Below are positions 1-35,700 of a stretch of DNA of 35,700 bases, piece after piece. Every line of letters begins with the position of its first letter. The stretch's first letter is position 1. Source of the stretch: a virus. Both the position numbers and the translations under genes were made by a program. Under the pieces are notes generated by a model, which was not told the origin of the DNA, did no database searches, and saw only the letters and a list, made by a program, of their open reading frames with translations. The stretch spans positions 1 through 35,700 of the IMG/VR virus record IMGVR_UViG_3300014205_000466; one strand, given 5' to 3'.

Positions 1-78
1 GATGACCGAACCAGCAAGCGACAAACTGATTGCCGCTATTGAGGCAGTTGCCACAAATAGTTTCGAAATATCGAATGC
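1..78. repeat. Terminal identity copy 1: nt 1-78 = nt 35623-35700 (unit length 35,622 bp). Indicates a circular/circularly permuted genome or wrap-around.
   Basis: Direct base-by-base comparison of the first and last lines. The junction falls in the ATGA overlap between ORF 35421..35627 and the ORF starting at nt 2. Confidence 0.9.
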
Positions 79-259
79 GTCGGCATTCGCCCTCGTCGCC
101 CGCATCCGCCAACAGGATGCGGAGATTGGGCGGCTGCGGGAGGCTCATGAACGCATAGCGGAAGCCAACCAGCGCAGCATCAATGTTTGGAGTGCGGTAG
201 AGGCGCTTGCTTGGTGCCACGCTGTATCCGAGGAAGCACTGAAAGGCGGTGAAGCGTGA
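2..259 (+). CDS. hypothetical early protein (85 aa, helical/coiled-coil-like)
   Basis: ORF track. Its ATG overlaps the stop of the preceding gene across the circular junction (ATGA at 35624-35627). Confidence 0.6.
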   Translation: MTEPASDKLIAAIEAVATNSFEISNASAFALVARIRQQDAEIGRLREAHERIAEANQRSINVWSAVEALAWCHAVSEEALKGGEA

Positions 260-368
260 CACGTCATGCAATTATTCAGTTGATAAAGCAACAACAGGAA
301 GATCGGGCTAAGTTGTTCGCGTTTCGCGCGTGGCTTCGGTTTGTTTCTGTCACGAAAGGCGGTGAAGC

Positions 369-479
369 ATGAGTACTCTAAAGGCAAATCACGGGCCTTA
401 CCGTGCAATATCGAAAGCTGAGTATGTGGCGCTTGGCGACATGGATCGCTCCGGAAATCAAAATGGAGAACGGAAATGA
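369..479 (+). CDS. small hypothetical protein (36 aa, MSTLKANHGPYRAISKAEYVALGDMDRSGNQNGERK)
   Basis: Hand-translated; below the ORF-track cutoff. Its stop overlaps the next ATG (ATGA at 476-479), so it belongs to a chain of coupled small ORFs. Confidence 0.35.
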   Translation: MSTLKANHGPYRAISKAEYVALGDMDRSGNQNGERK

Positions 480-631
480 ACGTTGAATACGTAACCTCAC
501 GCGGTGAAGGAACGCTGATCGAGCACGGCGTTATCACATGGTGGATGCTGCAGGGCATGATCATGACGATGGGCGCTGATGAGGCGATCATGTTTCAGGC
601 TTGCTCGGATGATTGTGAGACGGGCCAATGA
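476..631 (+). CDS. small hypothetical protein (51 aa), paralog of the minus-strand ORF 29388..29519
   Basis: Hand-translated: MNVEYVTSRGEGTLIEHGVITWWMLQGMIMTMGADEAIMFQACSDDCETGQ. GGAG lies upstream. The second copy is near-identical (MNVEYVISHGVITWWMIQGMIMTMSADEEIMFQACSDDCETGR). Confidence 0.55.
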   Translation: MNVEYVTSRGEGTLIEHGVITWWMLQGMIMTMGADEAIMFQACSDDCETGQ

Positions 632-774
632 GTAGGGCGCAAAAGGCTGCATTCTTCTGTTGCGGCGTGTCGGTCTTGTTGATGATTTTGACCGGATGGG
701 GGCCGTTCGGGGTGAGCACCATTATTTTATTCGGGGCAGCTATCTGCATCTGGTTATTGGAGGGCCGCAAATGA
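628..774 (+). CDS. small membrane protein (48 aa, two hydrophobic segments)
   Basis: Hand-translated: MSRAQKAAFFCCGVSVLLMILTGWGPFGVSTIILFGAAICIWLLEGRK. ATGA overlaps at both ends. Confidence 0.45.
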   Translation: MSRAQKAAFFCCGVSVLLMILTGWGPFGVSTIILFGAAICIWLLEGRK

Positions 775-820
775 CCGATAGCTACGACGCAAGAAAAGAC
801 AGCCGTGAAGGTGGTGAAAC

Positions 821-1024
821 ATGAACACCAAACAGAAGATGATCGAGGCAGGATGCAAGGCGTTTCTTGCGGCCTACGATGATCCATCCGCAGAGCCTAT
901 GGACTACCGGCGTGAAGTCTCCGCTGCACTCGACGCCGCACTTGCCGTGCTGGAGAACGAAAAAGATTTCGATGAATACTCTAGCTTCATCGAATTTATC
1001 CGCAATCAGGAGCCGAAGCCATGA
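821..1024 (+). CDS. hypothetical early protein (67 aa)
   Basis: ORF track; its stop overlaps the next start (ATGA at 1021). Confidence 0.6.
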   Translation: MNTKQKMIEAGCKAFLAAYDDPSAEPMDYRREVSAALDAALAVLENEKDFDEYSSFIEFIRNQEPKP

Positions 1025-1284
1025 CTGAGATACCGAAAGACATAATGAATAAGGCCGACCGGCTGGAAAGCATATTGACCAGCCTTAGGCGAGAGTACGG
1101 GGTCACCATGATCGCCAACGCCCTCATGGAGGCCAGAGACAAGGCGCTGGAGGATGCGGAAGGCGCTGTCCTGGCGGTTGGATATTACAGCCTCGGTCTT
1201 ACGGGAGACGAGACTGAAATCTGCGATGCGCAGATTGCATATTCCGCCAAGGTCATCCGAGCCATGAAATCAACCACCAGGTGA
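1021..1284 (+). CDS. hypothetical early protein (87 aa)
   Basis: ORF track; translationally coupled to the upstream ORF. Confidence 0.6.
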   Translation: MTEIPKDIMNKADRLESILTSLRREYGVTMIANALMEARDKALEDAEGAVLAVGYYSLGLTGDETEICDAQIAYSAKVIRAMKSTTR

Positions 1285-1294
1285 AGGATGATTC

Positions 1295-1504
1295 ATGATC
1301 ACGAACAAATGTCCTAGGTGTCGAGCATCATATTTCCACTTGGAGCGCAACGTCTCAAAGCCAGATTTCGTATGCTCTACTGGATGCGGAAATAGGTGGA
1401 ATTGGGGATACGATGGCGGTGAATACTTCGCCAAAGCGACTAACTCTGCGGGAACAAAACCACAAGACTGGGTAAATGCGCAGACCATGGAGGAATTAGG
1501 ATGA
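1295..1504 (+). CDS. Cys-rich small protein, possible zinc ribbon (CPRC...CSTGC)
   Basis: ORF track. Two Cys pairs are spaced like a zinc ribbon, and a purine-rich RBS lies upstream. Confidence 0.55.
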   Translation: MITNKCPRCRASYFHLERNVSKPDFVCSTGCGNRWNWGYDGGEYFAKATNSAGTKPQDWVNAQTMEELG

Positions 1505-1701
1505 AGCTGACAAAGCAGCAAAAACGAATTCTTCTAGAATTGTCCCGTGGGCCATGGCGGCTATACGGTCAATATGCGCCGTGGATGGAAGACGCCGGAT
1601 TGGCGATATCCGGAAATCAGTGGGAAGATGGAAGTCGGCTCTATACGATCACACCAGCCGGACGCGCAGCACTCGAAGCCGAGAAGGAGAACGACAGATG
1701 A
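1501..1701 (+). CDS. hypothetical early protein (66 aa)
   Basis: ORF track; ATGA overlaps at both ends. Confidence 0.6.
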   Translation: MKLTKQQKRILLELSRGPWRLYGQYAPWMEDAGLAISGNQWEDGSRLYTITPAGRAALEAEKENDR

Positions 1702-1979
1702 CGGGAAATATCGCGCTTTCAGGCATAATGTTGTTTTTCAGCCTCGTTCCATCGGTGCCGTTTTCCTGCGTGGACCAACACCGCGGACCGTGCACATTTG
1801 ATGAAAATGGCCGCTACCACAGCAATAACGATTCCCCCGCCGCTTATGATCGACACGGGAGATACTGGTACAAGCACGGCGTCCTACATCGCGTCGGTGG
1901 TCCGGCTGCCGAAATGCACCAAGGCGATAGGTACTGGTACGAGAACGGGAAACTTATTCGTTCTGAGGTGAACCAATGA
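1698..1979 (+). CDS. MORN-repeat-like protein with an N-terminal hydrophobic segment (93 aa)
   Basis: Internal ATG of ORF 1554..1979, overlapping the upstream stop (ATGA at 1698). It contains repeated G(R/D)RYWY(K/E)(H/N)GxL motifs typical of MORN repeats. Confidence 0.55.
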   Translation: MTGNIALSGIMLFFSLVPSVPFSCVDQHRGPCTFDENGRYHSNNDSPAAYDRHGRYWYKHGVLHRVGGPAAEMHQGDRYWYENGKLIRSEVNQ

Positions 1980-2164
1980 CCGACAGACCAAAGCAATTCT
2001 ATGACCCGCCAAGCGGATGGAGATATGGGTTTCCCAAGGTGTACGCGCCACTTGAAGGCGAGACGCTTGAACAGACGCTCTTGCGCGACGGATATCCTCT
2101 ATGGGAGATCGACAAGGGGATCGCGGATCATTGCCGGTTTTGGAGCAAGGAGGATAGGCCATGA
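1976..2164 (+). CDS. hypothetical early protein (62 aa)
   Basis: ORF track; ATGA coupling at both ends. Confidence 0.55.
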   Translation: MTDRPKQFYDPPSGWRYGFPKVYAPLEGETLEQTLLRDGYPLWEIDKGIADHCRFWSKEDRP

Positions 2165-2322
2165 CTAGCGCAATAGCCATAAACGTCATCGCCGCCGCTG
2201 TTTCATTCGGGATGATCACGTCATCAATTCTAAAGGCGCAGGATAGAAAATTTATGACGGCAGCGCTTAGGTTCGCGATTGGCGCATGGATTCTCTATCT
2301 AGCCGTGGAGGCGATACAATGA
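2161..2322 (+). CDS. small membrane protein (53 aa)
   Basis: Hand-translated: MTSAIAINVIAAAVSFGMITSS...FAIGAWILYLAVEAIQ. ATGA overlaps at 2161 and 2319. Confidence 0.45.
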   Translation: MTSAIAINVIAAAVSFGMITSSILKAQDRKFMTAALRFAIGAWILYLAVEAIQ

Positions 2323-2630
2323 TTGAAACACGGATCTACACCCCGTCAACGCTGGCCATCCGGTGGCAGTGCAGCGAGCGCCACATTCGCAACTTGATTT
2401 CTCACGGCGATCTGAAATCATTCAAGCTCGGAAAATTACTCAGGATCACAAAACAGGCCGTCGAGGAGTACGAACAATGCAATGGAGGCTTACACGGCTG
2501 CGAGGCGAATTCTGCATCACCTGGGATGAGCCGGGAGGAATCCGCCGACGTTATCGACTTGGGACAAGCGACCCGAAAGAGGCGCACCGCCGCGCCACGT
2601 CTCGATTTGCAGAACTTACGCGCCCGGTAG
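2319..2630 (+). CDS. xis: excisionase-like / MerR-type HTH DNA-binding protein
   Basis: Internal ATG of ORF 2286..2630, coupled to the upstream stop. The N-terminus (YTPSTLAIRWQCSERHIRNLISHGDLKSFKLGKLLRITKQAVEEY) fits the excisionase-family HTH pattern, and the gene sits directly 5' of the integrase remnant. Confidence 0.6.
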   Translation: MIETRIYTPSTLAIRWQCSERHIRNLISHGDLKSFKLGKLLRITKQAVEEYEQCNGGLHGCEANSASPGMSREESADVIDLGQATRKRRTAAPRLDLQNLRAR

Positions 2631-2857
2631 GAAAGACCGTTTCTGATCTGTGGGCCGGTTATGTGAAAGACCGGGAAGGCCGCGCCGTCATTGAGACAAT
2701 GACGCACACATGGAAGGCGCTAAACTCAAGATTCGGTAGGATGGATGGCGAGCGGATCACCGTTGACGATTGCCGAGCGCACACCAAAGAGCGGCGCGAC
2801 AAGGGCATCCAAGACGGAACGATTTACACAGAATTGGGCCAGATGAACCTAAGATGA
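2477..2857 (+). pseudogene. int: tyrosine integrase, N-terminal fragment only (about 126 aa; catalytic domain absent)
   Basis: GAGGAG RBS 8 nt upstream of ATG 2477. The sequence MQWRLTRLRGEFCITWDEPGG..RRYRLGTSD...ITVDDCRAHTKERRDKGIQDGTIYTELG matches the arm-binding/SAM-like N-terminus of Rhizobiales phage integrases. It stops right after ELGQMNLR, and no frame downstream continues an integrase. Confidence 0.65.
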
Positions 2858-2917
2858 CCTTTCGGCGCTCATATTCACTAATCAGGCGGCTGTATTCGCT
2901 CCTGGAAAATGTCTTCA

Positions 2918-3154
2918 TCAAGCCAGCCCACCGCGAACGACAAACCCAACCACAGCGACGATCAGCGCCGATCCCGCGAGCCATAGAACCCTGTTAAATG
3001 CTTCCTTGATCCCACGAAGTTCTGTTCTGAGCGCGGCGAATTGTTCGTCCATATGCTTCTTATTCTCCCCCTCGGCAGCGCGAGCAATATTCAAGTCTTG
3101 TCGCCAGTTTTCGAGATCAGATACGCGGCGGTGAAGTTCGGCAATTTCTGGCAT
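2918..3154 (-). CDS. coiled-coil protein with a C-terminal transmembrane anchor (78 aa)
   Basis: Internal ATG (3154) of ORF 2918..3265, 11 nt after the protease stop. It has a heptad-like N-terminus and a terminal hydrophobic stretch (VLWLAGSALIVAVVGFVV). Confidence 0.5.
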   Translation of the reverse strand: MPEIAELHRRVSDLENWRQDLNIARAAEGENKKHMDEQFAALRTELRGIKEAFNRVLWLAGSALIVAVVGFVVRGGLA

Positions 3155-3164
3155 GACGGCTCCG

Positions 3165-3791
3165 TTAGTGGCGAGCAAGAAGTGAACACACAGATTGGGA
3201 TGGGACCACGAAGCCGAAACCGACGAATGAGCCGCCAAGGCCCATGGGAGCTGCCATGACGCCAACGGTAATGCCGATCAGGTCGCCGTCAGCATCAAAG
3301 ACGGGCCCACCGGATTGCCCCATGATCGTGGTAATGTCGGTGATATAGGCCGATTTCCACGGCCCGACTTCGCGGGGAGAACCGGCAATCTTGCCGTATG
3401 CCGAGACGAATTCCAGAGCGAGCGGATTACCTATCGAAATGATAGTTTCACCCTCACTGGCAACGCGGCATTCAAGGCGGGCCGCTCCGATGCGATCCGG
3501 CGATGTGCGCAGAAGCGCAATGTCGTATTCCTTGCTTGACCACATGACGGTTGCCGGCTGAATGCTTCCGTCAGACAGTTTGAGTGTGACGGTCTTTTCT
3601 GTTCCGACGACATGGGAGGCAGTGAGGACATAGCCATTGCCAATTGAGACGCCTGAACCATGTCCGCCTGGTAGCTTGACTTTGACGACGGCGGATAGCG
3701 TTTCGGGAGGAGGGGCTTTTGCCGAGAGCGAGAAGAACGCCACGACGATAAGCGCGGCAACGGACAACATTGCGAGGAACACACGTTTCAT
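3165..3791 (-). CDS. secreted trypsin-like (S1/S1C) serine protease
   Basis: The His/Asp/Ser triad contexts are present (LTASHVV, YDIALLR, GQSGGPVF). There is an N-terminal signal peptide (MKRVFLAMLSVAALIVVAFFSLSAKA). The start is placed at the second ATG, which has a GGAGAC RBS. Confidence 0.8.
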   Translation of the reverse strand: MKRVFLAMLSVAALIVVAFFSLSAKAPPPETLSAVVKVKLPGGHGSGVSIGNGYVLTASHVVGTEKTVTLKLSDGSIQPATVMWSSKEYDIALLRTSPDRIGAARLECRVASEGETIISIGNPLALEFVSAYGKIAGSPREVGPWKSAYITDITTIMGQSGGPVFDADGDLIGITVGVMAAPMGLGGSFVGFGFVVPSQSVCSLLARH

Positions 3792-3867
3792 TTTAGTCTC
3801 CATGTTTTGAGTATCACAAACACAGAATTTTGAGAGACAACGTGCGTTGAGTGTCGGAACCGACCGG

Positions 3868-4236
3868 CTACCGTCGCAGTTTGCTGATTATTGCTTCTCC
3901 GGATTTACCGATAAACAGGGATGCGATGATTGCGCCTGACCAATCGTCAAGCGGTGACGGCAGCGCGGCGATAGACCACGATTGCGGGAATGCGCACGAC
4001 TGGCAAAACAGGATCGAATAGACGATCACAGCGGCCCACCAGAGGCCAAGGGGGAGGATGAATACAGCAGGAAACCACCAGCCACGCCCGGTCAGCACCT
4101 GCGCTTGTGCGGCCACGTATGCCTGCACGGTTTCGGCCTTGATGCGCTCTCGCTCTGTCTCGTTGTCAATTTTGTTGTCTAGCGTCTTGAGAAGGCGGGA
4201 CAGCGGATTGAACAGGCCTAGGATAAAGGCAATCAT
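3868..4236 (-). CDS. multi-TM membrane protein, holin-like (resembles the 3-TM DUF3154 'gene-transfer release' holins)
   Basis: Last member of the ATGA-coupled lysis cassette. It has a charged helical N-terminus (ERERIKAETVQAYVAAQAQV) followed by GWWFP...hydrophobic segments. Confidence 0.5.
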   Translation of the reverse strand: MIAFILGLFNPLSRLLKTLDNKIDNETERERIKAETVQAYVAAQAQVLTGRGWWFPAVFILPLGLWWAAVIVYSILFCQSCAFPQSWSIAALPSPLDDWSGAIIASLFIGKSGEAIISKLRR

Positions 4237-4490
4237 TGGCGCGGCTTTCCAAATTCGCTAGACCATCCGCCATTCGCCACATAGAGCGCGTGAGCTTCGG
4301 GGAGATATTGATCGCACCATGGGTAGTCACGGTCATTGTGCTCAAAGATGGCGGTGAAAAACGCGTTGCCGTCCAGCATGGCCAGCGTTTCAGCAATCGG
4401 ACGCAGCTTTGCGCGTTCCTCATCTGAAAACGAGGATAACTCGCGAACCCCACCAGCGGGTACGGGAATACCAAACAGAAGGCTGGTCAT
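4233..4490 (-). CDS. hypothetical protein in the lysis cassette (85 aa, no TM seen)
   Basis: ORF track; ATGA overlaps with both neighbours. Confidence 0.5.
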   Translation of the reverse strand: MTSLLFGIPVPAGGVRELSSFSDEERAKLRPIAETLAMLDGNAFFTAIFEHNDRDYPWCDQYLPEAHALYVANGGWSSEFGKPRQ

Positions 4491-4690
4491 TTCACCACCG
4501 GAGGCTGGTTGGCTGTGAGACCAGTTACCCCGTCACGAATAACATTGATCATCAGCTTCACAAGACCGAGAACGCCAACAACCTTGAGCGCGATCGATGG
4601 TTCAAGGAATGGCGTCCAGTCAAAAGCCTCAAGGCCAGCAACCAGTGTGATGAGAATATTGATGATGTTGTGCGCGAGATTCGTATTCAT
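4487..4690 (-). CDS. small two-TM membrane protein, holin/antiholin candidate (67 aa)
   Basis: Internal ATG (4690) of ORF 4487..4843, overlapping the endolysin stop (ATGA). Hydrophobic segments: IINILITLVAGL and ALKVVGVLGLVKLMI. Confidence 0.5.
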   Translation of the reverse strand: MNTNLAHNIINILITLVAGLEAFDWTPFLEPSIALKVVGVLGLVKLMINVIRDGVTGLTANQPPVVK

Positions 4691-5427
4691 TTCGCACCTC
4701 TCAGAAACGCGGCGACAAGGGAAAAGATCGCGGAAAGAATATTCGACGTGACCGGAGCGGAAGGGACAGGATCGGCGGGCGGGAGCTGGATCGGAGGCAG
4801 AACGGCTGTTACTGTTCCGTAATTGCCGGCCTTGAGCGCCCACTCGAACTTGATGGCGTATCCGGCGATCAGTTCGGCCTTATCAGTGCCGTTGATAATC
4901 CTGCGGGCGTTGATGTAATCAGCCTTGATGCCGTCGATATAGTCGGACAGCTTCTTGCCGGTGAACAGGCCCTTGAGCATACCGTCGAACATGATCAGCG
5001 CAGCAATGCGCGGTTCCATGGCCCTGTCCGGGTTGCTGACAAGATCAATGCCGAGGGACAGGCCGGATCGCTGATAATTGCTCTTGTGGGTGAGCTGGAC
5101 ATAGCCACGACCGAGCCACGACTTGCCGTCTGCGTCCTTGCGCCAATAGGGTGTTTTCACCCATTTCAGCTTGCCGGATTTCCAAGCGGCCTCAAGGATG
5201 CCAATCGCCCGGTCGTCGGAGGATGCCATTGTCTCCCGAACTGGGAGCATCGTGTGTGCTGTTTCGTGGTAGGCGGTGGCAAGGATGTAAGCCAGTTGTC
5301 GAAGCGGAATGTCGCGCCGCTCGGCCTCCTCAACGATTGCCGTCAGTCCGTCAACGTGAGACTGTTTCAGGGACGAGCCGAAAAGGCCGCTCTTGCGAAC
5401 GGCTTCAAAAAACGCGGAATTGTTCAT
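4687..5427 (-). CDS. endolysin, glycoside hydrolase family 19-like (chitinase-like lysozyme) with a hydrophobic/amphipathic C-terminal tail
   Basis: Motifs LATAYHET and GRGYVQLT..NY are typical of GH19-type phage lysins. It is followed by coupled membrane-protein genes. Confidence 0.75.
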   Translation of the reverse strand: MNNSAFFEAVRKSGLFGSSLKQSHVDGLTAIVEEAERRDIPLRQLAYILATAYHETAHTMLPVRETMASSDDRAIGILEAAWKSGKLKWVKTPYWRKDADGKSWLGRGYVQLTHKSNYQRSGLSLGIDLVSNPDRAMEPRIAALIMFDGMLKGLFTGKKLSDYIDGIKADYINARRIINGTDKAELIAGYAIKFEWALKAGNYGTVTAVLPPIQLPPADPVPSAPVTSNILSAIFSLVAAFLRGAK

Positions 5428-5585
5428 GATTATAGCCCCGCTGAGTGAGACAAAAGTGCGTCCACCTGTTCGTCCGTCAGGCCGAGTGCGGCAGACAGCG
5501 AGACGACGAAGTTGTGGGTTCTGACGACGGTGGTGGCGTATTCGAACTCGATGGTGGCGACTAGATGGTCAATCTACTCTACCAA

Positions 5586-6320
5586 TCAAGATATAATCTG
5601 CGCCACAGTTGGCGAAAGCATAACAAATTCAACCGCCTCATTCCTATTTACGATGCGGTTGACACCGTTCTTCAGCCGTAGCTTGGTGCTATGAACGAAC
5701 GTTACCGGACCAGACGCAACGACGATAAGAACCCTGTGATAGAGCCCTTGGTTGTTTGTATCGGAAATAATGGATGAAACGCTGCTTTCCCCGTCATCGA
5801 GGGAGACAAAACTTTCCCCGGTTACATCAAGTTCACCACTTACGATCTGTTTTGTAGTTTTATTCCGATACCCCAATGAACTAACTGCGGCAGGCTTATG
5901 GAACGAAAATGTTTTGTTCGTCTCGATTTTAGCGACAAGAACGCCGGTCATTCGCAACGCCATCGGAATAGGCGATGCGTCTCCGTAAGAGTAGCAGCCA
6001 AGCGTTACCTCGCTCGGTCCTGCCCCTAAGCCGATACAGTTCAACCCGGTGAAGTTTTCAAGGTCGGCGTTGCAGACATCAAGCCAAGCATACCCCCTGT
6101 TTGCAGGACCATTCCCGCCAGGAACTCCGTTTGGGCACAGGTCAAACGCTATCGCGGCGTTTTCTTTCGTTGGCCGTAGATAAGGGACGGGATAGTTCGG
6201 CAGGGCGTCACGCGTCTTTATCTCAACTTCCCTGTCAGCGGTCTGTGAAAGGGCAATAGCCTTCTTGAATGTGTTTTTCTCAAGAAAAACGTTCTCCACG
6301 TCGGTGTCCGCAACAGTCAT
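5586..6320 (-). CDS. tail-fibre-associated / receptor-binding candidate (244 aa), visibly lower G+C than its neighbours
   Basis: ORF track. It lies immediately 3' of the tail fibre gene, and its A/T-richer codon usage is visible by eye. Confidence 0.45.
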   Translation of the reverse strand: MTVADTDVENVFLEKNTFKKAIALSQTADREVEIKTRDALPNYPVPYLRPTKENAAIAFDLCPNGVPGGNGPANRGYAWLDVCNADLENFTGLNCIGLGAGPSEVTLGCYSYGDASPIPMALRMTGVLVAKIETNKTFSFHKPAAVSSLGYRNKTTKQIVSGELDVTGESFVSLDDGESSVSSIISDTNNQGLYHRVLIVVASGPVTFVHSTKLRLKNGVNRIVNRNEAVEFVMLSPTVAQIIS

Positions 6321-6353
6321 GGTGTCCTCATGTTTTTTGCTCTATCGCTGCTT

Positions 6354-7595
6354 TTATCGTACAATACGCCACCCGTATGTGGCAATTCGCAGTGTTGTCG
6401 AGGCCGCGGTTGATCTTGTTCTAACTTGCCCGCTTGTATTCGTCATCACGTTCATGTTGATATTAGCCCCGTTTCCAGCTGCGGAGCCCAAGTCATACAA
6501 AGGAGCGCCCGCCGCGTCTGGCACCACATCGGCTTGATCCAAGGAAGTGATCAGAACGCGCCAAAGAGCGGCACAACTGGCGAACGATCGTATTTTAGCC
6601 TCAACTTTTACTCCAGTGGGTACGGACAGAGTTCGAGACACTGCCGTCGTGCTCTGGTTCGTAACATCGACATCAAGCGCGGCAGTTGAAAGCAGGAAAT
6701 CATCGCCAATCTGCGTAAACGCTAGGATAGTCCCGCCTTTGCGCACAACAGGCCAGAGGTAGCGATAGAGCGTATAATTCGCCGGCAACGTCGGGGCGCT
6801 CGCACTAGCCGAGAAGATCACATCGACAACATCGGTATCTACCCTTTTGATCGCATAAAGGTGGTACGTCCCATCGGCAATCGATCCTGTATCAAGTCCA
6901 CCCTCACCAGACCCGACCGCCCACGCCGCATCGAGCCGCTTTGTGATGGCCGACGAAAGATTGATGAATGCCGCGTTCGTGCTGTCTGTGCATGCGCCAG
7001 CCGCAATATCAATATCGTTCGTGGCGTCAGTGCCGTTATTGGAAAGCGTAAACCCGCTGATGTAGTTGGATAGGGCGGCGGGGCCGGCTGACGAAAACAG
7101 ATCAAGAGTTGCGTTATACGGCTGGATTGTCTGCGAATAAAATGCAGATCCGGTGCAAAAGATCATCGCCCCGAACCCATCGGGGATCGTCAGCGTTGCT
7201 GCGCCGTCGATGGTTTCAGCGCCATCAGGGTCAACGGTAACATCTCCACCATCGGCCATCACGGTAATGTGCCAGTTTGCGGCAAGCGTTGCCGCCGCCG
7301 TCAGACTTAGGGTGTAGGCCCCGCTGAATCGCAGCGTTGCGTTATTATCCGTCCCGACAGCTGTGTAGTTGGCTGATTTCGACGTGAATACGTTTTTGTA
7401 ATCAATTCCGAGGTTTGTCCGCGCGCTCGCTGCGGTCGTTGCCCCAGTGCCGCCCGCCACGACAGGGCGAGCCACATTGTTGTCAGCGACAAGGTCGTCA
7501 ATGACCTCATTTACTTTTGCCGATAGAATGGTAGTATTCGCGACGAAGGTTGTGCCGGCTGGCTTTGAATATACGCCTGACCCGTTTCTGGCCAT
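6354..7595 (-). CDS. tail fibre protein
   Basis: The N-terminus (GSGVYSKPAGTTFVANTTI...VVAGGTGATTAASARTNLGI) is the conserved phage tail-fibre attachment motif. The remainder is Thr/Ala/Gly-rich. Confidence 0.65.
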   Translation of the reverse strand: MARNGSGVYSKPAGTTFVANTTILSAKVNEVIDDLVADNNVARPVVAGGTGATTAASARTNLGIDYKNVFTSKSANYTAVGTDNNATLRFSGAYTLSLTAAATLAANWHITVMADGGDVTVDPDGAETIDGAATLTIPDGFGAMIFCTGSAFYSQTIQPYNATLDLFSSAGPAALSNYISGFTLSNNGTDATNDIDIAAGACTDSTNAAFINLSSAITKRLDAAWAVGSGEGGLDTGSIADGTYHLYAIKRVDTDVVDVIFSASASAPTLPANYTLYRYLWPVVRKGGTILAFTQIGDDFLLSTAALDVDVTNQSTTAVSRTLSVPTGVKVEAKIRSFASCAALWRVLITSLDQADVVPDAAGAPLYDLGSAAGNGANINMNVMTNTSGQVRTRSTAASTTLRIATYGWRIVR

Positions 7596-7606
7596 TAGGA
7601 TACCTC

Positions 7607-7954
7607 ATGAAATTGAAATTGCTGATTTTCGCTGGCGTGGCTGGCATTGTCTTGTCTGGATGCCAGACCGAACGGCCGGCGACAGGGAAGGTTTTCCAAA
7701 AGCTCGGGGAGCAGTGCCAGAAGTACGGGTTCAAGCCCGGAAGCGACCAGTTCGCTGCCTGTATTTACCAGATGGACCAGACGCGGATTTCAAGAAACCG
7801 TGCGTCTCGGATGGCGTTTGCTCAGGGGTTGGGGCAGGTGGGCGCGCAGATGCAGCAGAACGCGAACAATCAGGCCATGATTAACGCGATGAACCGGCCC
7901 CGCACATGCTACACGTCGGGATTTGGATCAACGTTGACCACGAGGTGCTATTGA
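7607..7954 (+). CDS. lipoprotein (moron, on the opposite strand to the tail module)
   Basis: Internal ATG of ORF 7550..7954. The signal peptide with lipobox (MKLKLLIFAGVAGIVLSGC) is clear. Confidence 0.7.
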   Translation: MKLKLLIFAGVAGIVLSGCQTERPATGKVFQKLGEQCQKYGFKPGSDQFAACIYQMDQTRISRNRASRMAFAQGLGQVGAQMQQNANNQAMINAMNRPRTCYTSGFGSTLTTRCY

Positions 7955-8097
7955 TGACCCAAGACGAAATGGAGCGCCGGCTCGAAACTATCGACGCCAG
8001 GCTTGAAGGGATAAACCACCATACGAAGATCGCGAGCCAATACATGATGGCTCTCGTATTTCTTGTCGGTTTTGCGGTGGTTGTTTCACTGTTTTAA
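7954..8097 (+). CDS. small coiled-coil protein with a C-terminal TM anchor (47 aa)
   Basis: Its ATG shares one base (nt 7954) with the lipoprotein TGA stop (7952-7954). Sequence: MTQDEMERRLETIDARLEGINHHTKIASQYMMALVFLVGFAVVVSLF. Same architecture as 2918..3154. Confidence 0.45.
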   Translation: MTQDEMERRLETIDARLEGINHHTKIASQYMMALVFLVGFAVVVSLF

Positions 8098-9479
8098 GTG
8101 GCGTTTCCACTCAGCAGCGCTTCATTGAATTTCTTGTCTTTGTTGTTGAGTTGCTGCAACATTAGCGCTCGAATGATCGCTTCCTTGCCACCTTCGCGGA
8201 ATGGTGCCACAGGTGCCTTTTCTATCAGCGACTTTGCCAACGGGGAGTTAGCGCGAATGGCTTCATCAATCTGCGCAAGGTGATTTTTTGTCAGGGAATT
8301 TGATATTTTCTTGGATGCAACGCCAACAGCGGACGGAACAACGCCGGCAGCAAAGGCAAGAGGGTTTCCTGTGGCCTGAGCCGCCGCCGCCCCAGTGCCA
8401 AGCGCAGTAACCATATTGCCAAGGCCACCACCGCCGCCAAGAAGATTACCAATCCAACGCGTGGCGTTTTCGGTCTTTGTCCCCTTGTCGAGCAGCTTTA
8501 GGGCCTCTCTTTCTTCGGCGGAAAAGCGAGAAGCTTGTTTCTTGTCGATGAGTAGGGAAGCGATCCTTGACCGGATAGAATTTCCAAGGTTTTGCCCTGA
8601 ATTGGCGGCGTCGGCTCGCAATCCTGCCGCCTCATCGATCCCGGTAAGCGTGTTTGATTTCTTGGCTGCGGCCCAATTGGCATCTGCCGTTCGGAGAATT
8701 TGAGACGCAAGCGCGGGGTCACCAGAGATAACGGCGCCTTCAGGGGGGTTGCGCATAAAGTCGTTAAGACCCTGACGAGCAATCCTTGCCGCTTCTGCAT
8801 CGGGGGGATTGGTAAAATTGCGTGATGCGTTTCCAAGGCTTCGCTGCGCCGCTTCGAGGGAAGACAGGGGCGCGGCGACTGTTTCACCGGGTCCGGCGAC
8901 TGGAACGTCACCAAGCTTTTTGACAAGGGCGTTTGCTTTGGGGGCTGTTTCGTCAATTAGGCCGCTTTCAAAGAGTTTTCGCGCCAGATCGTCGGAGAGA
9001 TTCTTTACCGCTTCCGGGGCATAGTCAACACCCAAATCTCTTGCCTCATCATATCCTTCTCGTGCCGCCGCCTTGAGCGCTTCGGCGGACGGAATATCGA
9101 CCTGTTGACGTGCGATGTTCTTTGCTTGTCCGGGGATTGCCCTATCACCAACACGAAGGCCCGGCGTCGATGGGCTAAACGTGCCGGCAAATTCAAGCGC
9201 CCTTCCAATAAGCTCCGGCGTGTAGTTTCCGGTTCCGTCCTTCATCTGGACTTTGCCACTCATGACGTCGCCTGGAAGCATAAAGGAACGCTTGATGGGG
9301 CCGAGAAGGCCGGCATCGCTATCGAAGCTCACATTCCCGCTTTCGTCCCGGCTGAAAGGAAGGATAGAGCCTTTATATGCTTGCGACGGGGCGACGGCTT
9401 CAGCCGGCTGCGCGTTCTGCTCCTGCAAGCGCTTCCGTGCGGTGGCAATGGCAATGGCGCGTTGCTGCTCAAGTGTCAT
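8094..9479 (-). CDS. internal virion / ejection protein candidate (461 aa)
   Basis: ORF track. The start is placed at the ATG overlapping the upstream stop (ATGA at 9476-9479). It sits in the block of large genes after the nozzle-like genes. No motif was recognised. Confidence 0.45.
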   Translation of the reverse strand: MTLEQQRAIAIATARKRLQEQNAQPAEAVAPSQAYKGSILPFSRDESGNVSFDSDAGLLGPIKRSFMLPGDVMSGKVQMKDGTGNYTPELIGRALEFAGTFSPSTPGLRVGDRAIPGQAKNIARQQVDIPSAEALKAAAREGYDEARDLGVDYAPEAVKNLSDDLARKLFESGLIDETAPKANALVKKLGDVPVAGPGETVAAPLSSLEAAQRSLGNASRNFTNPPDAEAARIARQGLNDFMRNPPEGAVISGDPALASQILRTADANWAAAKKSNTLTGIDEAAGLRADAANSGQNLGNSIRSRIASLLIDKKQASRFSAEEREALKLLDKGTKTENATRWIGNLLGGGGGLGNMVTALGTGAAAAQATGNPLAFAAGVVPSAVGVASKKISNSLTKNHLAQIDEAIRANSPLAKSLIEKAPVAPFREGGKEAIIRALMLQQLNNKDKKFNEALLSGNAT

Positions 9480-11551
9480 TTCGGCCATAGCGCCCGCTCC
9501 TCTGGTGTCATTACGGCCCATACGCCGGGGTCTACGCCTTCCGGAACGCCATCCTGAGTTGGTTGCGCATTGATGGCGGGAACGCGAGCCATTGCCCCCG
9601 TTGCCGGAACGCCGTCAGTGGGTGCGACTGCTCCATCAACCTGCTCTGGCGACCACTCGCTAAACGGCCCGAAGTCGGGGATAACATCAGCGGGGTTGAT
9701 GCGGTTTCTTTCAACAATGCCGGAATACTGGCCGGCGTCTGTTTTGAACGCCTGATCGTATCCAGAAATACGGCCATATGCTTCCTTCAAGATTGCCCTG
9801 CGTGTTTCCGGTGTAAGTGCTGCGCCGCCATTGAGACTTGAAATTGTGCCCTGCAACCAATCCGGCAGAGAAGACGTGTTTTTGACCATGACCATTTCAC
9901 CCTCTCGGACGACAGAGGTCGGGTCCATGATTTTGCCGAGGCCGTAAACAAGATTGAGGTCAGACGCTCTCGTGTCGCGTCCAGCCGTTTCGTACATAGA
10001 GCGATAGATTGGCAGCGCCTGAGAAAGGTTTTTATAGCTCGGGAGGCCCTGAATTTCCTTGCGTAGATTGGAGATTTCCTTGAAATCAACCTTTGGGGTT
10101 GTCAGGCCGTCAACTTCTTCAATGTCGCCGGTGAACTTATTGAACTTCACGCCGTCCTTGTATTCCCACGCGGCCTCGGCCTTTGGCGCATCACGAACGA
10201 CAGAGATCTTTCCGGACTGATCGGCCTGATAAACGCCGGCAGGATCAAGGCCCATTGCCCTTTCCTCGTCATCGGTCAGGTTCTTCATTTTCGGCGGGTT
10301 CTTGAGCGCATCAAGGCCAAGGCGCTTTGTTTCAAGATCAAGCTGATAGACCGGATCTTGCTGCTTTAGCTGCAATTCCTTCTGTGCCTGTTCTTCCTGC
10401 ATTCGGCGCTGGATAAGAGCCTGCACAACGGCCTTTTTCGCGGGAGGGAGATACGGGTCGCTCATGACCTCGATGGCCTTCATGAGGTCAAAGTCTGCCG
10501 TTCCGGCCTGCATGGCCTGTGCGACCTGCTGGCGCGGGTCTACTGCGACCGTGCCTTTGGTTGGCATCTCGGCGGGTTGTGCCGTTGGCGTCTTGTTTGT
10601 CCTGAAATCACCGCTAACAAGTGCCTTAAGAATACCGGTTCGTCCGTCCTCTTTCTGCGGCATTGCGGGGGCTTCGCCGGCAGACGCGATCTCAACTGGA
10701 GCAACCGCTTGTTTGATCGGCTGCAATGCGTTCACCATTGCGGACTGAACGGGCTTGTTTGCAGTTGCAATCATACCGGGCTGCGCTGCGATAGCGTCCG
10801 TTGACGCCACCTGATTTGCGTTGATGCCATCCCACGCGCCGAGACCAACCCTTTTCGCCCCGTACCACGGTCTCCACCCGGTCGTCTTTGCGTTATCCAG
10901 TGCGAAGTCGATCTGTTTTTGAACGGTCGATGGGTCGCGCGGATCAAGACCGGTCTTGGCCATGAAGTCGTTGCCCATGCCCTTGGGGAAGTTCTTCCCG
11001 TCCCCGACAAGCAACTGAAACGGTCCATAGGACGGCTCGCGAATGCCGTTTTTCTTGACGTTCGATTGCCAAACCCCCGGAGCGAGCCCCTCAGACTTCG
11101 CCACTTTGACGGCAATGTCTGGGTCAATCCCGCGCTGCGTTGCCGCCTGCCGAATATAGGCTTCCATCTGACCGATATCAGACAGGTTTGCGGCTGGCTT
11201 TGCCGCATAATCGTCAATCGATCCACGATCAATCGAACGGGCGTTTTCCATTGTTCCGGCAACCGGCTCTTGCGGTGCAGCCACCGGGGCAACATCGGCG
11301 GGCTTCGTTCCGATAGATGGGCCAAACAGGTTTGCAAATGCGGAATTCGCGCTATCAATTCCGGCGCTTTCGGCTTTATCAGCCTTACCCATCATGGCCC
11401 GATAGACAATGGCGTTACCAAGGGCGTTCAGCCCTTCACCAACGTTCTGCGGGGCCTTTTGAGGTGCAAGCGCCTCAGCAATCCGGCGAAGCTTTGCAAG
11501 TTCCTGCGGCGTCTTAGGGAGGCCATCAGCGCCGAAAATAAACTGCTTCAT
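9476..11551 (-). CDS. internal virion protein with a lytic transglycosylase (SLT-like) domain
   Basis: The region GIDPDIAVKVAKSEGL...SYGPFQL...WYGAKRVG fits an SLT/lysozyme-like fold. Size and position resemble the podovirus gp16-type ejection protein. Confidence 0.7.
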   Translation of the reverse strand: MKQFIFGADGLPKTPQELAKLRRIAEALAPQKAPQNVGEGLNALGNAIVYRAMMGKADKAESAGIDSANSAFANLFGPSIGTKPADVAPVAAPQEPVAGTMENARSIDRGSIDDYAAKPAANLSDIGQMEAYIRQAATQRGIDPDIAVKVAKSEGLAPGVWQSNVKKNGIREPSYGPFQLLVGDGKNFPKGMGNDFMAKTGLDPRDPSTVQKQIDFALDNAKTTGWRPWYGAKRVGLGAWDGINANQVASTDAIAAQPGMIATANKPVQSAMVNALQPIKQAVAPVEIASAGEAPAMPQKEDGRTGILKALVSGDFRTNKTPTAQPAEMPTKGTVAVDPRQQVAQAMQAGTADFDLMKAIEVMSDPYLPPAKKAVVQALIQRRMQEEQAQKELQLKQQDPVYQLDLETKRLGLDALKNPPKMKNLTDDEERAMGLDPAGVYQADQSGKISVVRDAPKAEAAWEYKDGVKFNKFTGDIEEVDGLTTPKVDFKEISNLRKEIQGLPSYKNLSQALPIYRSMYETAGRDTRASDLNLVYGLGKIMDPTSVVREGEMVMVKNTSSLPDWLQGTISSLNGGAALTPETRRAILKEAYGRISGYDQAFKTDAGQYSGIVERNRINPADVIPDFGPFSEWSPEQVDGAVAPTDGVPATGAMARVPAINAQPTQDGVPEGVDPGVWAVMTPEERALWPK

Positions 11552-12612
11552 GCCGCAAGTTCCTTTCCGAGACCAAAGAGGCGTCCATAGTGAACACGCT
11601 TGACGCCATCTTTGCCGGTCAAGACGGCATCAGGTCGCTTTTCCTCGACTTCCTGAGCCATGACACCGATGTGCTTTTCACCGTCGTCAAACTTGCCCTT
11701 ATAGTCGTAGGCGTAGACATTGTGGCCTTCGACCTTGCCGAGCGGCTCAATGTTTTCCTTGACGCGCTCGTCCGACGCCATGATGAACGACGAACCAAGC
11801 CCGAACAGACCGCCTAGCAGACTGTTACGCTGCGCCATTTCGGCCTGCCACTGCTGCATTCGCTGGTTGTCATAGTTCGAGATAATCCCTGCCGTGTCGG
11901 TCGTCGGGATCGTCGGCATGTTTGTGCCCATGAACTGAGGCTGTGAAACCTGGCTACCAGACATCAACGCGGTAATTTCGTTGATCGGCTGGTTGCGCAT
12001 GGTCTGGCCCTCTTGGAAGGCTTGACCGTGACCGCTCAGGATCAGCTGGTTATAGGCGTCGTTGCGGTTCTGGCCTTGGCTAGCCATTTCCCGGTCATAG
12101 GCTTCGGTGCCAACCTTGATGCCCTGATTTGCCAGCCTCGTCCGCAATGCCTCGTCCTGCTGTTCAAGCATTGGGTCAAGCCGCTTCCGGCCAAGCTCCA
12201 TCAGCCGCGCTTCGGTGGCCTCGTTCGACCCGTCAAATGGCTTTGAGAGATAATCCTGCAAGAACCCGGTCTGGTTATTGGCAAGCTGCGAAAGGCCGAG
12301 CTTCGTCTGGTCCTGCTGGTCCTTGATGGCCTGCTGCGCAGCCGAAAGCGTGGTGTTGCGCGTGAATGTCGGGATTTTATAGGTCTTGTCGGTGTACGGG
12401 TCATACCAGTTATAATTTCCGGTCTGCTTGACGGTCGTCTTCCCGTCCGGCGTGATTTCGTTCACATTGCCAAGAAAAGCATTTGCGACAGATGTGCCGA
12501 CGTTCGTAGACGTGGAGGCCGCGCTTGTCTCTTTCGGATCAGTGGGTTCAGGTGCGTCCGGTTTGCCCAATGTCTCGCTCCTTCCTGAATTTCGATTTCC
12601 GCCAATCGTCAT
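11548..12612 (-). CDS. virion protein with a C-terminal peptidase-S74 intramolecular chaperone domain
   Basis: C-terminus: ASDERVKENIEPLG...VYAYDYK...IGVMAQEVEE..PDAV...V.Y (S74 autoproteolytic chaperone signature). An alternative TTG start at 12570 lies behind a GGAAGGAG RBS. Confidence 0.6.
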   Translation of the reverse strand: MTIGGNRNSGRSETLGKPDAPEPTDPKETSAASTSTNVGTSVANAFLGNVNEITPDGKTTVKQTGNYNWYDPYTDKTYKIPTFTRNTTLSAAQQAIKDQQDQTKLGLSQLANNQTGFLQDYLSKPFDGSNEATEARLMELGRKRLDPMLEQQDEALRTRLANQGIKVGTEAYDREMASQGQNRNDAYNQLILSGHGQAFQEGQTMRNQPINEITALMSGSQVSQPQFMGTNMPTIPTTDTAGIISNYDNQRMQQWQAEMAQRNSLLGGLFGLGSSFIMASDERVKENIEPLGKVEGHNVYAYDYKGKFDDGEKHIGVMAQEVEEKRPDAVLTGKDGVKRVHYGRLFGLGKELAA

Positions 12613-13033
12613 CGGTCAGGGAATAGAGGATGCCGTCCTCGTTCCTGCCGTACAGTCGCGGAATGATTTGATGGTCAAAGCCGTAAGCGGTGAAGATCCG
12701 CTTCAAGTGGTTCTGTCTCGGATCGGCTGAGACGCGGGAAACCAGCATCTGGACGCCAACGTCTATAAATGGGTAGTCGAACATGGCCTTGAGTGTTTGT
12801 CTGGTCAGCCACCGCCTCGACGTGGCCGCGCCGGAAAGTTCGATAACACCTGCATCCGGTTCCCAATCGTGATAGACCATGCATGCGATGATTTCGCCCT
12901 TGTCGAAGACGCCCATGCAGACGCCCTTGGGAAGGGTCTTATGGGTCTTATCTGGCCAAATCTGGCGGGATGTCCATTCTACCATTGCGTTGCGGAGATC
13001 TGGGTTTTTCGATGTTCCCCAGACAATATCCAT
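12548..13033 (-). CDS. GNAT-like acetyltransferase (161 aa) embedded in the virion module
   Basis: The start ATG (13031-13033) shares one base (nt 13033) with the upstream TGA stop (13033-13035). The pattern IACMVYHDW....IELSGAATSRRWLTRQTLKAMFDYPF...V...NHLKRIFTAYGF is consistent with the GNAT core. Confidence 0.5.
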   Translation of the reverse strand: MDIVWGTSKNPDLRNAMVEWTSRQIWPDKTHKTLPKGVCMGVFDKGEIIACMVYHDWEPDAGVIELSGAATSRRWLTRQTLKAMFDYPFIDVGVQMLVSRVSADPRQNHLKRIFTAYGFDHQIIPRLYGRNEDGILYSLTDDDWRKSKFRKERDIGQTGRT

Positions 13034-14598
13034 CAAACCATGACTCCGCCTGTTTCGTAGATCACGTCGGACGCGATAAGCTCTATTCGAGGAAATGGCG
13101 TAATTCCGCATGTGATCTGGACTTGTGGGGAAATAATAAAGCCTGACTTGCCGACCGATTGCCATTTGGTCGTCACCGTTGATGTTCCGGTGGCGTCCCA
13201 GAGTGAGACGTCCCATTCGGCAGAATCCCACTCGTCCGTCGTGTAATCGGCCACGGACGATGGCGCGGTTGGCAGGGTCACGTTGTAATTGACCGATGCC
13301 GAAACCTTGGACGTAAAGGGGACAGATGCGATGAAAACCGACCTGATGGAATGAATGATCTTCGTCGCGCCTGGGCTTCTCAAGTGGTCAGGAAGGCCGA
13401 CATATGTGCATGTGTACGGTTCGCCGTCATCGGATCCACCGGTTTCCATGCGATAAACGCACCCATCATTGCTGCCGAAATAGCCGTGGTCGTCATATAG
13501 ACCAACGCATCGCGTGTTCCAGTTGGTGAACTTCGCCCATGCCCCGGTTTCCAGATTGGCAACGAAACAATAAGGCTCGACGCTCGTGCTCACCACCGGC
13601 AGGCTTACCACCATCATGTTGTTGGTCGGCCACTTGAGAATTTCCCACGGCATTGTTTTGCGGGCGGAAACTTCCGTCTTCCATTCCGGCTCAATGTTCT
13701 TTGTTACGGCAGACAAGGACAGCGCCGCGGCGTCCTTGTTGACGGCCATAGAGAGAGGGACAATCCCGTCTTCTGTAGCAATGAGCGGTTCGCCGCCCGC
13801 CATCATCCATGCGTTCATGCCCATGGGCGGGGTGATCTTGTAGACCCCGACCTTTGAAAATCCGCTCGCTGATGATGGGTCTGTTCCCTGATAGACGGCC
13901 ACCTCTCCCGTGGACGACATGAAAAAACACTTGTCGTCCAGCCCGTCACCGCTATCGAGCGACCACTTTCCGCCGAACAGAAGCACCCCGCCATCCTGAA
14001 ACACGCCCGCCAGGCTGAACGATGTCAACGCCCCGTTGATGCTGTCAACGGGCAGATACCACGCCTTCATGGTGTCCTTCTGGACGTACCAGAGACGGCT
14101 TGCGTAGGTCCAGACAAACGACAGGTCTTCAGGCGTTGCCAGCCCGGTAAAGGCGTGGTCGGCCCATGTCGTCCCGTCGAAGTAAAGCGGAGTGTCCGCC
14201 CCATTGACGACAGAGATAAAGTCACCGCCCGCCGTGCCGAATTGCGCCGTGGCGTAATATCCAGACGTTTGGCCGGAAACGTCTGCCGTGGGGATTGTGT
14301 CGGCGTCGATGATGGACGAAACATCAAAAATGTTTGTCTCATCTGATGCAAAAAACTTTTCATTCGAGCCGGATTTATAGCTGAACAGCCGCAAGACCGG
14401 GCCTGTAGATATGGTCGCATATTTCTGCGCGCCGCCGCGAACGCGAACGCTTGTTAGCGTCGGAAACATGTTTTCCAGTACGCGCGCGCCGCCCGGCTTC
14501 GAATTGGCCAAGGGCTCGTTAACGATCCATCCGCGAACGGCTGGCTGGATTGTGTATGGTCTGGACTGTGCTCGGCCTTTGGTGACGGGCATCCGCAT
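13033..14598 (-). CDS. virion structural protein (nozzle / tail tubular B-like candidate, 521 aa)
   Basis: Assigned by position and size in a tail-less (no tape measure, no sheath) structural module. No motif was recognised. Confidence 0.4.
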   Translation of the reverse strand: MRMPVTKGRAQSRPYTIQPAVRGWIVNEPLANSKPGGARVLENMFPTLTSVRVRGGAQKYATISTGPVLRLFSYKSGSNEKFFASDETNIFDVSSIIDADTIPTADVSGQTSGYYATAQFGTAGGDFISVVNGADTPLYFDGTTWADHAFTGLATPEDLSFVWTYASRLWYVQKDTMKAWYLPVDSINGALTSFSLAGVFQDGGVLLFGGKWSLDSGDGLDDKCFFMSSTGEVAVYQGTDPSSASGFSKVGVYKITPPMGMNAWMMAGGEPLIATEDGIVPLSMAVNKDAAALSLSAVTKNIEPEWKTEVSARKTMPWEILKWPTNNMMVVSLPVVSTSVEPYCFVANLETGAWAKFTNWNTRCVGLYDDHGYFGSNDGCVYRMETGGSDDGEPYTCTYVGLPDHLRSPGATKIIHSIRSVFIASVPFTSKVSASVNYNVTLPTAPSSVADYTTDEWDSAEWDVSLWDATGTSTVTTKWQSVGKSGFIISPQVQITCGITPFPRIELIASDVIYETGGVMV

Positions 14599-14599
14599 G

Positions 14600-15295
14600 T
14601 CAGGTTCCTACGTTCTGCGGATATGCGATTGTCACATCCGAAGGAAGACGAACCTTGCCAACGCGCAGCATTCGCGAGCCTTTGTCGCGAGCGACCAAGC
14701 GGGAGAGCAATTGCTCGTAGTTCATGAAATCTTCCGTATATGGCAGGCCCTTGTTCGCCCGCCATTGCCAGATCATTCCGAGCTTCAGCAATTCCTCACT
14801 TAATCGGAACGTGTCGTCATCATCGTTAAATTCGGTTTTGTTGCTACCAGAAGCCGGCGTGATTATAAGGTTCGACTGATAGAAGAACTTCGCGGTAACG
14901 GCACTCGCAAGCGCCGGCTTGATGTGCATCTGCCCGCCGTAGATCGTCCAGGCGTTAATGACGAAATCGAACGACTGAACGTCCAATTCCAGCCACTTAT
15001 CCAACTCAACTACGGGGGAAAGTGGCGATTCTAGCGACGATGACCAGACCTGAGCCTTGACCAGCATCCTGTCATAATCGGACGGAAGGTCGAAATCTTC
15101 CGTCGATCCATCGCCCGTAAGCGTGTGAATGGTGCTGAACATCTGCCATTCGTGGCCCTTGGCGATCCTGTCAGCCATCGTGTGCGCGACTGCCAAAAGC
15201 TCGACATATTCGCGATCAGTGGACGAAGTAACGGCGTCGGGCACGTCAATACCGATCACCTTTGCAACGCCTTGGCAGACTGACAGGATCGTCAT
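14600..15295 (-). CDS. virion structural protein (adaptor / tail tubular A-like candidate, 231 aa)
   Basis: ORF track (the track start at 15301 is TTG). ATG 15295 lies 2 nt after the upstream stop. Assigned by position between the head genes and the nozzle-like gene. Confidence 0.4.
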   Translation of the reverse strand: MTILSVCQGVAKVIGIDVPDAVTSSTDREYVELLAVAHTMADRIAKGHEWQMFSTIHTLTGDGSTEDFDLPSDYDRMLVKAQVWSSSLESPLSPVVELDKWLELDVQSFDFVINAWTIYGGQMHIKPALASAVTAKFFYQSNLIITPASGSNKTEFNDDDDTFRLSEELLKLGMIWQWRANKGLPYTEDFMNYEQLLSRLVARDKGSRMLRVGKVRLPSDVTIAYPQNVGT

Positions 15296-15297
15296 GT

Positions 15298-16005
15298 TCA
15301 AGCGGCCTTGTTCTTGGATGCCAGCGCGGCGTTAAGCTCATCGGCCTTCTGCACGAGCGTTTCATGGCTGCACTTGTGGTGCGGCTTCTCCCCGCCCTGT
15401 TCCTCGATCCAGAGCCGGATTGTGTCGTCATCCCAATCAGCGAACGGCGAAGCCGATACATTGAACGAAGCCGATGCGCCATTGACTTTGGCCATCAACT
15501 CGTCAAGCTGCCGGCGCATTTCTGCGTTCTCTGCCTCAAGTCGGTTCAGTGCCGTATTGTCGGTGGATTTCGCCAGGAACTGCTCGGCCTGCGTCTTGAG
15601 CGCACGAGCGCCCATGCCAAGCTTCTGAAGCATCGACCCGTCAAGACCGGCCAATCCTTCGACCGTGTGGATGTTGGAGGCGTTGAGTTCGGCAATCTTG
15701 GCCTGGGAAAGGCCGAGTGCTTCGAGCGGCGAGCCGGTGCCACGATAGGCCATATTCGCCTTGAATGCCTCGTAGTGCTTCGGGAATTGCTGCGCATAGG
15801 TCATGCGCTCATTGGTGAGTGGATCGCGCCGCGAGCCGGTCGAGAGCGCTGGCGCAACGAGCACATTGTGCTTGTCACCCACGAAACGGATGCGCACGAA
15901 TTCTTTATCCTCGAAAATCGGCCTGCCCTGTTCGGCTGACAGCCGATCGTTCTTCTCGGTGTCGGTGTAGAATTCAACATGAAGATGGTTTGTCGGTTCA
16001 GACAT
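15298..16005 (-). CDS. hypothetical structural-module protein (235 aa) with a helix-hairpin-helix-like middle and a HeH/SAP-like C-terminus
   Basis: ORF track. The motifs are only loosely recognised (LGLSQAKIAELNASNIHTVEGLAGL; C-terminal TIRLWIEEQGG). Confidence 0.4.
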   Translation of the reverse strand: MSEPTNHLHVEFYTDTEKNDRLSAEQGRPIFEDKEFVRIRFVGDKHNVLVAPALSTGSRRDPLTNERMTYAQQFPKHYEAFKANMAYRGTGSPLEALGLSQAKIAELNASNIHTVEGLAGLDGSMLQKLGMGARALKTQAEQFLAKSTDNTALNRLEAENAEMRRQLDELMAKVNGASASFNVSASPFADWDDDTIRLWIEEQGGEKPHHKCSHETLVQKADELNAALASKNKAA

Positions 16006-16006
16006 T

Positions 16007-17404
16007 TTAGGCCCTTTCTGAGAGGTTGCGAGTTACGAAAAAGCAGGACGCATTCTGGCGGTCCTGTTGCCATATGATCGTTGCGCCGATAGACTGGAAT
16101 AATTCTGCCCACCAGACATGGGGTTTGACGGTGCAGTGGAGTCTTTGCCCGATGACATCACCGAACTTGTCCTGAACCGTCGAGATCTGGAAAAACACCT
16201 TGTTCGATGCCTCAAGAATGTTCCGGACTACCGTTTCTGCGTCTTTTTCGGGGATATGTTCCATCACGTCGGCACAAATCCCGAACGGCGAACGCATCGG
16301 CATTGGATGCGTCATATCCCATTCGAGGAACGGCAAGTTCTTTGCTTCGTCATCGCGGCAATTATCCGCAAAATCGACCATGAACACATCGTGGCCGGAC
16401 TTTGAAAGCGCAATGGATGCCTTGCCGGTGCCGCATCCGAAGTCAACGATAAGACCGTCTGGCTTTGCGACCTCAAGAAACCGAGGGACGATTTCCTCGC
16501 CTGGGGAAAAGTCGCGGTATCCGTCGAACTGCCACATGAGGCGGTATTTGTCGCGCTCGGTCAGGTGCGCGGGCGGGGTGTTATACATGGCCGGCAAAAG
16601 CCCATCACCATGAACGACCACTTCACAGCCTTCTTGATTGAGGGCCTGTGCTGTGATCTGGAATTTCTCGGCCTGCGCCTTCATGGCAACGCTTGATCGG
16701 TATGTCTTTCCTGCCCACTCAACCTCGACCGCAGGAATGAATTTATTCATCGGTTGACTGTATGCGTGGCTTTCGTCGCCACGGTGAGAACTGTCATAGC
16801 CGAAACAGTGGATTTCGCGATATCCGAGAACATACGCTAGGCACAGGGCCGAATTACCGACCGAGGCACCGCCACCGACCAGCGCGTAACCGCCGCGCTT
16901 GACCTTATCTTCTGGAAACAGATCGTCCATATCGTCAATGGCGAGGTGCCACAGCGCGACGCGAGACCCGGAAGATATTGCCGCCGCAAGCGTGGATGGA
17001 TCTACCTGTGAGGCGATAAGGAGGTGGCTAGCATTGCAATCTACGAGCGTTGATGTCTCTTGCTTCGCGTCGGCAATAACCTGATAGTTGACTGCTATTC
17101 CATGTTCATGAAGGAACTTCGATGCGGCATTCATAGCAAAGACGGTCGCGCCACCCTCAACCAACAACCTTATTTCATCGAGGTTGTCAGCAACGGAAGG
17201 ACCGCCGCCGACAAGAATTGCCGGACATTCATGAGCATTCTCGAACTGAACCCAATCGAGCGGAAGCGCCGAATTTGTCCCGATATTCCTACGCAAAACA
17301 TCATCCGACGTATTGCAGAGCACAAGAACCGGGATGATAAGCGGTGCGCTTGCGTGGGGGTTCTGCACGTTCATCTGATAGATGTCGGACTTTGGCGAGG
17401 TCAT
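16007..17404 (-). CDS. fusion protein: Maf-like/MptE-like (DUF115) putative glycosyltransferase domain plus a class I SAM-dependent methyltransferase domain
   Basis: The N-terminal part has AILVGGGPSV and GGGASVGNSALCLAYVLGYREIHCFGYD (DUF115/motility-accessory-factor signatures). The C-terminal part has VDFGCGTGK (motif I) and ADVMEHIP. RBS is GGAGAAAGC-ATG. Confidence 0.65.
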   Translation of the reverse strand: MTSPKSDIYQMNVQNPHASAPLIIPVLVLCNTSDDVLRRNIGTNSALPLDWVQFENAHECPAILVGGGPSVADNLDEIRLLVEGGATVFAMNAASKFLHEHGIAVNYQVIADAKQETSTLVDCNASHLLIASQVDPSTLAAAISSGSRVALWHLAIDDMDDLFPEDKVKRGGYALVGGGASVGNSALCLAYVLGYREIHCFGYDSSHRGDESHAYSQPMNKFIPAVEVEWAGKTYRSSVAMKAQAEKFQITAQALNQEGCEVVVHGDGLLPAMYNTPPAHLTERDKYRLMWQFDGYRDFSPGEEIVPRFLEVAKPDGLIVDFGCGTGKASIALSKSGHDVFMVDFADNCRDDEAKNLPFLEWDMTHPMPMRSPFGICADVMEHIPEKDAETVVRNILEASNKVFFQISTVQDKFGDVIGQRLHCTVKPHVWWAELFQSIGATIIWQQDRQNASCFFVTRNLSERA

Positions 17405-17427
17405 GCTTTCTCCAATTGCATGAGGAA

Positions 17428-17449
17428 GGGGCGGACCGAAACCCGCCCC
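17428..17449 (-). other. GC-rich stem-loop (GGGGCGG-N8-CCGCCCC) between the decoration-like gene and the Maf/MTase gene
   Basis: Seen directly. On the minus-strand RNA it is followed by UUCCUC, not a clean U-tract, so it is at best a partial terminator or processing site. Confidence 0.4.
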
Positions 17450-17457
17450 ATCTGATT

Positions 17458-17952
17458 TTAGGAAACGTCCGAAGGATCGTGAGGACGGTTGATAGCGATT
17501 GCCACGGTCGTAACGCCGGACTTTGCCGAGGCAACGGTGCGGACGACTGCGCCCTGAATAACCGTTCCGGTGGCAACCGCAACAGCAAGACCGGAGCCAG
17601 CACCAAGGCCAGAACCATCAGCAAACGAGACGGCTGCCGATTTAGCGGCAACGGCCATGCCGCTGATCTGATACCAGCCAAACTGGTCAGCCACGTTTGC
17701 CGACATGGCAACAGCGAGCGGACGGGACGGGCCAACAACAGCCGACGAGTCAAGCGCCGTCTGCCATGTGTCGTCATAGTTGACGATATAGCCGGCTTCG
17801 GTGGAGGCAACGCCCTTGAGGTAGATGAATTCACCGACGCCAAGAGTGGGGTCTTTCGCTCGCACAATCGTACCAAGCGCGTGCTTGGCAGTGGTCGAAG
17901 TGTCAGCGATTGCCTGACCCATGAGCATGTTTTCTGCGATGGTATAAGCCAT
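17458..17952 (-). CDS. head decoration / accessory capsid protein candidate (164 aa)
   Basis: Strong RBS (AAGGAGG). It lies immediately after the major capsid gene and is Ala/Gly/Val/Thr-rich. Confidence 0.4.
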   Translation of the reverse strand: MAYTIAENMLMGQAIADTSTTAKHALGTIVRAKDPTLGVGEFIYLKGVASTEAGYIVNYDDTWQTALDSSAVVGPSRPLAVAMSANVADQFGWYQISGMAVAAKSAAVSFADGSGLGAGSGLAVAVATGTVIQGAVVRTVASAKSGVTTVAIAINRPHDPSDVS

Positions 17953-17965
17953 GGTCAGGCCCTCC

Positions 17966-18973
17966 TTACGATGCAGGGGTGCTGTCGTACATCTTGGCGA
18001 TGTGCAGCGGGTTGTTGAGGGTCAGGTTGCCGAAGAAACCGATGTGCTGGACAATGGCGTCCTGATTGATCGGAGTCTGCTTGCCGCCGAACTTCACGAA
18101 GTTACGGTCGGGATGGTAGCGGAACTTCAGCGCCGAGGTGTCGATGAAGTAGGACGTATTCGCCGGCATTGCCGAGCCGATACCGCCCTCAAGAACCACG
18201 TCAACGGACTTGCCGGCACCGTAGTACTTGAGATTGGTGAAGCCGACCTTGCCGAGTTCGCTTTCGTCGTTGATCCGCTGGATGGCAACCGTTGCGGCGG
18301 TGTAGGCGATGTAATGCTCCTGCGAGCATACAATCACGTTAGGCCCCTTGGTGCCACGGCTGCGGGCGATCATGATGTTATCGAAGATCGTCTTGACGGT
18401 GGTAGATGAAACCTGCGTGATTCCCGAGAACGCGGAGTGCGCGTCATAGGTCGTGGTGCGCCAACTGGCGTTATCCACGCGAGAAATGCCGCCATATGTG
18501 CCGGAGTTAGTCGTGGTCGGAATGGCAAGCTGCAATCCGCCAATCTGGTTCGTTTCAGTGCCGTCCGAATGGAGGTCCTCAACAAAGCGGTCCTGAAGTT
18601 CGGTTTCAGCCGCCATGATGTGTTCTTCCATGATGTCCTTCAGCTGGTTGGAGCCAGAGTTCTTCAGGATATCTTCACCGGAAAGCGTGACCGACACTGC
18701 GGCGAGCTTCGGGGTGAATTCGGCGTCGTTGAACAGTTCAGCCGGCGTGGGGTTGAGGAACTGGTAGCCCGAATAACGGGTATAAGATCCGGTTTCGTTG
18801 TAGAGAAGTCGCTCGCGGATCGTCGGACCGGAGAAGGTCTTGAACTGGCCGCGCTTCTTCATGAGGTAGAGGATAGCGTTGGAATTGGAAACAAGGTCTG
18901 CGTAACCCTGAGACCGATCTTCCAGCGCCAGCGAAAACGCTTCTTGCAAGCGCTCGGTGGAAGTCAAAGCCAT
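17966..18973 (-). CDS. major capsid protein
   Basis: 335 aa with a GGAGG RBS. It directly follows the scaffold-like gene and has typical capsid-like composition. Confidence 0.75.
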   Translation of the reverse strand: MALTSTERLQEAFSLALEDRSQGYADLVSNSNAILYLMKKRGQFKTFSGPTIRERLLYNETGSYTRYSGYQFLNPTPAELFNDAEFTPKLAAVSVTLSGEDILKNSGSNQLKDIMEEHIMAAETELQDRFVEDLHSDGTETNQIGGLQLAIPTTTNSGTYGGISRVDNASWRTTTYDAHSAFSGITQVSSTTVKTIFDNIMIARSRGTKGPNVIVCSQEHYIAYTAATVAIQRINDESELGKVGFTNLKYYGAGKSVDVVLEGGIGSAMPANTSYFIDTSALKFRYHPDRNFVKFGGKQTPINQDAIVQHIGFFGNLTLNNPLHIAKMYDSTPAS

Positions 18974-18999
18974 TATGGCCTCCTAGATGATTGATCGAG

Positions 19000-20010
19000 T
19001 TAGAGCCCCGACTGTGCAAAGGCACGGTCAAGAGCGTCACGGGCTGAGGCAGGCGGCTTGCGGTTTTGCGGGTTTGAGCCGGAGGACGGAGCGCCTGAGA
19101 GGGAGAGTTGACCTTTCCGGGTTTGAGCCGGATCTGGTTCTTTTACTGCTGCGGGAACGACCGGGGCGGGGTTGAGCCGCTCTGCGAGATCGTATGCTTC
19201 CTGCAAATCCTGCGTCTTCCCGCTGTTGAGGAAAAACGCGATGTCGTTGGCAAGCTCGTCAAAGCGCGGCTTGCTGGCAGCAAACTGGTCGATCTTGGAG
19301 AGAACGGCCTGTTCCTGCTGTGACTTGATTGTGGTCGAAACGCCGCCAATTTCCTTTTTCAGGGAGGCAAGTTCGTTTCGAAGTTCGCGGATAACCGCAT
19401 CCTGTTGGCTTGCTTGTGCGTCTGCCGGCTGGCCCATGACGTGGGCTGCGACATCGCGCAATGAAAGACCCATGTTCTGGCAAATCTGTTCGAGGCCGCG
19501 AATGGGGCTTTCTGCCAACATCTTTTCAATGCCGGTATAGTGGTTGAAGACCTCCTGGAACGACTGACCGTTCTGCTTCAGTTGCTGGTCAAGCGCACGG
19601 TACGGCTCGAAATTCTGCCGGTACTGCTCAATTCCGCCTTCAAGCTCCCTGAAGGCCCGCGTAACCTCTGCCCTGACCGCCTCCGGCGCTGTTGACCAAG
19701 CTGCCTTTGCATCGGCTGAAAACCGCGCTGGCGCATCCGTAAATGTCGTGGGCTTCTCGACCGTCTCAGCTACCTTGTCGGCTGTCTGGTCATCAACAAC
19801 CGGAGCATCAGCCGTCTTGGCCTTGAATGTTCCGTTCTCATTGCGCTCGCGAGTCTGCTCGGCAACCGCCTCGCCTGCTTCAATAGCCGCGAATGCCTTT
19901 TCAACAGATGAACGCGCCGTCTGTTCCGGGGCGCTCGATTGAACATCGGGGGCGGAAGCATCGGGCATGGATACGGCATCAGCCGCGACGGTCATCGCTT
20001 CTTCGGTCAT
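19000..20010 (-). CDS. scaffolding protein
   Basis: Acidic, Ala/Gln/Glu-rich and predicted helical. It lies between the portal and capsid genes. Confidence 0.65.
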   Translation of the reverse strand: MTEEAMTVAADAVSMPDASAPDVQSSAPEQTARSSVEKAFAAIEAGEAVAEQTRERNENGTFKAKTADAPVVDDQTADKVAETVEKPTTFTDAPARFSADAKAAWSTAPEAVRAEVTRAFRELEGGIEQYRQNFEPYRALDQQLKQNGQSFQEVFNHYTGIEKMLAESPIRGLEQICQNMGLSLRDVAAHVMGQPADAQASQQDAVIRELRNELASLKKEIGGVSTTIKSQQEQAVLSKIDQFAASKPRFDELANDIAFFLNSGKTQDLQEAYDLAERLNPAPVVPAAVKEPDPAQTRKGQLSLSGAPSSGSNPQNRKPPASARDALDRAFAQSGL

Positions 20011-20037
20011 TGTGTTGTCCTGTCTGAGAGGATTGCG

Positions 20038-20394
20038 TTATGCGCCTAGGCCAGCCTGTGACATTGCTTTGCCAACAGCCGCCTTGATTTCGTTTCTGTC
20101 GGGCTTGGGCTTCTTGAACGGCTTGGGATCCAATATGGAACTGTCATTGCCAAGCTCTACGTATCGTTTGCCGTCCTTGTTTCCGGACGGCTTGTAGGTG
20201 GCACGGAGAGCGGCCTTGCTCGTGTAGAACTGGCCATCAACCATACTTTGCGTCGGCTCCATGCTGTCATTGATCAGCATCGGGGCCGGAAGATCGGATG
20301 CGGCATAGTTCCGCTCTGGCATACAGTTATGAGGCCAGCGCTCGATATCGTGCCAGCCGCCGCAGACTTTGCAGAAGCGTTCACGAGCCATCAC
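20038..20394 (-). CDS. hypothetical protein with a CxxC...HxxC motif (118 aa)
   Basis: ORF track; its start overlaps the portal stop (ATGA). Confidence 0.5.
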   Translation of the reverse strand: MMARERFCKVCGGWHDIERWPHNCMPERNYAASDLPAPMLINDSMEPTQSMVDGQFYTSKAALRATYKPSGNKDGKRYVELGNDSSILDPKPFKKPKPDRNEIKAAVGKAMSQAGLGA

Positions 20395-22463
20395 GCCACC
20401 TCCGGCTGGTTCGCCTTCGCGTTCGCGGTCACAACGGCAGCGCTCGATTGCGCATTGATCCGATTAATTTCCGCCATGATCTTCTCAATCTCAGCGTTGG
20501 TCTTGGCCAGATCGGCGCGAGACTGCTCAAGCTCAATTCCCATGCTTGCTACTTGCTCGGACTGCTTCATCTGCATTTCTTGTCGCTTTAACTCAAGTTC
20601 TGCCTGCCTGGCTTCTGCTTCTGCCTTTGCCTGCGCTGCCCTCGGGTCTTCCTTTGGCTGCTGTGCGGTCTGCTTGACCTGATCTGCAAATGTATCGATT
20701 GCCGCCTCGAGCGCACGACCGGCTCGGAAAGGAGCAACTGCGAACTTCAAGACCTCGCTCGCGAACTCTGCGGACTGAGGCTGTGCCGCGACCATTGGAG
20801 CCAGCTGTGAAAGGGCCTGAGACAATGCCCCCAGGAATTCCGTTGTCCGCTGCTTGGCTGCATCCTCGTCTGGCTGGATCGTGCTGTCGGTCTCAATCTC
20901 AAGCGCGAAGGGACGCATTCTCTCGTCTCGGATGAACTGCACGACGGCCTCGAACGTGACCTCGTTCTGAAGCTTCTGGACCTGCTGCTGCGCCTGTTGA
21001 AGCATCTGCTGCGCCTGCTCAGGGTTTTCCTGCGCCATCTGCATGGCTTGCGGGTCCTGCATGGCCGAACGCACCTGGCTCTGAATCTGCATGACCTGCT
21101 GTTGAATAGCTGCCTGCTTCGGAACGCCGTCGTATTGAGACATCATTTCAAGCGTTGCGGGCTGGAAGTTTTCGGCAATGATCTCGCCGGCAATCCGCGC
21201 CGCGTCACGAGCGATGCGCACCATTTCTTCTTGACGATCACGAATGCGGACGTTGCCGTACTGGCTCTTGAGTTGCTGCGCTCCAAGCGTCTCGTTTGGA
21301 TTCGAAGACCCACGCATGATGTCGGACAGGCCGGAGATCTGGTAGGCGTCGTCAATCAATTGCTTGCGAAGCGCCACAAGCTGGGAAATGACTGCCGCCA
21401 CCTGATCCACAGGCATCCAGATAATGCTATCCTTGAACGATCCTCCGCCGAACTGTGCGACATTCGGAACCGGGATCAGGATCGCGTTGTTATCGTTCTG
21501 CTTCATCGCCGTTTCAATGGCGGTCGATACGTCCTCACTGCCGGCAGAATAAAAGCCCTTCAGCTTCAATGCTTCGGAGAGAGCGGAGATCCTAGCCGTA
21601 AGTTCGTTGATTTCCTCAACCTGGTCCTTGTAGAACAGAAAATCAGGGACGGGCCTTAGCGTCCTGCGCTGGAACGTGCCATAGACCGGACGCGGGCAAG
21701 GATAAAACCCCTCAAGCCGGAGAAACGGTGCCTGAATATCCAGAACTTCGTCACAGCCCTCTGTGGTCCATACAACAGCATTCTTGGTCTTGCTCCACGT
21801 TTCATTGACGCAAGCCTTTTTCTCCCCGGTCTGGTCGTCCTCTTTACGCTCGGTATAGGTCGCCTTAGTGTAGAGATCGCCGCTTGCCTCTTCGAAGCGC
21901 AGGCGCATCTGTTCGCGGGTTAAATAGCTCTTGCGGTTAACCCAACCGACTTCCTTCCACTTGCGGGCCGGATCGTGCACGAAATCACGACGGTCAACAT
22001 GATCGTAGCAAACGCGCTCACCGCCTTGATCGTCCGTCTCGTATCTGACCCACAACACACCCCGAGCACTGGCCGCGAGATCGTCGCGTACCTGCTTCAT
22101 GGTCTCGTGAATATCTTCGATTTCGAACGACGTGCAAAGGCAACGCTCGATGATCTCTGAGGCGTGGCGATTGATCGGCTTGCGATCCTTGAACCTCGTC
22201 CCGACAACAGGGACAGGCGGGCGGGCGTAGATAGAGGGCTTGAGAACCTCCATGTTAGCCCAAAAGATCTGCATTTCGCGTTCTGCGCCGTCCCCGAACT
22301 TCTTCAGGTCAGCATAGAATTTGTCGATGTTGTCGCACTTGGTGTGGTAGTCCTCGAATACCTTTTCGGCATCCTTGATGGCCTCAAGCCACGGCTTCGC
22401 AGAGCGCATGTCCGCAAACGGATCAGCATTGCTGTCCGTCGCAATATCGTTCTGTTCAACCAT
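20391..22463 (-). CDS. portal protein
   Basis: 690 aa, immediately downstream of the large terminase, with a Gln-rich helical C-terminus. Confidence 0.75.
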   Translation of the reverse strand: MVEQNDIATDSNADPFADMRSAKPWLEAIKDAEKVFEDYHTKCDNIDKFYADLKKFGDGAEREMQIFWANMEVLKPSIYARPPVPVVGTRFKDRKPINRHASEIIERCLCTSFEIEDIHETMKQVRDDLAASARGVLWVRYETDDQGGERVCYDHVDRRDFVHDPARKWKEVGWVNRKSYLTREQMRLRFEEASGDLYTKATYTERKEDDQTGEKKACVNETWSKTKNAVVWTTEGCDEVLDIQAPFLRLEGFYPCPRPVYGTFQRRTLRPVPDFLFYKDQVEEINELTARISALSEALKLKGFYSAGSEDVSTAIETAMKQNDNNAILIPVPNVAQFGGGSFKDSIIWMPVDQVAAVISQLVALRKQLIDDAYQISGLSDIMRGSSNPNETLGAQQLKSQYGNVRIRDRQEEMVRIARDAARIAGEIIAENFQPATLEMMSQYDGVPKQAAIQQQVMQIQSQVRSAMQDPQAMQMAQENPEQAQQMLQQAQQQVQKLQNEVTFEAVVQFIRDERMRPFALEIETDSTIQPDEDAAKQRTTEFLGALSQALSQLAPMVAAQPQSAEFASEVLKFAVAPFRAGRALEAAIDTFADQVKQTAQQPKEDPRAAQAKAEAEARQAELELKRQEMQMKQSEQVASMGIELEQSRADLAKTNAEIEKIMAEINRINAQSSAAVVTANAKANQPEVA

Positions 22464-22465
22464 GA

Positions 22466-23824
22466 TCAGACCTTAATTCTTGTTTTATTCTGCGGCTCAG
22501 GAGCGCCGTGCAGCACAACGGTGCCAACGGGCTGCGGCTTGGGCTTGTGAACGTCGTTTGTCGGGACGGTGCGCCATGCCATTGCGAGATATCGGAATGC
22601 GTCGGCCAGATGCGATGTCCAGTCGTGGACTTCACTGGCACGAAACGCCTTCTTCTCGTCGTCCCATTCCCTGCGGTACTGTTCGAGCGCCGCGATTCCT
22701 TCATCCTCGCAGCGGGGATGAAACGTTGATATCGCCAGCGCCTTCCGGACTGCGTTGATGCCGTCCATCTTGGTTGCCATCGGAACAAGCTGCGGGTTCA
22801 ACCCAAGCTGCCGCATGGTTTCAACGCGGGTCTTGCCAGTGCCCCACTCTTTCACCTTGGCGTCGTGAGGGACGAAATCAATTCCGCGAGCGTAGGGCTT
22901 TGAGTGACAAATCTCCGCGTAGTGATCGACACCAACACCAGACGTTGAATAGCAGTCGAGGATATAGAGCCGCCCGCTGTAAACCTGAAACCACCAGATC
23001 GATGTATCGTCCCTAACGCCAATGTCCCATGCCGTATGCACGTGAACGCCGGGAATCGGAACAATCGGATTGATCCTGCCTTCGTTCCTGACCGCGAGCA
23101 TTTCACGAGCATAAAACGCTCCAATGATCGCAGCGTTGAATGAGCAGAGATACTCCTGATCGAATTGCGCCTGGCCTAGTTCTTCGCCGTAAAGCGCCTT
23201 GTATTCAGACAGGCTCTCTTCAAGCCGCTCGGGCGACAATGCGCCAGTGTCATGCACCGAGCTTATTTCAGCAAACCAGCGAGGATTATCCTTCGCCATC
23301 TGGTACATTGAATAGGCGTGGTTGCGACCGCGTGGCGTGGTGATAAACGCCGCCCAACCGTTATTCTCTTCAACCATTGGTCTGTGATAGGCCCAGGCAG
23401 ACGGGTTAGCCAAAGCCCACTCGGAATAAGCAATCCCGGCAACACCTGCGCCGACAGTGGCGTCATATCGGTCTGAGCCGATGATCTGCCACGTTGAGCC
23501 ACACTTAAGCCGGATGAACATTTCCTGCTCGTTCGTGTTCTCTCGGATCTCAGGCGGAAATGCCTCATCAATCCTGCGCTTGCCAGTGTTTGCGTTTACA
23601 GCCGTCCAGAGAGCCTTTCGACCTTGGGCATATTCGGGCAGGCAATGCCAGTACGAACCAATCCGTTTATGGGCAAGCTCACACGTCGCAGCCAGGACAA
23701 TCTCGTCCTTGCCCCACCGACGATGCGCAATCTCGATTGCCCTCGCGTTCGGTGTGTTGACAAGGTATTCGTGGAACGGCCTCTGGTAATGACGGATACG
23801 GCGCTCAATCGTTAGAGCGTTCAT
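22466..23824 (-). CDS. terL: terminase large subunit
   Basis: It has a Walker-A-like HRRWGKDE and an Asp-rich nuclease region (WDIGVRDDTSIWWFQ, VPHDA). The start is placed at ATG 23824 (MNALTIERR...) inside ORF 22466..23872. Confidence 0.85.
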   Translation of the reverse strand: MNALTIERRIRHYQRPFHEYLVNTPNARAIEIAHRRWGKDEIVLAATCELAHKRIGSYWHCLPEYAQGRKALWTAVNANTGKRRIDEAFPPEIRENTNEQEMFIRLKCGSTWQIIGSDRYDATVGAGVAGIAYSEWALANPSAWAYHRPMVEENNGWAAFITTPRGRNHAYSMYQMAKDNPRWFAEISSVHDTGALSPERLEESLSEYKALYGEELGQAQFDQEYLCSFNAAIIGAFYAREMLAVRNEGRINPIVPIPGVHVHTAWDIGVRDDTSIWWFQVYSGRLYILDCYSTSGVGVDHYAEICHSKPYARGIDFVPHDAKVKEWGTGKTRVETMRQLGLNPQLVPMATKMDGINAVRKALAISTFHPRCEDEGIAALEQYRREWDDEKKAFRASEVHDWTSHLADAFRYLAMAWRTVPTNDVHKPKPQPVGTVVLHGAPEPQNKTRIKV

Positions 23825-24101
23825 AGACGTTCTGGAATAGCAATTGAACTGGCCCGCCGCCCTCACCCGCAACAGTCATTGGCAGGACTTTTCCAAGCAG
23901 ACTCAGGAATGGCCCAGGGTTCTCGATGGCTTGAGCCGTCAAATAATTCGTTATGCTGCCACCGCCTGCATTCGTTGCCGCCTGGAGTATCGCGTCCTTG
24001 AGAAGCGCCGTGGTCTTGTTGGGAACGCCCTTGACCCTACCCTTGCCAGCATTCGGCGGCTTTCTAGTACTTTTCACTACTTTGCTGCCGTCGTCGGCCA
24101 T
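23805..24101 (-). CDS. terS: terminase small subunit candidate (basic N-terminus, KGRVKGVPNKTTALLKDAI)
   Basis: It lies directly 5' of terL and overlaps it by 20 nt. GGGGAG RBS before ATG 24101 (the track start at 24110 is GTG). Confidence 0.5.
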   Translation of the reverse strand: MADDGSKVVKSTRKPPNAGKGRVKGVPNKTTALLKDAILQAATNAGGGSITNYLTAQAIENPGPFLSLLGKVLPMTVAGEGGGPVQLLFQNVYERSND

Positions 24102-24143
24102 GTTTAACACTCCCCGCCGGTCTGAGCGGCGTTTCGTGGTTCA

Positions 24144-24353
24144 TTAGTCTGATTTACGCGCACCATATTTAGCGTTCGCATTCTCAAGCCGAGAGGCGAA
24201 GTTTTTAAACCTGACATCGAGCGCAAGTTTTTTCAGATAATCAATCGGGTGCGGGTCAAGGAATGCGTACCCGTAATACCGATTCGATGATCCGGCCAGA
24301 GTCTGGCGCTGGCAAATTTCGTCTTGGCTGTAGCTGCCTAGTGCGTAATCCAT
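24144..24353 (-). CDS. hypothetical late-leader protein (69 aa)
   Basis: Internal ATG of ORF 24144..24440 with a GGAGG RBS 7-8 nt upstream. Confidence 0.5.
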   Translation of the reverse strand: MDYALGSYSQDEICQRQTLAGSSNRYYGYAFLDPHPIDYLKKLALDVRFKNFASRLENANAKYGARKSD

Positions 24354-24398
24354 TTTCCGACCTCCATAGTCGTTTCGTGGTCTGGTGTGTTCTGGAGC

Positions 24399-24430
24399 CG
24401 TTGCGCCCCTTGCGGTGCAACGTTTTTTTT
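24399..24430 (+). terminator. canonical intrinsic terminator on the PLUS strand (9-bp stem CGTTGCGCC/GGTGCAACG with one G-T pair, 6-nt loop, T8)
   Basis: Seen directly: ccgttgcgccccttgcggtgcaacgtttttttt. On the minus strand the A8 run precedes the hairpin, so it is not a terminator for the late operon. Confidence 0.6.
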
Positions 24431-24433
24431 GGT

Positions 24434-24676
24434 TTAGCACCAGCGCGCTAGGGCTGGATCAATGGGCCTTACCCCAAACATCTTGCACGCCTTTTCGTGC
24501 ATCCGCTGGCGGAATTCATAGTGCCAGCAAAGTAGCGGCACATGGATGTTGTTGTGATAAACATACCAACCGCCGACCTTGATATAGAATTTCAGGTGGT
24601 CAGATGCGGGCCGCGAAAGTGAAACTTTAGTCGGGCTCGTCCTTTGTGCTAACTTAAGCTCTTTCAAAAACCCCAT
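24434..24676 (-). CDS. hypothetical protein, first ORF of the late operon (80 aa)
   Basis: Internal ATG of ORF 24434..24820 with GGAGG 8 nt upstream. His/Trp/Cys-rich core (GGWYVYHNNIHVPLLCWHYEF). Confidence 0.55.
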   Translation of the reverse strand: MGFLKELKLAQRTSPTKVSLSRPASDHLKFYIKVGGWYVYHNNIHVPLLCWHYEFRQRMHEKACKMFGVRPIDPALARWC

Positions 24677-24776
24677 ACCTACGACCTCCATATAGCAGCC
24701 GTTGCGCCCTATAGAGTCGGGAGAGACATGCGCAGCGATGATCGGCAGCACGGCTAACACTGCCCGCTTGATTTGA

Positions 24777-24835
24777 CAGCGGCACTGGATTCGAACCAGA
24801 CTCGACTTGCGACCCCACATACGTTGAAGCCGCTA
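24777..24835 (-). other. tRNA-derived mini-element: 7-bp acceptor-like stem (TAGCGGC/GCCGCTG) plus a T-arm with a perfect GGTTCGAATCC box; no D or anticodon arm fits
   Basis: Minus-strand reading: TAGCGGC-N28-TCTGG-TTCGAAT-CCAGT-GCCGCTG-T. It is too short (59 nt) for a cloverleaf, and no CCA follows. Confidence 0.45.
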
Positions 24836-24985
24836 CCACGTTTGGACCGTGACGCCCCTCCCATGAAGAGTTCCGCTGATGTGATCCCCATCATTTTGGG
24901 GTCATGCACAATTTGATGTGATTGTATGTGATGCCATGATCAATTTGCCGGAGTTGGCAATATGATCGGCTTTGGAATGAGTAGA

Positions 24986-25012
24986 CGCCGCACCAACTGA
25001 GCTATTGCGGTG
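24986..25012 (-). other. tRNA 5'-half relic folded as a hairpin (CACCGCA-ATAGCTCAGTTGG-TGCGGCG)
   Basis: The minus strand contains ATAGCTCAGTTGGT (the canonical position 8-20 D-arm box) flanked by complementary acceptor-like strands. The rest of a tRNA is absent. Confidence 0.4.
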
Positions 25013-25146
25013 AATGGCTTTGGCGTCCCCGGCGCGAAATGGCGACCATCTATCAAGACAATCGCCACCTTATACTTTCGCAAGTTAACTGATTTGCGGT
25101 TAATCGTCAATCGCAAAATTATTTTCATGTTTCGTGTGTTTTCCTG

Positions 25147-25174
25147 TTGACATGTGAAAATAATGTTCTATTGT
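25147..25174 (+). promoter_or_regulatory. sigma70-like promoter TTGACA-N16-TATTGT for the plus-strand three-gene island
   Basis: Seen directly in an AT-rich intergenic tract, about 35 nt upstream of the first RBS/ATG (25208). Confidence 0.5.
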
Positions 25175-25207
25175 GTGTATATCAACAACGCGAACGGAGT
25201 TAAGCAA

Positions 25208-25390
25208 ATGACCAAGCAACAGGCAATCAGCCAGATGATCATCGACCGGGTTCACATGAACGAGAATGGCCGCCTTGATTCCGCCCCCTGCACCAATGCA
25301 GTCCGTGACGCTGTTGATTTTGTCCTTGGAGCAGGCACCTATGACAGCCTCGTTTCCGACCTTTACGACGATCTTCGCGCTAAGGCATAA
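25208..25390 (+). CDS. hypothetical protein (60 aa)
   Basis: Internal ATG of ORF 25154..25390 behind a GGAG RBS. The upstream part of the ORF overlaps the promoter. Confidence 0.5.
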   Translation: MTKQQAISQMIIDRVHMNENGRLDSAPCTNAVRDAVDFVLGAGTYDSLVSDLYDDLRAKA

Positions 25391-25442
25391 CCAACCGGGC
25401 GGGTTTCGGCCCGCCATCCCAACCCACAATAGGAGACTCGCC

Positions 25443-25778
25443 ATGACCACCTACACAGTCTTTGACAGCAACAATTCATCAGTTTATCGCTCTGGGCTTT
25501 CCTTGGCAGACGCTGCCGACGAACTGCTCAAGACAGACGGCTACCGCTATGAGATCCGCGAGGATGACGGCCTGTTCGAGCTATTCATCAGCGAGCGTTC
25601 GGAAAACTACTATGGCGGTCCCGGCAAGATGATTTCCTGTGCTGCTGGCGGCTTCGTCAAGGCTGATCGCGAAAAGCTCCTACAGAAGATTGTTTCCGAT
25701 GTATGGCACGACATGGAAGCGATGCCGGACGAAGACTTCTCCGTCATGCTCGCGAGCTTCGAGGAAGACGAAGCATGA
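25443..25778 (+). CDS. hypothetical protein (111 aa, acidic C-terminus)
   Basis: Internal ATG of ORF 25266..25778 behind an AGGAG RBS. Confidence 0.6.
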   Translation: MTTYTVFDSNNSSVYRSGLSLADAADELLKTDGYRYEIREDDGLFELFISERSENYYGGPGKMISCAAGGFVKADREKLLQKIVSDVWHDMEAMPDEDFSVMLASFEEDEA

Positions 25779-25996
25779 CCCCCGCACAATTCAACCAATG
25801 GCTAACCGAGATGCAGTCGGCTGGCTTAATCCGCACCGACTACGGCATGACCAGAGATGCAGCCAACCTGCTCGGAATGACCGTGCAGAACGTCAACCGG
25901 CTGATGAAGAGCGGAACGCGGGCTGTGCAGACGGATCTCGCCTGCACCGCCCTGTTACTCGGGTTTGGTCCATATCCACATAGGGAAAAACAATGA
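25775..25996 (+). CDS. small HTH-like DNA-binding protein (73 aa)
   Basis: ATGA overlap with the upstream stop. The segment TRDAANLLGMTVQNVNRLMKSG looks like a helix-turn-helix. Confidence 0.5.
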   Translation: MTPAQFNQWLTEMQSAGLIRTDYGMTRDAANLLGMTVQNVNRLMKSGTRAVQTDLACTALLLGFGPYPHREKQ

Positions 25997-26000
25997 GCCA

Positions 26001-26582
26001 TCACGTCATCCCGTAATGCCTGATCACCGCGTTCAATCCGCGCCGCAGCATGTTTAACTGCTGCTCCGGCATCATGAACAGCCCGTCGATATCCTCGACG
26101 CACACATTGCGCATGGTCTGCCTGACGTTTGGGCCAGCGTTCCGCAACAACAGGTCGATGGTTGCCCACTCGTTGCGGATTCGCTCGTTTCTGGCCGTGA
26201 GGGTTTCACTGTCCTCTCCAGGTGTACTGCGAATCTTGAGAATGTTCTGCGCCTGAACGGTCGGCGTTACCCCCACCACATAGACAGAATAGCGCCACAT
26301 AACCGCCGCGTATCGCTGCCCTGCCTCGTACATCAGGGCTGAATGTTCTTTCGTCCTCGCTAGCTTGCCGTGAAGGTGCAGCCGACCGAGCAACGATCCT
26401 GCCAAGTCAGATTTCGCATCATCCTCGGTCATCCCGTGCTGCCTCATTCTTGCTTCGATGACGACGGATCGGGCTTCACGCTCTAGCGCCGAAGGCTTCA
26501 GCCCGCCCGACGGATAGCGCTCTCCTTCCCTGCGCGGCCGGCCCATGGTGATTGTCCTGCGCTTGCGAGATAGCGCCTTCAT
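26001..26582 (-). CDS. hypothetical protein, last gene of the early operon (193 aa, basic N-terminus)
   Basis: ORF track; ATGA coupling to the phosphatase gene. Confidence 0.6.
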   Translation of the reverse strand: MKALSRKRRTITMGRPRREGERYPSGGLKPSALEREARSVVIEARMRQHGMTEDDAKSDLAGSLLGRLHLHGKLARTKEHSALMYEAGQRYAAVMWRYSVYVVGVTPTVQAQNILKIRSTPGEDSETLTARNERIRNEWATIDLLLRNAGPNVRQTMRNVCVEDIDGLFMMPEQQLNMLRRGLNAVIRHYGMT

Positions 26583-27244
26583 TCGTCGTCCTCCCTCGCG
26601 TATGACTGTAGAAAGTCAATAGGCCCACCCCCAACGACGTTTCTGAACACTGCGCAAGTAAGTTTTCCTCCAAAAACTGCGCCACTATCTATATTCGTCC
26701 TGTTTCCGATGGTTATCGGGTGAAACTCGGTGTCTGGCGTGTGCCCATGGCAAAGGTGCTTTCCCCAATACTCACCAGAATAATTCTTGGGGTATCGCTT
26801 CCAAAGCAAAACGCCCTCACTTTGATCGTCTAATGGTATTGTTTCATCGACGGCGGCGTGAACAAAAATCCGACGCTCGTCAGCGTGAAATAACGCCAGA
26901 TTATCCGCCCACTCGATCACATCAACGGGGACCGTATTGCCAGGGAACGACGACAACGTTTCCATTCCCCCATTTTCAAGCCACCACCAAAAGGGGGCTT
27001 CCCCGCGAATACATGAAGTCATCATGTCCTCGTGGTTCCCCTTCAGCGCAATCCACTTCCATGCGTCGGATGGCGGACCGGCCATTATTCTCTTTATCAC
27101 TCCATAACTGTCAGGCCCCCTATCAACGTAATCACCCAAAAAAACGACGGTCCCGCCATCCGAATACGCCTCGATGGCATTCAGAATCGTTTCTAGTTTT
27201 GAAAGACATCCATGAATATCGCCAATCGCAAATGTGTATTTCAT
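26579..27244 (-). CDS. Ser/Thr protein phosphatase (lambda-PPase-type metallophosphoesterase)
   Basis: Motifs GDIHG, GDYVDRG and GNHE appear in the canonical order. Confidence 0.85.
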   Translation of the reverse strand: MKYTFAIGDIHGCLSKLETILNAIEAYSDGGTVVFLGDYVDRGPDSYGVIKRIMAGPPSDAWKWIALKGNHEDMMTSCIRGEAPFWWWLENGGMETLSSFPGNTVPVDVIEWADNLALFHADERRIFVHAAVDETIPLDDQSEGVLLWKRYPKNYSGEYWGKHLCHGHTPDTEFHPITIGNRTNIDSGAVFGGKLTCAVFRNVVGGGPIDFLQSYAREDDE

Positions 27245-27504
27245 TCCTTGCCCTCCATAGCCGCAAGTTGTGCGTATCCTGCGATATCAATCCAGTGATC
27301 TGCGTGGTCAGGATCGCCGGCCATGATCATGCCAATCTTCCCGCAAATGTGGTCTAGCGCTTCTTGCTGCGTCGTCTTGAGGCGCTCCCATCCGCGTTCG
27401 TCGCGTAAAATGGCCTTTATGCACTGAGAGACGTGGCTGTTGGTGCAGAAATCGCCGTGGGTTTCGGCTCTTGCCCTGATCATGTCGCCTACTTCGATCT
27501 TCAT
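27241..27504 (-). CDS. small phage protein (87 aa), DUF6378-like
   Basis: The start is placed at the ATGA overlap (27501-27504). The signature ETHGDF...QQEALDHICGKIGMIMAGDPDHADHWIDIAGYAQL is recalled from a widespread phage family (unverified). Confidence 0.5.
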   Translation of the reverse strand: MKIEVGDMIRARAETHGDFCTNSHVSQCIKAILRDERGWERLKTTQQEALDHICGKIGMIMAGDPDHADHWIDIAGYAQLAAMEGKE

Positions 27505-28169
27505 ATCCCCGCCCTCAACTTGTCCCTGAATGTGCAATATGCGCTTCGGATGGTTGACTGGTCTTTCTTGAGTAAAACGGCGATCATCGGGAACGAAAAA
27601 TCATCCCGTCTCGTCCGCAAAGCCCATATCAGGTGATGCCGCGCCGCCGTTATCTCGCGGTTCTGAGAGTTTCCGCGAACCTCTTGAAACGTCACAAGAG
27701 GGTAGTGGCTGAGAATGTCCTGAATGATGTCTGGTATTGATTGCTGTTCGGGTTCAGCCAGCAGAGATTCCGCAGATATTGTCTTGTTGACCTTCTCGAA
27801 TGCTGACTTGATGACCGGTGGACGCTCTCCGAAAATTCCCTTGTGCGCTCTCGCGAGATAATTAACGCCGGATTTCGACACGCCAAACGCCTTTCCGATT
27901 GTCGTCATTGATGCGCCAGACCGCCATAACTCACCCATTTCAGCAAGCCTCGCCATCCGCTCCTCGTGCCGAACCTTACGCGCCTGCTTTACAATATCGC
28001 TTGTCCTGCGCCTTGGTTCAGGCTTTACCACCTCTCCCAAAGCTGCGTTTTCTGCTCTCTCGGCAGCCATGGACTGGAAAATATTGACCACCCTGGACTT
28101 GCCCATCAGCCGCGCACGAACAGCCGCCGCGTTCCTGATGATGTCTTGTGCTGATGTGTGCGTGTTCAT
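27501..28169 (-). CDS. DNA-binding protein with a central HTH and a DnaA domain IV-like C-terminus
   Basis: The start is placed at the ATGA overlap with rusA. The C-terminus (RGNSQNREITAARHHLIWALRTRRDDFSFPMIAVLLKKDQSTIRSAY) follows the Bac_DnaA_C pattern. The middle segment is TTIGKAFGVSKSGVNYLARAH. Confidence 0.55.
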   Translation of the reverse strand: MNTHTSAQDIIRNAAAVRARLMGKSRVVNIFQSMAAERAENAALGEVVKPEPRRRTSDIVKQARKVRHEERMARLAEMGELWRSGASMTTIGKAFGVSKSGVNYLARAHKGIFGERPPVIKSAFEKVNKTISAESLLAEPEQQSIPDIIQDILSHYPLVTFQEVRGNSQNREITAARHHLIWALRTRRDDFSFPMIAVLLKKDQSTIRSAYCTFRDKLRAGI

Positions 28170-28540
28170 GCGCCACCGCCGATCTCGTGAACCAAAACAA
28201 CAACGGGCGGTCCACTTGCCAACCATTCGTATGAAAGCTTGCGGACGTATCTGTTGCTGTCGTCCTCGATGACGCCGGCTTTGACCAGCACGTCCAAAAT
28301 GCTCTTGTCGAGGTTGCCGGCGTCCCTCGCCCGCTTGTCGGGAGCAACGAGGCCGACCGATATGCTAACCTCACCCTTAATCGGATGGACGCGCTGGGCT
28401 TTGATTTCCCATAGCGCTTGTGTGGTCCAATCCTTGTAACGTTTCGTCGCGACACGGCCACGGCCCGGAGCATTCGTAAAACAGGCTGACAGCGGCGGCG
28501 GAAATGGAAGCTCGATGCGCCTTGATGATCCGTTGATCAT
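28166..28540 (-). CDS. rusA: RusA-family Holliday junction resolvase
   Basis: Typical RusA size, with the motif RDAGNLDKSILDVLVKAGVIEDDS. Confidence 0.8.
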   Translation of the reverse strand: MINGSSRRIELPFPPPLSACFTNAPGRGRVATKRYKDWTTQALWEIKAQRVHPIKGEVSISVGLVAPDKRARDAGNLDKSILDVLVKAGVIEDDSNRYVRKLSYEWLASGPPVVVLVHEIGGGA

Positions 28541-29391
28541 ATCAATTCCTCCTGCACTGGCTTTGGTGCTGGCTGGGTGATGAACATGTCTGGCTGGGTA
28601 TATGCCTTGCGGATACGCTCACATGCGATGTCGAAAAACTTCTCGTCCCGTTCAATGCCAATAAATGAACGGCCACTCTGCACACACGCCACACCCGTAG
28701 TGCCACTGCCCATGAATGGGTCTAGAACCTTCTGCCCTTCACGTGTGAAGTCCCGAACAATTTCAAGCATAAGGCCGCGCGGCTTCTCTGTTGGATGCCG
28801 CCCATCACGGTCTTTCGCATTGGTCAGATACGTATATATTCCACGCTTACCGCCTGAGTTCCATGAGCGGTATCCAGATGCGCACCATGCGGTTACTGCG
28901 CATTCGAACCCGCGAGCAGCGCCTTGCCCATTCATGCGCGGCGTACTGTCAGGCTTTACCCATGCTAGGCATGTGTCATACTTTGCGCCACATGCTTGCA
29001 GCTCATCGCGCCACGCCCTCACACCTTCCGCGAGGGTAAACAGGATTGCCCACCCATTCGAGAGCGCGACTACCCTATGAACAATGTCGGCCCTATTGGA
29101 GTTCACACCTTCAAAGCCGAGGTCATCGACCATATAGCGTCCATCATTACGGCGAATTCGGCCAATGGCCTTGTGAAGTTCGTCCTCATACGGCGGGTCG
29201 CTGATTACGTGGTCGACCGGCTGCAACACTCCCATAACTTCGAGAGAGTCGCCAAGGTACAGTTCACAAGCGCCGATGACCTCAACACGTCTGGCTGGTG
29301 GGCAGCGCTCCTTGAGAAGCTCGGCACGTTTAGCAGCAATAGCGACGTTGTAGCTCTCGAAGCCGTCGCGTCTGGCGTCGTACTCTGTCAT
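28537..29391 (-). CDS. DNA methyltransferase, beta-class N6-adenine/N4-cytosine (DPPY before FxGxG)
   Basis: Motifs ISDPPYE (motif IV), HPTEKP and DPFMGSGTTGVA (motif I) appear in the beta-class order, as in CcrM-type enzymes. Confidence 0.85.
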   Translation of the reverse strand: MTEYDARRDGFESYNVAIAAKRAELLKERCPPARRVEVIGACELYLGDSLEVMGVLQPVDHVISDPPYEDELHKAIGRIRRNDGRYMVDDLGFEGVNSNRADIVHRVVALSNGWAILFTLAEGVRAWRDELQACGAKYDTCLAWVKPDSTPRMNGQGAARGFECAVTAWCASGYRSWNSGGKRGIYTYLTNAKDRDGRHPTEKPRGLMLEIVRDFTREGQKVLDPFMGSGTTGVACVQSGRSFIGIERDEKFFDIACERIRKAYTQPDMFITQPAPKPVQEELI

Positions 29392-29519
29392 CGGCCCGTC
29401 TCACAATCATCCGAGCAAGCCTGAAACATGATCTCCTCATCCGCACTCATGGTCATGATCATTCCTTGAATCATCCACCATGTGATAACGCCGTGTGAGA
29501 TTACGTATTCAACGTTCAT
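29388..29519 (-). CDS. small hypothetical protein (43 aa), paralog of 476..631
   Basis: GGGAGGAAG RBS. Its stop overlaps the methyltransferase ATG (ATGA). Sequence: MNVEYVISHGVITWWMIQGMIMTMSADEEIMFQACSDDCETGR. Confidence 0.55.
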   Translation of the reverse strand: MNVEYVISHGVITWWMIQGMIMTMSADEEIMFQACSDDCETGR

Positions 29520-29691
29520 GAGTCTTCCTCCCAGGCAGGTTTGCGAGAACCGTGTCGATTGCATCAATAACGTCGTCTTTGGCAGAGAACGTATTTTCAA
29601 GGTGGTACATAAACGCCTCAAGAGCCTTTTCGACCTCATCCCAGCTGTGGTTTTCTTCAAGTAGATGCTCTTCAAGAATTGTCTCATCCAT
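29509..29691 (-). CDS. small acidic hypothetical protein (60 aa)
   Basis: ORF track; AGGAGAT RBS. First ORF after a 150-nt intergenic gap. Confidence 0.55.
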   Translation of the reverse strand: MDETILEEHLLEENHSWDEVEKALEAFMYHLENTFSAKDDVIDAIDTVLANLPGRKTHER

Positions 29692-29840
29692 GATGATCTC
29701 CTATGGTTAGTTCCGGTTTTCCGCTCTTTCCGCCAAAGCACTCAAACTGACATGGCGACGGTAGTTCTGAGCAACGAGAGGCGGCTTGTTCCATCACGAC
29801 CGGGGCAGATAGCTTTAGGGATAGCCGTGTCAGTTAACTG

Positions 29841-30227
29841 TTATTCTGGTCTATTTCCGGAGCGATCCATGTCGCCAAGCGCCTCGCGGATCGCACTAGC
29901 GATAATGCTGCGAAAACCCTGATCTTTCCCAAGAAGCTCAACGAGCTTTCTTTCGATATGTTCGAGTTCTTCAAGTTCGTTCCTCGCGTATTTGATGCCG
30001 CTTTCGCGTTCGATTTGCTGCAATTCTTCTGCCTTCAGGGAAACACGAGGGTCGCCGTACCAGACGTCCCGAACGCGGCTAGGCGACCACTTGAGACACC
30101 GTGCGCAGCGGTTGATACGAGCCTTGACGCTGCCGTAGTTCGGTGGCGCAATGCGCGTGTGCAACGCTTCCTGACAAAACTCCACTAACGCATACATTTC
30201 CCTGTTCTCCGACGGATTTTCCCGCAT
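29841..30227 (-). CDS. hypothetical protein (128 aa)
   Basis: ORF 29841..30278. The start is moved to ATG 30227 behind an AGGAGG RBS. Confidence 0.55.
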   Translation of the reverse strand: MRENPSENREMYALVEFCQEALHTRIAPPNYGSVKARINRCARCLKWSPSRVRDVWYGDPRVSLKAEELQQIERESGIKYARNELEELEHIERKLVELLGKDQGFRSIIASAIREALGDMDRSGNRPE

Positions 30228-30297
30228 TTGGTATTCCTCCTGATTCATGATTGGACCTGTTCGAAGAGGTGCTTTCATGAATCGAGAAGGTCAGTGC

Positions 30298-30332
30298 GGA
30301 GACGGGGTTCAGGTAGTGCGTTCCCCGTCTCC
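30298..30332. repeat. perfect 10-bp inverted repeat GGAGACGGGG-N15-CCCCGTCTCC
   Basis: Seen directly in the gap between the tiny membrane ORFs and gene 29841..30227. There is no flanking T/U-tract on either strand. Confidence 0.7.
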
Positions 30333-30454
30333 TGAATTCGAAAGCCTTGGCGATTTCGCCGCGAGGCTGGTTCTTCACCTAGACGCCATAAGCCATAGGC
30401 CGAACGCCAGAAGCAGCATGAAAGACGCGAATGCGAATGCAGCTGGCCAATCCA

Positions 30455-30634
30455 TCACCGAACCTCGTTCAGTTCACGGACATACCGCGTCAGATCGCCC
30501 TCAAGAGCGGCCCGCATGTCGTCGTCGCTCATGTCGAGACGGTCGTCCTCACGGCCACCGGCAATGATTGCGCCAACAGCAAAAACCGTGATCGCCGTGC
30601 AGAACCCACCAAGGAATGCAATAGAGGTCCACAT
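30455..30634 (-). CDS. small membrane protein (59 aa, N-terminal TM, acidic C-terminus)
   Basis: Hand-translated: MWTSIAFLGGFCTAITVFAVGAIIAGGREDDRLDMSDDDMRAALEGDLTRYVRELNEVR. It starts 3 nt after the upstream stop. Confidence 0.45.
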   Translation of the reverse strand: MWTSIAFLGGFCTAITVFAVGAIIAGGREDDRLDMSDDDMRAALEGDLTRYVRELNEVR

Positions 30635-30637
30635 GGT

Positions 30638-30766
30638 TCACAGCTCCAGAACAGACTTGATGAACAACCAAAGCAGGCCTGCGCATGCGACCATCAACGC
30701 CGCAAACAAAATTAACATCGTGACAGAAAACGCCGCATCGATAAGCGAGTATGTTTCGTTGCACAT
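30638..30766 (-). CDS. small membrane protein (42 aa)
   Basis: Internal ATG of ORF 30638..30919 behind a GGAGGGG RBS. Sequence: MCNETYSLIDAAFSVTMLILFAALMVACAGLLWLFIKSVLEL. Confidence 0.45.
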   Translation of the reverse strand: MCNETYSLIDAAFSVTMLILFAALMVACAGLLWLFIKSVLEL

Positions 30767-30767
30767 G

Positions 30768-31115
30768 TCATTCCCCTCCAAATCCGAACAGTTGGTCATT
30801 GTCCGGAGGCGTGTTGAAAATGTTGAACGCTGTTGGAAATTCATAATCTCCACGACCAAGAAACATTGCTTTTTCCTTCGTTCTACGAACAGACTTAGCC
30901 TCTCGCGCCAATCGTCCATGGATGATCGGTATTTTTATTCCGTGATACACAGCGAAGTCCGCAACAGCATTCGACGAACCACCGCCTTTCCGTTCGTCAC
31001 TGATCCTAGCCCCACAATTCATCGCGATCTGCCGGCTGTTCATGCCGCACTCAATGCCGCCCATGATCTGAGCGATGCGTTGTTCGGTCGTTGCTCGTTC
31101 CCACCAGGTGGTCAT
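30768..31115 (-). CDS. GcrA-like cell-cycle regulator homolog (candidate)
   Basis: The N-terminus (TTWWERATTEQRIAQIMGGIECGMNSRQIAMNCG....SSNAV) loosely follows the GcrA N-terminal pattern (W.ER...L..LW..G.SA.QIA..LG...RNAV). GGGAGAG RBS. Confidence 0.4.
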   Translation of the reverse strand: MTTWWERATTEQRIAQIMGGIECGMNSRQIAMNCGARISDERKGGGSSNAVADFAVYHGIKIPIIHGRLAREAKSVRRTKEKAMFLGRGDYEFPTAFNIFNTPPDNDQLFGFGGE

Positions 31116-31117
31116 GT

Positions 31118-31204
31118 TCACTCTCCCAACCGGCGCACGGCGATGCCGAGCAAAAATCCGAACGCAAAAATCATTAGAAACTGCACAAAAAGGTTGGCGC
31201 TCAT
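31118..31204 (-). CDS. tiny hydrophobic peptide (28 aa)
   Basis: Hand-translated: MSANLFVQFLMIFAFGFLLGIAVRRLGE. It fits exactly between two genes. Confidence 0.3.
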   Translation of the reverse strand: MSANLFVQFLMIFAFGFLLGIAVRRLGE

Positions 31205-31207
31205 GTC

Positions 31208-31813
31208 TCAGTCCTCCAGCTTTGCCGCCATCTTCGAGCGGTACTCTCTTTCCTCGAATGTCGTTTCTCCGCGATCCGGCAACGCCAGCATCAGGCGGAT
31301 TTCATCGCGCTTTTCGGGAGACAGAGGTGCATCGATTGCAGCGCCATTCTGTTCTGCCTCCTTCTGTTCGCGGTGCCAGTTTTTGAAACCTGAAATCAGC
31401 GCCCTGACGCGGGCCTTTTCCTCGGCGGTCTTGGGAATGCGCTCGTCCTTGCGGATTGATTCCGCCCTTGATTTTTCGCGGGCCAGATCGTTGACGATGC
31501 GGTTCTGCTCGACGGTAACGAACCCTGCAAAGCGTGGAGGCGTCGGAATGAAGTTCGCGTATTCCGGGCCGTAATCGCCCTTCATCAGCTTTTCGGTGGC
31601 GATCTTCACCGCACCGGACGAAAGCGCAGAAAGCGAATAGCCGTAAACCTGCCTGATTGTTTCAGGCCGAATACCCTGAGGGAGCGCGAGGCCAAATGCC
31701 ATGAGTGACAAAATTGCCCGCTCCACCGTGTCGTTATCGACCGGCTTAAGCTGTTCCGAAAGGCGACCAATCTCCTGTTCCAAGGTCAATGGTATTCTCG
31801 CCAACTGGTTCAT
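31208..31813 (-). CDS. hypothetical replication-module protein (201 aa)
   Basis: ORF track; it follows the DUF1376-like gene. No motif was recognised. Confidence 0.55.
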   Translation of the reverse strand: MNQLARIPLTLEQEIGRLSEQLKPVDNDTVERAILSLMAFGLALPQGIRPETIRQVYGYSLSALSSGAVKIATEKLMKGDYGPEYANFIPTPPRFAGFVTVEQNRIVNDLAREKSRAESIRKDERIPKTAEEKARVRALISGFKNWHREQKEAEQNGAAIDAPLSPEKRDEIRLMLALPDRGETTFEEREYRSKMAAKLED

Positions 31814-32591
31814 TTCCTCGGCTCCTGCTTGCTATGCTTTCAGACAAAATTTGCATTGCTCGTTCATGCCGTTCGGCGTGGGCGGATTGCCTTGGAGGCG
31901 CTTGTGCTCGCTGCTTGTCCCGCTCCAGCCATTCCGGCTTCACGGTCGTCCAGTTGCGCAGGATCATTTCATCCGCAGCGGCATTCGGATCTGGACAGGC
32001 TTTGAGTTGGTCGGCGAGGAGCTTGATTGCGTAGTCGGTATTCTTCGCCCGCTTCGATTTGCGGTGATCGAGAACAGCCTTGCATCGGTCAGCATCGAGA
32101 ACGTCCGAGAGGATCGAGAGCGCATCGCGCGGCTTAGTATCTTCGTCAGAAGATACGTTATTATCTTCTCTTATCTTCTCTTTACGCGCGCTATGCTTGA
32201 GGCTGGCTGCATCTACGTCGTTGTTTTTATTGGATGCAGACCGATTTTCGGCGGATTTTTCTCCACCTTTCGCTCCACTTTCAGCAAAGTTTCGCGCACG
32301 TTCCGCGTCAATTTCGATCTCTTTTTCTGCGCGAAAGTTCGACAAAACTCCGTCGTAAGCCTGCAGTTTTCCGAGTTCGATCAGCCGATCGCGGAGAGCC
32401 GACCACTTGCGGACAGACACGTTGCAGATGCCGGAAAGCCATCTGGCGTCATCTGGGATCGGGCCTTGATGATCATAGATAAGGTCGAGACAAAGCGAAT
32501 ACGCGCCCTTCTCTTCGAGGGTCATTCCCATCGTGTCGGCAATGAAATCTGCACCACAACGGCGATACCAGACGCGGGACGGCTTCTTCAT
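31746..32591 (-). CDS. DUF1376-type phage replication/primosome-associated protein
   Basis: The N-terminus (YRRCGADFIADTMGMTLEEKGAYSLCLDLIYDHQGPIPDD..WLSGICNVSVRKW) matches the DUF1376 pattern, which is common at phage replication modules of Alphaproteobacteria. Confidence 0.65.
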   Translation of the reverse strand: MKKPSRVWYRRCGADFIADTMGMTLEEKGAYSLCLDLIYDHQGPIPDDARWLSGICNVSVRKWSALRDRLIELGKLQAYDGVLSNFRAEKEIEIDAERARNFAESGAKGGEKSAENRSASNKNNDVDAASLKHSARKEKIREDNNVSSDEDTKPRDALSILSDVLDADRCKAVLDHRKSKRAKNTDYAIKLLADQLKACPDPNAAADEMILRNWTTVKPEWLERDKQRAQAPPRQSAHAERHERAMQILSESIASRSRGNEPVGENTIDLGTGDWSPFGTA

Positions 32592-33031
32592 GCTGATACG
32601 CCCTCAAAGATTTCAGGCATAAGCTTCTGCCGCGGTATCCCGACAACGCGCTCGATCTCGACGGCGCGTTGTGCCGTCAGGAAACCGCGCTCCCAACGGA
32701 GAACGGTCGATTTGTTTACAGGCGGGGAAAACAGCCGCCCGAACTCTTCGAGAGACATTCCGCCGTTCTGCTGCCGATATGCGGTGATGTGTGATGTGTT
32801 TTCTAAGCTGGTGATAGGGCCGGTAGACAGATCGACGCGCCCCTTGCCGACGTTGCAGTCTTCGCAAGATGTCGTCAGATTGTCGAAATTGTTCGTGCCG
32901 CCACCGCAGATAGGAATAATATGATCAACGTGAAGAACGACACTCGGAGAACGGCCACCACAATATGTGCACGTAAACCGGTCGCGCTTAAAAACATCAA
33001 AGCGAATGCGCTTGGTGATTGGCTTTCTCAT
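32588..33031 (-). CDS. HNH endonuclease domain fused to a Cro/YdaS-like HTH domain
   Basis: N-terminus: CTYCG...HVDHIIPICGGGTNNFDNLTTSCEDCNVGK (HNH). C-terminus: MSLEEFGRLFSPPVNKSTVLRWERG..TAQRAVEIERVVGIPRQKLMPEIF (Cro/YdaS-type HTH). Confidence 0.75.
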   Translation of the reverse strand: MRKPITKRIRFDVFKRDRFTCTYCGGRSPSVVLHVDHIIPICGGGTNNFDNLTTSCEDCNVGKGRVDLSTGPITSLENTSHITAYRQQNGGMSLEEFGRLFSPPVNKSTVLRWERGFLTAQRAVEIERVVGIPRQKLMPEIFEGVSA

Positions 33032-33231
33032 GACCGATCACCGTCAATCCGCCGGCGCTCTTCTGCTATGAACGCCCGGACCCTCGCTTCAGTTTCTGGC
33101 CAAAGCCTTCTGCCCGAACGGACACGCTCGATGAGGCGACCGTTGTGCACAGCCTTCCACCCGAACCGATATTCAGGCATTCCGGTTTCGTTCAGCAATT
33201 CGGTGATTTCGTCTAACAGATTTTTGCTCAT
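33028..33231 (-). CDS. small Cro/CII-like early regulator (67 aa), probably translated from a leaderless mRNA
   Basis: ATG 33231 lies 7 nt downstream of the predicted -10 box and has no SD sequence. The upstream part of ORF 33028..33267 is occupied by the promoter. Confidence 0.5.
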   Translation of the reverse strand: MSKNLLDEITELLNETGMPEYRFGWKAVHNGRLIERVRSGRRLWPETEARVRAFIAEERRRIDGDRS

Positions 33232-33238
33232 GTAAGCA

Positions 33239-33267
33239 TCATTACACGCCATAGCGTGCAAGGTCAA
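33239..33267 (-). promoter_or_regulatory. leftward early promoter (PR analog): TTGACC-N17-TAATGA, with an operator in the spacer
   Basis: Seen directly on the minus strand. The palindrome CACGCTATGGCGTG occupies the spacer (33245-33258). Confidence 0.55.
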
Positions 33268-33285
33268 TACACCTTATTACGTGCG

Positions 33286-33299
33286 CACGAAAAAACGTG
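33286..33299. promoter_or_regulatory. operator-like palindrome CACG-AAAAAA-CGTG (adjacent to the CGTGCGCACG palindrome at 33280-33289)
   Basis: Seen directly between the divergent promoter and the repressor gene. It has the same CACG-N6-CGTG geometry as the spacer operators. Confidence 0.4.
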
Positions 33300-33312
33300 G
33301 AAGGTGCTAAAA

Positions 33313-33651
33313 ATGGTCAAGAGCATATGGAAAAGGGAACGTCTCGCCATGGTAACAGGCTGGAGAAACAGACTTATTGATGCTATTAATGCGGATGGTC
33401 GATCGGATCGCGCCATCAGCTTGGCGGCTGGACTCGGACCGAATTTTGTCAACGAGCTTAGGAACCAAACGAAAGAGCCAGGCGTCGAAAAGATCATGAA
33501 ATTAGCAGACGAGCTTAACGTCAGCTTAACGTATTTGTTTATGGGTTCCGATGTTACTGCAGAGGATGAGGCTTTTCTTCGCCTGTATCGTCAATATTCT
33601 GACGAGGAACGTGCTGGCCTTCTCGCGATCCTGAAGAAGAGAAACCCGTAA
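33313..33651 (+). CDS. XRE/CI-type repressor (HTH only, no peptidase S24 domain)
   Basis: Internal ATG of ORF 33256..33651 behind GGAAGGTG. The sequence WRNRLIDAINADGRSDRAISLAAGLGPNFVNELRN...IMKLADELNVSLTYLFMG is a classic XRE HTH. The gene lies between two operator-bearing promoters. Confidence 0.65.
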   Translation: MVKSIWKRERLAMVTGWRNRLIDAINADGRSDRAISLAAGLGPNFVNELRNQTKEPGVEKIMKLADELNVSLTYLFMGSDVTAEDEAFLRLYRQYSDEERAGLLAILKKRNP

Positions 33652-33850
33652 TCCTATCTATAATGTCACGTTTTTCATTCTGGCTCAAAACGGCCCATCT
33701 GCGCAAAACTTCAACTGTTGTTTTCATTTGCCCACCTAACCATTTTTGACGTAGAACAATATAGGAACATATTCCCGCCGCTCGGTCAACGAGAGTGTGC
33801 CACGTTTCTTTTGATTCTCCACCTGTAAATATGATCATGTAAAAATAATT

Positions 33851-33864
33851 CACGTTTCGGCGTG
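33851..33864. promoter_or_regulatory. operator-like palindrome CACG-TTTCGG-CGTG, just upstream of the -35 of the rightward promoter
   Basis: Seen directly. Confidence 0.4.
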
Positions 33865-33871
33865 TATGTGC

Positions 33872-33899
33872 TTGACGTGCACGCCATGGCGTGTAATTG
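33872..33899 (+). promoter_or_regulatory. rightward early promoter (PL analog): TTGACG-N16-TAATTG, with operator CACGCCATGGCGTG in the spacer
   Basis: Seen directly. The 20-mer 33878-33897 is the reverse complement of 33241-33260 with a single mismatch. Confidence 0.55.
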
Positions 33900-33942
33900 T
33901 GCTCTCCATGAAGAAGCGCTTCGGCGCAGGTGGAGAGAGACA

Positions 33943-34677
33943 ATGTTAGATAGCCCAAGGCACGAAACAAAACCGTTTATCTCGAACGAAAAATACGAAT
34001 CGACCGGCGAGACGAAAATCGTTGCTGGCGTCACGTTCCATAGGATCAAGGCAAAGATTGCAATCGGCATCATCGCGGCTGGAACACTTGGCGGGTGGGT
34101 CGAGAACGAAAAAAACCTTGACGTATCCGGCGATGCGTGGGTCTACGGCAATGCACTGGTCTACGGCAATGCGCAGGTCTCCGGAAATGCGTGGGTCTAC
34201 GGCGATGCGCGGGTCTACGGCAATGCGCGGGTCTCCGGCGATGCGCGGGTCTCCGGCGATGCGTGGGTCTACGGCAATGCGTGGGTCTCCGGCGATGCGT
34301 GGGTCTACGGCAATGCGCGGGTCTCCGGCGATGCGTGGGTCTCCGGCGATGCGCAGGTCTACGGCAATGCGTGGGTCTACGGCAATGCGTGGGTCTCCGG
34401 CGATGCGCGGGTCTACGGCAATGCGCAGGTCTCCGGCGATGCGCGGGTCTACGGCAATGCGCACTACCTGACAATTTCCCCTGTCGGATCAGAGAACGGG
34501 TGCCTAACCGCATTCGTTCAGAATGACGGGACAATCTTCGTCAATCGTGGCTGTTTCTCTGGATCGCCAGATGAGTTCTTGGCAGCGGTCAAGAAAACGC
34601 ACGGAGATAACGACCACGGCAAGATTTACCGGCTCTCGGTCGAAATTATCAAGCTTCGCCTTGGCGCTGGCAACTGA
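33943..34677 (+). CDS. hexapeptide-repeat (left-handed beta-helix-like) protein with conserved N- and C-terminal domains, function unknown
   Basis: ATG 33943 behind GGAGAGAG. It has about 19 consecutive G[DN]A[WRQL]V[YS] hexapeptides. The C-terminal domain reads ISPVGSENGCLTAF....GCFSGSPDEFLAAVKKTHGDN..GKIY. Confidence 0.75.
   Translation: MLDSPRHETKPFISNEKYESTGETKIVAGVTFHRIKAKIAIGIIAAGTLGGWVENEKNLDVSGDAWVYGNALVYGNAQVSGNAWVYGDARVYGNARVSGDARVSGDAWVYGNAWVSGDAWVYGNARVSGDAWVSGDAQVYGNAWVYGNAWVSGDARVYGNAQVSGDARVYGNAHYLTISPVGSENGCLTAFVQNDGTIFVNRGCFSGSPDEFLAAVKKTHGDNDHGKIYRLSVEIIKLRLGAGN
34129..34470. repeat. tandem repeat, 18-bp unit x about 18.5 (consensus GGCRATGCGYRGGTCTMC)
   Basis: Counted unit by unit from the sequence. 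Differences are confined to unit positions 4, 10-11 and 17, apart from two single-unit exceptions (unit 2 position 9, unit 4 position 3). Confidence 0.95.
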
Positions 34678-34708
34678 TTTATGCGCTTCGGCGCAAGTGG
34701 AGAGAGAC

Positions 34709-35104
34709 ATGACGCACTTCAAAGACAAAGGCCAGGTCATCATCGCCTATCGCGCCGATGGAATTGTCCCTGAAGTTGACCACCGCGACGAGACTTTCGA
34801 TACGGTCGCAGACTATCTCAAGACCATTGACGAGCCGGAAGTCTGTATTCGGTTTATCCGGTTCAGCAATCGCACCGGCGTAATCATGGATGTTACCGCC
34901 ACCGTTATCAATGGCTGGCTGGAAACGGTCGATGTTCTCCAATGGGACGAGCATTTCGGTTGCCCGCTGATGATTCCCGAAAAGGATTGGTTCGCGCTGG
35001 TCGAGGAAGCCCGCGAATACGAAGACGCATTCGAGGCCGATCCGCACGACGCCGACGATTACGAATATCAGGCGTGGAAAGACAATCAGGAGGATGCGGC
35101 ATGA
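34709..35104 (+). CDS. hypothetical protein with a strongly acidic C-terminus (131 aa)
   Basis: Internal ATG of ORF 34523..35104. It is preceded by the same GCGCTTCGGCGCA-GTGGAGAGAGACA leader as the repeat-protein gene. Confidence 0.6.
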   Translation: MTHFKDKGQVIIAYRADGIVPEVDHRDETFDTVADYLKTIDEPEVCIRFIRFSNRTGVIMDVTATVINGWLETVDVLQWDEHFGCPLMIPEKDWFALVEEAREYEDAFEADPHDADDYEYQAWKDNQEDAA

Positions 35105-35424
35105 GTGCGAAACACACACCAGGACCGTGGGTGGCCGAGACGGGCGCAGGACGTGGCGCGTGGATTAAGGGTTCCGATGGTGAATGGTCAGCCCTTTCGT
35201 GCGGAGCAACTGACGAAGTGGCAGAAGAAAACGCCCGACTGATCGCCGCCGCTCCGGAATTGCTGGATGCGCTAAAGTGGATGGTCGACAACGACGAAAC
35301 CAACGAAGGCGACGAGCCAATACCAGAGCGCAACGGTGAAACATGGGATGAAATCAACGCCTATTGGTTAGATGGTCTCAACAAGGCTCGCGCCGCCATC
35401 GCCAAAGCGGAGGGCCAAGCATGA
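35101..35424 (+). CDS. hypothetical phage protein (107 aa; HTPGPW...NARLIAAAPELLDAL motif)
   Basis: ATGA overlap with the upstream stop. The motif is recalled from many uncharacterised phage proteins. Confidence 0.6.
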   Translation: MSAKHTPGPWVAETGAGRGAWIKGSDGEWSALSCGATDEVAEENARLIAAAPELLDALKWMVDNDETNEGDEPIPERNGETWDEINAYWLDGLNKARAAIAKAEGQA

Positions 35425-35627
35425 ACACCTGCCCCGCAAATCAATTCGGATGCGGCGGCGAAACGAAATGCCGCGCACGCATCGACATCCCGAAGCAGAG
35501 CTATAGCCGCGTTCCTGAGTACCTGGCGTTGGCTGGAATTGTCCTGTTCGCAGCTCTCGGCATTTGGGCCGGTGGTTCGGCGATGGACCGCGTAGAGCGC
35601 GTAGATCAGATGGATGCACGGCGATGA
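35421..35627 (+). CDS. small membrane protein (68 aa, Cys-rich N-terminus, one TM)
   Basis: Internal ATG of ORF 35364..35627 at an ATGA overlap. TM segment: YLALAGIVLFAALGIWAGG. Confidence 0.55.
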   Translation: MNTCPANQFGCGGETKCRARIDIPKQSYSRVPEYLALAGIVLFAALGIWAGGSAMDRVERVDQMDARR

Positions 35628-35700
35628 CCGAACCAGCAAGCGACAAACTGATTGCCGCTATTGAGGCAGTTGCCACAAATAGTTTCGAAATATCGAATGC
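35623..35700. repeat. Terminal identity copy 2 (identical to nt 1-78)
   Basis: Direct comparison. Confidence 0.9.

Follow-up and report, generated by a model that had tools for sequence, protein, structure and literature searches.

The question raised by this locus is what an enzyme that joins a Maf-like domain to a methyltransferase does in the head module of a phage, and on which molecule it acts. The window, that is, the whole stretch of viral DNA analysed here (35,700 nucleotides, IMG/VR record IMGVR_UViG_3300014205_000466), carries the gene between the genes for the major capsid protein (MCP) and a decoration-like protein on one side and the gene for an SU10-type adaptor on the other, as a preliminary description of this DNA had recognised. 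The gene and its parts are as follows.

16007..17404, minus strand: open reading frame (ORF) of the bifunctional enzyme, MptE-like/Maf-like plus class I SAM methyltransferase, 465 aa (ORF list, Pfam, AF2, Foldseek, homologues)
16571..17404, minus strand: Maf-like (PF01973) N-domain, aa 1-278 (PDB profile search, residue conservation)
16007..16570, minus strand: class I SAM methyltransferase C-domain, aa 279-465 (Pfam, phrog_24759, Foldseek)
17410..17413, minus strand: Shine-Dalgarno sequence GGAG of the enzyme gene, 5 nt upstream of the start (read from the sequence)

The ORF starts with ATG, and all of the motifs that had been read from it are present (ILVGGGPSV at aa 63, GGGASVGNSALCLAYVLGY at 177, CFGYD at 200, VDFGCGTGK at 320 and DVMEHIP at 379). 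The slight A/T-richness that had been supposed for the gene is not significant: its GC content is 0.536 and the average of the window 0.548, which places the gene at the 24th percentile among segments of the same size and inside 1 SD. More than 120 full-length homologues with identities of 57-73% were collected. No cultured phage with the gene was found (megablast, 0 matches; tblastn, 2 partial matches to the methyltransferase only), and the nearest isolates by MCP, Rhizobium phage RHph_I3_18 and Brucella phage Tb, are both without it. The AF2 model of the enzyme has neither a signal peptide nor a membrane segment.

The assignment of the N-terminal part to the DUF115 family was borne out by an HMM search, in which PF01973 (MptE-like) matched aa 54-207 with E = 5.9e-16 and 59.2 bits (gathering cut-off, 34.6 bits) over profile positions 22-168 of 171; the same profile was matched by 75 of 77 sampled relatives. 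The structure predicted with AF2 (pLDDT 86, pTM 0.74) had Maf 5MU5 as its top Foldseek match in the PDB (E = 6.5e-10 across 247 columns). By HMM and predicted fold, the N-domain is a member of the PF01973 (MptE-like/MAF_flag10/DUF115) superfamily. A profile search of the PDB gave Maf 5MU5 with E = 3.3e-16 and 62 bits, archaeal MptE 8SD5 with E = 4.3e-4 and 22.7 bits, and Cst-II with E of about 0.5-2; as judged from these sequence scores, the N-domain resembles Maf, a flagellin glycosyltransferase, much more closely than MptE, the pterin kinase of archaea. In the NCBIfam search of the enzyme nothing reached the cut-off, and the sole hint was PseD. The residues GGGPS (S70), N92, D112, GGG178-179, G202-x-D204-S205 and H213-A-Y215 are invariant or near-invariant among N-domains that are 28-63% identical, and a set of 150 representatives shows them near-invariant as well. 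Both aspartates, D112 and D204, are invariant. In alignments with Maf, D204 falls on the Asp of GVD (5MU5) and H213 on a His. The conserved Asp of the MAF_flag10 domain is essential in S. oneidensis (D247 in Maf-1, D261 in Maf-2).

PF01973 is named for a pterin diphosphokinase, and the N-domain could instead be a (pyro)phosphokinase or a nucleotidyl-type transferase whose substrate is a small molecule or the hydroxyls of a protein, the methyltransferase working in the same pathway; an auxiliary metabolic enzyme, a step of DNA hypermodification and a novel phospho- or nucleotidyl-modification of protein would be examples. The profile match to 8SD5, the generic nucleotide-binding, Rossmann-type fold and a window that encodes no donor-sugar pathway speak for such an activity. 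We consider it improbable, because the E value of the domain is lower for Maf than for MptE by twelve orders of magnitude, the best fold match is Maf and the only NCBIfam hint PseD, the window has no folate, pterin or dUMP-hydroxymethylase gene, and the enzyme lies in the head module while the replication module has a DNA methyltransferase of its own (28537-29391). DNA hypermodification and pterin metabolism in particular were rejected, since hydroxymethylase, folate and sugar genes are absent from the window.

The C-terminal methyltransferase had also been identified correctly: Methyltransf_23 (28.2 bits) and Methyltransf_25 (28.1 bits) matched aa 304-412, both just above the gathering cut-off of 27 bits. 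Motif I (DFGCGTG at 321-327) and D344 are invariant, and further motifs are D344-F-A-D-N, DVMEHIP and a subfamily-specific leader, ERDKYRLMW..YR..SPGE. Foldseek matched this half of the protein to class I O-methyltransferases (Plu4895, ChlM, DnrK and TehB; E = 5e-9). By motif I, the acidic residue of beta-2 and the fold, the C-domain is a class I SAM-dependent methyltransferase. Stand-alone homologues of this domain adjoin capsid genes in lambda-like and T7-like head modules (L022, L014 and L015), where they have no MptE-like partner. Cellular stand-alone homologues occur in Chlamydiota, and their neighbours (GH3, UCH) are uninformative about function. The domain order is inverted in one relative of the fusion (L012), and MptE-like relatives are separately fused to methyltransferases of at least three families, Methyltransf_24, Methyltransf_25/23 and FkbM-type, and one of them to GT2. 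FkbM-type and Methyltransf_24 enzymes are typically small-molecule or sugar O-methyltransferases.

The gene just upstream encodes a small protein, referred to here as dec164.

17458..17952, minus strand: dec164, 164-aa small post-MCP virion (decoration-like) protein (phrog_29386, hhalign, co-inheritance)
17458..17658, minus strand: C-terminal module of dec164, aa 99-164, Ser/Thr-rich, ending in ...AINRPHDPSDVS (co-varies with the enzyme)

This protein matched phrog_29386, 'virion structural protein', with E = 7.7e-27, and its core is homologous to post-MCP proteins of ~95 aa, including gp18 of Brucella phage Tb (hhalign, 96.8%, E = 2.8e-10). Its fold resembles those of capsid decoration/cement proteins weakly and not significantly (best E = 0.6), and no solved homologue was found in the PDB by fold or profile. 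The C-terminal module has an S+T fraction of 0.219 versus 0.130, in a comparison that ignores phylogeny. The module is strongly conserved, with many invariant residues other than Ser and Thr, K104 and K144 being invariant or near-invariant, and it was predicted with low pLDDT. The low pLDDT may point to folding that depends on assembly, rather than to an exposed linker.

We compared more than 200 related loci. The gene is absent from the nearest relatives by MCP (L068-L070, 87-89% identical to the window), in agreement with its earlier description as an inserted gene, and it is scattered over the MCP tree, where it occurs in at least 12 lineages, with frequent gain and loss. A conserved core gene, as three syntenic loci had suggested, was rejected when MCP-based sampling gave nearest relatives without the enzyme. 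At the level of the aligned sequences, its patchy presence and discrete mosaic boundaries are those of an accessory (moron-like) cassette. The segment and its landmarks are as follows.

15973..17652, minus strand: mosaic segment comprising the dec164 tail, terminator and enzyme, without DNA homology in L069/L070 (blastn)
17428..17449, minus strand: GC-rich hairpin, GGGGCGG-N8-CCGCCCC, upstream of the enzyme gene (read from the sequence)
16012..16029, minus strand: leader motif GCAACCTCTCAGAAAGGG (consensus GCACCCTCTCAGAMAGGA), just upstream of the start of p235 (2 matches versus 0.04 expected)

The blastn boundaries against the enzyme-less L069/L070 fall at 17653 and ~15972, the breakpoint at 17653 lying inside dec164, and L002, whose MCP is 36% identical, has DNA homology to the window only across 17883-16250. 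The hairpin exists as described previously, but it does not mark an insertion, since almost every relative, whether enzyme-positive or enzyme-less, has an equivalent behind the dec gene; in Brucella phage Tb, a terminator is annotated at the equivalent position. An insertion scar was rejected on the same ground, and the hairpin is an ordinary backbone terminator-attenuator behind the capsid/decoration genes, not specific to the enzyme gene. Because the enzyme gene lies downstream of this capsid-operon terminator, lower amounts of the enzyme than of the structural proteins are expected. The leader motif, which follows the terminator in enzyme-less loci, now forms the last seven codons of the enzyme ORF and marks where the inserted segment ends on the right.

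In every architecture, and in more than 100 loci, the gene immediately before that of the enzyme encodes the post-MCP protein. Between phages sharing the cassette, dec164 is 54-73% and the enzyme 50-60% identical, while the flanks are 26-47% identical. In Mantel tests, the divergence of the enzyme followed that of dec164 (r = 0.73, p = 5e-4), with values of 0.25 for p235 and 0.01-0.08 for the MCP; the MCP gave 0.79 with the adaptor and 0.07 with dec164. When dec164 homologues were picked blind to the enzyme, the next gene was the enzyme in all four cases, and other enzyme architectures followed a dec164-family gene in two of two. The dec164 tail is 71-85% identical to the tails of enzyme-positive phages whose MCPs are only 27-45% identical, and 19-22% identical to those of the enzyme-less nearest relatives; the Ser/Thr-rich C-terminal third is exchanged exactly where the enzyme is missing. 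In the genomes compared, the enzyme and dec164 are co-inherited as a mobile two-gene cassette between phages with 26-47% identical capsid, adaptor and nozzle proteins. The pattern is that of a functional or genetic module, and such genomic evidence does not single out the modified molecule. The earlier guess that the adjacent Thr/Ser/Ala-rich protein of 164 aa is the partner of the enzyme gains support from the co-inheritance and from the exchange of the tail where the enzyme is absent.

Note that in a second large subgroup (group B) an N-terminally extended MptE-like enzyme follows the tail-less, ~95-aa form of the post-MCP protein, and the dec164 tail therefore cannot be the universal acceptor. 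The extension of ~230 aa was considered as a GT-A domain because of a DxD-like motif, which found no support from Pfam, the PDB or annotated homologues. The pairing in group B would suit a scheme in which Maf-type glycosylation and methylation are directed at another virion protein, for example the MCP, with dec164 as a recruiting adaptor or as a co-selected protein. In the same direction, the conservation of the dec164 tail resembles that of an interaction surface, Maf-2 requires a small cis-encoded adaptor, GlfM (10.1101/2023.12.03.569772), and the glycans of mycobacteriophages are carried by major capsid and tail proteins (Freeman 2023, as cited in PMC11256854). As for the MCP itself, the divergence of the enzyme is uncorrelated with it, as the Mantel values above indicate, and the occurrence of the cassette with such different MCPs is hard to square with MCP-specific recognition. 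We regard an acceptor other than dec164 as unlikely, while granting it some weight.

The pairing might also be a hitch-hiking or moron effect, with the terminator as a favoured landing site and with a host envelope glycan or LPS (superinfection exclusion, receptor masking) or flagellin as the target. This explanation would account for the patchy distribution with its gains and losses, for the position of the enzyme gene right after a strong terminator, and for the other, unrelated small ORFs that fill the slot of the enzyme in some relatives; moreover, the characterised PF01973 glycosyltransferases target flagellin. Adjacency is, however, insufficient for co-inheritance: the two outer neighbours, p235 next to the enzyme gene and the MCP gene next to dec164, follow the backbone instead. 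In addition, the mosaic breakpoint lies within dec164, the tail travelling with the enzyme, and the N-only cassettes are translationally coupled to dec164 by a TAATG stop/start overlap. Temperate phages are the typical carriers of seroconversion genes, whereas there was no prophage copy of the enzyme among the 62 confirmed genome matches listed. Prophage-borne lysogenic conversion was rejected, since among the matches listed full-length genome copies lay only on short or phage-sized MAG contigs; the bins of these MAGs suggest Rhodobacteraceae, Caulobacterales or Rhodospirillales as candidate hosts. The enzyme has no flagellin-binding domain, signal peptide, membrane segment (in the model) or GlfM-like neighbour, and host flagellin, which the preliminary description had offered as a target, is disfavoured by the absence of flagellin-binding modules and by the tie of the gene to a capsid-module gene in all architectures. 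Hitch-hiking with a host target has, in our estimate, a low probability.

The reading that we prefer, tentatively and at a little under an even chance, is that of a phage Maf-type O-glycosyltransferase and methyltransferase that modifies the capsid-associated dec164, a reading in which we infer both the chemistry and the acceptor. The enzyme would be soluble, late-expressed and non-essential, and would modify the dec164 encoded just upstream. Its Maf-like domain would transfer a host-made, CMP-activated (non)ulosonic acid to Ser/Thr of the flexible C-terminal module of dec164. Since there are no sugar-biosynthesis genes within the window, the donor must be host-made; it could be CMP-Kdo, or CMP-Pse or CMP-Leg in hosts that have them. 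CMP-Kdo is present in essentially every Gram-negative host. Mafs are able to use CMP-Kdo and CMP-Neu5Ac (10.1101/2020.06.03.131540; PMC11339370). The fused methyltransferase would methylate the transferred sugar or, less likely, protein, and the head surface would then bear an acidic glycan capped with methyl. The probable benefit would be a changed virion surface chemistry (shielding, less non-productive adsorption or aggregation, or adhesion).

Alternatively, the two domains may act separately on protein, with O-glycosylation of dec164 and methylation of side chains (Lys) or of the C-terminus of dec164 or the MCP. Some flagellins are both glycosylated and lysine-methylated. Aeromonas flagellin is both glycosylated and methylated (PMC9290775). 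The conserved K104 and K144 of dec164 would agree with this, and the stand-alone methyltransferases that adjoin capsid genes without a glycosyltransferase partner imply that methylation may be directed at something other than the transferred sugar. Yet three different methyltransferase families have been recruited independently, which agrees with a simple acceptor common to all of them, for instance a sugar hydroxyl, and the nearest folds are small-molecule O-methyltransferases; separate action is given only a slim chance here.

Extended from this window to the related loci, glycosylation of dec164 would make the cassettes a widespread phage system, in which a decoration protein with an acceptor tail is accompanied by its own Maf-type glycosyltransferase, usually methyltransferase-fused, and host CMP-ulosonic acids (e.g. 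CMP-Kdo) are turned into methylated acidic sugars on heads. We put this forward as a possible, and rather doubtful, generalisation. To our knowledge, glycosylation of virion proteins in phages has been demonstrated in very few cases, and it bears on immune recognition of therapeutic phages, adsorption and particle stability. If true, a Maf-family enzyme would for the first time act on something other than flagellin, which would extend the substrate range of Maf/DUF115, and sialic-acid-like or Kdo glycosylation would be new for a phage capsid. A self-contained module of acceptor tail and enzyme that remodels the head surface would be present in hundreds to thousands of environmental podophages, and the orphan MptE-like and methyltransferase genes of uncultured phage genomes would be explained. 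It would also be a clean case of an enzyme-substrate pair moving jointly among phage backbones with capsids ~30% identical, and the portable acceptor and enzyme could serve as a compact, soluble, orthogonal tag for cytoplasmic O-glycoengineering.

The closest known systems are the Mafs (motility accessory factors), O-glycosyltransferases that attach nonulosonic acids to Ser/Thr of flagellin, such as those of Magnetospirillum magneticum (PDB 5MU5), Shewanella (Maf-1/Maf-2) and C. botulinum. The PF01973/MAF_flag10 catalytic domain of the phage enzyme is homologous to theirs by sequence, at the E value of 3.3e-16 given above, and by fold; like a Maf, the phage enzyme is a cytoplasmic soluble protein whose gene adjoins that of its acceptor or adaptor (a predicted acceptor in the phage), and the predicted acceptor site is Ser/Thr in an exposed region of a structural protein that self-assembles. 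Only the central domain is shared, however, the N-terminal Rossmann-like domain of Maf being missing. Flagellin-binding modules, either a C-terminal helical/TPR domain or GlfM, confer the acceptor specificity of Mafs (PMC11339370, 10.1101/2023.12.03.569772). The phage enzyme lacks these and has a SAM methyltransferase fused instead, and no gene for a four-helix bundle like GlfM lies beside it, its neighbours being dec164 and p235. Unlike Mafs of flagellar glycosylation islands, it is encoded within a phage head module at every locus, with a capsid-module protein as its partner, and the window has no linked genes for nonulosonic-acid (Pse/Leg) biosynthesis. Archaeal MptE (6-hydroxymethyl-7,8-dihydropterin pyrophosphokinase, 8SD5) shares the Pfam family, the nucleotide-binding fold and GGxPS- and GxD-type motifs. 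It differs in being a single domain of ~240 aa in a cofactor pathway, whereas the phage enzyme is fused to a methyltransferase and has no pterin-pathway gene nearby.

Two viral systems would work alike by analogy, with non-homologous glycosyltransferases and with genomic coupling to a capsid-module protein as the evidence in the present case. In the chlorovirus PBCV-1, A064R is a GT-GT-methyltransferase for the glycan of the major capsid protein, the loss of which alters surface antigenicity and not viability (PMC9614988). It resembles the phage enzyme as a viral multidomain glycosyltransferase and SAM-methyltransferase that builds and methyl-caps a capsid-protein glycan, and it differs in that its glycosyltransferase domains are GT-A DXD rhamnosyltransferases using UDP-Rha, its glycan is N-linked to the MCP of a giant eukaryotic virus, and its function is experimentally proven. 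The mycobacteriophages Che8 and Rita (Freeman et al. 2023, as cited in PMC11256854) have other GT families and no Maf-type domain; their genes lie outside the head module, near the right end of the genome, and their acceptor is the MCP or tail tube C-terminus. Like the role proposed here, the non-essential glycosyltransferases of these phages decorate capsid proteins with a glycan shield.

The enzyme gene lies within an SU10-like podophage structural module, entirely on the minus strand, with the order terminase, portal, scaffold, major capsid protein (MCP), dec164, enzyme, p235, SU10-type adaptor, nozzle, N-acyltransferase and fibres. Here, dec164 is the decoration-like protein following the MCP, and p235 is the 235-aa downstream neighbour of the enzyme. 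The remaining window genes encode replication functions, a DNA methyltransferase, an HNH nuclease and a lysin. Sugar, nonulosonic-acid, pterin and hydroxymethylase genes are all absent from the window, and no integrase was recognised among the window ORFs scanned.

Features of the window
3165-3803, minus strand, trypsin-like peptidase
8094-9521, minus strand, 475-aa ORF of the tail/fibre region
12548-13231, minus strand, acyl-CoA N-acyltransferase-like gene
16007-17404, minus strand, enzyme ORF, 465 aa, ATG start
16012-16029 and 20018-20035, minus strand, conserved leader motif GCACCCTCTCAGAMAGGA, about 18 nt
17458-17952, minus strand, dec164, 164-aa "virion structural protein"
17966-18973, minus strand, MCP
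28537-29391, minus strand, N6/N4 DNA methylase
32588-33031, minus strand, HNH endonuclease
33862-34677, plus strand, YdcK-type beta-solenoid/bactofilin-like protein

The DNA methylase, HNH, YdcK-type and peptidase genes belong to early and accessory regions. The N-acyltransferase-like gene (phrog_4470, E = 3e-36) is part of the tail module, where it is flanked by the nozzle gene and the fibre genes. Rhizobium phage RHph_I3_18 and Brucella phage Tb have kept it too, and its product may be another enzyme of the structural operon that modifies the virion or the host. The weak match of the 475-aa ORF to phrog_21712 'major head protein' (E = 7e-14) probably reflects a misnamed PHROG or a shared domain, the true MCP being that at 17966-18973.

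A GGAG ribosome-binding site is located 5 bases upstream of the enzyme ATG. The motifs from which the preliminary description had recognised a DUF115 domain fused to a methyltransferase (MTase) were all found at the positions it gave, and Pfam searches matched both parts: PF01973 (MptE-like, formerly MAF_flag10/DUF115) at aa 54-207 (E = 5.9e-16, well above gathering), and Methyltransf_23 and Methyltransf_25 at aa 304-412 (just over gathering). The AlphaFold2 model, based on an alignment of 35 homologues, was confident (pLDDT 86, pTM 0.74). In the PDB fold search its top match (E = 6.5e-10) was 5MU5, the Maf glycosyltransferase of Magnetospirillum, and the next matches, to the C-terminal half, were many class I O-methyltransferases. 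Searched as a profile, the N-domain by itself gave E = 3.3e-16 against 5MU5, compared with 4.3e-4 for the pterin kinase MptE of archaea (8SD5) and about 1 for Cst-II sialyltransferases, which places it in the Maf branch of the PF01973 superfamily. GGGPS, N92, D112, GGG178-179, GxD204-S205 and H213-A-Y215 are (nearly) invariant in N-domains down to 28% identity.

Metagenomic homologues that cover the full length (57-73% identity) number more than 120. At E<=1e-30 the N-domain family has 250 representative clusters, and at E<=1e-10 it has 1002. Among the matches listed, "genomes" with the enzyme are only short or phage-sized MAG contigs, and nucleotide and translated BLAST found no cultured phage carrying it; the closest isolates by MCP, RHph_I3_18 and Tb, have the same module without the enzyme. 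Three syntenic loci had suggested a core gene, which was ruled out by 80 relatives sampled via the MCP. Because the enzyme has a patchy occurrence in at least 12 lineages of the MCP tree of these relatives and is missing from the closest ones (L068-L070, MCPs 87-89% identical), it is an accessory gene with frequent gain or loss.

In all loci examined (>100), the MptE-like gene directly follows a small post-MCP protein and precedes p235 and the adaptor, confirming in the window and its relatives the placement between capsid/decoration and adaptor genes. This position is constant for N-domain plus MTase forms, the N-domain alone, N-terminally extended forms, a 924-aa MptE-MTase-MptE protein and a 560-aa form. 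The post-MCP proteins constitute a single family with a core of about 95 aa ending in a G-W-Y/F motif, to which the annotated virion structural protein gp18 of Tb belongs; some carry a C-terminal extension, within the same family by hhalign (96.8%, E = 2.8e-10). An apparent rule that the enzyme never lies beside the short (~95-aa) form was dropped as a sampling artefact once a wider set was scanned. For the window-type enzyme, the link is specific to the C-terminal extension of dec164 (tail, aa 99-164), as seen in the following loci.

Identity of related loci to the window
L070: MCP 89%, dec164 core 67%, tail 19%, enzyme absent
L002: MCP 36%, dec164 core 69%, tail 79%, enzyme 60%
L003: MCP 27%, dec164 core 66%, tail 71%, enzyme 60%
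L007: MCP 45%, dec164 core 60%, tail 82%, enzyme 57%

The flanks of the last three (scaffold, p235, adaptor, nozzle) are merely 26-47% identical to the window. DNA homology with L069/L070 ends at 17653, shortly beyond the codons for GWYQISG, and returns near 15972, and that with L002 is limited to 17883-16250. In N-only cassettes, the dec164 stop and enzyme start overlap (TAATG). In a prospective test, dec164 homologues chosen solely by dec164 similarity had the enzyme as the next gene in four of four cases. One relative has an HNH_3 homing-endonuclease-like gene between adaptor and nozzle (L228:7455-7904), another sign of module mosaicism.

Mantel tests on pairwise identities among enzyme-carrying loci (Spearman r; n = 20 subset except for the tail, n = 23) correlated the enzyme with dec164 (r = 0.73, p = 5e-4) and its tail (r = 0.69, p = 5e-4), more weakly with p235 (r = 0.25, p = 0.004) and the adaptor (r = 0.24, p = 0.014), and not significantly with the MCP (r = 0.08). 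The MCP was correlated with the adaptor (r = 0.79, p = 5e-4) and p235 (r = 0.50, p = 5e-4), and not significantly with dec164 (r = 0.07). Since p235 is the other immediate neighbour of the enzyme and dec164 that of the MCP, the pairing of dec164 and enzyme is not due to adjacency alone, and the correlations resolve two evolutionary modules, the backbone and the dec164-enzyme cassette.

dec164 matched a PHROG of virion structural proteins (E = 7.7e-27), and its AlphaFold2 model has a β-rich core (pLDDT 75-90 at aa 15-110) and a low-confidence tail (aa 113-164). Foldseek gave nothing significant (best E = 0.6); its top list consisted mostly of capsid decoration/cement proteins (YSD1, Sf11, HFTV1, TW1, lambda, SHP, Pam3 and the phi29 gp8.5 base), a resemblance of the model to decoration/cement folds that is suggestive only. 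The Ser/Thr fraction is 0.219 in enzyme-linked tails versus 0.130 in others, a statistic that ignores kinship. Enzyme-linked tails end in ...INRPH-x-x-S-x-(V/I)-(S/T), and those of other subtypes have runs such as TTVTSTTSTVTVT. dec164 is up to 73-80% identical across phages with MCPs merely 27-45% identical; if capsid-bound, it would have to rely on a part of the MCP that is very conserved, or else bind elsewhere.

The hairpin at 17428-17449, previously associated with the enzyme insertion, does exist, but is not specific to it: almost all relatives, those without the enzyme included, have an equivalent GC-rich stem-loop with a T-rich tail 3' of the dec gene, at the position of the annotated terminator of Tb. 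It is a post-capsid attenuator of the phage backbone, and the place of the enzyme downstream of it implies sub-stoichiometric expression. The supposed A/T-richness of the gene did not hold (GC 0.536 versus window mean 0.548; 24th percentile of equal-sized windows, not significant). The leader motif (two window matches versus 0.04 expected) lies directly upstream of the scaffold and p235 start codons and is conserved in relatives, also 3' of the terminator in L068-L070, L074-L081 and L089. Because it normally comes after the terminator in phages without the enzyme, and in the window supplies the seven final codons of the enzyme ORF directly before the p235 start, the right edge of the insert is fixed. 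The motif may serve the late operon as a common element for translation initiation or regulation.

Several features of relatives link the two domains: they are in reverse order in L012, and some close relatives, L071 among them, have no MTase. Fusions among 77 relatives sampled involved Methyltransf_24 (11), Methyltransf_25/23/11/12 (about 9), FkbM-type Methyltransf_21 (6) and GT2 (once). That different MTase families were recruited repeatedly and independently argues for a mechanistic link between methylation and the MptE-like reaction, with a methylated sugar as the simplest reading. This pattern speaks against direct methylation of a protein by the MTase half, which is nevertheless possible, as homologues of this domain alone adjoin capsid or terminase/portal genes.

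Homologues of the MTase domain
L022:9983-10528, after a lambda-type gpD/gpE pair, prophage on a 3.7-Mb Rhodospirillaceae contig
L014:9437-10585, between a T7-like MCP and tail tubular protein A
L015:9986-10570, between terminase and portal

These are stand-alone or differently fused (29-43% identity) and accompany unrelated capsid types, a hint that methyltransferases associated with capsids form a broader class. Chlamydiota MAGs (L017:9989-10603, L018, L020, L021) have stand-alone homologues of the MTase subfamily (about 200 aa) with an ERDKYR...YR..SPGE leader in a non-phage chromosomal context, neighbouring GH3 and a UCH-type protease. A second large MptE-like group (L147:8997-10454, L113:7955-9475, L148-L224, and hundreds more in IMG/VR) has an N-terminal extension of about 230 aa with a DxD-like motif (YFDLDVCITG / FMGLDTIITG). 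This extension, also found as a separate protein of about 200-220 aa, had no homologue in Pfam, PDB or among annotated proteins, and may represent an additional transferase domain not recognised so far.

The enzyme is thus a two-domain Maf-like and MTase protein, accessory, encoded downstream of the capsid terminator and co-inherited with dec164, particularly its tail. We infer that it is a virus-encoded virion modification enzyme: the Maf-like domain would O-glycosylate Ser/Thr of the dec164 tail with a CMP-ulosonic acid made by the host, the donor pathway not being phage-encoded, the MTase would cap the transferred sugar, and the modified decoration protein would alter head-surface chemistry. 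CMP-Kdo is near-universal in Gram-negative hosts. According to two reports, Mafs accept CMP-Kdo and CMP-Neu5Ac (10.1101/2020.06.03.131540; PMC11339370). The preliminary description had named the adjacent decoration-like protein or host flagellin as targets. The former has strong comparative-genomic support from the co-inherited cassette, its role as acceptor and the chemistry remaining inferential. Flagellin, the substrate of characterised Mafs, is disfavoured: canonical acceptor specificity comes from a TPR/helical domain or a GlfM adaptor (PMC11339370; 10.1101/2023.12.03.569772), and both are absent from the enzyme and its neighbours, which argues against flagellin and fits another, co-transferred acceptor.

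Full-text literature searches did not turn up any description of a DUF115, MptE-like or Maf enzyme in connection with phage virions. Although its N-domain is homologous to Mafs, the enzyme is without two defining Maf features, the flagellin-binding module and the flagellar-island context, and is therefore not filed as a Maf. The nearest analogues by function, neither of them homologous, are the capsid glycosylation of mycobacteriophages (Freeman 2023, via PMC11256854) and PBCV-1 A064R, a GT-GT-MTase protein responsible for both assembly and methylation of the capsid glycan (PMC9614988).
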